NCBI GenBank assembly: GCA_964648665.1
Contig: CAZYOA010000004.1
Location: 52,894-116,893, forward strand
Direction: 5' to 3'
From: an uncultured Planctomycetales bacterium
GTDB lineage: Bacteria; Omnitrophota; Gorgyraeia; Zapsychrales; Aceulaceae
Length of the DNA: 64,000 bases
Made by a program: the position numbers and the translations under genes. The notes beneath the pieces are model-generated. The model did not search any database. It was not told the origin of the DNA and was given only the letters and a program-made list of their open reading frames with translations. This document shows positions 1 through 64,000 of the stretch, in pieces. How positions within the stretch are numbered: position 1 is the first letter of the stretch; each line of letters starts with the position of its first letter.

Positions 1-1
1 A

Positions 2-1045
2 GTAGAGGGAAACAGGTCTTTTGCTTCAGGGGAATCTAACAGCGTTACTGGAGATTCTTCGGCTGCTTTTGGAAAAAATCTAACAGCACAAGCGGCTTTT
101 TCTGCTGCTTTTGGGAGATATAATGTTATTTCTGGAAATTCAGCGACTTGGGTTGCGACAGATCCTTTGTTTGTTATTGGTAATGGAGCTGCACCTGTGG
201 GTGATCCTCCAGGAGCAGCGTCAAATGCATTTACAATTTTGAAAAATGGAAATGTTGGCGTTGGGGCAGCTGATCCTTTCGTGATGTTTATGGTTGATGA
301 CGAAACAGGTTCTTTTGGTATAGACTCGACAGATCCTTTGGTGTTAATTGCGACAGGTAAGGCGAATACTCCTGGTCTTGCTGTTGTTTCTACGGATGCC
401 ATAGGTATTTCTATGCCAGCTATTGGTAACACGGCAATTTTTGCTCATGGGTTGGATTATTCAGCTTATTTTCAAGGAGGTGATGTTTATGTTGGGGATA
501 GTGTTGGAATTGGAACAACTGCCCCAGTATCTGCATTAGATATTAATGGCGGGACCATTAGTTTAAATGGTGGGAATATCAGCAATGATGGAGGGGGGCT
601 TGGTATTTATATTGATGATTCTGGAAATGTAGGAATCAATGACAGCACTCCTGATGCAGCTTTAGAAATTCTTCGCGAAGGGGTTGCGGGAGTTACTACT
701 CCTGTTCTTAGAGTTGGGGATGATGACGGATGGGTTGCAGAAGCAAATACAAAACTTAATGGAACTCTTTCTGTGGGTGGAATTTCAGCTTTTAACTCAA
801 GAATAAAAGCATATGATGGAATTCAGTTAGGAGAGTCTGGTACGTGTGATGGCTCTCTTCACGGAACGCTGGGTGTTAATTGTGCAAGCGTCGGACCAAA
901 CCTGTGTGCGCTTGTAATGTGTGCACCGACAGTTACTGCTTCTTCAGGATCTAGTTGGCAGGAGATTATAACTTTTGCAAATCTTCCAGGTGGTGGAGGA
1001 GGAACGACTCCTTCTCTAGAGGAGGAACTATCTACGGTAGAGTAG
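2..1045 (+). CDS. 5'-truncated glycine/alanine-rich surface protein with Hep_Hag-like heptad repeats (SxAxGxx), phage tail-fibre or adhesin head-like; cysteine-rich C-terminus
   Basis: The frame is open from base 2 with no stop before 1045, so the ATG at 167 is internal. Repeats of the form SFASGESNSVTGDSSAAFGKNLTAQAAFSAAFG resemble the Hep_Hag/YadA-head repeat. The protein is Gly-rich and there is no C-terminal beta-barrel anchor. GC is visibly higher than in the rest of the window. Confidence 0.5.
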   Translation, partial: VEGNRSFASGESNSVTGDSSAAFGKNLTAQAAFSAAFGRYNVISGNSATWVATDPLFVIGNGAAPVGDPPGAASNAFTILKNGNVGVGAADPFVMFMVDDETGSFGIDSTDPLVLIATGKANTPGLAVVSTDAIGISMPAIGNTAIFAHGLDYSAYFQGGDVYVGDSVGIGTTAPVSALDINGGTISLNGGNISNDGGGLGIYIDDSGNVGINDSTPDAALEILREGVAGVTTPVLRVGDDDGWVAEANTKLNGTLSVGGISAFNSRIKAYDGIQLGESGTCDGSLHGTLGVNCASVGPNLCALVMCAPTVTASSGSSWQEIITFANLPGGGGGTTPSLEEELSTVE

Positions 1046-1123
1046 GGCTGGTAGCGGATGAGGCGGGGAAAATTGTGGCAGTGGAGAACTATAATAATTT
1101 GCAATTTAAAGAAATAAAATAAG

Positions 1124-3154
1124 ATGAAAATAAGTTTAAATTGGATTAAAGATTATATTGATATTCCGAGTAAAGTTGATGAGCTTGCATGCAAACTGAC
1201 TTTGTCTGGTCAGGAAGTCGAGAAAATTGAGAAGATCGACGGAGACACAGTCTTTGAACTTGAAGTGACTCCTAATCGGCCAGACTGTCTTAATTTGATT
1301 GGTTTGGCCCGAGAATTCTCGGCCATTCTTGACAAAAAGCTTAAAAAGCCAAAAATTAAGAAAATTAAATTCTTAAATAATAAGTGTGATATTTCTATTG
1401 AAGATAAAGATGACTGTTCTCGATATATTGGAGCAATTATCAAAGATGTAAACATCAAAAAAACACCTAAAAATATTGTTGAAAAAATCTCTGCTCTGGG
1501 GCTTCGGAGCATTAACAATGTTGTCGATATAACAAATTTTTGTTTAATGGAAACCGGTCAGCCAATGCATGCGTTTGATTATGACAAGCTTGCTGGTGGA
1601 AAAGTTGTTGTGCGTCGTGCAAAAAAAGGTGAAACGATTACAGCTATTGACGATGTTACGTATAATCTTGATCCGTCTATTTTAATTATTGCTGATCAAG
1701 AAAAACCTGTTGCAATTGCAGGGGTTATGGGAGGCAAAGAGTCAGAGGTTACGGATAAAACAAAAAATATTTTGCTTGAAAGCGCGTATTTTAATCCAGC
1801 ACTTGTTCGTCAAGCATCGCGTAAACTTGCACTTCGAAGCGATTCGTCGTATCGTTTTGAAAGAGGTGTTGATATAGACATGGTTGAAACCGGCGCGCAG
1901 CGAGCAGTTCATTTGATTCAAGATTTAGCCGGTGGACAAGCGTTGTCTCAAAAAGATGTGTATCTTAAGAAAATAAAGAATGCGCAAACGAAAATATATG
2001 TCAGCGTTGATGAAATCAATTCTCTTTTAGGTTCAAGCTTAAACGGAGTGAAGATAAAAAATATTCTGAAAAAACTTGAGTGTCAAGTTTCTGAAAAAAA
2101 TAAAAATATTCTAGAAGTTATTCCTCCATCTTTTCGAGGAGATATTCGAGTTTCTGTTGACGTGGCTGAAGAAATTGCTCGCGTTATTGGTTTTGATAAT
2201 CTTCCGTCGAAGATGCCTGAAATTAAATCTCAAAATATGAATTGTTCGAAGAAATGGATTCTTAAAAAAGAGCTATCTGCAGCTTTAACAGGCCAAGGGT
2301 TAGATGAAATTATTAGCTATACAATGGTTGGAGAAAAAGCGCTTAAAGCGGCTAAAGTTTTTTCGGATAAGAAGATGTTTCGAAATCAGAATCCTTTGAC
2401 AGAAGATCAAGAGTTTATGCGCGTAAGTTCTTTGCCAAATATTTTAAATGTTGTATCAACAAATATTAAAAGAGGGCAGAGAGATTTAAAATTCTTTGAA
2501 CTTGGAAAAGTTTATTTGTCGACGGGAGAGAAAGATGTTTTGTCGATTATCATGACAGGAAATTCTCTGGGTGATTGGCGAGAAGAAAAAAGAAAAATAG
2601 ATTTTTATGACAGCAAGGGTGTTCTCGAAAATGTATTAAATTATTTTTCTAAAAAAGAAACTACATTCTTGAAAACAGAGGAAGCGTATTATCACAAAGG
2701 ACAAGCGGCTAAGATTGTTTTTGAAGGCAAGGAAATTGGCTCTATAGGAAAATTAGATGTGAATATCTTAAATGAATGGGACATTAAGCATCAGGATGTT
2801 TTTTTTGCTCAGGTTGATGTTGATCCAATTTTAAAAGCATCAGAAAAGATTTCAAAATATAAAGCAGTTTGCGAATATCCTTGTGTTGTGCGAGATATTA
2901 GCTTAAGCGTTAAACAAGATCTTAGTTATCAAAAGATCAAAGATGTTATTATCAATGTTAAAGAGCCTCTTGTTACGGATATTGATTTTGTTGAACAGTA
3001 TTTGGGCGAAAAGCTTGAACAAGGACAAAAAGGAATCACAATATCTTTGACGTATCAATCCCACCAAAAAACTTTGACTGAAGAAGAAGTTGAGCAAGCT
3101 CATAGCGTTATTTGCCAAAAACTTATTTCTGATTTGCAAGCTATCAAACGTTAA
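1124..3154 (+). CDS. pheT: phenylalanine--tRNA ligase beta subunit (short form lacking the EMAP-like tRNA-binding OB domain)
   Basis: The N-terminus MKISLNWIKDYIDI matches the PheT B1 domain. A B3_4-like segment (EVTPNRPDCLNLIGLAREF) and the B5 and C-terminal FDX-ACB regions are present. At 676 aa it is about 120 aa shorter than E. coli PheT. Confidence 0.9.
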   Translation: MKISLNWIKDYIDIPSKVDELACKLTLSGQEVEKIEKIDGDTVFELEVTPNRPDCLNLIGLAREFSAILDKKLKKPKIKKIKFLNNKCDISIEDKDDCSRYIGAIIKDVNIKKTPKNIVEKISALGLRSINNVVDITNFCLMETGQPMHAFDYDKLAGGKVVVRRAKKGETITAIDDVTYNLDPSILIIADQEKPVAIAGVMGGKESEVTDKTKNILLESAYFNPALVRQASRKLALRSDSSYRFERGVDIDMVETGAQRAVHLIQDLAGGQALSQKDVYLKKIKNAQTKIYVSVDEINSLLGSSLNGVKIKNILKKLECQVSEKNKNILEVIPPSFRGDIRVSVDVAEEIARVIGFDNLPSKMPEIKSQNMNCSKKWILKKELSAALTGQGLDEIISYTMVGEKALKAAKVFSDKKMFRNQNPLTEDQEFMRVSSLPNILNVVSTNIKRGQRDLKFFELGKVYLSTGEKDVLSIIMTGNSLGDWREEKRKIDFYDSKGVLENVLNYFSKKETTFLKTEEAYYHKGQAAKIVFEGKEIGSIGKLDVNILNEWDIKHQDVFFAQVDVDPILKASEKISKYKAVCEYPCVVRDISLSVKQDLSYQKIKDVIINVKEPLVTDIDFVEQYLGEKLEQGQKGITISLTYQSHQKTLTEEEVEQAHSVICQKLISDLQAIKR

Positions 3155-3160
3155 AAATCG

Positions 3161-3169
3161 TGATATAAT
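3161..3169 (+). promoter_or_regulatory. extended -10 element (TGaTATAAT) positioned to start the putative 6S RNA transcript
   Basis: tgatataat at 3161-3169 sits 7-9 nt upstream of the first base of the predicted closing stem. Confidence 0.4.
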
Positions 3170-3176
3170 TATTTAT

Positions 3177-3328
3177 CCCTGCTGTGTGCGTTAGGTCAAG
3201 TTATACTGAACCAACACAGTATAAACGGGAGCTAAGCTTTTGAATTATCTGTGGATATTTCAAAGAGGCACCCACTTGACACATACGGTTCATGTTACCT
3301 ATCCTAACGGCATAAGCGGGGATTTTAT
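3177..3328 (+). ncRNA. ssrS: 6S RNA (SsrS) candidate
   Basis: It occupies the intergenic gap immediately upstream of 5-formyltetrahydrofolate cyclo-ligase, which is the classic ssrS-ygfA synteny. The 5' end CCCUGCUGUGUGCGUUAGG pairs with the 3' end CCUAACGGCAUAAGCGGGG as 7 bp + internal loop + 7 bp. An internal GGUCAAGU/ACUUGAC helix flanks an unpaired central region. It is followed by a U-tract (gattttattt). Confidence 0.6.
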
Positions 3329-3512
3329 TTGCCTGCCGCAAGTCTATTTATAGATTTCAATAAAGACGTAACTCTATGAAGATAATAGGTTTATCTGATA
3401 TCTAATTTTATTCTACTAAAATTAAAGACTACTTATATTAATAGTTGTCTACATATTATAAAAGTGATACAATGTGTGACTATACATAAGATGTGTTTTT
3501 GAAGGATGTTAA

Positions 3513-4076
3513 ATGGTTAATAATTATAAAGAACTTTTAAGAAAAAGTCTTTTAGAATTACTGAGAACTCAAAAGGAGGATGTCAGGTTTAAAAAAAGCA
3601 AGCTTATTGCAAATAAGTTGTTTAAAATGCAAGAATTTATAAGCGCTCGAGCAATTATGTTTTACTGTTCTTTTGATGGAGAAGTAGAAACTTTTTCGAT
3701 GATCCAAGAGGCGCAACGATTAGGGAAAAAAGTGGTTTTACCAATTACGATTAAAAAAGAGAACAAAATTATACCATCCGTGATTAATAATATTGAAAAC
3801 GATTTATTAAAAGGGCCTTATGGCATTTTGCAGCCTAAAGAAGATGCTTGTAGAGATTTTGATTTAAAAGATCTAGGCTTGGTTATTGTTCCTGGTCTTG
3901 GCTTTGATCAAAAAAATAATCGTTTAGGTCGCGGAAAAGGATATTATGATCGCTTTTTAAAAATACTTCCTGAATCAACGCCAACAATAGGACTTGCCTT
4001 TGATTTTCAAGTCCTTTCTAGCTTGCCTCTCATCGAAGATCATGATGTTCCTGTCTCTTGTGTTTTAACAAACTAA
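3513..4076 (+). CDS. 5-formyltetrahydrofolate cyclo-ligase
   Basis: At 187 aa it shows the MTHFS family pattern, including GLGFDQKNNRLGRGKGYYDRFL. An RBS (aagga) lies before the ATG. Confidence 0.85.
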   Translation: MVNNYKELLRKSLLELLRTQKEDVRFKKSKLIANKLFKMQEFISARAIMFYCSFDGEVETFSMIQEAQRLGKKVVLPITIKKENKIIPSVINNIENDLLKGPYGILQPKEDACRDFDLKDLGLVIVPGLGFDQKNNRLGRGKGYYDRFLKILPESTPTIGLAFDFQVLSSLPLIEDHDVPVSCVLTN

Positions 4077-4082
4077 AAGGGC

Positions 4083-4113
4083 AACATTCTTAACACGCAT
4101 TAGAATGTTTTTA
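4083..4113 (+). terminator. candidate intrinsic terminator after the cyclo-ligase gene
   Basis: An 8-bp inverted repeat aacattct/agaatgtt with an 11-nt loop is followed by ttttt. Confidence 0.35.
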
Positions 4114-4136
4114 CTTATAGAAGGGAAATATATAAC

Positions 4137-5705
4137 ATGTTAGAAAATCAATCTGTTGTAGATAATATTATACTGTCAGTTATTATTATTTGTTCAGTTC
4201 TGTCTGGGTATTTCTTGAGTCGGTTTTTTAGTGATCGTCGACTTAGAAAATCAAAGGTGAAATCTGTAGAACTTTTAGAAAAAGCAGAGCGTGAAGTTGA
4301 AAATAAAATTAAGGAAGCTGAAATTAAAAGCCGAGATATGTTAATTCAGCTTCGTGAACGTTTTGAAAAAGAAACAAAAGAACGCAGAGATGAAATTTCT
4401 TCTGCTGAAAAACGTATTTTGCAAAAAGAAGGAAATTTGGAAAAACGCGTTGATCTTTTAGAGAAAAAAGAAAAAGATATTGAATATCGTGTTGGACAGC
4501 TTCATCAAAGCGAGGTTGATCTTCAGGATAAAGAAAAGAAATTAGATCAACTTATTGATGAAGAAAAGCAACGCTTGCAGAAAGTGTCTTCTATGACGTC
4601 GGATGAGGCAAAGGCGCTTCTTTTATCTCGGATCGAAGATGAGCTAATTGCAGAAAAAGCAACGCGTATCAGAGAAATGGACGAAGAGTTAAAGGAAAAT
4701 GCAGATAAAAAAGCTAAAGAGATTTTGTCTTCGGCTATTCATCGCTGTGCAAGTGATCATGCAGGAGATACGACGATCAGTGTTGTGCATTTGCCATCAG
4801 ATGAGATGAAGGGACGTATTATTGGACGTGAAGGACGAAATATTCGCGCTTTTGAAATGGCAACAGGTGTTGATATCATTATTGATGATACGCCAGAAGC
4901 TGTTACGATTTCTGGTTTTGATATGATGCGCCGAGAAATTGCTAAGATTTCTTTAGAGAGACTTATTCATGATGGACGAATTCATCCAGGACGCATTGAA
5001 GAAGTTGTAGAAAAGGTAAAAAAAGAAATTGATACAAAAATTAAAGAAGAAGGTGAGCAGGCAACTTTTGATTTAGGCATCCACGGCATGCATCCAGAAC
5101 TTGTTAAATTAGTTGGAAGATTAAAATATAGAACAAGTTTTGGGCAGAATGCACTTCGTCATTGTAAAGAGGTTGCTTCGCTGATGGGTATTATGGCATC
5201 TCAGCTGAATCTAGATTTTAAAATTGCTCGGCGAGCAGGACTTTTGCATGACATTGGAAAAGTGGCTGGAGAAAACGCTGAAGGGCCTCATGCTCTTGTT
5301 GGAGCTGAGATTATTAGAAAATATGGTGAACAACCTGAGGTTGTAAAAGCTGTTGAATCTCATCATGAAGAAGTTGAAATGAACATTTATGGTATTCTTG
5401 TTGCGGCTGCAGATGCTGTGAGCGCAGCACGTCCAGGTGCACGCGCAGAAGCCATGGAGACATATGTTAAGCGTATTGAATCTTTAGAAAAGATTGCGAC
5501 TTCGTTTAAAGGTGTTGATAAGGCGTATGCTCTTCAAGCGGGACGTGAAGTGCGCATTATGGTAAAACCTAATAAAGTTAAAGATGACGAAGCGGTTGTT
5601 ATGTCTCGAGATATTCGAAAGAAAATTGAATCTGACATGGATTATCCAGGACAAATTAGAGTTATTGTTATTCGAGAAACTCGAGCAACAGAATACGCAA
5701 AATAA
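4137..5705 (+). CDS. rny: ribonuclease Y
   Basis: It has an N-terminal transmembrane helix and a long coiled-coil K/E-rich region. A KH domain ([15 protein letters not shown]) is followed by an HD domain (LLHDIGK...HH). Confidence 0.9.
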
Positions 5706-5723
5706 AAAAGGCATTTTTAAAAA

Positions 5724-6506
5724 ATGAACGTTTTATGTATTGGAGATATTGTTGGACGGCCCGGGCGCGATGCGGTAGAAATGCTTTTGCCAGGATTGGT
5801 TGAAGAACATAATATTGATTGTGTTGTGGCAAATGCAGAAAATGCGGCTGGAGGAGCTGGGCTTATTCCACGATTAGCAGAAAGTTTATTTTTGTTTGGA
5901 TGTGATGTTTTGACCTTAGGTGATCATGTTTGGGATAAAAAGAATCTAATTGAATATTTAGATGAAGAAAGAAACATTATTCGGCCAGCTAATTTTCCAA
6001 GGAATTCTCCGGGTAAGGGATATTGTATAGTCACAACAAAAAAAGGTGTAAAAATTGCTGTGATTAATCTTTTAGGGCGTGTTTTTATGCGTTATAATGT
6101 TAATTGTCCGTTTGAAAGTTTTTTGGATCTTATTAAAGATATTCGAAAGCAAACAAAGAATATTATTGTTGATTTTCATGGTGAAGCCACAAGTGAAAAG
6201 ATTGCTTTTGGTCATTTTGCTGATGGGCAAGTTTCCGGCATTTTTGGAACACATACGCATGTCCAAACTGCTGATGAGAAAATCTTGCCTAAGAAAACAG
6301 CACATATTACAGATGTTGGTATGACTGGTCCTTTTGATTCAGTCATAGGACAAAATAAAGAAAAGATTGTTGAGCGTTTCTTAACAAGTATGCCGTCAAA
6401 ATTTGAAGTTGCATTAAATGATGTTCGTCTTAATGGTGTTGTTTTTACAATTGATGAAGATTCAGGAGCAGCCTTAAACATACAAAGAATTCAAAGGAGG
6501 ATTTAA
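5724..6506 (+). CDS. ymdB: YmdB-type metallophosphoesterase (2',3'-cyclic-nucleotide phosphodiesterase family, TIGR00282-like)
   Basis: MNVLCIGDIVGRPGR and GDHVWDKK motifs are present. It lies immediately downstream of rny, as in Bacillus. Confidence 0.85.
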   Translation: MNVLCIGDIVGRPGRDAVEMLLPGLVEEHNIDCVVANAENAAGGAGLIPRLAESLFLFGCDVLTLGDHVWDKKNLIEYLDEERNIIRPANFPRNSPGKGYCIVTTKKGVKIAVINLLGRVFMRYNVNCPFESFLDLIKDIRKQTKNIIVDFHGEATSEKIAFGHFADGQVSGIFGTHTHVQTADEKILPKKTAHITDVGMTGPFDSVIGQNKEKIVERFLTSMPSKFEVALNDVRLNGVVFTIDEDSGAALNIQRIQRRI

Positions 6507-6899
6507 ATGGCAGATTGGCAAGGCCTTGAAAGAAGGCAATTCCCGCGAGTTAATTATCCGTGTCTCGTAACTGTTCGAAATGAGCTTGAAAATCTAGACG
6601 CTTTTTTAACACATACAGAAAATGTTGGAACAGGCGGTGTTTGTGTTATTTTTAAAGAAGGCATGAGGCTTTTTTCAGAAGTTGATCTAGAAATTGATCT
6701 TCTCGATATGGAAAAGAATATTAAGTGTAAAGGGCGCGTTGTATGGTCTGTTAAGACGCAAGCTAAGAATCAGCTAAAGACGACGGTTTATGATACTGGT
6801 ATTGAATTTTCTAATATTCTTCCTGAAGAACAAAAAAGAATTAGGAGCGTCGTTATGCAGCTGATAAAAGAAGGATACGAACAGACCCCGTATAAATAA
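6507..6899 (+). CDS. PilZ domain protein (putative c-di-GMP receptor)
   Basis: It has an RRQFPR (RxxxR) motif and an NVGTGG (D/NxSxxG-like) motif about 27 residues apart. The ORF starts 1 nt after the ymdB stop and has a strong RBS (aaaggagg). Confidence 0.7.
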   Translation: MADWQGLERRQFPRVNYPCLVTVRNELENLDAFLTHTENVGTGGVCVIFKEGMRLFSEVDLEIDLLDMEKNIKCKGRVVWSVKTQAKNQLKTTVYDTGIEFSNILPEEQKRIRSVVMQLIKEGYEQTPYK

Positions 6900-6949
6900 A
6901 AGATAGAACGTTTTTCTTTTTCTCAAAATATTTTCAAAAAAGGTAAATA

Positions 6950-8224
6950 ATGAAGGTAAGATTTGCACCTAGTCCGACAGGATTTTTGCATATTGGAGGA
7001 GCTAGAACGGCTTTATTCAATTGGATGTATGCTAAAGCTCAAAACGGAACTTTTGTTTTGCGCATTGAAGATACAGATCTCGAGCGGTCAAAACCAGAAT
7101 TTTTAGATGAAATTTTGCAGAGCATGAAATGGCTGGGGCTTTCTTTTGACGAGCTTTATAAGCAAAGTGACCGATTTGATCTTTATAAAAAATACGCACA
7201 ACAACTTTTAGATGAAGATAAAGCTTATAAGGATGGTGAAGCTGTTATTTTAAAGATGCCGCATAAAGAAGTTAAAATTTATGATTTGATTCGTGATGAA
7301 ATTGTTTTTGATACGGCTTTGCTGAAAGATCAAGTTTTAATGAAATCTGATGGATCGCCAACGTATAGCTTTGCTTGTGTTGTTGATGATGCGTTAATGG
7401 AGATTACGCACGTCATCCGCGGTGAAGATCATATTTCGAATACGCCTAAACAGGTTATTATTTATGAAGCGCTTGGTTTTAAGGTGCCGAAATTTGCACA
7501 TCTTCCTTTAATTATGGGCGAAGACGGAAGTCGACTTTCGAAGCGCACGGGAGCTGTCGCTGTTAGTGATTATAAGAAGATGGGATTTATTTCTGATGGA
7601 ATTGTTAATTATTTGATGCTTTTAGGATGGTCTCCGGGGGCAAATCAAGAAATTGTTAGCTTAAAAAAGGCTGTTGAAAAGTTTTCTATTAAAAAGGTCA
7701 ATAAGGCTTCAGCAATTTTTTCAATTGAGAAATTAAAATGGGTTAATGCTCAGCATATTCGAAAGATGGATTTAGAAAGTTTTGTAGATCTTGTTGTCCC
7801 ATTTTTAAAAGAGGCGCAGTATCTTAAAGATGATTTTGATCAAGATATGGTTAAAAAGATTGCGAATTTATTTAAAGGACGAATATCGACTTTAGAGGAT
7901 TTTGTGGATTGGGCAGATTTTGCTTTTTTAGAAAAGATTCAAGCTTCTGGTGAGGATCGAGAAAAGTTTTTTACAGCTGAAACTAAAGAGCGTTTTAATT
8001 CTTTGATTGAACAGCTTGGTGGTGTCGAATCTTTTGATGTTGAATCGTGTGAAAAATCTTTTCGATTTGTTGTTGATAAACTTGGAATCAAAGCTGCAGA
8101 ACTTGTTCACCCTGTACGTGTTGCGTTAACAGGAAAAACAATTGGTCCTGGTCTTTTTGACACGATGGCTATTGTTGGAAAACAAAAAACAATCCAAAGA
8201 CTCAAAGCTGTTATTGATTCTTAA
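6950..8224 (+). CDS. gltX: glutamate--tRNA ligase (short, 424 aa)
   Basis: It has the HIGH motif (PSPTGFLHIGGARTA) and the KMSKS-like RLSKRTG. It is immediately followed by a tRNA-Gln, which is consistent with a non-discriminating GluRS. Confidence 0.9.
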   Translation: MKVRFAPSPTGFLHIGGARTALFNWMYAKAQNGTFVLRIEDTDLERSKPEFLDEILQSMKWLGLSFDELYKQSDRFDLYKKYAQQLLDEDKAYKDGEAVILKMPHKEVKIYDLIRDEIVFDTALLKDQVLMKSDGSPTYSFACVVDDALMEITHVIRGEDHISNTPKQVIIYEALGFKVPKFAHLPLIMGEDGSRLSKRTGAVAVSDYKKMGFISDGIVNYLMLLGWSPGANQEIVSLKKAVEKFSIKKVNKASAIFSIEKLKWVNAQHIRKMDLESFVDLVVPFLKEAQYLKDDFDQDMVKKIANLFKGRISTLEDFVDWADFAFLEKIQASGEDREKFFTAETKERFNSLIEQLGGVESFDVESCEKSFRFVVDKLGIKAAELVHPVRVALTGKTIGPGLFDTMAIVGKQKTIQRLKAVIDS

Positions 8225-8247
8225 GGCAAAAATAAAATAATATTTAT

Positions 8248-8318
8248 TGCCCGGTTGTGTAACGGTAGCACGACTGCCTCTGGAGCAGTTAGTTTTGGTT
8301 CGAATCCAAGCCGGGCAG
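8248..8318 (+). tRNA. tRNA-Gln (anticodon CUG)
   Basis: The cloverleaf has acceptor stem TGCCCGG/CCGGGCA with a U1:A72 pair and G73 discriminator, both typical of tRNA-Gln. The anticodon arm is ACTGC-CTCTGGA-GCAGT and the T-arm is TTTGG-TTCGAAT-CCAAG. CCA is not encoded. Confidence 0.8.
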
Positions 8319-8340
8319 CGTTTAATTTAAAAAGATATTT

Positions 8341-10041
8341 ATGTTTCTATCGATTTTAAAAAAAGTATCACGCTATTGGAAAAGTATTGGCTTAAGCGTC
8401 TTTTTCTCTTTTCTGTTTTTAAAAATAACCTATTGGGTAATCTATTTAATCCCATCTATTGAAAATATTTTCCTTTCTGCTTTAATCTCTTGTGTTTTGA
8501 TTGGTTTTTTTGTTTTTTATTTAACAAAACAAAAGAATCTTTTAGATCATCTATATGCTGGAATCTTCTCTTTTGCTGTTTGCTTTAGCATTACGACAAT
8601 TGTCATGAATATTTTAACGGAACCGTTTTTTGATTGGAATTCTGCACGCCTTGTGTGGACGTTTTCAATCAAGCATGGATATAAAGTTTTTTGTGGGTTG
8701 TTTCAAGGGCCTATTCTCGCGCGTATGTATGGACCGTTGATGCCATTTTCGTATTGGCCGTGCACGTGGATGAAAACACCGATTAGCGCTATTTGGATGG
8801 GGTCTTTTTTGAGCGTATTATTTATTTTTGTTCCAACGAGTATTTTCTTTATTGTTGAATCAAGAAAACAGGCTCGTTTTAAAGAAGCATTTTTTTGTTA
8901 TTTCTTGTTTTTTTGTTTACTTGCTTTTAACGCGATTCCGTTAACTCGATCGATGTTTATGATTCATGCGGATGCCCCGTCGATTGGATTTGCGATTTTA
9001 GCATGCTTGATGTTGTATTTGGATCGTTTATCGCCAAAATCGCATCATAAGTTATTGTCTGCTTTTTTGGTGGTTTGTTCTGTGTGGACAAAGCAAATTG
9101 CTGCACCTCTTCTTATTGCTTTGCCGTTATATCTTTGGATTACCCAAGGGCGAAAAGTAGCGCTTATTTATTTTGCTCAGATTTTATTGATATCTTTCTG
9201 TTCTTTAGCTTTTTTTTCACATGTTTTTGGTTTTCAATATATGTTTCAGGAAATGTTTTTAATTCCTTCGAGGCATCCTTCTAGATATGCTTTTGGCTGG
9301 ACAAGGGGATTTTTACTTGTTTCATGGTTTTGGATTAAAAGTATTTTTCCGTATGCTTTATGTGTTATTTTATCAAATTTCAAGCATATTAAAGGGTTGC
9401 TTAAGCAAAAAATAAGATTGAGAAATTTTTTAAAACAAAATTATTGGTTTTTGTTTATTTGGGTAGGAATTTTTATGGCACCTACAGCAATTTTAGGAAT
9501 GCTTAAAATGGGTGGAGACTTTAATAATCTTAGTTTTTCTTTATACTTTTTTGTTTTGGCTGCAGCTATGAGCATTACGCGTCTTTTTTTAAATTTGAGA
9601 CAAAGATTGTCTAAGAATAATTTAAAAATTGTTAAAGTTTTGTTTTGTGTCTTAGTTTTTTGTTTAATGGCATTTCGCTCAGCGCATCTTTATGAAATGA
9701 CAGATAAAGCGTTGATGGTGGGAAACTGTCCACAACAAATTGCCTATGAGCTTGCTTTAGAGTATCCTGAAAGAATATATTTTCCTGACAGTGTCCTTTC
9801 AATGTATTTTGCAGATAAAGAAATCTACAATAGTTTAGATGGTATTTATGATCGAAAGAATGCTAATATTCCTATCAGCCCGGAACATTTTAAAAAATAT
9901 CTTCCAAAGAATTTAGAAAAGATTGCTATGTTAAAGATTTATCCTTATCGGCATATGTATGTTTTAGAGCATCTTCCAGGATTTCGATCAAGAAAAGAAG
10001 TTGGAGATATGATTTTTTGGATTGTTTATGAAAAACAGTAA
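8341..10041 (+). CDS. large polytopic membrane protein, probable GT-C fold glycosyltransferase (ArnT/PMT/DUF2723-like)
   Basis: At 566 aa it is very hydrophobic with more than 10 predicted TM segments and a C-terminal soluble region. It is adjacent to a GT2 polyprenyl-phosphate sugar synthase. Confidence 0.4.
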   Translation: MFLSILKKVSRYWKSIGLSVFFSFLFLKITYWVIYLIPSIENIFLSALISCVLIGFFVFYLTKQKNLLDHLYAGIFSFAVCFSITTIVMNILTEPFFDWNSARLVWTFSIKHGYKVFCGLFQGPILARMYGPLMPFSYWPCTWMKTPISAIWMGSFLSVLFIFVPTSIFFIVESRKQARFKEAFFCYFLFFCLLAFNAIPLTRSMFMIHADAPSIGFAILACLMLYLDRLSPKSHHKLLSAFLVVCSVWTKQIAAPLLIALPLYLWITQGRKVALIYFAQILLISFCSLAFFSHVFGFQYMFQEMFLIPSRHPSRYAFGWTRGFLLVSWFWIKSIFPYALCVILSNFKHIKGLLKQKIRLRNFLKQNYWFLFIWVGIFMAPTAILGMLKMGGDFNNLSFSLYFFVLAAAMSITRLFLNLRQRLSKNNLKIVKVLFCVLVFCLMAFRSAHLYEMTDKALMVGNCPQQIAYELALEYPERIYFPDSVLSMYFADKEIYNSLDGIYDRKNANIPISPEHFKKYLPKNLEKIAMLKIYPYRHMYVLEHLPGFRSRKEVGDMIFWIVYEKQ

Positions 10042-10089
10042 TTTTTAGAAATCACTTGTGTAATATGTTAACGAGAAATAAGAGAAATC

Positions 10090-10812
10090 ATGCGCATATC
10101 TATTGTTATTCCTGCATACAATGAACAAAAACGAATTGCAAAAACATTAAGTAAAATTTTTTATTATCTAAAGAAAGACAGTGTGGATGCTGAGGTCATT
10201 ATTGTTGACGACGGAAGCCGGGACGATACTTTCTTGATTGTAAATAGATTTAAAGATAAATATTCAAATATAATTATCTTAAGAAATGATAGCAATAAAG
10301 GAAAAGGATTTTCTGTTCGAAAAGGAGTTTTAGCTGCTCAAGGAGAATGCATTTTATTTATTGACGCAGACAATTCGACTCCGATTCAAGAAATGAGGAA
10401 GGTTGTTCCATTAATTTCAGATGGGAAATGTGATGTTGCGTTGGGATCGAGATCAATTGAAGGATCGAATGTGAAGCTCCGTCAGCCTTATTTTCGTATT
10501 CTTATGGGACGTGTGTTTAATTTATTTGTTAAGTGTTTGTTTTATCGAGACTTTAAAGATACACAATGTGGGTTTAAAGCATTTTCAAAAAAAGCTGCTC
10601 AAATTATTTTTGAACGCCAGACGATTGAGCGTTTTTCTTTTGATGTTGAAATCTTAGCGATTGCTAAAGTTCATAATTTTAAAATTCAACAAGTTCCCGT
10701 TGTTTGGGTGAATAATGCGCAAAGCCGAGTTAATCCACTGTTTGATTCAGCTCAAATGTTTATTGATTTGTTTGTTATTAAGATTAATTTATTAAGAAAG
10801 AAATATTTATAA
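10090..10812 (+). CDS. family 2 glycosyltransferase, dolichyl/polyprenyl-phosphate hexose synthase-like (DPM1/GtrB/ArnC type)
   Basis: It has the motifs ISIVIPAYNE, IIVDDGSRDDT and FIDADNSTP. Confidence 0.8.
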   Translation: MRISIVIPAYNEQKRIAKTLSKIFYYLKKDSVDAEVIIVDDGSRDDTFLIVNRFKDKYSNIIILRNDSNKGKGFSVRKGVLAAQGECILFIDADNSTPIQEMRKVVPLISDGKCDVALGSRSIEGSNVKLRQPYFRILMGRVFNLFVKCLFYRDFKDTQCGFKAFSKKAAQIIFERQTIERFSFDVEILAIAKVHNFKIQQVPVVWVNNAQSRVNPLFDSAQMFIDLFVIKINLLRKKYL

Positions 10813-10830
10813 ACCAAAAAGGAAATTTAT

Positions 10831-11403
10831 ATGAAACATTTAATTATTTATAGTCATCCAAACCCTAAAAGCTTCAATCACGCTATTTTAGAAACATTTT
10901 CTGATGGACTTAGAGAAGCTGGGCATGATGTTGAAATTAGAGATCTTTACGAGACAGGATTTAATCCTGTTTTAAGTGTTCAAGATTTTGAGCTTATGAA
11001 TCAAAAAGCGTATGCTTTAGATGTTTCAGAGGAGCACGAATTTGTTCGTTGGGCAGATGTGGTTACGTTTATTTTTCCAGTTTGGTGGAATTCTACGCCG
11101 GCGATCACAAGAGGATATGTTGATCGTGTTTTTAGCGTTGGTTTTGCTTATGATGAAAAAGCTAAAGGGCTTTTGATGGGTAAAAAAGTATTGGTGATTT
11201 GTACTCTGAATGCGCCAGCTGTTGTTAGTGAGAAAACGGGTGCTTTTACGGCAATGAATTTTACGATCGGACAAAGCTTGGCAGATTTTTGTGCGATGAC
11301 ATTGATTGATCAGAAATATTTTAGTTCAGTGGCTTCCGCTAGCGATGATGATCGCAAAGCAATGCTTAAAGAGGTTTCAGAGATGGCGAGTGAGATAGAG
11401 TAG
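10831..11403 (+). CDS. flavodoxin-like NAD(P)H dehydrogenase (quinone) family protein (YwrO/KefF/MdaB-like)
   Basis: The N-terminus MKHLIIYSHPNPKSFNHAIL and the FPVWWNSTPA motif place it in this family. Confidence 0.7.
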   Translation: MKHLIIYSHPNPKSFNHAILETFSDGLREAGHDVEIRDLYETGFNPVLSVQDFELMNQKAYALDVSEEHEFVRWADVVTFIFPVWWNSTPAITRGYVDRVFSVGFAYDEKAKGLLMGKKVLVICTLNAPAVVSEKTGAFTAMNFTIGQSLADFCAMTLIDQKYFSSVASASDDDRKAMLKEVSEMASEIE

Positions 11404-11404
11404 A

Positions 11405-12304
11405 ATGAGAAGAGTAATCCTTTTTTTAAGTATAATCTTTCTTTTGGCCGCAACATGTGTTTGGGCTGATGAAGTTTACTTAAAGAATGGTGACAAGTTG
11501 TCAGGAGACATTTTATCCGATACGGACCAAGATATTCAGATTCAATCTGAAGCTGTTGGTGTTATTGTTATTGAGAAACAGTTTATTGATAATATTATTA
11601 GTGATATAAAAGATCAAGAAAAAGATGTTCAAGCGGAAGAAGAAAAAGTACGCTGGGAGCGAAAGCTTTCGGCTGGGTATAGTTTTTCTCGAGGAAATAC
11701 TGATAAATCACAGATGACTGCGTCGCTTTCTTTGGATCGAAAGACTCAGCTAGATCAATGGACACTCAGAGGAAGATCATCGTATTCATCTGCAAATAAA
11801 AAGATGGATTCTCAAAAGTGGGATGCATCTGCGCGTTATGCATTTAGTTTTGGAAAAATCTTGAAAGCTTATAATTTTTATCGTTTTGAGGCTGATCATG
11901 ATCGATTTTCAAATATTCATTATCGATTGACTCCTTTTGCAGGTGTTGGTTATTGGTTTTTTGATCAACCAGATGTAAGGTGGAGAGGGGAGCTTGGGCT
12001 TGGTTTTGAACATACGAATTATCGAAATAATCAAAAGGATTCAAGCGAAGGAATTATTGTGCCTAGAATTTCTTCCGAATATACGCTTATTGGTGATTCG
12101 AAGTTGGCAAAAGATGTGTCTCTTTATTTGCCTTTTAATGATGTTAAGAGCTATCGCATAAAGGGCCAGGTTGATTTTATAAATCCAATTGATGAGTACT
12201 TGTCTTTTAAAATAAGCGTGATTGATGATTTTGATTCTAATCCAAGCGGTGGAACCAGCAAAAACGATCTTCGTTTTATTTCTTCTCTGGTGTATTCTTT
12301 TTAG
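11405..12304 (+). CDS. secreted protein, putative outer-membrane beta-barrel (DUF481-like)
   Basis: It has a signal peptide (MRRVILFLSIIFLLAATCVWA), alternating amphipathic segments rich in Y/W/R/S/G, and a C-terminal ...LVYSF ending in an aromatic residue. Confidence 0.35.
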   Translation: MRRVILFLSIIFLLAATCVWADEVYLKNGDKLSGDILSDTDQDIQIQSEAVGVIVIEKQFIDNIISDIKDQEKDVQAEEEKVRWERKLSAGYSFSRGNTDKSQMTASLSLDRKTQLDQWTLRGRSSYSSANKKMDSQKWDASARYAFSFGKILKAYNFYRFEADHDRFSNIHYRLTPFAGVGYWFFDQPDVRWRGELGLGFEHTNYRNNQKDSSEGIIVPRISSEYTLIGDSKLAKDVSLYLPFNDVKSYRIKGQVDFINPIDEYLSFKISVIDDFDSNPSGGTSKNDLRFISSLVYSF

Positions 12305-12477
12305 TAGGTTCTTTTGTAATTCTATTATTTCCAATATGTTGCAGCAAAATTTCCATAAAAAAATAAAATCTTGATAAAATGTAGTTTTGATATAAAATAA
12401 AGAGCTTGTTTTTTTGTTAGAGATGTAATTGTTTGGCGTTATTAAAGATAAGATAAACTTACCTACAAGGGAGTACG

Positions 12478-14403
12478 ATGCTTTACGACATCAACGGAAT
12501 TAAGCACGGCGTTACACGTTTTGGAGAGCAAGATGCGCATTTTTTTAAAGAGGGTACGCATTATCGGCTTTATGATAAGCTAGGTTCTCATGAAATGGTG
12601 ATTGATGATCAGCAAGGGACATATTTTGCTGTTTGGGCTCCCAACGCAAGCTCAGTTCATGTTATTGGTGATTTTAATGGCTGGAACAAATCTAGTCATC
12701 CCTTGAGTGTGCGCTGGGATTCTTCTGGGGTTTGGGAAGGGTTTGTTCCTGGAGTTGTAAAGGGTGATGTTTATAAATACTATATTGCGTCAAAAGATAA
12801 CGGGTATTATGAAGATAAAAAAGATCCGTTTGCTTTTTATAATGAAATTTCTCCAAAAACGGCTTCCATTGTTTGGAATACAGATTATCGGTGGAAAGAT
12901 CAAGAGTGGATGAAAACTCGCCAGAAGAAAAATGGACTTGAGTCTCCAATGTCGATTTATGAAGTTCATCTTGGTTCTTGGCGGCGCGTTGTTGAAGAAT
13001 ATAATCGACCCTTAGATTACAAGGAAATGGCTGAAGAATTTGTCGCTTATGTTAAGGAGATGGGTTACACCCATGTTGAATTCCTGCCGGTTATGGAGCA
13101 TCCTTTTTATGGCTCATGGGGATATCAATCTACTGGATATTTCTCGCCAACTTCTCGATATGGCACGCCTCAAGATTTTATGCATTTAATTGATTGTTTG
13201 CATCAAAATGATATTGGTGTCATTTTGGATTGGGTTCCATCTCATTTTCCGTCGGATGTTCATGGCCTTTTTTATTTTGATGGAACGCATCTTTTTGAGC
13301 ATGCAGATCCTAAAAAAGGTTTTCATCCGGATTGGAAAAGCTATATTTTTAATCATAGTCGGGCCGAAGTAAAAGAATTTTTAATTTCAAGCGCTCTTTT
13401 TTGGTTAGATAAATATCATATTGATGGCATTCGCGTTGATGCAGTTGCTTCAATGTTGTATTTAGACTATTCGAGAGAAGAGGGTGAATGGATTCCAAAT
13501 CAATTTGGAGGCCGTGAAAATATTGAGGCGGTTGATTTCTTAAAAACGCTTAACACTGCTGTTTATCAAGATTTTCCTGATGTCCAAATGATTGCTGAAG
13601 AATCTACGGCATGGCAGGGTGTTTCACGTCCAGTTTCTCAAGGTGGACTTGGGTTTGGAATGAAATGGAACATGGGATGGATGCATGATGTTCTTTTGTA
13701 TTTCTCTAAAGATCCTGTTTTTAGGAAATATCACCATAACGATTTAACATTTAGCTTCTTATATACGTTTACAGAAAATTTTACTTTATCGCTTTCTCAT
13801 GACGAGGTTGTTCATGGGAAAGGATCACTTTTGGCAAAAATGCCTGGTGATGATTGGCAAAAATTTGCCAATATGAGACTTTTGTTGGGATATATGTTTG
13901 CTCATCCGGGCAAGAAACTTCTTTTTATGGGAGCCGAAATTGGACAATGGGCTGAGTGGAATCATGAAAAAAGTTTAGAATGGCATCTTTTGCAGTATTC
14001 GCCGCATCAAGGTTTGCAAAAATGGATGAAAGATCTTAATGCTGTTTACAAGAAAGAAGCAGCATTATTTGAAAAAGATTTTGTTCCCGAAGGATTCAAG
14101 TGGATTGATTGTAATGATTGGCAACAAGGAATTGTTAGCTTTGTAAGAACGGGACATGATTGGAACCAAAAAATTGTCGCTATTTGTAATTTTACGCCAG
14201 AAACACGTTTTGATTATCGCTTAGGTATGCCAGAAGCAGGAACATGGAAAGAAGTTTTAAATAGTGATGCAGAAGATTATGGTGGAAGCGGACAGGGTAA
14301 TTTTGGAAGAAAGAAAACAGAGTCAATACCGGCACATGGATGCCAAGATTCTTTTTCGATTACTGTGCCACCCTTAGGAATGCTTTTTCTTAAAAAAGTA
14401 TAG
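12478..14403 (+). CDS. glgB: 1,4-alpha-glucan branching enzyme (GH13)
   Basis: At 641 aa it has a CBM48-like N-terminus, the GH13 catalytic motifs (DWVPSHF, GIRVDAV, EESTAW) and a C-terminal all-beta domain. Confidence 0.9.
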   Translation: MLYDINGIKHGVTRFGEQDAHFFKEGTHYRLYDKLGSHEMVIDDQQGTYFAVWAPNASSVHVIGDFNGWNKSSHPLSVRWDSSGVWEGFVPGVVKGDVYKYYIASKDNGYYEDKKDPFAFYNEISPKTASIVWNTDYRWKDQEWMKTRQKKNGLESPMSIYEVHLGSWRRVVEEYNRPLDYKEMAEEFVAYVKEMGYTHVEFLPVMEHPFYGSWGYQSTGYFSPTSRYGTPQDFMHLIDCLHQNDIGVILDWVPSHFPSDVHGLFYFDGTHLFEHADPKKGFHPDWKSYIFNHSRAEVKEFLISSALFWLDKYHIDGIRVDAVASMLYLDYSREEGEWIPNQFGGRENIEAVDFLKTLNTAVYQDFPDVQMIAEESTAWQGVSRPVSQGGLGFGMKWNMGWMHDVLLYFSKDPVFRKYHHNDLTFSFLYTFTENFTLSLSHDEVVHGKGSLLAKMPGDDWQKFANMRLLLGYMFAHPGKKLLFMGAEIGQWAEWNHEKSLEWHLLQYSPHQGLQKWMKDLNAVYKKEAALFEKDFVPEGFKWIDCNDWQQGIVSFVRTGHDWNQKIVAICNFTPETRFDYRLGMPEAGTWKEVLNSDAEDYGGSGQGNFGRKKTESIPAHGCQDSFSITVPPLGMLFLKKV

Positions 14404-14433
14404 AATTTTGTAGTTTTTTGAATAGAAATTCAC

Positions 14434-14460
14434 TTGACGAAATTTAAGTTTTGGTATACA
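14434..14460 (+). promoter_or_regulatory. candidate sigma70 promoter for the DUF2582 gene (TTGACG - 15 nt - TATACA)
   Basis: The -35 is ttgacg (14434-14439) and the -10 is tataca (14455-14460). The spacer is slightly short. A strong SD (aggagg) follows before the ATG at 14514. Confidence 0.3.
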
Positions 14461-14513
14461 AATATGGCGTTACTTTTTAGATTATTTAATTTTATATTAA
14501 TTAGGAGGGTAGG

Positions 14514-14906
14514 ATGAAAGGTAAGATTATTGAAACGGCTGGAAAAACTTGGAAAATTTTAGGTGAGAAAAAAGAAGTCAAGGTGACTGATCTTGCTAAG
14601 CTTGTTAAAGAAAAAGGTGAAGTTGTTTTTCAGTCTTTAGGGTGGCTTGCTCGAGAAGACAAAATTACTTATGTTTCTCGAAAGAATCAAACTTTTGTTT
14701 CTTTAATTGAGCCAGAGCTTGAATGTTTTCGTAGTTTTTTTCCACTGAAGACGACTCTGACTAAGAAAACAAAGGCAGTAAAAATAGATAAAAAAGTTAA
14801 AGCAGCGAAAATAATTAAAGCAGTGAAAGCTGTTAGAGCAACTAAGGTATCGATTAAGAAAGCTGTTAAATCAAGACTAAAAAAAGTTTTAAAAATTAAG
14901 AAATAA
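14514..14906 (+). CDS. DUF2582 winged-helix protein with C-terminal lysine/alanine-rich histone H1-like tail
   Basis: The N-terminal 70 aa match the DUF2582 wHTH pattern (TAGKTWKIL ... SLGWLAREDKITY ... TFVSLIE). The C-terminal ~50 aa are KAVK/KAAK repeats (KKTKAVKIDKKVKAAKIIKAVKAVRATKVSIKKAVKSRLKKVLKIKK). Confidence 0.6.
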   Translation: MKGKIIETAGKTWKILGEKKEVKVTDLAKLVKEKGEVVFQSLGWLAREDKITYVSRKNQTFVSLIEPELECFRSFFPLKTTLTKKTKAVKIDKKVKAAKIIKAVKAVRATKVSIKKAVKSRLKKVLKIKK

Positions 14907-14930
14907 TTTCTAAAACTTTTATTCTTAAAG

Positions 14931-14972
14931 CGACCACCGAGAGACATCGTAAGGCTTGGTGGTCGTTTGATT
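14931..14972 (+). terminator. intrinsic terminator
   Basis: An 8-bp GC-rich stem cgaccacc/ggtggtcg with a 19-nt loop is followed by tttgatt. Confidence 0.5.
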
Positions 14973-15016
14973 ATTTCTAATTTTGGTACTTGCAAGATAA
15001 GCAAACGGAGAAATTT

Positions 15017-17440
15017 TTGAATAAATACATTTGTCTTCATGGTCATTTTTATCAGCCTCCTCGAGAAAATCCTTGGCTAGAGGAAATCGAAAGCCAAGAT
15101 AGCGCTCTTCCTTTTCATGATTGGAACGAGCGTATTTCTTTTGAATGTTATTCCCGCAACTCTGCTTCACGTATTCTTAATAATAAAAAGAAGATTGTTG
15201 ATATTGTTAATAACTATTCCAAGATTAGTTTTAATTTTGGTCCTACGCTCTTGTCTTGGATGAAGAAAAAAGATCCTGAGACTTATCGAGATATTCTTTA
15301 CGCGGATCAACTAAGCCAACAAAATTTTTCTGGACACGGAAGTGCTATTGCACAAGTTTATAATCATATGATTATGCCGCTTGCTAATGAGCGTGATAAG
15401 CAGACACAAGTTATCTGGGGTATTCGAGATTTTGAGTATCATTTCAAGAGAAAGCCGGAAGGAATGTGGCTGGCAGAAACTGCTGTCGACATTAAAACTC
15501 TTGAAGTTTTAGCTGAGCATGATATTTCATTTACGATCTTAGCTCCTCATCAAGCAAAACGAGTAAAAAGAATACAGGATAAGAAGTGGATTGATCTTAA
15601 AGGTAGAGGCATTGATCCTAAAAAGGCCTACCTTTGTCGTCTACCTTCAGGAAAAAGTATAAATATTTTCTTTTATGACGGACCGATTGCTCAAGGCGTT
15701 GCTTTTGAAGGACTTTTAAAAAATGGAGAAGATTTTGCCCAGCGTCTTTTAGGTGCTTTTGATTCAAAGTCAGAAAAAGATCAGCTCGTTCATATTGCAA
15801 CGGATGGAGAAACGTATGGACATCATCATAAGTTTGCGGATATGGCGTTGGCATATTGTTTGCGATTAATTGAAAAAAAGAATTTAGCTAAGGTGACAAT
15901 TTATGGAGAATTTTTAGAGAAGTTTCCTCCGCGAGATGAAGTTGAGGTCTTAGAAAATACGTCGTGGAGTTGTGCTCATGGTATTGAGCGATGGCGGTCA
16001 GATTGCGGATGTTCAATGGGATCAAATCCAAAATGGAATCAAAAATGGCGACAAGGTTTAAGAGAATCGTTGGATTGGTTGCGCGATGAAGGAGTTAAAG
16101 TTTATGAACACCAGATGAGCGCATTTTCTAAAGATGTTTGGCACCTGCGAAATCAATACATCAATGTTGTTTTAAATCGAAATTCTAAGAATATTGAAGA
16201 ATTTTTAAAAGAAAATATTCAGAAGTCTTTATCTGACGAAGAAAAAATAAAAATATTAAAGTTGCTTGAGTTACAGCGTAATAGCATGTTTATGTATACG
16301 AGTTGTGGGTGGTTTTTTGATGAGGTATCAGGCATTGAGCCAACTCAGATCCTTAAATATGCGGCTCGCTCTATTCAGTTGATCGAAGAGATTTCTGGCA
16401 ATAAAGTTGAGGGTCAATTTTTAAGTCTTTTAGAGAAGATAAAAAGCAATATTCCAGAGGTTGGAAATGCAAAGAATATTTATACTAAGAATGTAAAGCC
16501 GTTTGTTGTTGATCTTTTTCGTGTCGGAGCACATTATGCTGTTTCGTCATTATTTGAGAAATATCCTAAAGAAACACAGATTTATTGTTATACAATTCGA
16601 ACAGAAAAATCTCATCAGCAAGAAGATGATCGTCTTAAATTATCGATTGGATATGGAACTGTTAGATCTGATATTACGCTTGAAGAAACTCCTATCTTTT
16701 TTGCAGGATTTCATCTTGGAAATCATAATATTATTCGAGGCGTTAGACAGCTTTTGCAGGGAGAGTTTGAGCAAGCTGAGAAAGAAATTTTAGATGCTTT
16801 TGCGGCTAAGAAAATTCCTGAAACTACGCGATTGATTGATAAGTATTATGGACCAGAAAATTATTCGCTAGAGCATTTGTTTAAAGAAGAACAACAAAAG
16901 ATATTAGATGAAGTCTTGAAAACAACTATGGATGAGATTGAGGGTTCTTTTAGAGAAATTTATGAAAAACATCATCCTTTGATGCAAGTTCAAAAAGAGC
17001 TTCAAGTTACGCTACCTAAAGCTCTTTCGACAATTGCCGAATTTGTTTTAAACCGAGATTTGTCTGAAGTTATCCAGGCTGATCCTATTGATTTGAAACG
17101 TTTACGAATGTTAGTCTGGGAGATTAAGAGATGGTCGTTTTCTAGAGACAAGCAGTTGATTTGTTTTATTGCAGGACGCAGAATTGATGGATTGATGAAG
17201 CAGCTAGTTCGCGATCCAGATGAAATTTCTTTTATTGAAATGTTAAGTTCGATTGTTGAAAGTTTAAATATTTTAAATTATAATTTAGATTTATGGAAAG
17301 CTCAAAATATGTACATTATTTTGAGTCGAAAATTATTAAAAGATAAAAAATCTCGAGCACAAAGAGCAGATGAACGGGCTAAATCTTGGGTTGAGGCTTT
17401 TGAGCTTTTAGGTAAATTTTTACAAGTTGAAATAGGATAA
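15017..17440 (+). CDS. glycoside hydrolase family 57 enzyme (alpha-amylase / 4-alpha-glucanotransferase type) with long C-terminal extension
   Basis: It carries the GH57 N-terminal signature CLHGHFYQPPRE and GETYGHHH. There is no in-frame ATG upstream of the signature. The TTG at 15017 is preceded by GGAG at -7, whereas the longest ORF would start at the TTG at 14990 with no RBS. Confidence 0.8.
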   Translation: MNKYICLHGHFYQPPRENPWLEEIESQDSALPFHDWNERISFECYSRNSASRILNNKKKIVDIVNNYSKISFNFGPTLLSWMKKKDPETYRDILYADQLSQQNFSGHGSAIAQVYNHMIMPLANERDKQTQVIWGIRDFEYHFKRKPEGMWLAETAVDIKTLEVLAEHDISFTILAPHQAKRVKRIQDKKWIDLKGRGIDPKKAYLCRLPSGKSINIFFYDGPIAQGVAFEGLLKNGEDFAQRLLGAFDSKSEKDQLVHIATDGETYGHHHKFADMALAYCLRLIEKKNLAKVTIYGEFLEKFPPRDEVEVLENTSWSCAHGIERWRSDCGCSMGSNPKWNQKWRQGLRESLDWLRDEGVKVYEHQMSAFSKDVWHLRNQYINVVLNRNSKNIEEFLKENIQKSLSDEEKIKILKLLELQRNSMFMYTSCGWFFDEVSGIEPTQILKYAARSIQLIEEISGNKVEGQFLSLLEKIKSNIPEVGNAKNIYTKNVKPFVVDLFRVGAHYAVSSLFEKYPKETQIYCYTIRTEKSHQQEDDRLKLSIGYGTVRSDITLEETPIFFAGFHLGNHNIIRGVRQLLQGEFEQAEKEILDAFAAKKIPETTRLIDKYYGPENYSLEHLFKEEQQKILDEVLKTTMDEIEGSFREIYEKHHPLMQVQKELQVTLPKALSTIAEFVLNRDLSEVIQADPIDLKRLRMLVWEIKRWSFSRDKQLICFIAGRRIDGLMKQLVRDPDEISFIEMLSSIVESLNILNYNLDLWKAQNMYIILSRKLLKDKKSRAQRADERAKSWVEAFELLGKFLQVEIG

Positions 17441-17441
17441 G

Positions 17442-18938
17442 ATGAAATTGAACAAAAGATCTAGTGGTATTTTGCTTCACATTACGTCGCTGCCGTCACT
17501 TTATGGGATAGGGGATCTTGGTTCAGGTGCGTATCAATTTGTTGATTTTCTTAAAGAAAGCAAACAAGCATATTGGCAAATTCTTCCTTTGAATCCAACA
17601 GACATTGCTCTTGCTAATTCTCCGTATAGTAGTTGTTCGGCTTTTGCTGGGAATGTTCTTTTGATTAGTCCTGAATTTCTTGTTCGAGATGGATTTCTTA
17701 AAAAAGAGGATATTCCTCTAAAGGATTTCTCAAGCGATTCAGTTGATTATTTTTCCGTTGCCATGCATAAGGTTGATGTTCTTTATAAAGCTTTTCAGAA
17801 TGTAAAGAAAGAAATTTCTTCTGATAAAAAGTTCTTAGATTTTTGTTCTAAGAATAAATCTTGGCTCGATGATTATGGGCTTTTTATTGCTCTTAAAGAA
17901 AAATTTGAAGGAGCGGGATGGTGTCAATGGCCTGATGATATCCGTCAAAGAGATCCTCGGGTGATTGAAAAGTATCGAGCGAAATTAAGTGAGTCGATTT
18001 TAAGAGAAACTTTTTTTCAATATCTTTTTTATTCTCAATGGAAAGAGTTAAAGAAATATTGTAATAAAAAAGAAATTCAAATCATCGGAGATGTTCCTAT
18101 TTATGTTCAACACGATAGCGCTGATGTTTGGGCAAATAAGAAATTCTTTAAGCTTGATAAAAATGGAGAATGTAAATTTTTAGCGGGAGTTCCGCCAGAT
18201 TACTTTAGTGAGACAGGGCAGCTCTGGGGAAATCCTGTATATTGTTGGGATGCCTTAAAATTAGATGGATATGATTGGTGGAAAAAACGATTAAAACATA
18301 ATTTTGAATGTTTTGATTTGGTGCGCATTGATCACTTCAGAGGCTTTGTTGCCTTTTGGGAAGTTCCCAAAGGAGAAAAGACGGCAATTAAGGGAGCGTG
18401 GTCTAAGGTTAATGTATATGACTTTTTTGATGAATTATTAGATTATTTTGAAGATTTTCCAATTATTGCTGAAGATTTAGGTGTGATTACCGATGATGTT
18501 AAGCAAGTTATCAAGAGATATCGTTTTCCGGGAATGAAAATCTTGCAATTTGCTTTTGATGGGAAACAAGATAACCCATATTTGCCTAAAAATCATATAA
18601 AGAATTGTATTGCTTATACAGGAACGCACGATAACAATACAACTAAAGGTTGGTTTCGCCAGGAAGCCAATAATGAAATAAAACAACAGATTTGTGATCT
18701 TGGTGGTCAAAAGGTTGCAGAAGAAAATATTTCTGAAATTTTTATGAATTTAGCTATGAATTCAGTTGCTAATACTGTTATTTTTCCTCTTCAAGATGTC
18801 TTGAATTTAGATGAATCTGCTCGAATGAATCAACCTTCGACTATAAAAGCTAACTGGCAGTGGCGTTTCACTTTTTCAACTATTACTCCTCTTTTAAAGA
18901 AAAAACTCTCCAGTTCTTGTTCTGCCTGTCATCGATAA
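17442..18938 (+). CDS. malQ: 4-alpha-glucanotransferase (amylomaltase, GH77)
   Basis: MKLNKRSSGILLHITSLPS...GIGDLG is the typical MalQ N-terminus. It starts 1 nt after the GH57 stop. Confidence 0.9.
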   Translation: MKLNKRSSGILLHITSLPSLYGIGDLGSGAYQFVDFLKESKQAYWQILPLNPTDIALANSPYSSCSAFAGNVLLISPEFLVRDGFLKKEDIPLKDFSSDSVDYFSVAMHKVDVLYKAFQNVKKEISSDKKFLDFCSKNKSWLDDYGLFIALKEKFEGAGWCQWPDDIRQRDPRVIEKYRAKLSESILRETFFQYLFYSQWKELKKYCNKKEIQIIGDVPIYVQHDSADVWANKKFFKLDKNGECKFLAGVPPDYFSETGQLWGNPVYCWDALKLDGYDWWKKRLKHNFECFDLVRIDHFRGFVAFWEVPKGEKTAIKGAWSKVNVYDFFDELLDYFEDFPIIAEDLGVITDDVKQVIKRYRFPGMKILQFAFDGKQDNPYLPKNHIKNCIAYTGTHDNNTTKGWFRQEANNEIKQQICDLGGQKVAEENISEIFMNLAMNSVANTVIFPLQDVLNLDESARMNQPSTIKANWQWRFTFSTITPLLKKKLSSSCSACHR

Positions 18939-18987
18939 ATTTTTTATAGATTATATTTATTAATATTTATATTTAATTAATTATAAG

Positions 18988-19015
18988 TTGAAAACATTGC
19001 TTTTCACGGTACAAT
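18988..19015 (+). promoter_or_regulatory. candidate sigma70 promoter for the chemosensory cluster (TTGAAA - 16 nt - TACAAT)
   Basis: The -35 is ttgaaa (18988-18993) and the -10 is tacaat (19010-19015). It lies about 20 nt upstream of the RBS aaggag and the ATG at 19035. Confidence 0.45.
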
Positions 19016-19034
19016 AAAACACAAGGAGCGTATT

Positions 19035-19409
19035 ATGTATAAAATTCTTTTTGTTGAAGATGACGTCGATTTTTTAGCGGTTATGCAAAAACGATTAACC
19101 GAACAAGGATATCAAGTTCTTGCTGTTTCTGATTGTTTTAGTGCTACTCAGCTTGCTCATAGCGAGAAGCTGGATGTTATTATTTTAGATTTAAAAATTC
19201 CAGGTGGTGGAGGAGTTAATACGCTTAAGAATTTGAAAATTTCTGTTCATACAAGCGGCATTCCGGTTATTATTTCAACAGCGTCAGATGATCCAGAAGA
19301 AAAAAAGGTTGTTTTAGCTCAAAATCCATCGGCTTATTTAGAAAAACCATACGATTCTGAACTTTTAATAAAAACCATTGAAGAGATAATGTCAAATAAG
19401 CATGAGTAA
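19035..19409 (+). CDS. stand-alone response regulator receiver (CheY-like)
   Basis: It has the full REC residue set: DD (FVEDDVD), D (IILDLKIP), S/T (ISTAS) and K (LEKPY). It overlaps the next gene by 8 nt. Confidence 0.85.
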   Translation: MYKILFVEDDVDFLAVMQKRLTEQGYQVLAVSDCFSATQLAHSEKLDVIILDLKIPGGGGVNTLKNLKISVHTSGIPVIISTASDDPEEKKVVLAQNPSAYLEKPYDSELLIKTIEEIMSNKHE

Positions 19410-21555
19410 GCTTTTAGATGCCTTAACTGAGAGAAATTTAGTTACTTACGAGCAAATTAAAGATGCTCGAATTAAGCAAGTAGGGGCTAAAAAATCGATT
19501 TCTGAGCTTTTAGTAGACATGGATTTTGTTCAGGAAGAAGATTTAGCTCGCGTTGCTTCTGATGTTTTTGGCCTTCCTGTTTGTAATCTTTCCCAAGAAG
19601 AAATTGATCCTGAAGCTATAAAAAAACTTCCTTTTGAAAAAGTTAAACGTTATGGCGTTTTTCCTTTTCGCATTGAAGATGGTCAGCTTTTGCTTGCCAT
19701 GTGTGATCCTCAAGATTTTGTTGCTTTAGAAGATATTAGTGCTATTTGCGGAATGGGCACAAGACCTGTTTTAGCAAAAAAGAGTGATATTGAAAGTCAT
19801 ATTGAAAAACATTATCTTTTGGATGATTTGACGTATGATTTGATTAAGAATATGACCGAAGATATTAAGATTGAAGTTGTTCAAAAAGATTCAGAAAAAG
19901 AAATATTTCAGGATGAATACTTTATTGGGCAAAAGTCTCCTATTGTCAGACTTTGTAATTTAATTGTTTCGGATGCGGTTAAGGCGAGAGCTAGCGATAT
20001 TCACATTGAGCCATACGAAAAAATTGTAGAGGTGCGCTATCGCGTTGATGGATATTTAAAAAATATTATGAAAATTCCTAAAAGGTTGCATCCTCCTTTG
20101 GCAGTGCGTATCAAGATTTTAACGGACCTTGATATTGCAGAAACACGAAAACCTCAAGACGGAAGAAGTAGTATTCTAATTGAAGGACGCAAGGTTGATT
20201 TACGCGTTTCTACAATTCCAACGTTTCATGGGGAAAAGATTGTTATTCGTCTTCTTGATCAAAAAAAATCGAGGGTTGAATTAGATAGTATTGGCTTTGA
20301 ATCTCAAAATTTAGAAATATTTAAAGAAGCTATTAATAGGCCTCAGGGCATTATTTTGATTACTGGCCCGACGGGAAGTGGTAAAACTTCGACATTGTAT
20401 GCAGCTCTTAATAATATTAAGAATGAAACAAAGAACATTGTTACGATTGAAGATCCTGTTGAGTATTTGATTCAAGGCGTTAATCAAATTCAAGTTAATC
20501 CTGTCAAAAATGTTACTTTTTCAACCGGATTAAAAAGTATTCTGCGTCAAGATCCAAATGTTATTTTGGTTGGAGAAATTCGTGACAAGGAAACAGCAGA
20601 TATTGCTTTTCGCGCATCTTTAACAGGGCATTTGGTTTTTTCTACTTTGCATACAAATAATGCGCTTTCAACAGTTGTTCGTCTTTACGATATTGGTCTT
20701 GAGCCGTATTTGGTTGGATCTTCTGTCATTTTAATTGTTGCACAGAGATTAGTTCGTTTGATTTGTAAGAATTGTAAGAAAGAGTATGAGCCTGGTGAAA
20801 AAGAAAACGAACGATTCGGGGCTTTTATCAAAAGACATGATATTAAGAAATTGTATCGCGCAGAAGGATGTGAGCATTGTAACTATATGGGTTTTTCTGG
20901 GCAAACTGCTATTTTTGAAATTATGCAGATTGATGCAAAAGTTAAGAATTTAATATCTCAAAAAGCTTCACAGGCTGATCTTTGGGAAGTTGTAAGGCAA
21001 AACGGTCTTCAAACTTTAGCTGAGGCAGGTGTTCAGAAAATTATTGATGGATTGACAACAATTGAAGAAATTGAACGTGTTTGTCAGCTTTCATCTGAGC
21101 AAACTTTAACAGAAGCGAGCAATCAAAAGAAAGCTTCTAAAGTTCCAGGTAGTATTTCAAGGGAACTTCATAAGCAAGTAAATAAAAAATTTCGTATTCT
21201 TATTGTTGATGACGAACCAGATATTCGAGAAGTGTTAAAAATGCGTCTCACTGTCGAGGGATATACTGTTTTAGAGGCAGAGGATGGTTCGGAAGGTGTC
21301 AAGCGGACATGTCAAGAAAAGCCAGATTTGGTTATTATGGATATTATGATGCCTGTTATGAATGGCATTGAGGCAACAAAGAAAATACGTGATAATCTTG
21401 AGATTGCAGCAACACCTGTTGTTATGTTGACGGCAAAAGCGACTAAAGAAGATGAGCTTCAGGGACTTGATGCTGGAGCTGACGATTATCTGAGTAAGCC
21501 TTTTGATGAAGATAAGCTTTTAGCAAGAATTCGAATGCTTCTTCGAAGAAGATAA
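19402..21555 (+). CDS. GspE/PilB-type secretion/assembly ATPase with N-terminal MshEN-like domain and C-terminal receiver (REC) domain
   Basis: The N-terminus has two tandem about 24-aa motifs resembling the c-di-GMP-binding MshEN motif (KLLDALTERNLVTYEQIKDARIKQ and SISELLVDMDFVQEEDLARVASDV). Walker A GPTGSGKTS, Asp box VTIEDPVEY, Walker B ILVGEIRD and His box HLVFSTLHTN are present. A tetracysteine motif (CKNC...CEHC) is also present. The C-terminal 120 aa form a complete REC (ILIVDDEPD, MDIMMP, LTAK, SKPF). Confidence 0.85.
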   Translation: MSKLLDALTERNLVTYEQIKDARIKQVGAKKSISELLVDMDFVQEEDLARVASDVFGLPVCNLSQEEIDPEAIKKLPFEKVKRYGVFPFRIEDGQLLLAMCDPQDFVALEDISAICGMGTRPVLAKKSDIESHIEKHYLLDDLTYDLIKNMTEDIKIEVVQKDSEKEIFQDEYFIGQKSPIVRLCNLIVSDAVKARASDIHIEPYEKIVEVRYRVDGYLKNIMKIPKRLHPPLAVRIKILTDLDIAETRKPQDGRSSILIEGRKVDLRVSTIPTFHGEKIVIRLLDQKKSRVELDSIGFESQNLEIFKEAINRPQGIILITGPTGSGKTSTLYAALNNIKNETKNIVTIEDPVEYLIQGVNQIQVNPVKNVTFSTGLKSILRQDPNVILVGEIRDKETADIAFRASLTGHLVFSTLHTNNALSTVVRLYDIGLEPYLVGSSVILIVAQRLVRLICKNCKKEYEPGEKENERFGAFIKRHDIKKLYRAEGCEHCNYMGFSGQTAIFEIMQIDAKVKNLISQKASQADLWEVVRQNGLQTLAEAGVQKIIDGLTTIEEIERVCQLSSEQTLTEASNQKKASKVPGSISRELHKQVNKKFRILIVDDEPDIREVLKMRLTVEGYTVLEAEDGSEGVKRTCQEKPDLVIMDIMMPVMNGIEATKKIRDNLEIAATPVVMLTAKATKEDELQGLDAGADDYLSKPFDEDKLLARIRMLLRRR

Positions 21556-21583
21556 ATTAAAAAAGAAAAGTAAAATAATTTTT

Positions 21584-23110
21584 ATGGCTTTTCCGCCAGA
21601 ATTAAGAATAAAATTTAAAGACCTCATTGCCCATCGAAGTGGTCTCTATTTTCGAGATCATGATTTAAGAAATTTAGAAAGCGCTATTGAGCAGAGAATT
21701 AAAGTAAAAAAATTTGATTCTTTCGCAACGTATTATTCCCATCTTATTGTATCTGATAAAAAAGATGATGAATTTCGTGAGCTTTTAAATCTATTAACAA
21801 TCAATCATACCTATTTCTTTAGAAATAAGCCTCATTTTATTACTCTTCGAGAAAAAGTTTTACCTGCAATCATAGAGAGAAAAAGACGAGAACATTTAAG
21901 GAATTCAGATCAACGTCTGCAGCTTCGTATTTGGAGCGCTGGATGCTCATCTGGAGAAGAGCCGTATTCGATTGCGATGACTATTGCTGATCTTATCGAC
22001 GATTTGGAGAATTGGGATATTAACGTGCTTGCAACGGATGCTTCTCAAACTGTTTTGGCAAAAGCACAAAAAGGTATTTATCAAGCCAGTTCTATGCGTC
22101 ATGTTGATGATGTGCGTTGTCAGAAATACTTTACTCAGAAGACGAATAATAAGGGTAAATGTGAATATGAAATTTCAAGCGATATTAAGAAAATGGTATC
22201 GTTTGGATTTTTTAATTTGATGGATGAAGATTACCCTATGGGATTTGATATTATTTTTTGCCGCAATGTTGTTATTTATTTTGAGCTTAAAACAACAATT
22301 GAAGTTATGAGTAAGTTTTACAATAGCCTTGTTGACGATGGATGCATGTTTATTGGTTATTCAGAGACGTTGCAGTTTATTAAAAATAAGTTTCAGATGG
22401 CAACATGGAAAGATGCGATTTATTATTTTAAGAATATTGACTCACAAAACATACCTTTGCAAGGTGAACAAGTAGGGGAAGAAAAAAAACCAGTTGATAT
22501 TGATAAGGTTTTAGGAGAAATTGCGCGCGCGGAAGCTTTGGCCAAGATGGAAAGTCAGCCAATAGCTGGAGAGGCACCTAAAAAGCTTGAAGATATTATT
22601 GTTGCGGTCACGAAACATCTTCATCTTAAAGAGTATGATCAGGGTCTTGATTTAATTACGCAAGGGAAAGCAATCGACGAGAAGTCAACGGATTTGTTTT
22701 ATTTGCAAGCAGAAATATTGATGAATCAGGGTAAAAGTGACGAGGCAAAAAATAGTTTAGAGGAAGCTCTAAAGCTAAACTCTCTTTTTATTCCTGCACA
22801 TTATTTAAATGGATGTATTTGTTTTGAAGAAGACCGATTTGAAGATGCTCAAGAAAGTCTTCGCAAAGCGCTTTTTCTAGATAATGATTTTTTGATCGCC
22901 CATTTCTATTTAGCTCAAGTGTTTAAGCAAGAAGATAAAGCTGATGATGCTATTCGTCAATACAGAAACACTTTAAAGTTGTTGTCATCAAAATCTTCAG
23001 ACACTATAATAGCCTACAGCGGCGGATTTAATGCGGCAACATTAATGAGTGTTTGTCGTGATAATTTGGAACGCCTAAAGTTTGGAATATTTACGGAGAA
23101 GGAAGAATAA
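21584..23110 (+). CDS. cheR: CheR-type chemotaxis methyltransferase with C-terminal TPR repeats
   Basis: CheR motifs are present (NHTYFFRN, IWSAGCSSGEEPYSIAM, FCRNVVIYF). The C-terminal about 150 aa are TPR-like. Confidence 0.85.
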   Translation: MAFPPELRIKFKDLIAHRSGLYFRDHDLRNLESAIEQRIKVKKFDSFATYYSHLIVSDKKDDEFRELLNLLTINHTYFFRNKPHFITLREKVLPAIIERKRREHLRNSDQRLQLRIWSAGCSSGEEPYSIAMTIADLIDDLENWDINVLATDASQTVLAKAQKGIYQASSMRHVDDVRCQKYFTQKTNNKGKCEYEISSDIKKMVSFGFFNLMDEDYPMGFDIIFCRNVVIYFELKTTIEVMSKFYNSLVDDGCMFIGYSETLQFIKNKFQMATWKDAIYYFKNIDSQNIPLQGEQVGEEKKPVDIDKVLGEIARAEALAKMESQPIAGEAPKKLEDIIVAVTKHLHLKEYDQGLDLITQGKAIDEKSTDLFYLQAEILMNQGKSDEAKNSLEEALKLNSLFIPAHYLNGCICFEEDRFEDAQESLRKALFLDNDFLIAHFYLAQVFKQEDKADDAIRQYRNTLKLLSSKSSDTIIAYSGGFNAATLMSVCRDNLERLKFGIFTEKEE

Positions 23111-23113
23111 GAA

Positions 23114-23596
23114 ATGAAAGCCATTGTTTTTGTTTTAGAAGAAAAATCGTATGCAATAAACATTTCTCAGATTTCAGAAGTTATCCGGATGAGAGAGATG
23201 ACGCCGATTCCAGATAGTGCGGATTTTGTTGAAGGCATTATTAGTCTCCATGGAAAAGTTATTCCAATTATAAATTTAAGAAAAAAGATTGGAATTGTGG
23301 CTCAACAAGGCACCACGCAGTGTCGCGTTATTGTTGTAAAAGTCAATAATCAGTTGATCGGAATTATTGTTGATAGCGTTTCTGATGTTGTTGCGTTTGA
23401 AGATGAATCCGTTGTTCCTCCCGACGATGTTTTAAAAGAAACTGTGTATTTAACAGGAGTTGTTAAGTCTGAATCAAAGATTATTTTGATTCTTGATATT
23501 GAAAAACTTTTAAGTGAAGATGCTCAGAGAAGCGCTGAAAAGATTCATAAGCATGTTGAGGTAAAAAGAAAGGCAAGCGTTGATGGAAAGCGATGA
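23114..23596 (+). CDS. cheW: CheW coupling protein
   Basis: A 160 aa CheW-like domain (YAINISQISEVIRM...GIINLRGKVIPIINLRKK). Confidence 0.8.
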   Translation: MKAIVFVLEEKSYAINISQISEVIRMREMTPIPDSADFVEGIISLHGKVIPIINLRKKIGIVAQQGTTQCRVIVVKVNNQLIGIIVDSVSDVVAFEDESVVPPDDVLKETVYLTGVVKSESKIILILDIEKLLSEDAQRSAEKIHKHVEVKRKASVDGKR

Positions 23597-24104
23597 AAAG
23601 ATTATCATTGAAGTTGATGATCAAGATTTATTAAATCAAGACGATAAAAAGCACACTATCCGAGTCTTAACATTTTGTCTTGGTGGCGAGAATTACTGTA
23701 TTGATATTAATCACGCCAAAGAAGTTGTCCGTTTGCCAGAAATAACAAAAGTGCCCAATGCCCCCGCCTTTATTGTGGGGATTATAAATTTAAGAGGTGA
23801 GGTCTTATCTGTTTTAGATATTCATTATTTCTTTGGATTAGAGAAAAAAGGAAAACCGCAGGATGCGCGTTTGATTGTTACAGATGTTGTTGGTGAATCT
23901 TTAGGAATCATGGTTGATAGAATCAAGGATGCGATTGATATTGATCAGCTATCAATTCAGCCGCCGCTGGCGACGCTAAAAGGGAACTTGTCAGCATATA
24001 CAAAAGGTCAGATACAGCTCGGCGATGAGATTTATATTCTTTTGGATATTTATAATATTTTAAATTGTGATGAAATAAAAAATTTGCGAAAAGGAAATAT
24101 TTAA
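23580..24104 (+). CDS. cheW: CheW coupling protein (second copy)
   Basis: A CheW-like domain (YCIDINHAKEVVRLPEITKVPNAPAFIVGIINLRGEVLSVLDI). It overlaps the first cheW. Confidence 0.8.
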   Translation: MMESDEKIIIEVDDQDLLNQDDKKHTIRVLTFCLGGENYCIDINHAKEVVRLPEITKVPNAPAFIVGIINLRGEVLSVLDIHYFFGLEKKGKPQDARLIVTDVVGESLGIMVDRIKDAIDIDQLSIQPPLATLKGNLSAYTKGQIQLGDEIYILLDIYNILNCDEIKNLRKGNI

Positions 24105-24138
24105 ATTTTAATATTTATTTAAAAAGGGGAGTAAAAAA

Positions 24139-25563
24139 ATGAAGAAAAAAGTTTTAATTGGGTTTATTTTTATTTTATTAATGGTACTGGTTCTTGGAAT
24201 TGTTTCACTTGTTAGCATTAATCATATTAATGAAAGCTGGGATGATGCCCAAAAAGAAGGTTCGGCTTTGGTAGATTTTAGTCAAGATTTTGCTCTTGCT
24301 TTTCAGCATTGTCGAACAGATGAAAAAGATTTTATTTTGCGACATGAGGCAAAAGGTTTTAAATTTTCTAAAGATAAGTACATCGAGGATCGATTTAAAA
24401 GCAGAGATGTTAAGGAAGCTAGAAAAGCTTTGCAAGAACTTAAAAATATTAAAGTAATAATAGAAGAGGAGTATCTTGAAAGGCTAAAAATTGAAAAGCT
24501 AGAAGAGTTATTTAATATTTATGTTTCGCAAGTATTAGCCATGGTTGATGGTTTAGAGAAATCTTTAGAAAATGAGCACGAAGATGGATCATTAGGAAAT
24601 AAAGATTCTAATTTTGCTCAAACTGCTGCATTAATAAAGCCTATCGTTAAAGAGATTTTAGAAGTAGGGCATGAAGATTACAAGCATCATGTTGCCGAAG
24701 CTCATGCTATTGAGGATTCTGCTACCTCTACAATCTACATATCGCTGTTTGTTGTTATGTTGCTGGGGGCGTTTGTTGTATTTTATATCCTTGGTGTTAT
24801 TAGCAGAGCTATTAAAACATTGACAGGTGTTGTTCAGCGAGTTACTTCTGCTTCAACCGAGATTTTAGCTGCTAGTCAGCAACAAACATCAGGAGCGCGA
24901 GAACAATCTTCGGCAGTTGCAGAGACGACATCCTCGGCTAAAGAGCTTTCAGCCACTTCTGAACAGGTTGGGGACAGTATTCGTCGCGTTTCTGAAGCGG
25001 CAGGTCATGCGTTAGCTGGTATGGCAAAGATTAAAGACTCTATTGGAAAGACAAGTGAAATGATTGCTTCTTTAGGAGAGAAGTCTCAGAAAATTGGAAA
25101 AATTACATCTCTTATTGATGATGTGGCAGATCAGACAAATTTGCTAGCAGTTAATGCTTCTATTGAGGCGGCTCGTGCTGGAGAGCAAGGGCGCGGATTT
25201 ACAGTTGTTGCTGATGAAATTCGAAAGTTATCAGATTCAACAGCAAAATCGACAACAGACATTACGTCTTTGATTGAAATTATTCAGCATGAAATGACAA
25301 ATTCCATTATGTCTATGGAGGGAAGTTTGCGTAGCGTTGATGATGAAGCAAAGCTTGCTCAGCAAACAGCAGAGCGGTCTAAGGAAATTGCAATGAGTGC
25401 AAATCAGCAAATTAGCGGATCAAAACAAATTTCTGAGGCCATGGGCAATATTGATGAGGCGATGAAGCAAATTGTTGCTGGTGCGCAACAAACACAGCAA
25501 GCGGTTAAAGATCTTTCTGCTTTGGGAGAAGAGCTTAATAAATTATCCAAAGAGCTTGAATAA
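24139..25563 (+). CDS. methyl-accepting chemotaxis protein
   Basis: It has an N-terminal TM, a roughly 170 aa sensor region and a second TM. An MCP signalling domain follows, including the highly conserved segment [33 protein letters not shown]. Confidence 0.85.
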
Positions 25564-25582
25564 ATATAAACAAGGAATTTAA

Positions 25583-27697
25583 GTGGCATTTGATAAAGCA
25601 AAATATTTAGAAGGCTTTAAAGCGGAAGTTAAAGAGCTTTTGCAAGATTTGAGTTTGGGGCTTTTAAAGCTGGAGAAAAAGCCGACAAACAAAAAGCTTC
25701 TTGAAAGCCTTATGCGTAAAGCACATACTATCAAGGGATCAGCGACGATGATGGGATATAAACGTATTGCAGACATATCTCACAACATGGAGGATGGGCT
25801 TGATCGTGCCTTACAAGGAGAGTTAAGTTTAAAGAAGAATCATTTTGATATATTGCTTAAATGTTTAGATGCGATTGATCCTCTTTTGGAGGATAAAGTA
25901 ACATGGCAGGACAAAGGCATTGATGCTTCTTTTGTTGAGAATATTTGTGCTGAGGCGAAGAGCGCTTTTTGTGAAGATGAAATTTCTGAAGAATCTAAAA
26001 AGAAAGAGTCAAAAGAAGAGCTTGCTAAGAAAGAAGAAATTGCTGAAGAAGATTGGAAAGAGGCGAAGACGGAAGATAGTATTCGAATTAATGTTAGCCA
26101 GTTAAATAAACTTGTTAATCTTTCTGGAGAAATGCTTGTTAGTAAAATCCGTTTAAAAGAGCTTGTTTCAGGGCTACAACAGAAAGTGTCAGAAGTTCCT
26201 GATATTGGAGAATCTTTTATTGAAATTAGCAAAGGATTGACTTCCCTCGGAGACACAATGGATTTCTTGACTTCTAATATGCAAGAAGAGGTTATGAAAT
26301 CTCGAATGATTCCAATATCGTATTTATTTAATACTTTTCCGAGAGCAATGCGTGATTTAGCGCGACAAAAAGGAAAAAATATTCAGCTTGAAATTAATGG
26401 ACAAAATACGTATTTGGATAAAACGATTGTTGATCAGGTTAAGGATCCTATCATGCATTTGTTGCGTAATGCCGTCGATCATGGTGTTGAGACGATAGAG
26501 AAAAGACAGGAAAAAGGAAAGCCAGAAGAAAGCAAGATTGCACTTTCAGCTTATCAAGAAGGATCTTTGGTTGTTATTGAAGTTTCTGACGATGGAAATG
26601 GTATCGATGTTGAAAAAGTAAAACAGCATGCTGTTAGCAAAGGGCTTGTTTCCGAAAGTCGTATTAATGATATGATCGATGACCAAGTGTATCAGTTGCT
26701 TTTTTCTCCAGGTTTTAGCACGGCAGAGGAAGTAACAGAAACGTCTGGGCGTGGCGTAGGATTAGACGTTGTTCGTGAAAATATTGTTCAGCTTAAAGGC
26801 ATGATTGAGGTTCAATCAGATCCAGGGAAAGGAACAAGGTTTATTATTAAGCTTCCTTTAACGCTTGCCATCACCGAAAGTCTTTTGGTTGCTGCGGGTA
26901 GCGATATGTTTGCAATTCCCATTGAATCTGTTGTTGAAACAATTCGAATTAAAACTGATGAGATTAAAACGATTGAAGCAAGAGATGTTGTTGTTGTTCG
27001 AGGGCATATTTTGCCTTTGGTTCGTATTTCAGATATTTTTGGTATTTCTCGAAAAGGAATTTTTGAAAAGAATTTTTCGCCTGTTGTTATTGTTCAATCT
27101 GTTGAAAAAAGAATTGCCATTTTAATTGATGATTTGATAGGCCGACAAGAAATTATTACAAAAGCGATTGGCGATCCTTTAAAGAATGTTCGCGATATCG
27201 CAGGAGCCACAATTTTAGGAAATGGAAAAGTTATTCTTATTTTAGATGTTCCATCGATTATTGATTCTGCTGAAGGGGTTATTGTTAAAAGACCAATTGC
27301 TGTGTTAAAGCCAGCTATTCAAGGGAAAAAGAAAAAGACAATTCTTTTAGCCGAGGATGTCTTGAGCACAGCGATGCTTGAAAAAAATATTCTAGAATCT
27401 TCAGGCTTTTCTGTTGTGATTGCACGTGATGGAAAAGAAGCTTTGGACCGCGCCGCTCAAGAAACGTTTGATCTTGTTATTTCTGATGTTTTGATGCCGC
27501 GAATGGATGGATTTGAACTTGCAACAAACTTAAGAAAAAGCAAGACACATAAGGGTGTTCCTATTATCATGGTAACAACGAGAGAAAAAGATGAAGATAA
27601 GCGCCGAGGTTTAGAGGCTGGGGCGAATGCCTATATTTTAAAGAAAGATTTTACATCAGAGATTTTATTAGAAACGATTGAACGATTGGTTGGATAG
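25583..27697 (+). CDS. cheA: CheA histidine kinase fused to C-terminal receiver (CheA-REC hybrid), GTG start
   Basis: It contains an Hpt domain (HTIKGSATMMGY), a dimerisation domain, a HATPase domain (HLLRNAVDHG...GRGVGLDVV) and a CheW-like domain. The C-terminal REC has the full residue set: D (LISDVLMP), T (MVTT) and K (LKKDF). Confidence 0.9.
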   Translation: MAFDKAKYLEGFKAEVKELLQDLSLGLLKLEKKPTNKKLLESLMRKAHTIKGSATMMGYKRIADISHNMEDGLDRALQGELSLKKNHFDILLKCLDAIDPLLEDKVTWQDKGIDASFVENICAEAKSAFCEDEISEESKKKESKEELAKKEEIAEEDWKEAKTEDSIRINVSQLNKLVNLSGEMLVSKIRLKELVSGLQQKVSEVPDIGESFIEISKGLTSLGDTMDFLTSNMQEEVMKSRMIPISYLFNTFPRAMRDLARQKGKNIQLEINGQNTYLDKTIVDQVKDPIMHLLRNAVDHGVETIEKRQEKGKPEESKIALSAYQEGSLVVIEVSDDGNGIDVEKVKQHAVSKGLVSESRINDMIDDQVYQLLFSPGFSTAEEVTETSGRGVGLDVVRENIVQLKGMIEVQSDPGKGTRFIIKLPLTLAITESLLVAAGSDMFAIPIESVVETIRIKTDEIKTIEARDVVVVRGHILPLVRISDIFGISRKGIFEKNFSPVVIVQSVEKRIAILIDDLIGRQEIITKAIGDPLKNVRDIAGATILGNGKVILILDVPSIIDSAEGVIVKRPIAVLKPAIQGKKKKTILLAEDVLSTAMLEKNILESSGFSVVIARDGKEALDRAAQETFDLVISDVLMPRMDGFELATNLRKSKTHKGVPIIMVTTREKDEDKRRGLEAGANAYILKKDFTSEILLETIERLVG

Positions 27698-27714
27698 CTG
27701 ATAAAGGAGTTTGC

Positions 27715-28089
27715 ATGGAAAAGAAAGTTTTAATCATAGAAGATTCAAAGACGGATGCGAATATTTTAGTAGATTTATTGCGAGAAGAAGGGTTGATTGC
27801 GGAAGTTGCCTCGACAGGGAAAAGAGGTCTTGAGCTTGCACAGGAAATGGTTCCAGATCTTGTTCTTCTTGATTTGATGCTTCCTGATATGTCTGGACTG
27901 GATATTTGTTCTGAGATTAAGAGTGATAATCGGCTCAAAAATACTATGGTTGTCGTTGTTAGCAGTCAAGATGATATTAAGGTTATTACGGAGGCTTTTC
28001 ATCGGCATGCCGATGATTATATTTTGAAACCACCTGTGCCAGAATTTTTAATTAAGAAAATAAAACTATATATTGGAAATCGAAATTAA
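27715..28089 (+). CDS. cheY: CheY-like response regulator
   Basis: It has a complete REC (LIIEDSKTD, LLDLMLP, VVSS, LKPP). Confidence 0.8.
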   Translation: MEKKVLIIEDSKTDANILVDLLREEGLIAEVASTGKRGLELAQEMVPDLVLLDLMLPDMSGLDICSEIKSDNRLKNTMVVVVSSQDDIKVITEAFHRHADDYILKPPVPEFLIKKIKLYIGNRN

Positions 28090-28094
28090 TAAAA

Positions 28095-29126
28095 ATGGAT
28101 AATAAAATACGAGTTTTGATTGTTGATGATTCTGCTTTAATGCGAAAAGCATTAGAGGAAATTTTGACATCAGATGAAAATATTGAAGTTGTTGGTTTTG
28201 CAAAAGACGGACAAGAGGCATGTGAAAAAGTACGTGTCTTAAAGCCAAACGTTATTACAATTGATATTAACATGCCGGTTATGAATGGTCTTGATGCGAT
28301 ACAGGCGATTATGTCTGATGTTCCTACGCCTATCATTGTTGTTAGCAGTATGGATGCGAGAATTGTTGCGAAAGCACTCGTTATTGGAGCTATGGATTTT
28401 GTTGTTGTTTCAGATGAAATTGACGAAGTTTCTAAGAGCTTGATTGAAAAAGTTAAGATTTCATCAAATGTGCGACCGTTAAAGCGGATACCTCCTAAAA
28501 TCTTTGAACTAAAAGAAAAAAAGGAAAAAGATTTTAAAAAAGAGTTTTCTAGTGAGAAAGATCTAGATTTTGTTGTTTCAATCGGAGCTTCAACGGGAGG
28601 GCCTCAGGCTCTTCAGGTTGTTCTTTCTTCTTTGCCCGAAAGTTTCAATGCTGGCATATTGATCGTTCAGCATATGTCTGATGGTTTTATTGGAGGCTTG
28701 GCAGATTGGCTTTCGTCTGTAACGCCACACAAAGTTGAACTTGCACGGACAGGTGATATTTTGAAGAATGGAAAAATCTTTTTAGCACCGGATCGATACC
28801 ATTTATGCATTGATGATCATGGCGTTATTCAGTTAAAAAAAGGATCTTTAAGTAAGTCAGGATTTGTTCCTTCTATAGATGAGACGATGGCTTCTGTTGG
28901 CGAAAGTTTTGGCTCGCGTTCAATTGGAGTTATCATGACAGGCATGGGAAGAGACGGGTCAGTTGGGATAGAAACGCTTAAGCGATGCAAAGGAAAAACA
29001 ATTGCTCAAGATGAGGAAACATCTGTTATTTTTGGTATGAATAAAGAAGCCATTGATAAGGGGTGTATTGATTGCATCGTTTCATTGGATAAAATTAGCG
29101 AAACAATCTATAATATAATATCTTAA
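28095..29126 (+). CDS. cheB: protein-glutamate methylesterase CheB (REC + methylesterase)
   Basis: An N-terminal REC (VLIVDDSALMR, TIDINMP) is followed by a CheB catalytic domain (GASTGGPQAL, HMSDGF). Confidence 0.9.
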   Translation: MDNKIRVLIVDDSALMRKALEEILTSDENIEVVGFAKDGQEACEKVRVLKPNVITIDINMPVMNGLDAIQAIMSDVPTPIIVVSSMDARIVAKALVIGAMDFVVVSDEIDEVSKSLIEKVKISSNVRPLKRIPPKIFELKEKKEKDFKKEFSSEKDLDFVVSIGASTGGPQALQVVLSSLPESFNAGILIVQHMSDGFIGGLADWLSSVTPHKVELARTGDILKNGKIFLAPDRYHLCIDDHGVIQLKKGSLSKSGFVPSIDETMASVGESFGSRSIGVIMTGMGRDGSVGIETLKRCKGKTIAQDEETSVIFGMNKEAIDKGCIDCIVSLDKISETIYNIIS

Positions 29127-29144
29127 AAACTTAAGGATAGATTT

Positions 29145-29504
29145 ATGAATAAAAAAGTTTTAATCATCGATGACAGTGCTTTTGTTTTAAATATGCTTAA
29201 AGATATGCTAGAAGAGAAATGTTTTTCTTGCTTGACAGCTGAAGATGGCGAAAAAGGAGTTGCAGTTGCAATTAGCGATAAACCAGATATCGTTATATGC
29301 GATACGCTTTTACCTGGAATAGATGGGTTTGAAGCATGTCGGCAAATAAGAGAGCAGTTAAATTCTGAAACAACAAAAATTATTGTTATGACAGGAACAG
29401 CTGATGCTATTGATGCTGTTAAAGCGCGAGAAGTTGGTGCGGATGATTATTGTGCCAAAACAAGCGATTTTAGTGTTTTAATAAAAGCGATAGAGAAAAT
29501 ATAA
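29145..29504 (+). CDS. stand-alone response regulator receiver
   Basis: It has a complete REC (LIIDDSAF, VICDTLLP, MTGT, AKT). Confidence 0.8.
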   Translation: MNKKVLIIDDSAFVLNMLKDMLEEKCFSCLTAEDGEKGVAVAISDKPDIVICDTLLPGIDGFEACRQIREQLNSETTKIIVMTGTADAIDAVKAREVGADDYCAKTSDFSVLIKAIEKI

Positions 29505-32500
29505 ATGAGCTTTAAAAAGCAATGCCTTAAAACAAAATCGTGTGCAATCTTCTTGATGATCGCGTTTTTAATTATAATTACAGGAAGTATTGTCGTTCCT
29601 AAAATGGCTCAGTATGGTAAAGAAGAAATTGCTCAAGAAGCACAAGCGATTCTTTTTGCTTTAACCAATAGTGTTAATCGTGAAATTGATGAAGTTCATC
29701 GAGTTGCCGTTGCTTTGTCTGGAGATGCTTCATTGAAGAATGCTTTGCAGTCATCTGAATTTGAAGTTTTAATGACAGCAAATAGTGTTCTTGATCGTTA
29801 TGCAGATGCTCTAACAGATACGGTTTGCTATGTTCTTAATACAGAAGGCTTTACAGTTGCATCTTCAAATCATGAAAACATTGATAGTTTTGTGGGAAAA
29901 GACTACAGTTTCCGTCCTTATTTTCAAATGGCAAAGCAAGATGGATATGGTGAATATTTCGCTTATGGTGTAACTTCAAGAAAAAGAGGATTTTATGCAT
30001 CGGCTGTCATTAGAAATGAGTTTAATAGCGTCATAGGAGTCGTTGTTATGAAGCGAGATGTTGATGTTCTTGCTAAGGATTTTTTAGAGTTCCATCCTTG
30101 CTTTTTGATTGATCCTAATGGCATTATTTTTCTTTCAAGCAACCCAAGTTTAGTTTTAAGGTCTTTATGGCCATTAACAGCTGAGCAAGAGAAAGATCTT
30201 ATTGAGAGCAAGCAGTTTGGTGTAGGACCTTTTCAATCTATTCTTTTAGAAAAGATTCAAGTTGACGAAAAAGTTGAATTAGAAAAGAAATCTTTTCTTG
30301 CTTTTCGCCATCCTATTAAAACTAAAGGTTGGTCTTCTCTAATCTTGATGCCATCAAAACGAATAACTTTTTATAAATTCTTCGGAATTATAGTTTTCTT
30401 ATTCCTTATTGTTTTAGTAACCGTGGCTTTTATTATTGTATCTATTGCAAATAGCTCTGCTGAGAAATCGAGAGGGTTTGTAGCTATTGTTGAGTCTTCA
30501 TCAGATGCCATTGTTGGAAAGACGGTTGAAGGAAATATTATAAGCTGGAATAAAGGCGCTGAAAGAATGTATGGGTATTCAGCTAAAGAAATTATAGGAA
30601 AGTCAATTGCAATTTTAGCTAAAGATGATCAAAAACAAGAAATTGTAAATATTTTAAAAAGAATTAAGTTGGGTGAGAGGATTGAAAACTTTGAAACAGA
30701 GCGGATTACTAAAGATGGACGCAAGATTGTCGTATCTTTAAACATTTCGCCTATTCGAGACTCTAAGGGCAATGTTGGGGAGGTGGCAACAATTGCGCGT
30801 GATGTTACTCAAGAGAAAAAAGCTCAAGAAGTTTTAAAAGAAACACAGGAAGCTTTAAAAGAAAAAGCCTGGGGTTTAGAAAAAACAAATGATGCGATTA
30901 AAGCACTTTATTCGGATCTTTCGGATAAGACTCAGAAGCTGGAGGAATCACGAGAAGAGATTGCTGCAGCCAAAGATTCCGCTGAACGAGTTTTTGATCT
31001 TAGCCCGAGTGCAATTTTTACAGTCAATAAAGACAAGATTATTACAAAATGGAATAAAAAAGCAGAAGATACAACAGGATATTCTTCTGAAGAAATTATA
31101 GGTAAAGATTGTTCTATTTTTGCGGATTACCCGTGTAAAGAAATTTGTGGACTTTTTTCTGATCAGATCGAAAAACCAGTTTCGTCTAGAGAATGCCGCA
31201 TTCGAAGAAAAGATGGAGAGTTTAGAACTATTGCAAAGAATGCGGATCTGCTTTACGATTTACATGGAAATGTTTCTGGAGGCATAGAAAGTTTCGAAGA
31301 TATTACAGATCGCAAGAAAGCTCAAGAAAGTCTAGCTGAGAGTGAAGAAAAATATCGTCATTTAGTTCAGAATGCAAATAGTATTATCTTGCGAATCAAT
31401 GATCAAGGAGAAATTACATTTTTCAATGAGTATGCGGAGGAATTTTTCGGATTTACTCAAGAAGAAATTGTTGGAAAACATGTTATTGGAACTGTTTTAC
31501 CTGAGCAGGACGGGGTGGGTCACGATTTAAATGAAGTGGTTTCACGTATCTTGCAAGATCCTAAGAAATATGCGAATAATGAGAATGAAAATATTTGTAA
31601 AGATGGTCGACGAGTTTGGGTTCGATGGTCAAATAAAGTTGTTTTAGATTCAAGAAAAGATGGAGGAAGCGAAATTTTATGCGTGGGAACAGATATCACA
31701 GAGATTAAAGAATTTCAAAATGAACTTATAAAGCTTTCTCGTGCAGTTGAGCAAAGTCCGAGTGTCGTTGTTATTACAGATTTAGAGGGTAATATTGAAT
31801 ATGTAAATCCAAAATTCTGCGAGTTAACGGGATATTCTTTTGAAGAAGCGGCTGGCCAGAATCCTCGAATTTTAAAATCTGGTGACAAGCCTGAAGAATT
31901 TTATAAGGATATGTGGGATACGATTCAATCTGGAAAAGAATGGCGGGGAGAATTTTGCAACAAAAAGAAAAATGGTGAAGAGTATTGGGAGCTTGCTTTG
32001 ATATCGTCAATACGAAATGATCAAGGAGAAGCAACGCATTTCTTGGCTGTTAAAGAAGATGTTACGGCGCGTAAAGCTGCTGAAGATAAAGCTAGAGATG
32101 CTATTCGGCTTAAGAGTGAATTTATTTCTGTTGTTTCTCATGAATTGCGTACTCCTCTGACGGCAATTAAAGAAGGTATTTCTATTGTTGCTGATGGTGT
32201 GACTGGCGAGGTTAATCCTGATCAAGCAGAATTTTTATCTGTTGCGAAGAGAAATGTTGAAAGATTGTCTCGGTTAATTAATGATGTTTTAGATTTCCAG
32301 AAACTCGATGCTCAGCAGATGACATTTGATTTTGAATTACAAAATATTAATTTGTTAGTTCAAGAAGTTGGCAAAACAATGGAGAAGATTGCGCAAAAAG
32401 ATGGATGTGAATTAAAAACAGAATTAGATGAGACCATCCCAGAAATTAATATGGATCATGATCGTGTTACTCAAGTTGTAACAAATTTAGTTAATAATGC

Positions 32501-32813
32501 GATTAAATATGCGGCGGGTAAGCCGATAACGATTAAAACATCACATCAAGGCAATACTATCCAAGTTTCTGTTATTGATCAAGGTGAAGGCATTAAAGAA
32601 GATGATTTTGAGAAGCTTTTTCAAACATTTAGCCAATTGAAAAAAGGTAAAGAAAGAAAAACAGGAAGCACGGGACTTGGTCTTGCGATTTCAAAGAAAA
32701 TTGTCGAAAGCCATGGTGGAAAGATTTGGGTTGAGTCTGAATATGGAAAGGGAAGTTCTTTTTCTTTTCTTATTCCTGTTGAAGAGAGAAGAAAGAGTGA
32801 AAGCGAGACATAA
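29505..32813 (+). CDS. sensor histidine kinase: periplasmic Cache-like domain, TM, four PAS/PAC modules, HisKA + HATPase
   Basis: At 1102 aa it has a Cache-like segment (residues about 40-290) flanked by TM helices. Repeated PAS signatures are present. The H-box is [11 protein letters not shown] and the ATPase has N/G1/G2 boxes ([25 protein letters not shown]). It has no receiver domain. Confidence 0.85.
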
Positions 32814-32824
32814 AGGAGAGGGTT

Positions 32825-33193
32825 ATGGCAAAGAAAATTTTAGTTGTTGATGATGAGCCGGATATATTAAAAGTTGTTATTTTTCGTCTTCAAAAAGAGG
32901 GGTACGAGGTCAAAACAGCTATTGATGGGCAGATGGCGATAGATATGCTCTCTGAAGAAAGGCCTGATATGGTTCTTTTAGATATTACGCTTCCGCTTCT
33001 TAATGGATTTGAAGTGTGCAAGAGAATAAAATCAGATGAAAATCTTAAAGATATTCCGGTTATGTTTTTAACAGCATCAACAGCGTCTGAAGGATTTAAA
33101 GAAAGAGCTGAGAGTGTTGGCTCCCAAGGCTACATGTTTAAACCATTTGATTATGAGTTATTATTAGAAAAAGTAAAAAAATTAATAAATTAG
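32825..33193 (+). CDS. stand-alone response regulator receiver
   Basis: It has a complete REC (LVVDDEPD, LLDITLP, LTAS, FKPF). Confidence 0.8.
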   Translation: MAKKILVVDDEPDILKVVIFRLQKEGYEVKTAIDGQMAIDMLSEERPDMVLLDITLPLLNGFEVCKRIKSDENLKDIPVMFLTASTASEGFKERAESVGSQGYMFKPFDYELLLEKVKKLIN

Positions 33194-33202
33194 GAGAATA
33201 AG

Positions 33203-33562
33203 ATGGAAAAGAAAATTTTAGTTGTTGAGGATGAGCTAGATATTCAAAAAATTTTAAAAGCTAATTTAGAAGCAGCTGGGTATGTAACGTTTGTTGCAGA
33301 TAATGCTAAGCAAGGACTAGAGCTTATTAAAAAAGAGCAGCCGGTAGCGGTTATTCTTGATGTCATGCTTCCAGATGAAAACGGTTTTGATGTTTGTCGA
33401 AAAATTAAGAATGACAATGATGAAATAAAGGTATTAATTTACACCGGAAAGCTTGAAGCTGTTGATGCTAGACGAGCTAGAGAAGCAGGGGCAGACGATT
33501 TTACGGTTAAAACAGTTGATTTTAAATATATCTTAGAATCGATTGAGAAATTAACTTCATAA
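33203..33562 (+). CDS. stand-alone response regulator receiver
   Basis: It has a REC fold with an ED acidic pair (VVEDELD), then ILDVMLP, YTGK and VKT. Confidence 0.8.
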   Translation: MEKKILVVEDELDIQKILKANLEAAGYVTFVADNAKQGLELIKKEQPVAVILDVMLPDENGFDVCRKIKNDNDEIKVLIYTGKLEAVDARRAREAGADDFTVKTVDFKYILESIEKLTS

Positions 33563-33581
33563 GAAACGTTATATTTTAAGA

Positions 33582-34175
33582 ATGACCTCTGTTTTTTTTG
33601 AAAAGCAGGGGTTATTTATTTTTAGGTCAAAAATGTTTAAAATGCGCATATATCTGTACTTAATTCTTTTGGTTCTTCCGTTATTAATAGGGTGTGATTT
33701 TATTTATGGGATTATTCAAAAGCAAGCAGCACATGAAAAGGCGTTGATTGGCGAGATTGTTCCTTTTGTGCAGAATGAAAAAGTTGAAGAAATTCAAAAA
33801 CTTTTGAAGGTTAATGGTTGTTCCCCTGGAAAAATTGATGGAAAAATGGGTCAAAAAGTGAGAGAAGCGATTGCTAGTTTTCAGGAGGATCGCGGACTAG
33901 ACGTTAATCGGTATATTGACAAGCCGACTTGGGAAGAATTAAATTTATATACAGATTTAGGGCTTGTTTTTGATGGAGAAATTGATATTGCTTTTATTCA
34001 GCAAATTCTTACGAGAGAGGGATTTGATCCTGGCAAGATAGATGGAAAGCTTGGATCTAAAACAATTGAAGCTATTAAGAGGTTTCAAGATCAGAATGGT
34101 TTAAAGCCAGATGGAAGAATAGGGCCAAATACGTTGTCTATCTTTGTTGACTATATCATGACTTCAGAGTACTAG
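33582..34175 (+). CDS. lipoprotein with two PG_binding_1 (peptidoglycan-binding) repeats
   Basis: An internal Met (MFKMRIY...LLIGC) gives a lipobox, so the true start is probably about 33636. Two repeats of about 60 aa (GCSPGKIDGKMGQKVREAIASFQEDRGL and GFDPGKIDGKLGSKTIEAIKRFQDQNGL) match the PG_binding_1 pattern. Confidence 0.6.
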   Translation: MTSVFFEKQGLFIFRSKMFKMRIYLYLILLVLPLLIGCDFIYGIIQKQAAHEKALIGEIVPFVQNEKVEEIQKLLKVNGCSPGKIDGKMGQKVREAIASFQEDRGLDVNRYIDKPTWEELNLYTDLGLVFDGEIDIAFIQQILTREGFDPGKIDGKLGSKTIEAIKRFQDQNGLKPDGRIGPNTLSIFVDYIMTSEY

Positions 34176-34197
34176 GTGGCTTATTTCCGAGAATAGC

Positions 34198-34226
34198 TTG
34201 CCAATAGACGACAAATCACGTATAAT
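34198..34226 (+). promoter_or_regulatory. near-consensus sigma70 promoter for the pgmB-otsB-GH65 operon (TTGCCA - 17 nt - TATAAT)
   Basis: The -35 is ttgcca (34198-34203) and the -10 is tataat (34221-34226). It lies 78 nt upstream of the ATG at 34304. Confidence 0.5.
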
Positions 34227-34303
34227 ATTTAATGCAAATCTTACCTATTGATTTATAGTCATAAGCGTTAGAAAAATAAAGGTTTATAAAAAAGGAATGC
34301 ATA

Positions 34304-35062
34304 ATGAAGAGCTATGATGCAGTTATTTTTGATTTAGATGGTGTTATTACAAAAACAGCGTTAGTTCATGCCGCTTCTTGGAAAGAAATGTTTGATGGAT
34401 ATCTTAAAGCTAGAGAGCTTCGAGATGGTGAGCCGTTCAAGGAATTTACTCATGAAAAAGACTATCTTCCTTTTGTTGATGGTAAGCCTAGATATAAAGG
34501 TGTTCAAAGTTTTTTAGAATCCCGTAATATTGACATTCCTTTTGGTGATCCTTCAGATTTACCTGATAGTGAAACCGTTTGTGGACTTGGAAATAAGAAA
34601 AATGTAAAGTTTCAAGCTATTTTAGAGCAAAAAGGAGCTGAAGTTTTTGAGCCAGCCGTTGCATTAATTAAAGATTTAAAAGCTAATGGTGTTCATGTTG
34701 CTGTGGCGTCTTCTAGCAAGAATTGCCAGCTTATTTTACAAAAAACTGGATTAGAAGAGCTTTTTGAAAGTAGAGTTGATGGCGTTGTTTCTGCAGAGCT
34801 TGGGCTTAAGGGCAAGCCGGAAGGGGATATTTTTGTAACGGCTTGTAAAAATATTGGATGTATGCCTCAAAGAGGTGTTGTTGTTGAAGATGCTGTTTCG
34901 GGAGTTCAAGCTGGAAAAAATGGAGATTTTGCTCTTGTTTTGGGTGTGGCTCGTGAAGGAAACGAGCAAGAGCTTAAAAGTAACGGGGCAGATGTTGTTG
35001 TTGCTAATTTCAAAGAAGTTAACGCGCAAAGGATTGATCAATGGCTTCAGGAAAAAAGTTAA
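34304..35062 (+). CDS. pgmB: beta-phosphoglucomutase family HAD hydrolase
   Basis: It has HAD motif I (VIFDLDGVITKT), motif II (ASSS), and a K...VEDAVSGVQAGKNG motif III/IV. It is adjacent to a GH65 phosphorylase. Confidence 0.75.
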   Translation: MKSYDAVIFDLDGVITKTALVHAASWKEMFDGYLKARELRDGEPFKEFTHEKDYLPFVDGKPRYKGVQSFLESRNIDIPFGDPSDLPDSETVCGLGNKKNVKFQAILEQKGAEVFEPAVALIKDLKANGVHVAVASSSKNCQLILQKTGLEELFESRVDGVVSAELGLKGKPEGDIFVTACKNIGCMPQRGVVVEDAVSGVQAGKNGDFALVLGVAREGNEQELKSNGADVVVANFKEVNAQRIDQWLQEKS

Positions 35063-35835
35063 AGAATTTCTTTGAATATTTAGATGAAATAAAAGGCCGA
35101 TTAAATGGAAAAACATTAGTTGTTTTTCTGGATTATGATGGAACGCTTACGCCTATTGTTGCAACGCCAGATTTAGCAATTATTTCTGATGAAATGCGTT
35201 CAACGGTTGAAAATCTTTCTCAAAAAATAAAAGTAGCGATTGTTTCAGGAAGAGCAACTGATGATGTTCGCTCAAAGGTGAAGATTTCAGGTATTTTTTA
35301 TGCTGGAAGTCATGGTTTTGAAATTAATTATCCATCGGGCGAGGTCAAAATTAATGATGAAGCGCAGCAGATCCGTCCTATTGTTGATGAAATTCAATTG
35401 AAATTGACTGAACGCGTTAAGCATATTGAAGGCGCTTTAATTGAAAATGTTAAATATACGGTATCTTGCCATTATCGACTTGTTAAGGATGAAGATTTTG
35501 AAGAATTTGAAAAAGAAGTTGATAGTGTTTTGTTGGAATATCCGCAGCTTCGAAAAACAAACGGAAAAAAAGTTTTTGAAATTCGTCCAAAGATAGATTG
35601 GCATAAAGGAAAAGCTGTTAATTGGATTATGAATATTTTTGGACAAGAAGTTCAGAATATTTTGCCGGTTTATATTGGCGATGACACAACAGACGAAGAT
35701 GCTTTTAAAGCATTAAAAGAAAAGGGATTCGGTGTCTTGGTCGCGACAGCTGATAGAGAAACTGAAGCCGAATATATTGTTAAAGACACAGAGGAAGTCA
35801 AAAAAGTTTTACAAACTTTTATTGATCTTAATTGA
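35041..35835 (+). CDS. otsB: trehalose-6-phosphate phosphatase (HAD-IIB, OtsB-like)
   Basis: The motifs LVVFLDYDGTLTPIV, IVSGR and YIGDDTTDEDAF are present. It overlaps pgmB by 22 nt and the GH65 gene by 4 nt. Confidence 0.75.
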   Translation: MASGKKLKNFFEYLDEIKGRLNGKTLVVFLDYDGTLTPIVATPDLAIISDEMRSTVENLSQKIKVAIVSGRATDDVRSKVKISGIFYAGSHGFEINYPSGEVKINDEAQQIRPIVDEIQLKLTERVKHIEGALIENVKYTVSCHYRLVKDEDFEEFEKEVDSVLLEYPQLRKTNGKKVFEIRPKIDWHKGKAVNWIMNIFGQEVQNILPVYIGDDTTDEDAFKALKEKGFGVLVATADRETEAEYIVKDTEEVKKVLQTFIDLN

Positions 35836-38276
35836 TAATGAATACTTGGAAACTTGTATATGATCGATTTGTTCCAGAAGAAGAATCTCTAAGAGAATCT
35901 CTTTGTACTCTTGGAAATGGATATTTTGGAACGCGGGGTGCTGCTCCAGAAACATCAGTCACGAAGGTGCATTATCCAGGTACGTATATCGCTGGTGTTT
36001 ATAATGAACTGATTACAGATGTTGCAGGGCGAAAAGTTGCAAATGAAGATTTTGTTAATTGTCCTAATTGGCTAATGCTTAATTTTTGCATAGAGAATGG
36101 TCCGTGGTTTGATCGTCTGAAGGTAAAAATTCTTTCTTGGAAAATGACTCTCAATATGCGAAAAGGTGTTTTATCGAGACGTGTTCGATGGCAAGATGAA
36201 AAAGGACGGATTACTGTTATGGACAATCACCGCATTGTGAGCATGGCCAACCCTCATTGTGCTGCGCTCAAGTGTACAATAACTCCAGAAAATTATAGTG
36301 GAAAAATAACATTTCGAAGTGGAATTGATGGACAAATCATTAACGCTGGAGTTGAACGGTATAAGCAGCTTAATTCAAAACATCTTGAACCAAAAGCTTT
36401 AGGATGTTTTGGACAAGATGGACTTTTCTTACAGATGCAGACTAATCAATCAAAGATTGAAATCACTCAAGCTGTTCGAACGCTTGTATTTTCTGATAAC
36501 CAAAGAATCTATCCGAAGATGCGTGTATTGACGCATGGGCGGGAACGCACAGTTAAAGAGTTTTCTGTCGATGTTGAAAAAGGAAAACGGTATGTTGTCG
36601 ATAAAGTGATGGGTCTTTATACCTCTCGCGATCAAGGTGTTGTTGATACTTGTGCAGCTGCGCAGGAAAGCGTTTCGACAATAGAAAGCTTCGATAGTCT
36701 TTATAAGCCTCATGCGGCACGTTGGCGTGCTTTATGGAAAAAGTTTGATATTGAAATTAGCGGTGATGATTTTAGTCAGCGTGCTCTTCGTTTGCATGCA
36801 TTTCATTCTCTTCAGGTTGCTTCAACATATAATGAAGAAATTGATGCGGGACTTCCAGCTCGGGGTCTTCATGGTGAGGCTTATCGAGGCCATATTTTTT
36901 GGGATGAACTCTATGTTTATCCTTTTTATACGTTAAAAGCACCTGAAATTACACGTGCTCTTTTGATGTATCGCTATCGTCGTTTATCTGCGGCAAAAGA
37001 ATATGCAAGAGAAAGTGGATACAGAGGGGCAATGTATCCTTGGCAAAGTGCTTCAGCAGGAAACGAAACAACGCAGGTTGTTCATTTAAATCCGATGTCA
37101 GGTAAGTGGGGACCGGATCATAGCTGTCTTCAAAGACATGTTTCAATTGCGATTGCGTACAATGTTTGGACATATTATTACACTTCAGGGGATAGCGATT
37201 TTCTTGCACGATATGGAGCAGAAATGATTTTAGAAATTTCTCATTTCTGGTCAAGTGCTACAAAATTTGATGAAGAAACTAAGAGATATTATATTGAAGG
37301 TGTAATGGGGCCAGATGAATTTCATGAAAAGCTTCCAGGGTCAGAGAAATCAGGTGTTAAAAATAATGCGTATACAAATATTTTGGTTGTTTGGATCTTA
37401 GAAAAAGCTTTATTTTTGCTTGATTCCATGAGCGAGGAAGAAAGACAGGCTTTGCTTTTAAAAATCGAAGTTTCTGGCGAAGAAGTTGATCGTTGGCGAG
37501 ATATCACAACAAAAATGACAATCCTGATGAGCAAAGACGGCATCATTCATCAGTTTGAAGGATATATGGATCTTAAAGAATTAGATTGGGACGAGTATCG
37601 TGCTAAATATGACAATATTCATCGCATTGATCGCATTCTAAAAGCAGAAGGATCTTCTCCTGATAATTATAAGGTTGCTAAGCAGGCGGATACTTTGATG
37701 ACATTTTATCTTTTAAATGACGAAGAGGTTCGTTCAATTTTTAAAAAGTTAGGATATCCCGTCTCTAAAGATATGTTTAGAAAAAATTATGATTATTATT
37801 CTAAACGTACATCGCATGGCTCAACATTGAGTCGTGTTGTTCATGCTTATTTAGCCGAGCGCGTTGATTATGAAGATTTAGCTATGGAACATTTTCAAGC
37901 TGCTCTTAAAAGTGATATTTATGATACTCAAGGAGGCACAACGCAAGAAGGTATTCATTGTGGTGTTATGGCCGGCACCATTGATTTAGTAATGCGTTGT
38001 TTTGCGGGATTAGGCATTCAAGATAATCAAATTTCGCTTAATCCAAAACTTCCAGAAAAATGGACTAAAATGAAGTTTTCTGTTCGCTATAGAGATATTT
38101 GGTTTAATATTGAAATTACAACAGAAAAAGTTATTGTTAAAGCAGAGCCTTTAAATAAGATTGCTTTACAGCGTCCAACAGAAATGTTTATTTCAATTAA
38201 TAATAATCGGTACAAAGTTACACCGAATGAAAAAACGGTCATTTCTCTAAATAAATGGCTTCCAATCAAATTTTAA
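35832..38276 (+). CDS. glycoside hydrolase family 65 disaccharide phosphorylase (trehalose / trehalose-6-phosphate / kojibiose phosphorylase type)
   Basis: At 814 aa the N-terminus WKLVYDRFVPEEESLRESLCTLGNGYFGTRGA is the GH65 N-terminal domain signature. A central (alpha/alpha)6 region and a C-terminal beta-sandwich follow. Confidence 0.85.
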   Translation: MIMNTWKLVYDRFVPEEESLRESLCTLGNGYFGTRGAAPETSVTKVHYPGTYIAGVYNELITDVAGRKVANEDFVNCPNWLMLNFCIENGPWFDRLKVKILSWKMTLNMRKGVLSRRVRWQDEKGRITVMDNHRIVSMANPHCAALKCTITPENYSGKITFRSGIDGQIINAGVERYKQLNSKHLEPKALGCFGQDGLFLQMQTNQSKIEITQAVRTLVFSDNQRIYPKMRVLTHGRERTVKEFSVDVEKGKRYVVDKVMGLYTSRDQGVVDTCAAAQESVSTIESFDSLYKPHAARWRALWKKFDIEISGDDFSQRALRLHAFHSLQVASTYNEEIDAGLPARGLHGEAYRGHIFWDELYVYPFYTLKAPEITRALLMYRYRRLSAAKEYARESGYRGAMYPWQSASAGNETTQVVHLNPMSGKWGPDHSCLQRHVSIAIAYNVWTYYYTSGDSDFLARYGAEMILEISHFWSSATKFDEETKRYYIEGVMGPDEFHEKLPGSEKSGVKNNAYTNILVVWILEKALFLLDSMSEEERQALLLKIEVSGEEVDRWRDITTKMTILMSKDGIIHQFEGYMDLKELDWDEYRAKYDNIHRIDRILKAEGSSPDNYKVAKQADTLMTFYLLNDEEVRSIFKKLGYPVSKDMFRKNYDYYSKRTSHGSTLSRVVHAYLAERVDYEDLAMEHFQAALKSDIYDTQGGTTQEGIHCGVMAGTIDLVMRCFAGLGIQDNQISLNPKLPEKWTKMKFSVRYRDIWFNIEITTEKVIVKAEPLNKIALQRPTEMFISINNNRYKVTPNEKTVISLNKWLPIKF

Positions 38277-39418
38277 ACCCCATTTATATTGTCGACGGTA
38301 TTCGTACTCCAGTCGGAAGTACGTTCAAAAGCCTTAAATCTTTTTCTGCGGCAGAGCTTGCCAGTTTTGTTATCGACGAGATGTGTTGTCGCTATTCAAA
38401 TATAAAAAAAGAAGTTGATCAGGTTATTTTGGGTCATACAGTTTCAGCGGGCACAGGCCAAAGTATGGCGCGACATGCTGTTTCTTTGTCTGAGCTAGAT
38501 ATTGAAACACCTGCTTTTTCTGTTAATAGCGTCTGCGGCTCTGGCTTACAATCTGTTATTTTAGGTGCTCAAGCGATATTAAGTAATCAAGCAAATTTAA
38601 TTCTAGCTGGTGGTTCAGAGAGCGCATCTCATAATCCTCAAATCATAAAAAGAGGAAACGATTCTGTTGAAAGTCTTCTTGTTGATGGTTTGTCTTGTGT
38701 GATGTCTGATGCTCACATGGGAGAGCTTGCAGAAAATTTAGCAAAAGAGTTTAAGATTTCACGAGAAGAGCAAGATAAGCTTTCTTTTGAAAGTCATCAA
38801 AAAGCTTACAAAGCTCAAGAACAAGGAAAATTTGATAAAGAAATTGTTTCGGTTAAAAAAGATAATGGTGAACTTTTTTCGCGAGATGAGCGCGTACGAA
38901 AGAATATAAGTTTTGAAAGACTGCAGATGCTTCCAAGTTCGTTTGAAGAAAACGGAAGCATCACGCCTGGCAACGCTTCTTCGCCGGCAGATGCGGCTGG
39001 AATTGTTTTATTGGCGAATGATCAAGCTATTAAGAAATACAACTTTAAGCCTAAGGCGAAAATTCTAGGTTACGCAACCGTGGCGCTTGATCCTAAGCAA
39101 TCTTTTTTAGGGGCTATAAAAGCTACCGAGAAATGTCTTAAGAAAAGTAATCTTAAAAAAGAAGAAATTGATCTTTTTGAAATAGGAGAATCATTTGCTT
39201 CTCAAGCTGTTTTGACAAAAAAAGAATTGAATATTGAAGATAAGAAATTCAATATCTTTGGAGGAGATATTGCGATCGGTCATCCTTTAGGGTCAACGGC
39301 GACGAGAATTTTGATAACTCTTTTACATGCTCTTGAAGATCAAAATAAGAAAATTGGCTTGATGAGTATTTGTTTTGGTAGTGGCGGAGGGATTGCCATG
39401 GCTATTGAGCGATTATAA
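38255..39418 (+). CDS. acetyl-CoA C-acetyltransferase (thiolase)
   Basis: It has the N-terminal Cys motif VNSVCGSGLQS and the C-terminal CFGSGGGIAMAIE. It overlaps the GH65 stop. Confidence 0.85.
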   Translation: MASNQILNPIYIVDGIRTPVGSTFKSLKSFSAAELASFVIDEMCCRYSNIKKEVDQVILGHTVSAGTGQSMARHAVSLSELDIETPAFSVNSVCGSGLQSVILGAQAILSNQANLILAGGSESASHNPQIIKRGNDSVESLLVDGLSCVMSDAHMGELAENLAKEFKISREEQDKLSFESHQKAYKAQEQGKFDKEIVSVKKDNGELFSRDERVRKNISFERLQMLPSSFEENGSITPGNASSPADAAGIVLLANDQAIKKYNFKPKAKILGYATVALDPKQSFLGAIKATEKCLKKSNLKKEEIDLFEIGESFASQAVLTKKELNIEDKKFNIFGGDIAIGHPLGSTATRILITLLHALEDQNKKIGLMSICFGSGGGIAMAIERL

Positions 39419-40540
39419 AAAGTTTTTTACCATTTCAGCGATTGCTAAGCAAGATGTTAAGCCTGGCGATTCAATTCCAAGCAAGTTAATAAAACCTTCC
39501 AAGTTGTTTTCTTTTTCATTAACAATAACAAAATCTCTAAATTTATCTTCTGGTGATTGAAGTTTGGCACGAATTCCGCATGTGTCAGGAGTCAGGTCAT
39601 CATTGGAAAGATTTTTAAGAAAACGCGAAACAGATGAAATAAATTTCTGTTTATCTTTTTCATTAATAGTGTAATCAATGTTGTCAGTGAAGGTTGCGTC
39701 TGGGCCAAGGCGAAGACCGCCTGCAAGATCAGGCGTGATATGAATACCAAGGTCTGTCGAGCTTGGAGGCGGATAAACAAGATGCTGGATATTAAATTTC
39801 TTTGGATTTGCAATACGAAAATATTGCCCCTTACTGTAATAAATTTTATATTTATTTTCTTCGATATTGATTCCAGCCATAGCGGCAACTTGATCAGCAT
39901 AAAATCCAGACGCATTAATGATGATATTTGTTTCAAAGCAAAAAGATTCTCCCGTTGGTTCCTTGACGGTAATCTTGTATCCTGAAGATTGTTTCTTGAT
40001 ATCAATAACTTTTATATTGTAAGCAAATTCAACTTTATTTTGTTTTGATTGTTCATAAAAGAAATGCATTAGTTGATGAGAATCAATGATGCCGGTGTCT
40101 GGAGAAAAAAGTGCATTTTGGGCTTTTATGCTTGGTTCTAGAGAGGCGAGCTCGTTATTTTCTAGAAAACGAAGATTTTCAACACCATTTTCAAAAGCGT
40201 TATCTTTGATACCTTGAATTGTTTTCTCTTCTTCGTTGTTGCAGGCAATTAATATTTTTCCAATTTTTTGATGAGGAATATTGTGTTCTTGGCAAAGGTC
40301 ATAAAGCATCTGTTTTCCCTTGATACAAAGTTTTGCTTTTAGAGAATCAGGTGGATAGTAGATTCCAGCGTGAATAACTTCAGAATTACGAGAAGATGTT
40401 TCGCGCCCAAAAGAATCGTGCTGTTCAATAACAAGGATATCTTTATGATTTTTTGATAAAGCAAAACTTGTAGCAAGTCCGCAAACGCCAGCTCCGATAA
40501 TTGTAATGTTAGCTTTATCCATAATGTCATTATTGTACAC
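39413..40540 (-). CDS. FAD-dependent oxidoreductase, L-2-hydroxyglutarate oxidase/dehydrogenase (LhgO)-like
   Basis: It has an N-terminal Rossmann motif (ITIIGAGVCGLATSFAL) and the SSRNSEVIHAGIYY motif typical of LhgO/YgaF. The likely true start is the internal MDKAN. It converges tail-to-tail with the thiolase, overlapping by 6 nt. Confidence 0.75.
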   Translation of the reverse strand: MYNNDIMDKANITIIGAGVCGLATSFALSKNHKDILVIEQHDSFGRETSSRNSEVIHAGIYYPPDSLKAKLCIKGKQMLYDLCQEHNIPHQKIGKILIACNNEEEKTIQGIKDNAFENGVENLRFLENNELASLEPSIKAQNALFSPDTGIIDSHQLMHFFYEQSKQNKVEFAYNIKVIDIKKQSSGYKITVKEPTGESFCFETNIIINASGFYADQVAAMAGINIEENKYKIYYSKGQYFRIANPKKFNIQHLVYPPPSSTDLGIHITPDLAGGLRLGPDATFTDNIDYTINEKDKQKFISSVSRFLKNLSNDDLTPDTCGIRAKLQSPEDKFRDFVIVNEKENNLEGFINLLGIESPGLTSCLAIAEMVKNFL

Positions 40541-40631
40541 GTCTCATTAAGGAAGTCCAAGAGGAAAATGCATAGAAAACGTCTTTTATTTGTGATAGCA
40601 TAAATGCATTATTTGAAACAAAGGAGAATCT

Positions 40632-41162
40632 ATGGTTAATGAAAATGAAGCGAAAGATCAGGCTTTAAGAAATATTGCACAACAAATGATTATTGCTGCA
40701 CGCACAGCTCCTAAGGGAAAAGGTGCAGATACATTTGTTTTTAAGATTGCAGAACGAGATGACATTGAAATGCTTTCTAAAAAGACAAAAGAAATCGGAG
40801 AAAAATGTAATGCTGGTGCTTTCTTAAGAGACGCAGAAAATATTTTAAATGCTTCTGTCGCTGTTTTGTTTGGGACACGTATTAAACCGCTAGGTCTTAA
40901 AAAATGTGGAATGTGTGGATTTGAAGATTGTGGCGAAAAAGATAAACATAAAAATATTCCGTGTGTTTTTAACACAGGCGATTTAGGCATTGCACTTGGT
41001 TCTGCTATAAGTGTTGCGACAGATCATAGAGTTGACAATCGTGTTATGTATACGGTTGGACAGGCTGTTCTTGAAACAGGTATTTTAGGAGATGATATTA
41101 AAGTTGCTTATGTCGTTCCCTTGACGGCAACGTCTAAGAATCCATTTTTTGATCGAAAATAA
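40632..41162 (+). CDS. DUF2148-like ferredoxin-domain protein
   Basis: At 176 aa it has a CGMCGFEDCG...C cysteine cluster within the conserved DUF2148 arrangement. Confidence 0.45.
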   Translation: MVNENEAKDQALRNIAQQMIIAARTAPKGKGADTFVFKIAERDDIEMLSKKTKEIGEKCNAGAFLRDAENILNASVAVLFGTRIKPLGLKKCGMCGFEDCGEKDKHKNIPCVFNTGDLGIALGSAISVATDHRVDNRVMYTVGQAVLETGILGDDIKVAYVVPLTATSKNPFFDRK

Positions 41163-41173
41163 AGAGGCTTAGT

Positions 41174-41650
41174 ATGAATCATTCAATTCAAAAAGGGTTT
41201 AGTTTTGGTCTTAGTTCAGGAATTATTACAACATTGGGTTTAATTGTTGGGCTTTATTCTGGAACAGGATCTAAGATGGTTGTAATTGGCGGCATTCTAA
41301 CAATTGCTATTGCTGATGCTTTTTCAGATGCTTTAGGTATTCATCTTTCAGAAGAAGCCGAGGGTGTTCATAGCACAAGAGAGATTTGGGAAGCAACGGC
41401 ATCAACTTTTGTTGTGAAATTTTGTTTTTCCATCATTTTTGTTCTACCAGTTATTTTTCTTGAAACGTTAACGGCTATTTTTATTAGTATTGTTTGGGGA
41501 TTATTGGTTTTGGGTGTGTTTAGTTATTATATTGCTAAAAAAGATAAAGCAAATCCAATTAAAGTGATTTCCGAGCATTTAACGATTGCTGTGCTTGTTA
41601 TTGTTGTGACGTATTATGTAGGAAAATGGATATCAGGAGTTTTTGGATAA
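41174..41650 (+). CDS. small integral membrane protein, VIT1/CCC1-like (putative metal transporter fragment-type)
   Basis: At 158 aa it has 4-5 TM helices. FSFGLSSGIITTLGLIVG resembles the VIT family N-terminal motif. Confidence 0.4.
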   Translation: MNHSIQKGFSFGLSSGIITTLGLIVGLYSGTGSKMVVIGGILTIAIADAFSDALGIHLSEEAEGVHSTREIWEATASTFVVKFCFSIIFVLPVIFLETLTAIFISIVWGLLVLGVFSYYIAKKDKANPIKVISEHLTIAVLVIVVTYYVGKWISGVFG

Positions 41651-41651
41651 A

Positions 41652-42020
41652 TTAGTTTTTTAGAAAAATCTTTATTTTTTCTAATAGAATTGTTAAATCA
41701 ACAGGTTTAATGAGGTAGTCATCTGCGCCGACATCGTTACCAATTTCGATGTCTTTTTCTTTATCGCGAGAAGTTAGAAGAATAATAGGAATGTTTTTGT
41801 GTTTTGGATCATTCTTGAGAAGTTGGCAAAGATTGTATCCGTTAATGATTGGCATCATAACGTCTAGAATAATGAGGTCTGGATATTTATCCATGGCCAT
41901 TTGAAGACCATCGGCAGCTTTTGTTGCAGATAAAACAGTGTATCCATTTTCTGGAAGCTTGGTTGCTAAAAGTTTTGTTTGAACAGGATCATCATCAATA
42001 ATTAAAATCTTTTTTATCAT
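41652..42020 (-). CDS. stand-alone response regulator receiver (divergent from the GAF-ANTAR gene)
   Basis: It has a complete REC (LIIDDDPV, IILDVMMP, LTSR, IKPV). Confidence 0.8.
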   Translation of the reverse strand: MIKKILIIDDDPVQTKLLATKLPENGYTVLSATKAADGLQMAMDKYPDLIILDVMMPIINGYNLCQLLKNDPKHKNIPIILLTSRDKEKDIEIGNDVGADDYLIKPVDLTILLEKIKIFLKN

Positions 42021-42149
42021 GTTGATATTTTAACGTGTTTTAAGTAGAAATTCAACAAAAGAACGAAAAAGAACAGCAACGACAAAGAAGTTCGCGTTGC
42101 AGATTTTTTGTGATAAAATATATTTTAAGCATTTTAAATGAAATAAGAA

Positions 42150-43394
42150 ATGGTTGTAAGGGAGAGGAAAATTATTAAAAAAGTTGTTAAAATTAGTCAA
42201 GCCCAAGAAATTCAATTTCTTCGAAAAATTGTTGATTTAACAAGTTCCGATCTTGATCTGAGTCTTATTTTAAGAGAGGTTGTTTCTATCGTTGGTCAAA
42301 TCACAAAAGCAGACTCTGTTTTTATCTATTTATTTGATGATAAAAAGAAGATTTTAACTTTAATGGCGTCTAAGCTTCCGCATAAAAAAGAACTTGGAAG
42401 AATTACATTAAAAGTTGGTGAAGGTATTACGGGTTGGGTTGCCAAGGAAAGCAAAACAGTTTGTATTAAAAAGAGCGCGTGTAAAGACTCTCGTTTTAAG
42501 AATTTTGATGTTCTTCCAGAGGATCAATACGAAGCTTTTCTTTCGATTCCTATTCCGTACAAAGGGTTTCCTATTGGAGTTATCAATGCTCAGCATAAGA
42601 AGGCGTATGATTTTCCAACAAGTGTTGTTAGTTTGATTTCAACTATTGCTAAACAAGTTAGTGGCGTTATTGAAAATGCACGGCTTTATGCGGATGCAAA
42701 GAAAAAAGCTGTTCAGTTTGATAAATTGATGAAAGTTAGTCAGTCTATTACTTCAGAAAGTTATCTCGACGAGATTTTAAATTTAATTGTTGTCGTTACA
42801 GCAGAAATGTTAGATTCAAAGATTTGCTCTGTTATGCTTTTAGATGAAAAGAAACAAGAGCTTTCTATCAAAGCAACACAATCTTTGAATGAGGATTATA
42901 AAAAGAAACCTAATATTAAAGTGGCTAAATCTTTAAGCGGGGAAGCTGTAAAAGCAAAAAAAGCTAAGATGTATTTTGATGTTCGCATGGAAGAGAAATA
43001 TGCTTATCGTGATCTTGCTGATAAAGAGCGATTAAGCTCTATGCTATCAGTTCCAATGATTGTTAAAGATCGCGTTATTGGAGTTATTAATATTTATACA
43101 AAAAGACCGCATGCTTTTTCTCAAGAAGAAGTTAGCGTTCTTCAGATGGTGTCTAATCAAGCGGCAATTGCTATTGAAAATACTAAATTGGTAGAAGAAA
43201 CTGTGAAGGCTAAAGAAGCGCTTGAAACTCGTAAGCTTGTTGAGCGGGCTAAAGGGGTTTTGATGCGCATGCAAGGATTGCCAGAGGAAGAAGCTCATAA
43301 AATGATTCATAAAAAGAGTATGGATTCTTGCAAATCTATGAAAGAAATTTCTGAGTCAATTATTTTAATGGATGAGCTTGCGAAAAGAAAGTGA
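42150..43394 (+). CDS. GAF-GAF-ANTAR RNA-binding antitermination regulator
   Basis: It has two GAF domains (about residues 25-185 and 200-345). A C-terminal ANTAR domain follows (ALETRKLVERAKGVLMRMQGLPEEEAHKMIHKKSMDSCKSMKEISESIIL). Confidence 0.8.
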   Translation: MVVRERKIIKKVVKISQAQEIQFLRKIVDLTSSDLDLSLILREVVSIVGQITKADSVFIYLFDDKKKILTLMASKLPHKKELGRITLKVGEGITGWVAKESKTVCIKKSACKDSRFKNFDVLPEDQYEAFLSIPIPYKGFPIGVINAQHKKAYDFPTSVVSLISTIAKQVSGVIENARLYADAKKKAVQFDKLMKVSQSITSESYLDEILNLIVVVTAEMLDSKICSVMLLDEKKQELSIKATQSLNEDYKKKPNIKVAKSLSGEAVKAKKAKMYFDVRMEEKYAYRDLADKERLSSMLSVPMIVKDRVIGVINIYTKRPHAFSQEEVSVLQMVSNQAAIAIENTKLVEETVKAKEALETRKLVERAKGVLMRMQGLPEEEAHKMIHKKSMDSCKSMKEISESIILMDELAKRK

Positions 43395-43404
43395 TTTTTT
43401 GCAC

Positions 43405-43432
43405 TTGACAAATCCTGAGAATATTGTATATT
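43405..43432 (+). promoter_or_regulatory. sigma70 promoter for the glutamine-synthetase leader (TTGACA - 16 nt - TATATT)
   Basis: The -35 is ttgaca (43405-43410) and the -10 is tatatt (43427-43432). The predicted TSS lies a few nt before the first attenuator hairpin. Confidence 0.45.
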
Positions 43433-43445
43433 TAGATCAGTAGTA

Positions 43446-43496
43446 GGGCAATGATGTCCGCTTAAATCAATGAAGATTTTAAGCGGATTTTTTATT
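43446..43496 (+). promoter_or_regulatory. ANTAR-type attenuator unit 1: dual hexaloop hairpins overlapping an intrinsic terminator
   Basis: Hairpin P1 is GGGC-AAUGAU-GUCC (43446-43459), a hexaloop with A1/G4. Hairpin P2 is AAAUC-AAUGAA-GAUUU (43464-43479), also a hexaloop with A1/G4. The competing terminator is ccgcttaaa/tttaagcgg (43458-43486) followed by attttttatt. Confidence 0.55.
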
Positions 43497-43560
43497 GGGC
43501 AATGATGTCCGACAGTTTTCTCGACGATGTTTCTTGGGAAAGGTCGGATTTTTTTGTTTT
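43497..43560 (+). promoter_or_regulatory. ANTAR-type attenuator unit 2: repeat of the P1 hexaloop hairpin followed by terminator
   Basis: It is an exact repeat of GGGCAATGATGTCC (43497-43510). The terminator stem is tccgac/gtcgga (43508-43548) followed by tttttttgtttt. A second hexaloop hairpin is not obvious. Confidence 0.45.
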
Positions 43561-43566
43561 AAATTT

Positions 43567-43634
43567 GGGCAACGACGTCCTCAAGAAAAGCTAGCGGTGG
43601 CATGTTGTTTAGGCTTTAACTTGAGGATTTTTTT
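43567..43634 (+). promoter_or_regulatory. ANTAR-type attenuator unit 3: P1-like hexaloop hairpin followed by long terminator hairpin
   Basis: P1 is GGGC-AACGAC-GUCC (43567-43580). The terminator is tcctcaag/cttgagga (43578-43627) with an internal aaagc/gcttt helix, followed by tttttttaag. Confidence 0.45.
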
Positions 43635-43700
43635 AAGAGAAAGAAAATCTGTAGAAGAATTTGTTAAAGCTATAAATAAGAAGATTTAAAAGGAGGAAAA

Positions 43701-45797
43701 ATGAAAAAAGAAAGAAAAATACAAACAGTTGCTGATTTCTTCGGCGAAAACGTATTTACATTAAAGACGATGCGTAATTATCTTTCAGAGAAGGCGCATA
43801 AATCTTTAAGTCAAACAATTGAAACTGGAGGCATGCTCGATCCTTCTATTGCAGATGAAGTTGCTGATGCGATGAAGACTTGGGCTGTTTCAAAAGGGGC
43901 AACACATTTTACACATTGGTTTCAGCCTTTAACGGGGACAACAGCAGAAAAGCATGATTCTTTTATCACGCCAGATGGAGAAGGTGGGGTTGTTTTGAAA
44001 TTTTCTGGAAAAGAATTAATTCAAGGTGAACCAGACGCATCAAGTTTTCCATCTGGAGGTCTTCGTCCAACATTTGAAGCGCGTGGATATACAGGATGGG
44101 ACCCAACAAGCCCTGCCTTTATTAAGGAAGGTCCTGAAAGTGCGACACTTTGTATTCCAACATATTTTGTTGGTTGGCATGGAGAAGCTTTAGATAAGAA
44201 AACACCACTTTTGCGCTCTATGAATGCATTGTCAAAGCAAGTATGTCGTTTAGGGGAATTGTTTGGAATTAAATCTAAGGGAAAACAGTCGTATGTAACA
44301 TTAGGTGGCGAGCAAGAGTATTTTTTAATTGACCGAGAATATTACTATGACAGGATTGACCTTATTCAAACAGGGCGAACATTGTTTGGAAAAGAGCCTG
44401 CAAAACATCAACAAATGTCTGATCATTATTTTGGAGCAATTAAAAGCCGAATTATGGGATTCATGGAAGAGTTTGATCGCGAGATGTGGAGAATGGGAAT
44501 TCCCGCAAAGACTCGACACAATGAAGTAGCTCCTGCTCAATTTGAGGTTGCTCCAGTTTTTGAGAGTCTTAATTTAGCTGTTGATCATAATATGATTTGT
44601 ATGGAAATTGCTCAAAAGGTAGCAGAAAAACATGGATTTGTTTGTCTTCTTCATGAAAAGCCTTTTGCTGGTGTTAATGGTTCAGGAAAGCATAACAATT
44701 GGGCGATTGTAGGTCCAGATGGCAAGAATTGGCTTGCTCCAGGAGACAATCCTCATGAGAATGCAAAGTTTTTAGTTGTGCTTTGTGCTGTTATTAAAGC
44801 CGTTGATAAGTATGCAGGAATGCTGAGAGTTTCGATTGCGTCAGCAGGAAATGATCACAGATTAGGTTCTCATGAAGCGCCACCTGCAATTATTTCTATC
44901 TTTTTAGGTGATCAACTTACAGATATTATTAAACAAATTGAAAATGGTGGTGCAAAAACATCTAAAAAAGGCGGAGTTTTAGAAATTGGTGTTGATTCTC
45001 TTCCTACGTTACCGAGAGATGCAACAGATCGCAACAGAACATCACCGTTTGCTTTTACAGGTGCAAAGTTTGAGTTTCGAGCTGTAGGGTCTAATGCAAG
45101 CTTGGCTGGACCGAACATTGTATTAAATACGATTGTTGCCGATGTTTTAGGCGGAATGTGTGAAACATTAGAAAAAGATAAAAAAGCTAAGAAAGATTTT
45201 AATGAGTCTATTCAGAATCTTTTAAAGACCATTATCAAAGAACATAAAAAAGTTATTTTTAATGGAGATAATTATACTCAAGATTGGGTAAAAGAAGCAA
45301 AGAAAAGAGGGCTTCCAAATCTAAAGAATACAGCAGAAGCTTTGGAGATTCTAAAGGATCCTAAAATTCCAGCTTTATTTGAGAGGCAAAAAGTTTTAAC
45401 AAGAAAAGAATTAAAATCTCGATATGAAGTTTATAAAGAAACATATGAGACTATTCTTGACTTTGAGGGACGCCTTTCAATTGATATGGCAAAAACAATG
45501 ATTCTTCCTGCTGCTGTCGAGTATCAGAATCAGTTAGCTGAGACAATCAAGAGTGTTGAGTCTGTGAATAAGACAAAATCAATAGCAACGCGTAAGCTTC
45601 TTAAAGAAATTACAAAGCAGGCAGAACTAGCTTTAGTTTTAATTGAGAAATTAGAGAGTGTTGTTAAAAAGGGAGATGGAGTAAAAACAAAAATAGCTAT
45701 GGAGAGATTACGTGAACCGGTTGATGCGCTAGAAGGATTGGTTCCTGTAGATATTTGGCCGCTTCCATCTTATGCTGAAATGTTGTTTATGCTTTAA
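43701..45797 (+). CDS. glnN: glutamine synthetase type III
   Basis: At 698 aa it shows GSIII family N-terminal and catalytic-region conservation ([20 protein letters not shown]..., NGSGKHNNW). An RBS (aaaggagg) is present. Confidence 0.85.
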
Positions 45798-45810
45798 TTT
45801 AGGAAAACTA

Positions 45811-46515
45811 ATGATTCTTTTTTTAAAACATATCGATATTGAAGGTCCTGGAATTTTTGAGAATCTTTTTGAAAAAGAAGGTTTTGATATAAAGGTTATT
45901 GATCTCGATAAAAACAGTGTGATGCCTGAAGATTCTTCGGGCATCAAAGCTGTTGTTATTTTAGGCGGACCGATGAATGTTTATCAGGAGGATGAGCATT
46001 CTTTTCTTAAGGATGAGAATAATTTTATTCAAATGCTTATTAAGAAGAAAATTCCTTGCTTAGGGATTTGTTTGGGTGCTCAGCTTTTGGCTAAAGCGCT
46101 TGGAGCAAAGGTAAGAAAGTCATCTGTTAGAGAGATTGGCTTTCATGATGTCTGCTTAACAGAGGATGGGTTAGAAAATCCACTTTTTGAGGGTCTTGGA
46201 TATTCTATGAAAGCTTTTCAATGGCATGAAGATACATTTGATATACCAAAAAAAGGAATGCTCTTAGCTGAATCTATGGGGTGTGAGAATCAAGCATTTT
46301 ATTTTGGTGAGAATGTTTATGGATTGCAGTTTCATGTTGAGGTTGATGGCCCTATGATTGAGAACTGGATGAAGACTTATTGGAATATTGAAGATATTTC
46401 TAAAGATAAAAAAGCTCAAGAAATTGTTAAAGAGTATGATAAAATTAAGTCTACATTTGATTCTCAAGCAAATATAATTTGTAAGAATTTTGTGAAGATT
46501 ATTAGAGAAAAGTAA
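45811..46515 (+). CDS. class I glutamine amidotransferase-like protein (stand-alone GATase1)
   Basis: The catalytic Cys is in GICLGAQLL and a His is in LQFHVE. The start is taken at ATG 45811 (RBS aggaaa), not the longer ORF that overlaps glnN. Confidence 0.7.
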   Translation: MILFLKHIDIEGPGIFENLFEKEGFDIKVIDLDKNSVMPEDSSGIKAVVILGGPMNVYQEDEHSFLKDENNFIQMLIKKKIPCLGICLGAQLLAKALGAKVRKSSVREIGFHDVCLTEDGLENPLFEGLGYSMKAFQWHEDTFDIPKKGMLLAESMGCENQAFYFGENVYGLQFHVEVDGPMIENWMKTYWNIEDISKDKKAQEIVKEYDKIKSTFDSQANIICKNFVKIIREK

Positions 46516-46554
46516 TATTCTTTTAAGATTTAATGCATAAAAAATAGGCAAATA

Positions 46555-48240
46555 ATGAAAAAAATAAGAATCGCATTAGCACAAATCAATACTATTGTTG
46601 GTGATCTTTCTGGAAATTCTAAAAAGATCTTAAGCTTTGTTGATATTGCACGTCAGATTGATAGCGATATTGTTATTTTTCCAGAGCTTGCTATTACAGG
46701 TTATCCTCCTGAAGACTTACTTTTAAAGAAGTATTTTGTTGATGACAATAAAAAAGAGCTTCGTCTTTTGGCATCTAAAATAAAAGATATAACAGCTGTT
46801 GTTGGATTTGTAGATTGTGATCGTAATAAAAATCTTTACAATGCTGCGGCTGTTATTGCTAATGGAAAGATTAAGGGAGTTTACGCAAAGCAATGTCTTT
46901 CGAATTATGGTGTTTTTGATGAAAAGCGCTATTTCTTAAAAGGCGATGAAAACTTTATCTTTTCTTTAAATGGAATTGGTTTTGAAATAAGTATTTGTGA
47001 AGATATTTGGGATGAAAACGGATTGTGTGTTAAGCAGGCAAAAAGTGATGCTCAGGTGCTTCTTAACCTTTCTGCTTCCCCCTATCATTCTGGAAAAGCT
47101 CGACAACGCCAAATGCTTTTATCGAAAAGAGCAAAACAAAGAAAATCATTTGTTTGCTATTGCAATCTTGTTGGCGGACAAGATGAACTTGTTTTTGACG
47201 GAATGAGCGCGATTGTTGATTCTGATGGCAAGACTATGGCTGTAGGTCGACAATTTGAAGAAGATTTGATTGTTACTGACATTGATATTGATGAAAAAAA
47301 GAAAATAAGATCAAAATGTGTTTGCACAATAAAACAAAAGACATCAGAAGAGAAAGTTTTTATTAAGTTAAAAAAGAATAAGAAATTAAGCTCTTGTGAA
47401 GAAATTTATAAGGCTCTTGTTTGCGGTACCCAAGATTATATTTTAAAGAACGGATTTAAGAAAGTTGCTCTTGGTATAAGTGGCGGAATTGACTCTGCTT
47501 TAGTTGCGATCATTGCAGCTGATGCTTTAGGAAAAGAAAATGTATTAGGTGTTTCAATGCCATCTCAACACACATCGAAATCTACACAAGCTGATGCTAA
47601 GAGGCTTGCGAAAAATCTTGGGATTGCCTTTCTCGAGATACCGATTAAGCAAACTTACCAGGCGTATATCGCAACTTTGAAAAAACAGTTTGCAGGCCAA
47701 AAAGAAAATATTGCTGAAGAAAATTTACAGGCACGTATTCGAGGAAATATTTTGATGGCTCTTTCTAATAAGTTTGGATATTTGGTTTTAACGACGGGAA
47801 ATAAAAGTGAAATTTCTGTTGGATATTGTACTCTTTATGGAGATATGGCAGGAGGTTTTGCACCAATTAAAGATGTTCTAAAAACGAAAGTTTATGATTT
47901 GGTAAAATATCGAAATCAAGAAGAAGGATCAAATTTAATTCCAAAAAGCATTATTAAGCGCCCTCCAACAGCGGAACTTAGAAAAGGACAAAAAGATCAG
48001 GATAGCCTTCCTCCGTATGATGTCTTGGATTCGATTTTAGAGGCCTACGTGCAAGGAGATTTAAGTATAAAGTCTTTAGAGAAAAAGAAAATTAGCATTA
48101 AGCTTACTAAGAAAATTATTGGACTTGTTGATCGCATGGAATATAAGCGTAGACAAGCACCATTGGGCGTTAAAATTACTTCTAAAGCTTTTGGTAAAGA
48201 TCGACGTTTACCGGTTATTAATAAATATACGGAAAAGTAA
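46555..48240 (+). CDS. nadE: glutamine-dependent NAD+ synthetase (CN-hydrolase + NAD synthetase domains)
   Basis: It has an N-terminal nitrilase-like domain (IALAQINT, catalytic C in ISICEDIW). The C-terminal PP-loop is GISGGIDSA. Confidence 0.9.
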   Translation: MKKIRIALAQINTIVGDLSGNSKKILSFVDIARQIDSDIVIFPELAITGYPPEDLLLKKYFVDDNKKELRLLASKIKDITAVVGFVDCDRNKNLYNAAAVIANGKIKGVYAKQCLSNYGVFDEKRYFLKGDENFIFSLNGIGFEISICEDIWDENGLCVKQAKSDAQVLLNLSASPYHSGKARQRQMLLSKRAKQRKSFVCYCNLVGGQDELVFDGMSAIVDSDGKTMAVGRQFEEDLIVTDIDIDEKKKIRSKCVCTIKQKTSEEKVFIKLKKNKKLSSCEEIYKALVCGTQDYILKNGFKKVALGISGGIDSALVAIIAADALGKENVLGVSMPSQHTSKSTQADAKRLAKNLGIAFLEIPIKQTYQAYIATLKKQFAGQKENIAEENLQARIRGNILMALSNKFGYLVLTTGNKSEISVGYCTLYGDMAGGFAPIKDVLKTKVYDLVKYRNQEEGSNLIPKSIIKRPPTAELRKGQKDQDSLPPYDVLDSILEAYVQGDLSIKSLEKKKISIKLTKKIIGLVDRMEYKRRQAPLGVKITSKAFGKDRRLPVINKYTEK

Positions 48241-48329
48241 AAAAAGTTATTTAATAGTTGTAAGATTGTAAAAAAATATTAAAATGGATAAAAAATTACA
48301 GAAAAAGAAATAAAGAAGGATTTTGTTAA

Positions 48330-48512
48330 AGCAAAAAGAGGAAAATCTATCGCTATATTATTAATGATGTTGAGAAAGTATTGATAACGAAAGCTCTTGA
48401 GCAAGCGTTTGGCAGTCAAGCCTTAGCTTCTAAAATTCTTGGAATCAATCGAAATACAATTTGTTCTAAGATTAAAAAATTAAAAATAAAAGTGAATCAA
48501 TTTAAGATATGA
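48330..48512 (+). CDS. Fis-family HTH mini-ORF (Fis/NtrC C-terminal DNA-binding helix-turn-helix), possibly a functional mini-Fis or a relic of a sigma54 activator
   Basis: The frame is open from 48330 and translates to ...INDVEKVLITKALEQAFGSQALASKILGINRNTICSKIKKLKIKVNQFKI. This aligns with the E. coli Fis C-terminus (LYELVLAEVEQPLL...[22 protein letters not shown]). There is no in-frame ATG, only TTG/ATT candidates. Its TGA stop overlaps the gltB ATG (ATGA) in a translational-coupling arrangement. Confidence 0.4.
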   Translation, partial: SKKRKIYRYIINDVEKVLITKALEQAFGSQALASKILGINRNTICSKIKKLKIKVNQFKI

Positions 48513-51500
48513 GTAACAATTTTATGATGAAAAAACAAGGAATGTACGATCCTCGTTTCGAGCATGATAGCTGTGGTGTTGGCTTTGTGGTTAACATCAA
48601 AGGAAAAAGAAATCATGATATTATTCGAAATGGTATTAAAATTCTAGAAAATCTTACGCATCGTGGAGCCACAGGATCTGATCCTTTAACAGGAGATGGA
48701 GCCGGTATTTTAGTTCAAATTCCAGATGATTTTTTTAGGAAAGAATGTCCGAAGGTTAACATTAATCTTCCTGAAGAAGGAGGTTATGGCGCTGGTATTG
48801 TTTTTCTTCCAAAAGATTTAGAGGAGCGCAATCTTTGTGAGGAATGGCTTGAGCAAATTATTCATCAGGAGGGGCAGAAATTCTTAGGGTGGAGAAATGT
48901 TCCTTGTGATAATAGTAAAATTGGGCATGTTGCGCGATTAGCAGAGCCAGAATTTAAGCAGATTTTTATTGGCAGAGGTGATAATACAAAAGAAGAAGGT
49001 GCTTTTGAGCGTAAGCTTTATGTGATAAGAAAGTTGATTGAGAAGAAAGTCAGAGATTCTCAGATTCAGCAAAAACATTTTTTTTATGTCTGTAGTCTCT
49101 CTTCAAAAACGATTGTTTATAAGGGTCAGTTAATGGCTGAGCAGGTTAATGGATTTTATACAGATTTAGCAGATCCTTTATTTGTTTCTTGCTTGGCTAT
49201 GGTGCATTCTCGTTATAGTACAAATACATTTCCAACATGGGCGTTAGCTCATCCGTATCGCGTTATTGCACATAATGGTGAGATTAATACATTGCGTGGA
49301 AATATTAATTGGATGCATGCTCGAGAAATGCAGTTTATTAGTGAACTTTTTGGAGAAGAAGATACAAAGAAAATTTTACCAATTATTACACCTAATGCGA
49401 GTGATTCTGCAACGTTTGATAATGTTTTAGAAATGCTGACGCTGTGTGGGAGATCATTGCCGCACGCTGTTATGATGATGATTCCAGAGGCTTGGAGTGG
49501 GCATGAGAGTATGAGTGATAAAAAGAAAGCTTTTTATGAATATCATTCAAGTATTATGGAGCCATGGGATGGGCCGGCTTCGATTGGTTTTACTGATGGA
49601 AGATATGTTGGCGCTGTATTAGACAGAAACGGACTCCGTCCATCAAGATTTTTGCTTACAAAAGACGACATGATTATTATGGCTTCTGAAACAGGAGTTT
49701 TGCCTGTTAGTCCGGATAACGTTTTGAAAAAAGGACGTCTTCAGCCAGGGCGAATGTTCTTAGTTGATACTCAAGAGGGACGGATTATCGATGATGATGA
49801 ATTAAAAGATTTTTATGCGACACAAAATTTGTATGAAGAATGGATTAAAGAAAACTTAGTAGATTTAGAATCTCTTCCGAAACCGAGAGTGTCTCATCGT
49901 ACTGATGAAAAAACATTGCTAGAGAGACAAAGAGCGTTTGGCTATACCTTGGAAGATCTAAAAATTATTCTTTATCCTATGGTTGCCGACGGAAAAGAAG
50001 CAACGGGATCTATGGGAGAGGATACTCCTCTAGCTGTCTTATCAAGAAAGCCGCGACTTTTATATACATATTTTAAACAACTTTTTGCACAAGTTACAAA
50101 TCCTCCAGTTGATGCTATTCGTGAAGAAATTGTTATGGCTGAGGATGTTTTGCTTGGAGCAGAGCGAAATCTTCTTAAGGAAACTCCACAGCATATTCAG
50201 AGATTAAAATTAAAAAGACCAATTCTTGTTAATGATGATTTAGAGAAAATTCGTGAAATTAAGAAGCCAGGTCTTCAAAATGTGACATTGTCGATTTTGC
50301 TAGAAAGAAATAGTGGTCCAGAGAATATTGAAGAAGCATTAGAAAGTGTTTTTAAGAAAGCTGATGAATCTATTGAGCAGGGCAAAACGATTATTATTCT
50401 TTCAGATCGAGGTATTGATAAAAAGCATGTTGCTATGCCAGCGTTGTTGGCTTGCGCAGGACTTCATCATCATCTTATCCGCCGAGGAACGCGAACAAAG
50501 GTGAGTATTGTTTTAGAGACAGGTGAAGCTAGAGAAATGCATCATTTTGCAACATTGATTGGATATGGAGCAAATGCAATTAATCCTTATCTAGTTCTTG
50601 AAACTATTGAGTCAGAATTTAAAAAAGGATCTTATCCAAGTGATTTAATATTTGAAAAGATTCAAGAAAACTTTTTGTCATCAACGCGAAAAGGATTGTT
50701 TAAGGTTATTTCAAAAATGGGAATTTCAACGATTCAGTCGTATTGTGGAGCTCAAATTTTTGAATGTGTTGGATTAGGCAAAGAAATTGTTGATAACTAC
50801 TTTGAAGCAACACCATCTCGCATTGGCGGTATTGGTGTTGTAAAAGTTGCTGAAGAAATGTTTTTGCGACACGATGCTGCTTATCCAAAAGATCAAATGC
50901 AAGAGACTATGCTTGATGGTGGTGGAAGTTATGCCTGGCGAAAAGATAGCGAACATCATCAGCTAAGTCCAGAGGCGATTGCAATTTTACAGAATTCTGT
51001 TCGAACGGGTGATTATCAGATGTATAAGAAGTTTGCAGATATTGTAAATAATTATCAGACAAATCTTGCGACAATTCGAGGTCTTTTAAAATTTAAAAAG
51101 GGAAAATCAATTTCTATTGACGAAGTAGAGCCTGCTGTGGAGATTGTAAAACGATTTGCAACGGGTGCGATGAGTTATGGATCGATTTCAAGAGAAGCTC
51201 ATGAAACGCTTGCTATCGCGATGAATCGTTTAGGCGGTTTTTCAAATACAGGAGAGGGTGGCGAGGATCCGGAGCGTTTTAAGCCATTAGCTAATGGAGA
51301 TTCAAAGTGTAGTCGTATTAAGCAAGTTGCTCAGGGACGTTTTGGCGTTACGATTGAATATTTAGCGAATGCGGATCAACTTCAGATTAAAATGGCACAA
51401 GGAGCAAAGCCCGGCGAGGGAGGACAACTTCCAGGGCATAAAGTTAGCCAGGAAATTGCAAATATACGTCATACAACAAAAGGTGTTGGACTTATTTCTC

Positions 51501-53056
51501 CTCCACCTCATCATGATATTTATTCGATAGAAGATTTAGCGCAACTTATTCATGATTTAAAGAATTCAAATCCAAAGGCAGATGTTAGTGTAAAGCTTGT
51601 TTCGGAAATCGGTGTTGGTACGATTGCTGCTGGTGTTTCTAAGGGTAAGGCAGATCATCTTTTGATTAGTGGTTTTGGAGGAGGCACAGGTGCTTCTCCG
51701 CAGACTTCTATAAAACACGCAGGTCTTCCTTTAGAGTTGGGATTAGCTGAGACGCAGCAAGTTTTAGTGATGAATGATCTTAGAGGACGTATTCGCGTTC
51801 AGGCTGATGGACAAATGCGCACAGGTCGAGATGTTGCTATTGTTGCAATGTTAGGAGCTGATGAGGTTGGATTTGCAACAGTTGCTCTTGTGACGATGGG
51901 ATGCGTTATGTTACGTAAATGCCATTTGAATGCTTGCTCTGTTGGAATTGCAACTCAAGATCCTAATCTAAGAAAGAATTTTAGAGGAACGCCAGAGCAT
52001 GTTGTAAATTATTTTCTTTTTGTTGCTGAAGAATGTCGAGAGATTATGGCAGAACTTGGGTTTAAAACATTTAAAGAAATGATTGGTCGTGTCGATATGC
52101 TTGAAACGCAAGAGGTGGTTGATCATTGGAAGGCTGATGGATTAGATCTGACACATATTTTACACAAACCAGATGTGCCAAAAGATGTTATTACCTCTCA
52201 CCAAGGTGTTCAAGATCATGGGTTAGAAAAAGCATTAGATCAGAAAATAGTAAAGCTTGCAAAAAATGCTATCGAAAACAAACAAGCTATTAAGATTGAA
52301 TTACCAATTCAAAATATTAATCGAACTGTTGGAACAATTTTAAGTCATGAGATTGCAAAGCGATATGGGCTTGAAGGTCTTCCAGATAAAACAGTTCAAG
52401 TTCTTTTTAAAGGGTCTGCTGGTCAAAGTTTTGGTGCATTTTTATCAAAGGGAGTTAAGTTTGTTCTTGAAGGTGATGCTAATGATTATTTAGGTAAGGG
52501 TTTATCTGGTGGAAAAATTACAGTTATCCCTTCCCGGGAGGCAACTTTTGTTCCTGAAGAGAATATTATCGTTGGAAATGTTATTCTTTATGGTGCGATT
52601 GAAGGAGAGGTTTTTATTCGCGGACTTGCTGGTGAGCGATTTTGTGTTCGTAATAGTGGTGTGCATGCTGTTGTTGAAGGCATTGGTGATCATGGATGTG
52701 AATATATGACTGGTGGACGTGTTGTTGTTTTAGGTTTAACAGGAAGAAATTTTGCAGCTGGCATGAGTGGTGGAATTGCATATATTTTAGATAAAGAAAA
52801 AGTTTTTAGTCGACATTGTAATATGACGATGGTAGATTTGGAAGAAGTTGTAGAAAGCGAAGATGTTAAAGAGCTTAAAAGTTTAATTGAAAAACATCTC
52901 AAAGAAACAAAAAGTGGTGTTGCTAAAAATGTTCTAGATGCTTGGCCAGAAGTGTTAAAAGATTTTGTTAAGGTTTACCCAAAAGATTACAGGTGTGTTG
53001 TAGAAGAAGCTAAGGCGATAAAAAATCAGGAGCAAGAGGCAAAAAGTCATGGGTGA
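48509..53056 (+). CDS. gltB: glutamate synthase large subunit
   Basis: At 1515 aa it has an N-terminal class II amidotransferase Cys (FEHDSCGVGFV). Central FMN/Fe-S domains and a C-terminal GXGXG domain follow. Confidence 0.95.
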   Translation: MSNNFMMKKQGMYDPRFEHDSCGVGFVVNIKGKRNHDIIRNGIKILENLTHRGATGSDPLTGDGAGILVQIPDDFFRKECPKVNINLPEEGGYGAGIVFLPKDLEERNLCEEWLEQIIHQEGQKFLGWRNVPCDNSKIGHVARLAEPEFKQIFIGRGDNTKEEGAFERKLYVIRKLIEKKVRDSQIQQKHFFYVCSLSSKTIVYKGQLMAEQVNGFYTDLADPLFVSCLAMVHSRYSTNTFPTWALAHPYRVIAHNGEINTLRGNINWMHAREMQFISELFGEEDTKKILPIITPNASDSATFDNVLEMLTLCGRSLPHAVMMMIPEAWSGHESMSDKKKAFYEYHSSIMEPWDGPASIGFTDGRYVGAVLDRNGLRPSRFLLTKDDMIIMASETGVLPVSPDNVLKKGRLQPGRMFLVDTQEGRIIDDDELKDFYATQNLYEEWIKENLVDLESLPKPRVSHRTDEKTLLERQRAFGYTLEDLKIILYPMVADGKEATGSMGEDTPLAVLSRKPRLLYTYFKQLFAQVTNPPVDAIREEIVMAEDVLLGAERNLLKETPQHIQRLKLKRPILVNDDLEKIREIKKPGLQNVTLSILLERNSGPENIEEALESVFKKADESIEQGKTIIILSDRGIDKKHVAMPALLACAGLHHHLIRRGTRTKVSIVLETGEAREMHHFATLIGYGANAINPYLVLETIESEFKKGSYPSDLIFEKIQENFLSSTRKGLFKVISKMGISTIQSYCGAQIFECVGLGKEIVDNYFEATPSRIGGIGVVKVAEEMFLRHDAAYPKDQMQETMLDGGGSYAWRKDSEHHQLSPEAIAILQNSVRTGDYQMYKKFADIVNNYQTNLATIRGLLKFKKGKSISIDEVEPAVEIVKRFATGAMSYGSISREAHETLAIAMNRLGGFSNTGEGGEDPERFKPLANGDSKCSRIKQVAQGRFGVTIEYLANADQLQIKMAQGAKPGEGGQLPGHKVSQEIANIRHTTKGVGLISPPPHHDIYSIEDLAQLIHDLKNSNPKADVSVKLVSEIGVGTIAAGVSKGKADHLLISGFGGGTGASPQTSIKHAGLPLELGLAETQQVLVMNDLRGRIRVQADGQMRTGRDVAIVAMLGADEVGFATVALVTMGCVMLRKCHLNACSVGIATQDPNLRKNFRGTPEHVVNYFLFVAEECREIMAELGFKTFKEMIGRVDMLETQEVVDHWKADGLDLTHILHKPDVPKDVITSHQGVQDHGLEKALDQKIVKLAKNAIENKQAIKIELPIQNINRTVGTILSHEIAKRYGLEGLPDKTVQVLFKGSAGQSFGAFLSKGVKFVLEGDANDYLGKGLSGGKITVIPSREATFVPEENIIVGNVILYGAIEGEVFIRGLAGERFCVRNSGVHAVVEGIGDHGCEYMTGGRVVVLGLTGRNFAAGMSGGIAYILDKEKVFSRHCNMTMVDLEEVVESEDVKELKSLIEKHLKETKSGVAKNVLDAWPEVLKDFVKVYPKDYRCVVEEAKAIKNQEQEAKSHG

Positions 53057-54476
53057 AGTAAAAGGATTTTTAAAATACGATAGAGAGCACTTTGAAAAGC
53101 AATCTATTGCTGAACGTCTTAAGCATTGGAATGAATTTTATATTTATCCTGAAGAAAGCTTTTTAAAACAGCAAGGCGCACGATGTATGGATTGCGGAAT
53201 TCCTTTTTGTCAGTGGGGCTGTCCGATTGGAAATATTATTCCGGATTGGAATGATCTTGTTTATAAAGATCGATGGCAAGAAGCTTTTGAGCGATTACAG
53301 AAAACAAATAATTTTCCAGAGTTTACTGGGCGTGTTTGCCCGGCGCCATGCGAGAATTCTTGTGTTCTAGGCATCACAGATCCTGCGGTAACAATTAAGA
53401 ATATTGAGCTTTCTATTGTTGAAAAAGCATATAAAGAGAATTGGATTAAGCCGCGTGCGCCAAAAGTGCGTAGCGGTAAGAAAGTTGCCGTTGTTGGTTC
53501 TGGTCCGGCGGGGCTTGCATGTGCTGATCAGCTTAATCAAATGGGTCACAACGTTGTTGTTTACGAGAAGAATGAAGTTGTGGGCGGACTTTTAGCTTTA
53601 GGCATTCCAGATTTTAAATTGGAAAAAAAGATTATTGAAAGACGAGTTGAGCGCATGAAAAAAGAGGGTGTTCAATTTAAAATAAATGTTAATGTTGGTG
53701 TTGATGTTGATCGCAAAGAGCTTCAAAAGAAGCATGATGCGATTGTTTTATCTGGTGGAGCCGAGAATCCGAGAGATCTCAGTGTTGAAGGACGTGATTT
53801 AAAAGGCGTTTATTTTGCAATGGAGTTTCTAGCACAGCAAAATCGTGTGAATAGAGGCGTTAAGGTTGATGAAGGTGATCGTATTAATGCTGCGGGTCAG
53901 AATGTTGTTGTTTTAGGTGGAGGAGACACGGGAGCTGATTGTGTGGGAACATCAAATCGACAAGGAGCGTCATCTGTAAAACAATTTGAACTTCTACCAG
54001 ATTTGCCAAAAGAAAGAACGCAAGATAACCCTTGGCCTTATTGGGCATTTATTAAAAGAGTGTCGACTTCGCATGAAGAGGGCGTTGAGCAGGATTATTG
54101 TGTAATGACTAAGAAATTTAGTGGGGAAAATGGTGTTTTAAAAAATCTTCATGCGGTTCGTGTTGAATTTGGAGATAAAGATCCTGACACAGGCAGATGT
54201 CCTATGAAGGAAGTGCCAGGATCAGAGTTTACTGTATCTGTTGATAGGGTATTTTTAGCAATGGGGTTCTTAGGGCCTCAAAAAATAGGACTTTTGGAAA
54301 ACTTTGGCGTCGACCTTGATCTTAGGGGAAATGTTAAGACAGATGATCAAGGCATGACTAGCGTCTCTGGAATATTTGCTGCAGGGGATATGCGTCGTGG
54401 TCAATCTTTGGTTGTTTGGGCTATTTATGAAGGACGAACAACAGCGCAAAATGTTCATCAATATTTAGCAAAATAA
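53049..54476 (+). CDS. gltD: glutamate synthase small subunit (NADPH)
   Basis: It has Fe-S Cys clusters (CMDCGIPFC, CPAPCENSC). FAD and NADPH Rossmann motifs (VAVVGSGPAG, VVVLGGGDTG) are also present. It overlaps gltB by 8 nt. Confidence 0.9.
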   Translation: MGEVKGFLKYDREHFEKQSIAERLKHWNEFYIYPEESFLKQQGARCMDCGIPFCQWGCPIGNIIPDWNDLVYKDRWQEAFERLQKTNNFPEFTGRVCPAPCENSCVLGITDPAVTIKNIELSIVEKAYKENWIKPRAPKVRSGKKVAVVGSGPAGLACADQLNQMGHNVVVYEKNEVVGGLLALGIPDFKLEKKIIERRVERMKKEGVQFKINVNVGVDVDRKELQKKHDAIVLSGGAENPRDLSVEGRDLKGVYFAMEFLAQQNRVNRGVKVDEGDRINAAGQNVVVLGGGDTGADCVGTSNRQGASSVKQFELLPDLPKERTQDNPWPYWAFIKRVSTSHEEGVEQDYCVMTKKFSGENGVLKNLHAVRVEFGDKDPDTGRCPMKEVPGSEFTVSVDRVFLAMGFLGPQKIGLLENFGVDLDLRGNVKTDDQGMTSVSGIFAAGDMRRGQSLVVWAIYEGRTTAQNVHQYLAK

Positions 54477-54500
54477 TGGGTTTGTAGACCATTATATTTC

Positions 54501-54528
54501 TTGACGGATACCTGATTAATGGTATTAT
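54501..54528 (+). promoter_or_regulatory. sigma70 promoter for carAB (TTGACG - 16 nt - TATTAT)
   Basis: The -35 is ttgacg (54501-54506) and the -10 is tattat (54523-54528). It lies 60 nt upstream of the carA ATG. Confidence 0.45.
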
Positions 54529-54587
54529 TATGTCTAAGTTTTAAAATAACTTTTCTTTAACACTCATCTTTTAAGTTGTAATCTTAC

Positions 54588-55685
54588 ATGAAAAAAGCAA
54601 TAGTATATTTGGAAGACGGAACGATTTTTGAAGGTCGATCTATCTTCTCCTGTGGAGAGAGTGCAGGTGAGATGGTTTTTAATACTTCTATGAGCGGTTA
54701 TCAAGAAATTTTAACCGATCCTTCCTATGCTGGTCAAATTGTCACCATGACATATCCATTAATCGGAAATTATGGGGTCAATGAAGATGATGTTGAATCA
54801 AACAAGATTCACGTTAAAGGTTTTATTGTTAAAGAGTTTGCCCGTCGATTTTCTAATTTTCGTGCTACAAAATGTTTGATGGAGTATTTAAAAGAAAATA
54901 ATATCATAGCCATTGAGAATGTTGATACGAGAGCGCTTACAAAGCATTTGCGTGTCCGTGGAGCTATGAAAGGTATTATTTCAACTGAAGATTTTGATCC
55001 TAAAAGTTTGGCTGAAAAGATTAAAAAAGTTCCAGATATGGAAGGTAGCGATTGGGTTAAGGAGGTTACGACAAAAGAAAAGTATATTTGGAATAAGGGA
55101 GAAACTTGTGATCTTAAGGTTGCGGTTATTGATTGTGGTGTTAAATTTAATATTTTAAGAATCCTTGCTGAGCTTGGTTGCGAAGTTCATGTCTTTCCGT
55201 CTACGGTTACAGCTGAAGAAATTCAAGCTATTAATCCAGGCGGACTTTTTGTTTCTAACGGCCCAGGAGATCCTGCGGCCGTTTCTTATGTTGTCGAGAC
55301 GGTGAAAAAGTTTTTAGGAAAGCTTCCAATATTTGGCATTTGTTTGGGAAACCAGATTTTAGGATTGGCTTTGGGTGGAAAAACATACAAGCTAAAGTTT
55401 GGACATAGAGGAGCAAATCATCCTGTTAAAGATTTACAAGAAAATAAAATTTCAATTACATCTCAAAATCATGGTTTTTGTGTGGACATGGAAAGCTTGA
55501 ATGCCGACGATGTTGAAGTTACACATATTAATTTAAATGATAAAACGGTTGAAGGGATTGCACATAAAAAGTATCCGCTTTTTTCTGTTCAGTATCATCC
55601 AGAGGCTTCTCCTGGTCCTCATGATGCCCGATACTTATTTGATAGATTTATTAAAATGATGAAGGATTTTCATGCCAAAGCGTAA
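54588..55685 (+). CDS. carA: carbamoyl-phosphate synthase small (glutaminase) subunit
   Basis: At 365 aa it has a CPSase small-chain N-domain and GATase1 with the catalytic GICLGNQ. Confidence 0.9.
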
Positions 55686-58600
55686 TGATATAAAAAAGAT
55701 TTTGTTGATTGGTTCGGGTCCAATTATTATTGGACAAGCGTGTGAATTTGATTATTCAGGAACACAGGCTTGCAAGGCGCTGAAAGAAGAGGGCTATGAA
55801 GTTGTGTTGATTAATTCAAATCCAGCGACGATTATGACTGATCCTGAGATTTCGGATGCGACATATGTCGAGCCTTTGACCCTTGAGTTTGTTGAACGTG
55901 TCATTGAAAAAGAAAGACCGGATGCACTTTTGCCAACGCTGGGAGGACAAACAGGGTTGAATCTGGCGATGAAAGCTTCTGAAAAAGGTATTTTAGAAAA
56001 ATATAATGTTGAATTGATTGGGGCACCTTATGATGTTATTAAGAAAGCAGAAGATCGAGAGTGTTTTAAAGAAGCTGTATTGAAAGTTGGTCTTGAAGTG
56101 CCAAGAAGTGCTTTTGCTCATACAATGGATGAAGCTCGCAAATCTGCAAAGAAAATAGGATTTCCTTTGATTGTTCGACCAAGCTATACCTTGGGCGGAA
56201 CGGGGGGAGGACTTGTTTACAACAAAGAAGATCTTGAGAAAACAGCTTTCTTAGGCCTTGAAAGTAGTATGAATAATGAGGTTTTGATTGAAGAGTCAAT
56301 TGAAGGATGGAAAGAGTATGAGCTTGAAGTTATGCGAGACTGCAAAGATAATGTTGTTATTATTTGCTCTATTGAAAATATTGACGCCTTAGGTGTTCAT
56401 ACAGGAGATAGCATTACCGTGGCTCCGGCTCAGACTTTATCTGACAAAGAATATCAAAGAATGCGTAATCAAACGCTTGCATTGATTCGTGAAATTGGCG
56501 TGGAAACAGGTGGATGCAATGTTCAGTTTGCTGTGGACCCCGCAAACGGCCGCATTGTTGTTATTGAGGTTAATCCTCGTGTGTCTCGAAGCTCTGCCTT
56601 AGCATCAAAAGCAACAGGATTTCCAATCGCGAAATTTGCAGCTAAGCTGGCTGTTGGATATTCTTTAGATGAGATTCAAAACGATATTACAAGAGAAACA
56701 CCTGCTTCATTTGAACCTACCATTGATTATTGTGTAACCAAAATTCCAAGATTTACATTTGAGAAATTCCCTGAGGCTGGGGATGCCCTTGGTGTTTCGA
56801 TGAAGTCTGTTGGCGAGACGATGGCTATTGGACGGACATTTAAAGAGTCTTTGCAAAAAGGATTGCGCGGTCTTGAGATAGGTCATATTGGGCTTGATAA
56901 TAAGTTAAACTTTGAAGATATTTCTGATGAAAAAATTATTCAAAGATTAAAGGTGGCAAATGCGTCTCGAATTTTTTACATTAAATATGCGTTTCAAAAA
57001 GGAATGAGTGTTGAAGAAATCTTTGAAATGACAAAAATTGATCCATGGTTTCTTTCAAATATTTCTGAATTAGTTGAGTTTGAAAATAATCTTAAGAGCG
57101 AAGCGATTAATAATAAAGAAATCAGTGAAGAATCTTTAAAACAAGCTAAGCAGTGGGGATTTAGCGATGCGCAGTTAGCCCAAATTTTTTCAATAACAGA
57201 AAAAGAAATGCGTACATTTAGAAAAGAAAAAGGTATTTGTGTGGTCTTTAAGCTAGTTGATACCTGTGCTGCTGAATTTGAAGCGTATACACCATATTAT
57301 TATTCGACTTATGAAGATCAGGCAGAAAGTAAAGTCGAAGATTCAAAGGAAAATAAAAAGAAAAAGATTATGATTTTAGGTGGCGGTCCGAATCGAATTG
57401 GACAAGGCATTGAATTTGACTATTGTTGTTGCCATGCGTCATTTGCTTTAAAAGATATAGGTTGTGAAACAATTATGGTTAATTCAAATCCGGAGACGGT
57501 TTCAACGGATTACGATACTTCAGATCGTCTTTATTTTGAACCGTTAACGTTTGAAGATGTAATGAATATCGTTGAAGTAGAAAAACCTGATGGCGTGATT
57601 GTTCAATTTGGCGGACAAACTCCTCTTAATCTTGCACATGCTTTAGATGAGGCTGGCGTACCAATTATTGGAACTACAGTAGAGTCGATTGATCTTGCGG
57701 AAAATAGAGAAAAGTTTTCAGAATTTATTTCTAAGCTTGGACTTTCTCAGCCAGAGAATGGATCAGCTTTTTCTGCTGATCAAGCCATCGAGATTGCACA
57801 AAGAATTGGTTATCCGGTTTTAGCTAGACCGTCATATGTTTTAGGCGGCAGAGCTATGAAAATTGTTTATGACAAGAAATCTCTTTTAGAATTTATTGAA
57901 GAAGCTAAAGATGTTTCGCAAGGACATCCAATTCTTATTGATAAGTTTATTGAGGATGCGATTGAAGTTGATGTTGATGGAATTTCTGACGGAGAAGATG
58001 CTGTTGTTGCCGGGATGATGGAGCATATTGAGAATGCGGGTATTCATTCAGGTGATTCGGCGTGTGTTTTGCCACCTCATACATTGAGCCCTAGATTGAT
58101 TGAACAAATTAGAAAAAATACATGTGATATTGCAAAAGGATTAGGCGTTGTTGGTCTTTTAAATATTCAGTTTGCTATTAAAGGTGACATTATTTATGTT
58201 CTAGAAGTTAATCCTAGAGCGTCTCGAACAGTTCCTTTTGTTAGTAAGGCAACGGGTGTTCCTTTAGCAAAAATTGCTTCGCAGATTATGGTGGGTAAAA
58301 AAATATCTGAATTTAAATTTGTTGATATTGAAAGTCTTGAATATATTTCAGTTAAAGAATCTGTTTTACCTTTTTCGCGTTTTTCTGGAGTCGATATTGT
58401 TCTTGGTCCCGAGATGAAATCAACTGGAGAGGTTATGGGAATTGATAGTACCTTTGGCGCCGCGTTTGCTAAAGCACAGGCTGCTGCTGGTCAATCTTTA
58501 CCTCAGGATGGAAAAATTTTCTTAAGTGTTAATGATTGCGATAAACGTAACATTGCGTTTTTAGCTAAGAAGCTTGTAGATATGAATTTTGATCTTCTTT

Positions 58601-58911
58601 CAACCAAGGGAACAGCTCGCGTGCTTAAAAAAAGCGGTATTGATGTTCAATCTATTGGTAAGGTTGGCGAAGAAAAGAATAATTTGCTTAATTCAATTAA
58701 GAAAAATAAGATTAATTTGGTTATCAACACGCCATCTGGAAAGCGAAGCCAATCAGATATGAGAGCGATTCGGGCAGCTGCAATTTTGCACAATGTTCCG
58801 TGCATTACGACGATCCAGGGTGCATGGGCTGCAATTAATGGTATTGAATCTAGTAAAGAAAAAGTTTTTTCTGTTAAATCATTGCAAGAATACTATAAGA
58901 AGGAAGTTTAA
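55672..58911 (+). CDS. carB: carbamoyl-phosphate synthase large subunit
   Basis: At 1079 aa it has duplicated ATP-grasp halves and a C-terminal MGS-like domain. It overlaps carA by 14 nt. Confidence 0.95.
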
Positions 58912-58913
58912 CT

Positions 58914-60287
58914 GTGTGTGGAGTCGTTGGAGTCTCAAATCATAGCGAAGCAGCAAAGATAGTTTTCTTGAGCTTATATGCATTACAGCATAGAGGAGAA
59001 GAATCTTGCGGTATTGTTTCTTTTGATGGAAAAAAAGTTCATATGCAAAAAGCAAGAGGCTTGGTGGCTGATTGCTTTAATGAGAACATTGTTGAAGGTC
59101 TTAAAGGAAGCTTTGCGATAGGCCATACGCGATATTCAACAACAGGATCAAGCAATGCAAAAAATATTCAACCATTTTTAGCGACACACAAAAATAGACC
59201 AATTGTTATTGCGCATAATGGAAATTTAACAAATACAGAAGATCTCTGTGATGAACTTGAAGAACAAGGTTCTATTTTTCAGACGACAATGGATTCTGAG
59301 GTTATTGTTCATCTTTTGGCTAAAACAAGAAACGGTGATATCAAAACTTGGATCAAGCAGGCGTTGATGCGCTTGAAGGGAGCTTTTTCTCTTGTTTTTA
59401 TGATTGGCGATGTTTTAGTTGGAGCGCGGGATCCTTTTGGATTTCGACCTTTATGTTTGGGAAAAAAAGATGATGCGTATATTTTGGTTAGCGAGACGTG
59501 TGCTTTGGATTTGATTGGTGCTGAGCTTGTTCGTGAGATTGAACCTGGAGAAATTATTCTTATAAAAGATGGCAAGATCGAGAGTGCTTATTTGGAAAAG
59601 AAAGAAAAGAAAGCGCATTGTATTTTTGAAAATATTTATTTTGCTCGCCCAGACAGTCATATCTTCGATGATAATGTTTATTTGGTGCGAAAACGCTTAG
59701 GTCGTCAGCTTGCCAAGGAGTATCCAGTTGATGCCGATTTTGTTATGGCGATTCCGGATTCTGGAAGTTATGCAACGGTTGGGTATGCAGAACAATCTGG
59801 TCTTCCTTTAGAGATCGGCATGATTCGAAATCATTATATTGGTCGAACGTTTATTCAGCCAAGTCAATTTTTGCGAGAATTTAGAGTGCGTGTGAAGCTA
59901 AATCCAATTCGAGATGTTTTAAAAGGAAAGCGCGTTGTTGTCGTGGAAGATTCTATTGTGCGCGGCACAACAAGTCGAAGTCGAGTTGAAGAACTTAGGC
60001 GTGCGGGAGCTAAAGAAATTCATTTTAGAGTGACATGTCCACCTATTACATTTCCTTGTTTTTATGGGATCGATTTCCCAACTAAGGAAGAATTGATTGC
60101 ATCTAATAAAAGTATTCAAGAAATTGCTGATTTTATCAAAGCCGATTCTTTGGAATATCTAAGTCTCGACGGTATGTTAAATGTTATGAAAGATTCTAAT
60201 GCATTTTGTCATGCGTGTTTTGATGGAAAATATTCGGAGCAGATTTCAAAGAATCAAAGTAAATACTTGCTTGAAAAAAGTTGTTAA
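58914..60287 (+). CDS. purF: amidophosphoribosyltransferase (glutamine PRPP amidotransferase), GTG start
   Basis: The N-terminus MCGVVGV has the Ntn Cys at position 2. A PRT domain follows. It starts 3 nt after the carB stop. Confidence 0.9.
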   Translation: MCGVVGVSNHSEAAKIVFLSLYALQHRGEESCGIVSFDGKKVHMQKARGLVADCFNENIVEGLKGSFAIGHTRYSTTGSSNAKNIQPFLATHKNRPIVIAHNGNLTNTEDLCDELEEQGSIFQTTMDSEVIVHLLAKTRNGDIKTWIKQALMRLKGAFSLVFMIGDVLVGARDPFGFRPLCLGKKDDAYILVSETCALDLIGAELVREIEPGEIILIKDGKIESAYLEKKEKKAHCIFENIYFARPDSHIFDDNVYLVRKRLGRQLAKEYPVDADFVMAIPDSGSYATVGYAEQSGLPLEIGMIRNHYIGRTFIQPSQFLREFRVRVKLNPIRDVLKGKRVVVVEDSIVRGTTSRSRVEELRRAGAKEIHFRVTCPPITFPCFYGIDFPTKEELIASNKSIQEIADFIKADSLEYLSLDGMLNVMKDSNAFCHACFDGKYSEQISKNQSKYLLEKSC

Positions 60288-60331
60288 GATTTTAACGTAT
60301 AGCTTAAAAGTTTCAATGATAGGAATCATCT

Positions 60332-61936
60332 ATGAGTAAATTTATTTTTGTTACAGGCGGCGTTGTTTCAAGTCTTGGAAAAGGCATTGCTTCTGCTTCG
60401 ATCGGAAAGATGCTCGAGGACAGAGGATTGTCTACGACTACAATTAAATGTGATCCATATCTTAATGTTGATCCAGGAACCATGAGTCCTTTTCAACATG
60501 GAGAAGTTTATGTGACTGATGATGGCGCGGAAACAGATCTAGACTTGGGTCATTATGAACGCTTTACAAATGCCCGTGTTGGTAAGGATAGCAATATTAC
60601 GACAGGGAAAGTTTATTTCGCTGTTATTTCAAAAGAACGTAAAGGTGAGTATCTCGGGAAAACTGTTCAGATTATTCCTCATATCACAGATGAAATAAAA
60701 AATAGAATTAAGAAAGTTGCAAAATCTCGAGACGTGGATGTTACGATTGTTGAAATTGGTGGAACGATAGGTGATATTGAAAGTTTGCCATTTTTGGAAG
60801 CAATTCGACAGATGAAATGGGAAATAGGTTCAAGCTATTGCATTAATGTGCATGTGACATTGTTACCTTTTATTAAGTCTGCTGGTGAGCATAAAACGAA
60901 GCCAACGCAACATAGTGTAGGACGCTTGCGCGAAATTGGCATTGCTCCTGATATTTTATTATGTCGAACAGAAAAGCATATGACTAAAGATCAGAGGGAA
61001 AAGATTGCTCTTTTTTGTAGCGTTGATCGCGAAGCTGTTGTTGAAGCTATTGATGTTAAGCATATTTATGAAGTTCCGCTTTTGCTTAAGAAAGAGGGAT
61101 TGGATAATTTAATTCTAAGAAAATTAAATATTAAAAGGCCAGATAGTGATCTAAAAAGATGGAAAGATTATGTTGTAAAGCGATTAAAAAATCCTGCCAA
61201 AGAGGTCAAGATTTCTGTCGTTGGAAAATATATTTCATTGCCTGATGCGTATAAATCAATTTATGAAGCTTTAGTTCACGGTGGAATTTCAAATAATACT
61301 AAAGTTGTGATTAATAAAGTTGATTCTGAAGATATTGAAAAGAATAACGCAAAGAAATATCTTAAAGATTCTGATGGCATTCTTATTCCTGGTGGATTTG
61401 GAACTAGAGGCATTGAGGGAAAAATACGTGCCGTTCAATATGCTCGAGAAAATGATATTCCATTCTTCGGAATTTGTTTAGGAATGCAGATCGCATCGAT
61501 TGAATTTGCTCGCAATATGTGCGGATGTAAAGGAGCAAATTCAACAGAATTTGACAAAGGAACAAAGCATCCCATTATTAGTCTTTTGGAAGAACAGAAA
61601 AAGATAAAGAATATGGGAGCGACAATGCGACTAGGTGCGTATCCTTGTAAGTTGCAAAAGAAAACAAAAAGTTTTCAAGCTTATAAAAAAGAAGGCATAT
61701 CTGAAAGACATCGTCATCGTTATGAATTTAATGATGAATATCGAAAAACTTTTGAAAAAAAAGGTGTTGTCTTTTCAGGGATTAATATAAAGAAAAAGTT
61801 GGTTGAGATTCTTGAGCTTAAAAACCACCCATGGTTTGTAGCTTGTCAATTTCATCCTGAGTTTAAATCAAAACCAGACAAGGCGCATCCTTTGTTTCAG
61901 AGTTTTGTAGCTGCATCTTTGGCAAAGAGATCTTAA
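60332..61936 (+). CDS. pyrG: CTP synthase
   Basis: At 534 aa the N-terminus [19 protein letters not shown] is diagnostic. The C-terminal GATase has GICLGMQ. Confidence 0.95.
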
Positions 61937-61945
61937 AATTTATTT

Positions 61946-63541
61946 GTGATGATTAAAACAAAAGCTTTCCAAAATTTCGTTTTTTTCTGCCTCTTCTTAA
62001 TCTTTCTATGTTTTGCGTTCTGGCCCGCGATATCTTCTAATTATGTTTATCATGACGATGCACTTTTCTTTTTAAAAACTCCAACTCGTCTTGAGGCTCC
62101 TGGGGCTTTTACAAATCTGCGTAATGGACGCTTTATCGGTTCACATTTATATATTGGTCTTGGTTTCTTAATCAATTCGGTGAGCGATCTTAAATTTGTT
62201 CGATTTTTAGGTGTTGCGATTATTGCTTGCTGCGCATTCTTATTTTCTTTGTGGCTTAGAAAGAAAAATATTTCTAGAATAAATTCTTTCTTGATTTCTT
62301 TGGCGGTTTTTACTTTGCCCTCTTTTCAGGTTGATGCTTCCCAGACAGCGATGGCGTACCAACCTGTAGCAATTTTATTTGCAGCTGGAGCTTTTTTTGC
62401 AGCGTATCGAATTTCTATTTCCGATAAAATTATTTCTAGAGTTTTAAATGGGTGGTTTGTTTTGTCTGTTTTTCTGTTTTTTTGTGGACTAGCAACGTAT
62501 AAGCCAACGGCTATGTTTTATTGGACCATGGCCGGATGCACTGTATTGTTTATGGGATCTGAAGGTATTTTTGAAATAAAGAGCCGTATGGTTAATTTGG
62601 TTTTGCCTGCATTTGCGTCAATGGGAATATATGCCATTGTTCTTCAGCTGATCAAGCCGCTTTTTCCTCGTCCAGAATTGTTGGGATATAATTCCTATAA
62701 TGTTTCTTTTGATTTCCTTGGAAAGATTGCTTGGTTTTTCAAAGAGCCTTTCTTTAATGTTTTAAATTTGTGGAATATTTTTCCAAATAAACTTTTTGCG
62801 TTATTTTCTTTGTTTTTGATTATTTCTGCAATTATCTTAGAAATTCTTAAGAAAGAAAAGGCGCAGAGAAAGAAGCTTGTTAAAAGAGGGAGTATCTTAT
62901 GTTTGTGTTTGGGGGCTTTGGTAGTTTTAAGTTTTTTGCCGAATTTAATTTATAGCGGCAATATTTCGTATTATCGATGCATGGGTCCCTTGGCGGCGCT
63001 GGTTCTTCTTTTTATAATTTGGTCTGTAAGATCTTGGATTAATTTTATATTTAAAAATGGTAAAACAATTTTTACTTGTTTTCTTATTATTTTGAGTATT
63101 TCAGGAGTTGCTTTGGCTCATCAGACGATATTAAAATATCGTGTTTTACCAAGCCAGAAAGAATTTGAATTTGTTTTAAGTCAAATTCAAAGAGCTGATA
63201 TTAATCAATATCAAAGAATTTATTTTATTCGCCCAGAAGAGGAAAACTTAAAGAAGCGTGGTGATGAATTTGGAAGCCTGACAACAGTTTATGGGCATGA
63301 TATTGTCGGTCTTGTTTCGTGTGCCCTTAGAGAAATAGCTAAAGGACAATTAGAGATTCTTAACATACGCATTCATTATAAATCAAAAACAGTGCTGTTT
63401 ATTTTTAGAGCTGTTCAAGATAAAAGTAAGCGCATGAAGTATGAGATTATGATTGATTCTGGAACTATTTCTGAGATGCCAAAACATTTCTTAGGAAAAA
63501 CTCTTATTATTGATATGAGAGAATTTGAAAATAATGAATAA
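61946..63541 (+). CDS. polytopic membrane protein, possible GT-C fold glycosyltransferase (YfhO/DUF2723-like)
   Basis: At 531 aa it has about 10 or more TM helices. A YHDDALFF acidic motif lies in the first predicted extracytoplasmic loop, and there is a soluble C-terminal domain. The overall layout resembles the 8341-10041 protein. Confidence 0.35.
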   Translation: MMIKTKAFQNFVFFCLFLIFLCFAFWPAISSNYVYHDDALFFLKTPTRLEAPGAFTNLRNGRFIGSHLYIGLGFLINSVSDLKFVRFLGVAIIACCAFLFSLWLRKKNISRINSFLISLAVFTLPSFQVDASQTAMAYQPVAILFAAGAFFAAYRISISDKIISRVLNGWFVLSVFLFFCGLATYKPTAMFYWTMAGCTVLFMGSEGIFEIKSRMVNLVLPAFASMGIYAIVLQLIKPLFPRPELLGYNSYNVSFDFLGKIAWFFKEPFFNVLNLWNIFPNKLFALFSLFLIISAIILEILKKEKAQRKKLVKRGSILCLCLGALVVLSFLPNLIYSGNISYYRCMGPLAALVLLFIIWSVRSWINFIFKNGKTIFTCFLIILSISGVALAHQTILKYRVLPSQKEFEFVLSQIQRADINQYQRIYFIRPEEENLKKRGDEFGSLTTVYGHDIVGLVSCALREIAKGQLEILNIRIHYKSKTVLFIFRAVQDKSKRMKYEIMIDSGTISEMPKHFLGKTLIIDMREFENNE

Positions 63542-63601
63542 AGTTGTTTAAGGATAGTGAAAGTTTAGAAATTTGAAGAAATAATTGTGATAGTAGTTTA
63601 T

Positions 63602-63686
63602 GCGCGGGTGGCGGAATTGGTATACGCGCACGTTCGAGGGGCGTGTGGAGCAATCCGTGTGGGTTCAAGCCCCACCCCGCGCACCA
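63602..63686 (+). tRNA. tRNA-Leu (probable anticodon GAG), CCA encoded
   Basis: The acceptor stem is GCGCGGG/CCCGCGC, and the Leu-type D-arm (GGCGGAATTGGTATACGC) has a 3-bp D stem. There is a long variable arm and the T-arm is GTGGG-TTCAAGC-CCCAC, with discriminator A + CCA. Only one 7-nt anticodon loop fits (stem CACGU/GCGUG, loop UCGAGGG), which puts C rather than U at position 33. Confidence 0.7.
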
Positions 63687-63800
63687 AAAAGATGCTAAGT
63701 TTTTCTGGTGTGTGTATATAGTGATAAGAAAGCTGGCAAGACATTTTTATCTCAAGTATAATAAAAATAATTATTTATTGTAAAACGAAAGGGGAAAAAT

Positions 63801-64000
63801 ATGACTGATAGTTATATGTCGATTTTTAAGAAGAGCTTTGATTTGTTTTCAAAGAATATAAAAACTTTTGCTGTTGTTGTTGCGATTTTCTTTTTAGTGA
63901 TGGTTGTATTAGGAGTATTGTTTGGCGTTGCTTTTTCGATGACTCAGATAGACATGACAATGCTTGCCCAAAGCGTGAATCCTTTGGGATTGGTAGGTCT
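63801..64000 (+). CDS. 3'-truncated hypothetical membrane protein
   Basis: An ATG at 63801 has an RBS (aaaggggaaaaat). It has a hydrophobic N-terminal TM segment (FAVVVAIFFLVMVVLGVLFGVAF) and the ORF runs off the window end. Confidence 0.4.
   Translation, partial: MTDSYMSIFKKSFDLFSKNIKTFAVVVAIFFLVMVVLGVLFGVAFSMTQIDMTMLAQSVNPLGLVG

Follow-up and report, generated by a model that had tools for sequence, protein, structure and literature searches.

The NtrC, GlnR/TnrA and NtcA regulons consist of dispersed operons whose control is exerted at transcription initiation. Control of nitrogen genes by ANTAR regulators is established as well (NasR, AmiR, EutV; Ramesh et al. 2012, PMC3369931). In the operons described there, the ANTAR protein is encoded beside its target, hexaloop hairpins, whose loops carry A first and G fourth, overlap an intrinsic terminator, and the genes under control encode P-II, the ammonium transporter, and glutamine and glutamate synthases; the GAF–GAF type of ANTAR sensor is called uncharacterised in that work. 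In Prevotella ruminicola 23, the gene for a type III glutamine synthetase (GSIII; glnN-2) shares a cluster with gltBD, amtB, glnK, asnB and the unassigned amidotransferase PRU_1973, and the clustered nitrogen genes are strongly co-induced depending on nitrogen supply (Kim et al. 2017, PMC5552732).

Here we analyse a 64,000-nucleotide stretch of DNA (the window) in which glutamine-producing and glutamine-using genes follow an ANTAR-type leader. The enzymes themselves are ordinary, and their arrangement is an apparently unreported variant of the ANTAR-controlled nitrogen-assimilation operon that is unusual, conserved and thematically coherent. It shares with the operons of PMC3369931 the regulator beside its target, the A1/G4 hairpins overlapping terminators and the class of target genes, but differs in its GAF–GAF sensor, in having three single-hairpin/terminator units in tandem where those operons have one dual-hairpin unit, in its additional nadE and stand-alone glutamine amidotransferase (GATase), and in abutting carAB–purF–pyrG. 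As in P. ruminicola, GSIII is joined by gltBD, a glutamine-hydrolysing synthetase (asnB there) and a stand-alone amidotransferase, whereas that organism belongs to another phylum, uses another regulator and has scattered pyrG and pur genes, and its reported clusters do not include nadE, carAB or purF (PMC5552732). Literature searches for the window's combination of genes turned up no account of it.

We consider it probable (roughly 0.6) that the row comprises two housekeeping operons of an Aceula-like member of the Omnitrophota standing head to tail, the upstream one (U1) attenuated through ANTAR and the downstream one (U2) driven by its own promoter, with read-through between them plausible. 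The upstream operon resembles the amtB–glnK and GS/GOGAT regulons in what would be coordinated control of ammonium uptake, glutamine synthetase (GS) and GOGAT, as its relatives keep amt–glnK; it differs from the NtrC, GlnR/TnrA and NtcA regulons in its physical clustering and attenuation control, and amt–glnK has been lost from the window's locus.

Genes of the glutamine row

The row spans positions 43701–61936 and reads glnN, GAT1, nadE, gltB, gltD, carA, carB, purF and pyrG, all nine on the plus strand. With its flanking and regulatory elements it comprises the following features:

41652..42020, minus strand: single-domain response-regulator receiver, divergent from the ANTAR gene (Pfam Response_reg, 92.6 bits)
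42150..43394, plus strand: GAF–GAF–ANTAR RNA-binding regulator (Pfam GAF twice; ANTAR PF03861, 67.9 bits)
43405..43432, plus strand: U1 promoter, TTGACA-16-TATATT (11 of 12 consensus matches; lines up with promoters in orthologous leaders)
43446..43634, plus strand: three tandem attenuator units (GGGCAAYGAYGTCC hexaloop hairpins, the 3' arm forming the base of an intrinsic terminator)
43701..45797, plus strand: glnN, GSIII (Pfam GSIII_N, Gln-synt_C, Gln-synt_C-ter)
45811..46515, plus strand: GAT1, stand-alone class I glutamine amidotransferase, TM1158-like (Pfam GATase, 84 bits)
46555..48240, plus strand: nadE, glutamine-dependent NAD+ synthetase (NF010588, 717.8 bits, cutoff 479)
48284..48512, plus strand: decayed small Fis-type HTH_8 gene (HTH_8, 42 bits), its stop overlapping the gltB start (ATGA)
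48509..53056, plus strand: gltB, glutamate synthase large subunit (NF008730, 1731 bits, cutoff 1047)
53049..54476, plus strand: gltD, glutamate synthase small subunit (TIGR01317, 679.8 bits, cutoff 447.7)
54501..54528, plus strand: U2 promoter, TTGACG-16-TATTAT with a TG extension (TTGAC-N17-TAtanT kept before carA)
54588..55685, plus strand: carA, carbamoyl-phosphate synthase glutaminase subunit (TIGR01368, 531 bits, cutoff 307)
55672..58911, plus strand: carB, carbamoyl-phosphate synthase large subunit (NF003671, 1698 bits, cutoff 599)
58914..60287, plus strand: purF, amidophosphoribosyltransferase (TIGR01134, 517.5 bits, cutoff 350)
60332..61936, plus strand: pyrG, CTP synthase (NF003792, 857 bits, cutoff 308)
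61946..63541, plus strand: polytopic membrane protein with no assigned function (hydrophobic translation), starting 9 bp past pyrG

All nine proteins match curated models (Pfam/NCBIfam) and preserve their catalytic nucleophiles and triads, which bears out the identities, strand and positions given to the glutamine genes in the first-pass annotation. The glnN product (698 amino acids) carries the N-terminal (GSIII_N, 255 bits), catalytic and C-terminal domains of a GSIII enzyme of about 700 residues, and its orthologues occupy the same position in relatives at 69–89% identity. NadE is a fusion of a nitrilase-type glutaminase (CN_hydrolase, 107.6 bits), with its Cys present in ICEDIW, to a synthetase (NAD_synthase, 262.6 bits). 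GltB has a 21-residue propeptide followed by the amidotransferase Cys in CGVGF; together with GltD, whose gene overlaps gltB by 8 nt, it forms a GltBD of the NADPH type, with GATase_2, central, FMN and GXGXG domains in the large subunit and Fer4_20/Pyr_redox in the small one. CarAB, PurF and PyrG score above NCBIfam equivalog cutoffs and retain the amidotransferase nucleophile, which in PurF is an N-terminal Cys at residue 2; PurF identity across the Omnitrophota is 70–88%. These 18 kb encode a glutamine producer, a system recycling glutamine to glutamate, and committed glutamine-dependent entries to NAD, carbamoyl phosphate, purines and CTP.

Junctions within the row range from −14 to +44 bp, except for nadE–gltB (268 bp, containing the decayed HTH_8 ORF) and gltD–carA (111 bp, containing the U2 promoter). 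Because nearly every ORF of the 64-kb window lies on the plus strand and GC skew is positive throughout, shared orientation alone carries little weight. The DNA has 35% GC with strong skew. The membrane protein has no match in Pfam or NCBIfam, and orthologues lie 3' of pyrG in three relatives (L095; L100, 58%; L101, 39%, with a weak Glucos_trans_II match); its gene is probably the final gene of U2 in this lineage, outside the glutamine theme.

Regulator and leader of U1

The row is immediately preceded by the gene of an ANTAR-domain protein, and GAF–GAF–ANTAR orthologues lie ahead of the same operon in L081, L096, L098 and L099; the receiver gene keeps its position in L081 and L096 (78% and 87% identity, respectively). 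GGGC-AAYGAY-GTCC occurs three times in the leader, three exact sites against 0.41 expected in a pattern search, and the loop's first-position A and fourth-position G are invariant across 14 aligned units from six genomes. Each terminator stem (folds of −15.2, −22.8 and −18.5 kcal/mol) has the GTCC arm as its base and is followed by a U-tract, such that hairpin and terminator are mutually exclusive. Each unit contains one conserved hexaloop hairpin, as opposed to the canonical, closely spaced dual hairpin (P1 and P2): a second loop of the AATGAA/GATGAA type at the apex of some terminators is unconserved, and the variable terminators align poorly, leaving the 14-nt hairpin as the only conserved portion. 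The triple arrangement recurs with the regulator in L081, L096 and L098. An Rfam scan of the cluster at gathering and permissive thresholds returned neither a T-box nor a PyrR site, and no known riboswitch, the glutamine riboswitch included.

Additional ANTAR-type sites in the internal gaps, for which the first-pass annotation had suggested a search, are absent from the window when up to two mismatches are allowed; beyond the three leader sites, that search gave just two minus-strand coding matches, which is chance level. In one relative (L003), an ANTAR hairpin/terminator lies between the promoter and carA, so U2 can be wired into the ANTAR regulon.

Two modules, their neighbours and rival readings

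The closest relatives of the locus are Omnitrophota, and the genome lies near Ca. Aceula; an origin in a low-GC Firmicute or Clostridium, which the GC content and skew had first suggested, is rejected on this ground. Across 11 related Omnitrophota genomes, the order (amt–PII)–GS–GAT1–nadE–(HTH_8)–gltB–gltD recurs in L002, L003, L081, L096, L097 and L098, and carA–carB–purF–pyrG in L003 and L100–L106, with only its start covered in L081; all nine relatives with a locus extending to U2 have it intact. As read from these sequences, the row is two modules, separately promoted and separately conserved, lying side by side, and not one new machine. The first (U1) comprises a sigma-70 promoter, three ANTAR-type units, (amt–glnK), glnN, GAT1, nadE, (HTH_8) and gltBD; the second (U2) comprises its own conserved promoter and carA, carB, purF and pyrG. 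The modules are neighbours in seven of the 11 relatives, usually spaced by 2.5–4 kb of unrelated genes, and directly abut in the Aceula lineage only. Adjacency is dispensable, since the other four do without it (L002, and L104–L106, in which glpK/glpD precede carA) and U2 has its own promoter. The idea of a single row behind the GS gene therefore holds as regards gene order, which is kept in relatives with no scattering, but not as regards unity, as the row resolves into two independent modules adjacent in only seven of 11 genomes.

Where the modules are separated, the inserts between gltD and carA differ: an opposite-strand SSF transporter and a TPR protein in L003, a PPDK_N-like 885-residue gene in L081 and L103, and a Glu_synthase-domain gene with small ORFs in L102, past a strong terminator (−32.9 kcal/mol) that follows gltD. 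The amt–glnK pair heads U1 in relatives and is missing from the window's locus. Non-glutamine flanks (thiolase, DAO, DUF2148, rpe, GGDEF, HisKA and FIST) are equally syntenic in the same relatives, which makes synteny inside the phylum a weak argument that the glutamine theme is under selection. A metagenome scan with NadE added a single informative relative (L081/L082); in the 12 further matches, nadE was the only one of the tested genes present.

The TTGACG/TATTAT promoter that had been proposed before carA is present, and TTGAC-N17-TAtanT stands at the same place in every relative read there (L100, L101, L003, L103, L104, L105 and L106), including those in which carA is not behind gltD; its conservation supports the earlier view that the row comprises several transcription units. 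Within the window, no convincing terminator follows nadE or gltD, and a weak hairpin (−6.4 kcal/mol) is all that the gltD–carA gap contains. A gap of just 16 bp parts nadE from gltB in the closest genome, which argues that nadE and gltB are co-transcribed. With no convincing terminator between U1 and U2, read-through from the first into the second is possible.

We propose that U1 transcription would start from the sigma-70 promoter at 43405 and enter the three tandem hairpin/terminator units, which the adjacent GAF–GAF–ANTAR protein presumably opens when nitrogen status demands. Transcription would then run through glnN, GAT1, nadE, gltB and gltD, with neither terminator nor convincing promoter between them, whereas U2 would start at the 54501 promoter and probably include carA, carB, purF, pyrG and the membrane-protein gene. 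This lineage appears to have lost the 2.5–4 kb of genes that normally part U1 from U2, as well as amt–glnK upstream of glnN. With only the −6.4 kcal/mol hairpin in the way, antiterminated U1 transcripts could plausibly read into U2 and would add a nitrogen-dependent component to its expression; expression may in this way be coordinated across the row.

Under generous assumptions, the expected number of runs of seven adjacent glutamine systems is at most 1e-10 per genome, and among 80 gltD-anchored loci from many phyla, 65 have no other query gene within 10 kb and only six have at least two further glutamine systems. Thematic clustering is far beyond chance, and the concentration is as unusual as the first-pass annotation had judged. 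Clusters with a similar theme occur elsewhere: a locus in Planctomycetota (L067) reads amt–PII–glnN–gltBD–nadE–carB–carB–carA, L074 and L076 are similar, and an Anaerolineales genome (L075) has carA–guaA–hisH–hisF–carB–purF beside gltD. These share with the window GOGAT beside glutamine enzymes (nadE, carAB, purF, guaA, hisHF) but differ in order and membership, GAT1 and pyrG being absent, and in L067 amt–PII–glnN lies upstream; no literature description of the Planctomycetota and Anaerolineales clusters was found. A putative gltBD–asnB–purF–carAB cluster of Bacteroides is left out of this comparison; in the Bacteroidales locus examined (L059), gltBD is surrounded by citrate synthase, EamA, GH3 and dNK.

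Two other accounts of the row fare poorly against these data. A single transcript of about 20 kb, running from the glnN leader to pyrG/orf531 under ANTAR control alone, would suit the shared orientation, the several overlapping junctions and the lack of a convincing intrinsic terminator in the internal gaps; it is nevertheless very unlikely, given the near-consensus extended −10 promoter before carA, conserved in every relative examined, and a gltD–carA junction that in relatives holds inserts, terminators and opposite-strand genes. It is hardly credible that the enzymes are specialised paralogues serving one nitrogen-rich product or pathway and not housekeeping. It is unusual for enzymes of different pathways to cluster, and an uncharacterised GATase and a membrane protein lie within the row, but all scores are far above equivalog cutoffs, PurF is highly conserved phylum-wide and always in this context, and the row lacks the genes for tailoring, transport or scaffolding that biosynthetic clusters typically have.

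A stronger competitor, although we hold it improbable, is neutral juxtaposition, in which two independent operons have come to touch through deletion in a lineage with generally stable gene order and the theme is meaningless beyond each operon. The variable and unrelated inserts in L003, L081, L103 and L102, the position of U2 behind glpK/glpD in L104–L106, the conserved promoter of carA itself and the equal conservation of the non-glutamine flanks all fit it. Yet U2 alone unites three different glutamine-amidotransferase systems of three pathways, Planctomycetota and Anaerolineales gather overlapping sets of glutamine enzymes by gltBD in other orders, L003 has its ANTAR attenuator before carA, and the chance expectation is negligible. 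A further possibility, more doubtful still, is a selected 'amide-nitrogen economy' layout that arose or was retained in Omnitrophota, Planctomycetota and Chloroflexota, with the attenuator dosing by read-through (or, in L003, through an ANTAR site) and GAT1 acting as a GS-partnered glutaminase or glutamine sensor always co-translated with GS; if true, it would group the GS/GOGAT cycle with glutamine-dependent entries to NAD, purines, pyrimidines and arginine. Such a layout, if functional, would be a compact natural wiring of supply and demand for one metabolite behind a nitrogen-sensing RNA switch; if not, the row is still of use, though only as a synteny marker for the phylum. The Omnitrophota are uncultured, and the layout yields a prediction testable in metatranscriptomes.

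GAT1 and a small HTH_8 gene

GAT1 had been described as overlapping glnN; its likely start is 45811, as in an identical 234-residue protein in the database, which leaves a gap of 13 bp and no overlap. The protein aligns with PDB 1o1y (E 8.6e-39) and has the complete class I triad, with Cys87 in the G-x-C-x-G elbow (GICLG) and His175/Glu177 in FHVE, motifs that align with GICLG and FHIE of TM1158. Its nearest structures, 1o1y and 9xfs, are both uncharacterised. The gene lies directly behind the GS gene in every relative read, including the type I GS of L099, and this invariant place is the sole clue to what its acceptor may be. A TM1158-like amidotransferase invariably following a glutamine synthetase of either type is a small unknown with a clear genomic hook.

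A Fis-type protein of about 70 residues, translationally coupled to gltB, is a second such unknown. Absent from L096, L002 and L003, its gene requires two frame changes in the window, and it is intact in L081 and L098 (71–72 residues), where it is likewise coupled to gltB.

A row of enzymes that make or use glutamine

Curated HMMs and an ORF listing recover exactly the genes, glnN to pyrG, that were named in the first-pass annotation.

Genes of the row, assigned with curated HMMs
43701-45797, glnN, glutamine synthetase III (GSIII)
likely start 45811, GAT1, a stand-alone class I glutamine amidotransferase
46555-48240, nadE, glutamine-dependent, with a nitrilase-type glutaminase domain
48509-54476, gltB/gltD
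54588-58911, carA/carB
58914-60287, purF
60332-61936, pyrG

The enzymes are ordinary: all lie well over NCBIfam equivalog cutoffs or have a complete Pfam architecture, and amidotransferase nucleophiles or triads are kept in each. An identical 234-aa database protein makes 45811 the likely start of GAT1; it resembles the uncharacterised Thermotoga protein TM1158 (PDB 1o1y, E 8.6e-39), and the triad residues Cys87/His175/Glu177 are present.

The + strand carries nearly all ORFs of the 64 kb, with a positive GC skew throughout, so the shared orientation of the row is uninformative. Its thematic clustering is informative and non-random, bearing out the concentration of glutamine genes reported from the first reading: if 12-20 glutamine-making or -using systems are spread over 1000-2000 units, chance would give a run of seven at most 1e-10 times in a genome, and of 80 loci anchored on gltD and drawn from many phyla, 65 lack every other gene of the set inside 10 kb.

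Two conserved modules in Omnitrophota

Although its GC content is 35%, the window does not come from a Firmicute; GltD, GAT1 and PurF all have their best relatives in Candidatus Omnitrophota MAGs, with PurF 88% identical in Ca. Aceula lacicola, 87% in GCA_028693815.1 and 78% in Ca. Aceula meridiana. The paper describing Ca. Aceula, from Ace Lake, touches on ammonia assimilation only in passing (PMC8542988). A pyrG-orf531 fragment from JGI sample 3300031657, which includes the membrane-protein gene after pyrG, is identical to that of the window.

Comparison with 11 related genomes (L002, L003, L081/82, L096+L100, L097+L103, L098+L102, L099, L101, L104, L105 and L106; joined loci belong to one genome) resolves the row into two modules. 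The first, U1, runs GAF-GAF-ANTAR regulator gene, leader, (porin-like or other ORF), amt, glnK, glutamine synthetase, GAT1, nadE, (HTH_8), gltB, gltD, and is kept in L002, L003, L081, L096, L097 and L098. The second, U2, comprises carA, carB, purF and pyrG, followed by rpe and a GGDEF/HisKA/FIST block, and is kept in every locus reaching that far (L003, L100-L106). Each module keeps its gene order on its own, and roughly two of every three relatives sampled also have the two side by side. Seven genomes show them as neighbours (window, L096/100, L101, L003, L081, L097/103, L098/102), usually 2.5-4 kb apart, with a gltD-carA gap of about 84-118 bp only in the Aceula lineage (window, L096/100, L101). 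Between the modules L003 has an opposite-strand SSF transporter and a TPR protein, L081 and L103 have a PPDK_N-like 885-aa gene, and L102 has, behind a -32.9 kcal/mol terminator, a Glu_synthase-domain gene with small ORFs; glpK/glpD instead stand ahead of carA in L104-L106, and L002 has no U2 gene inside 10 kb. Because unrelated flanks are equally order-conserved within Omnitrophota (thiolase, DAO, DUF2148, VIT1 and REC upstream; rpe, GGDEF, HisKA and FIST downstream), synteny within the phylum is by itself no proof of selection on the glutamine theme.

In nearly every relative whose locus extends to the head of U1, amt-glnK lies directly ahead of the synthetase, sometimes duplicated and sometimes behind a porin-like ORF; a CitMHS gene intervenes in L099. 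The window (43395-43700, compared with L081, L096, L097, L098, L002 and L003) is unusual in missing the pair, which is absent between leader and glnN and from the whole 64 kb. In L099 (8481-10714) GAT1 directly follows, after 14 bp, a synthetase that is a type I GlnA of 501 aa rather than GSIII; on this one genome, the pairing with GAT1 is independent of synthetase type. L081 (11735-11950) and L098 (12564-12782) have a small Fis-type HTH_8 gene of 71-72 aa whose translation is coupled to that of gltB through an ATGA overlap; the closest genome, L096, lacks it. The window copy (48284-48512) has full-length homology but needs two frame changes, both in A-rich runs, and so represents either a pseudogene or homopolymer errors of assembly. 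Finally, gltB/gltD of the window were compared with those of L096/L100, L081, L097, L101 and L098; they are just 57/62% identical to those of L096, whereas the surrounding glnN, carA, carB, purF and pyrG of that genome (L096/L100) are 87-92% identical and gltBD of the more distant L101, L098 and L002 reach 69-77%. This pattern suggests an exchange of two gltBD types in place that left the locus undisturbed.

Leader, promoters and possible read-through

Promoters of the row
43405-43432, near-consensus promoter upstream of glnN, with three ANTAR-type units behind it
54501-54528, TTGACG-16-TATTAT promoter with TG extension, ahead of carA

Each leader unit is GGGCAAYGAYGTCC, a 4-bp stem closing a hexaloop that has A as its first base and G as its fourth. 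The GTCC arm is where a terminator hairpin followed by U residues has its base (-15.2, -22.8 and -18.5 kcal/mol for the three). These hairpins fit the published ANTAR recognition rule (PMC3369931), with one conserved hairpin per unit as against the canonical pair. Three exact sites are observed where 0.41 are expected; the search for additional sites that had been suggested for the internal gaps found none, with no further site on the + strand of the window. The triple-unit leader also heads U1 in L081, L096 and L098, with loop A1/G4 invariant. Separately, three ANTAR-like hexaloop hairpins in L102 (1950-2060; GGGCAATGACGTCC, GGGCAATGAAGTTC and GGACAAAGAAGTTC) precede a 546-aa Glu_synthase-domain gene; they follow a strong terminator and promoter, have no obvious overlapping terminator, and may reflect a different mode of ANTAR control.

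The motif TTGAC-N17-TAtanT aligns at the same carA position in L100, L101, L003 and L103 and is also found before carA in L104-L106, indicating that carA has its own promoter whatever precedes it; the earlier view of several transcription units was right in this respect. An ANTAR hairpin/terminator lies between promoter and carA only in L003. The carA leaders (window 54529-54587; L100, L101, L104-L106) are short stretches rich in U that contain small A/U hairpins, and Rfam gave no known pyrimidine- or arginine-responsive element in them.

A terminator scan of the window gave no match in intergenic gaps; the gltD-carA spacer holds a hairpin of just -6.4 kcal/mol (z -0.65), and the nadE-gltB spacer, a gap of 16 bp in the closest genome, is unstructured in the window. 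The most economical reading would have one transcript run from leader to gltD and another from carA to orf531, with transcription of U1 predicted to continue unblocked into U2. Co-regulation of the whole row through such read-through is plausible from sequence.

Related clusters and neighbouring features

The leader also fits an association already known for ANTAR, whose targets include genes for P-II, amt and glutamine/glutamate synthases (PMC3369931). The genes of a glnN-gltBD / amtB-glnK-asnB cluster in Prevotella ruminicola, among them an unassigned amidotransferase, are induced together depending on nitrogen supply, and pyrG and the pur genes are scattered (PMC5552732), whereas purF and pyrG lie within the row here. 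We see in the row a variant of the nitrogen-assimilation operon already known to be under ANTAR control; our literature search found no description of its arrangement.

Comparable clusters recur outside the phylum. Three Planctomycetota MAGs (L067, L074, L076) carry (amt-PII-)glnN-gltB-gltD-nadE-carB(-carB-carA); in L067, from Pirellulales, tandem full-length carB genes (13142-19566; 1066 and 1070 aa) precede carA inside the amt-PII-glnN-gltBD-nadE cluster. An Anaerolineales MAG (L075, 4262-13353, minus strand) has a carA-guaA-hisH-hisF-carB-purF row divergent from the adjoining gltD, an independent glutamine-amidotransferase cluster with different members. These clusters differ in order and membership and so are not simply one inherited block. 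The strongest case for GOGAT attracting other users of glutamine comes from them.

Other features of the window
61946-63541, orf531, a 531-aa polytopic membrane protein, 9 bp past pyrG
3173-3326, 6S RNA (72 bits)
8248-8318, tRNA
63602-63683, tRNA, after orf531

The product of orf531 has no family match in Pfam or NCBIfam. The gene is kept behind pyrG within the Aceula lineage (58% in L100; 39% in L101, whose counterpart has a weak Glucos_trans_II match) and is not conserved there in relatives beyond it. Elsewhere, at least eight response-regulator receiver domains, stand-alone or embedded and paralogous to the single-domain REC gene at 41652-42020, lie between 19000 and 34000, which points to a region densely packed with signalling or chemotaxis-like genes.
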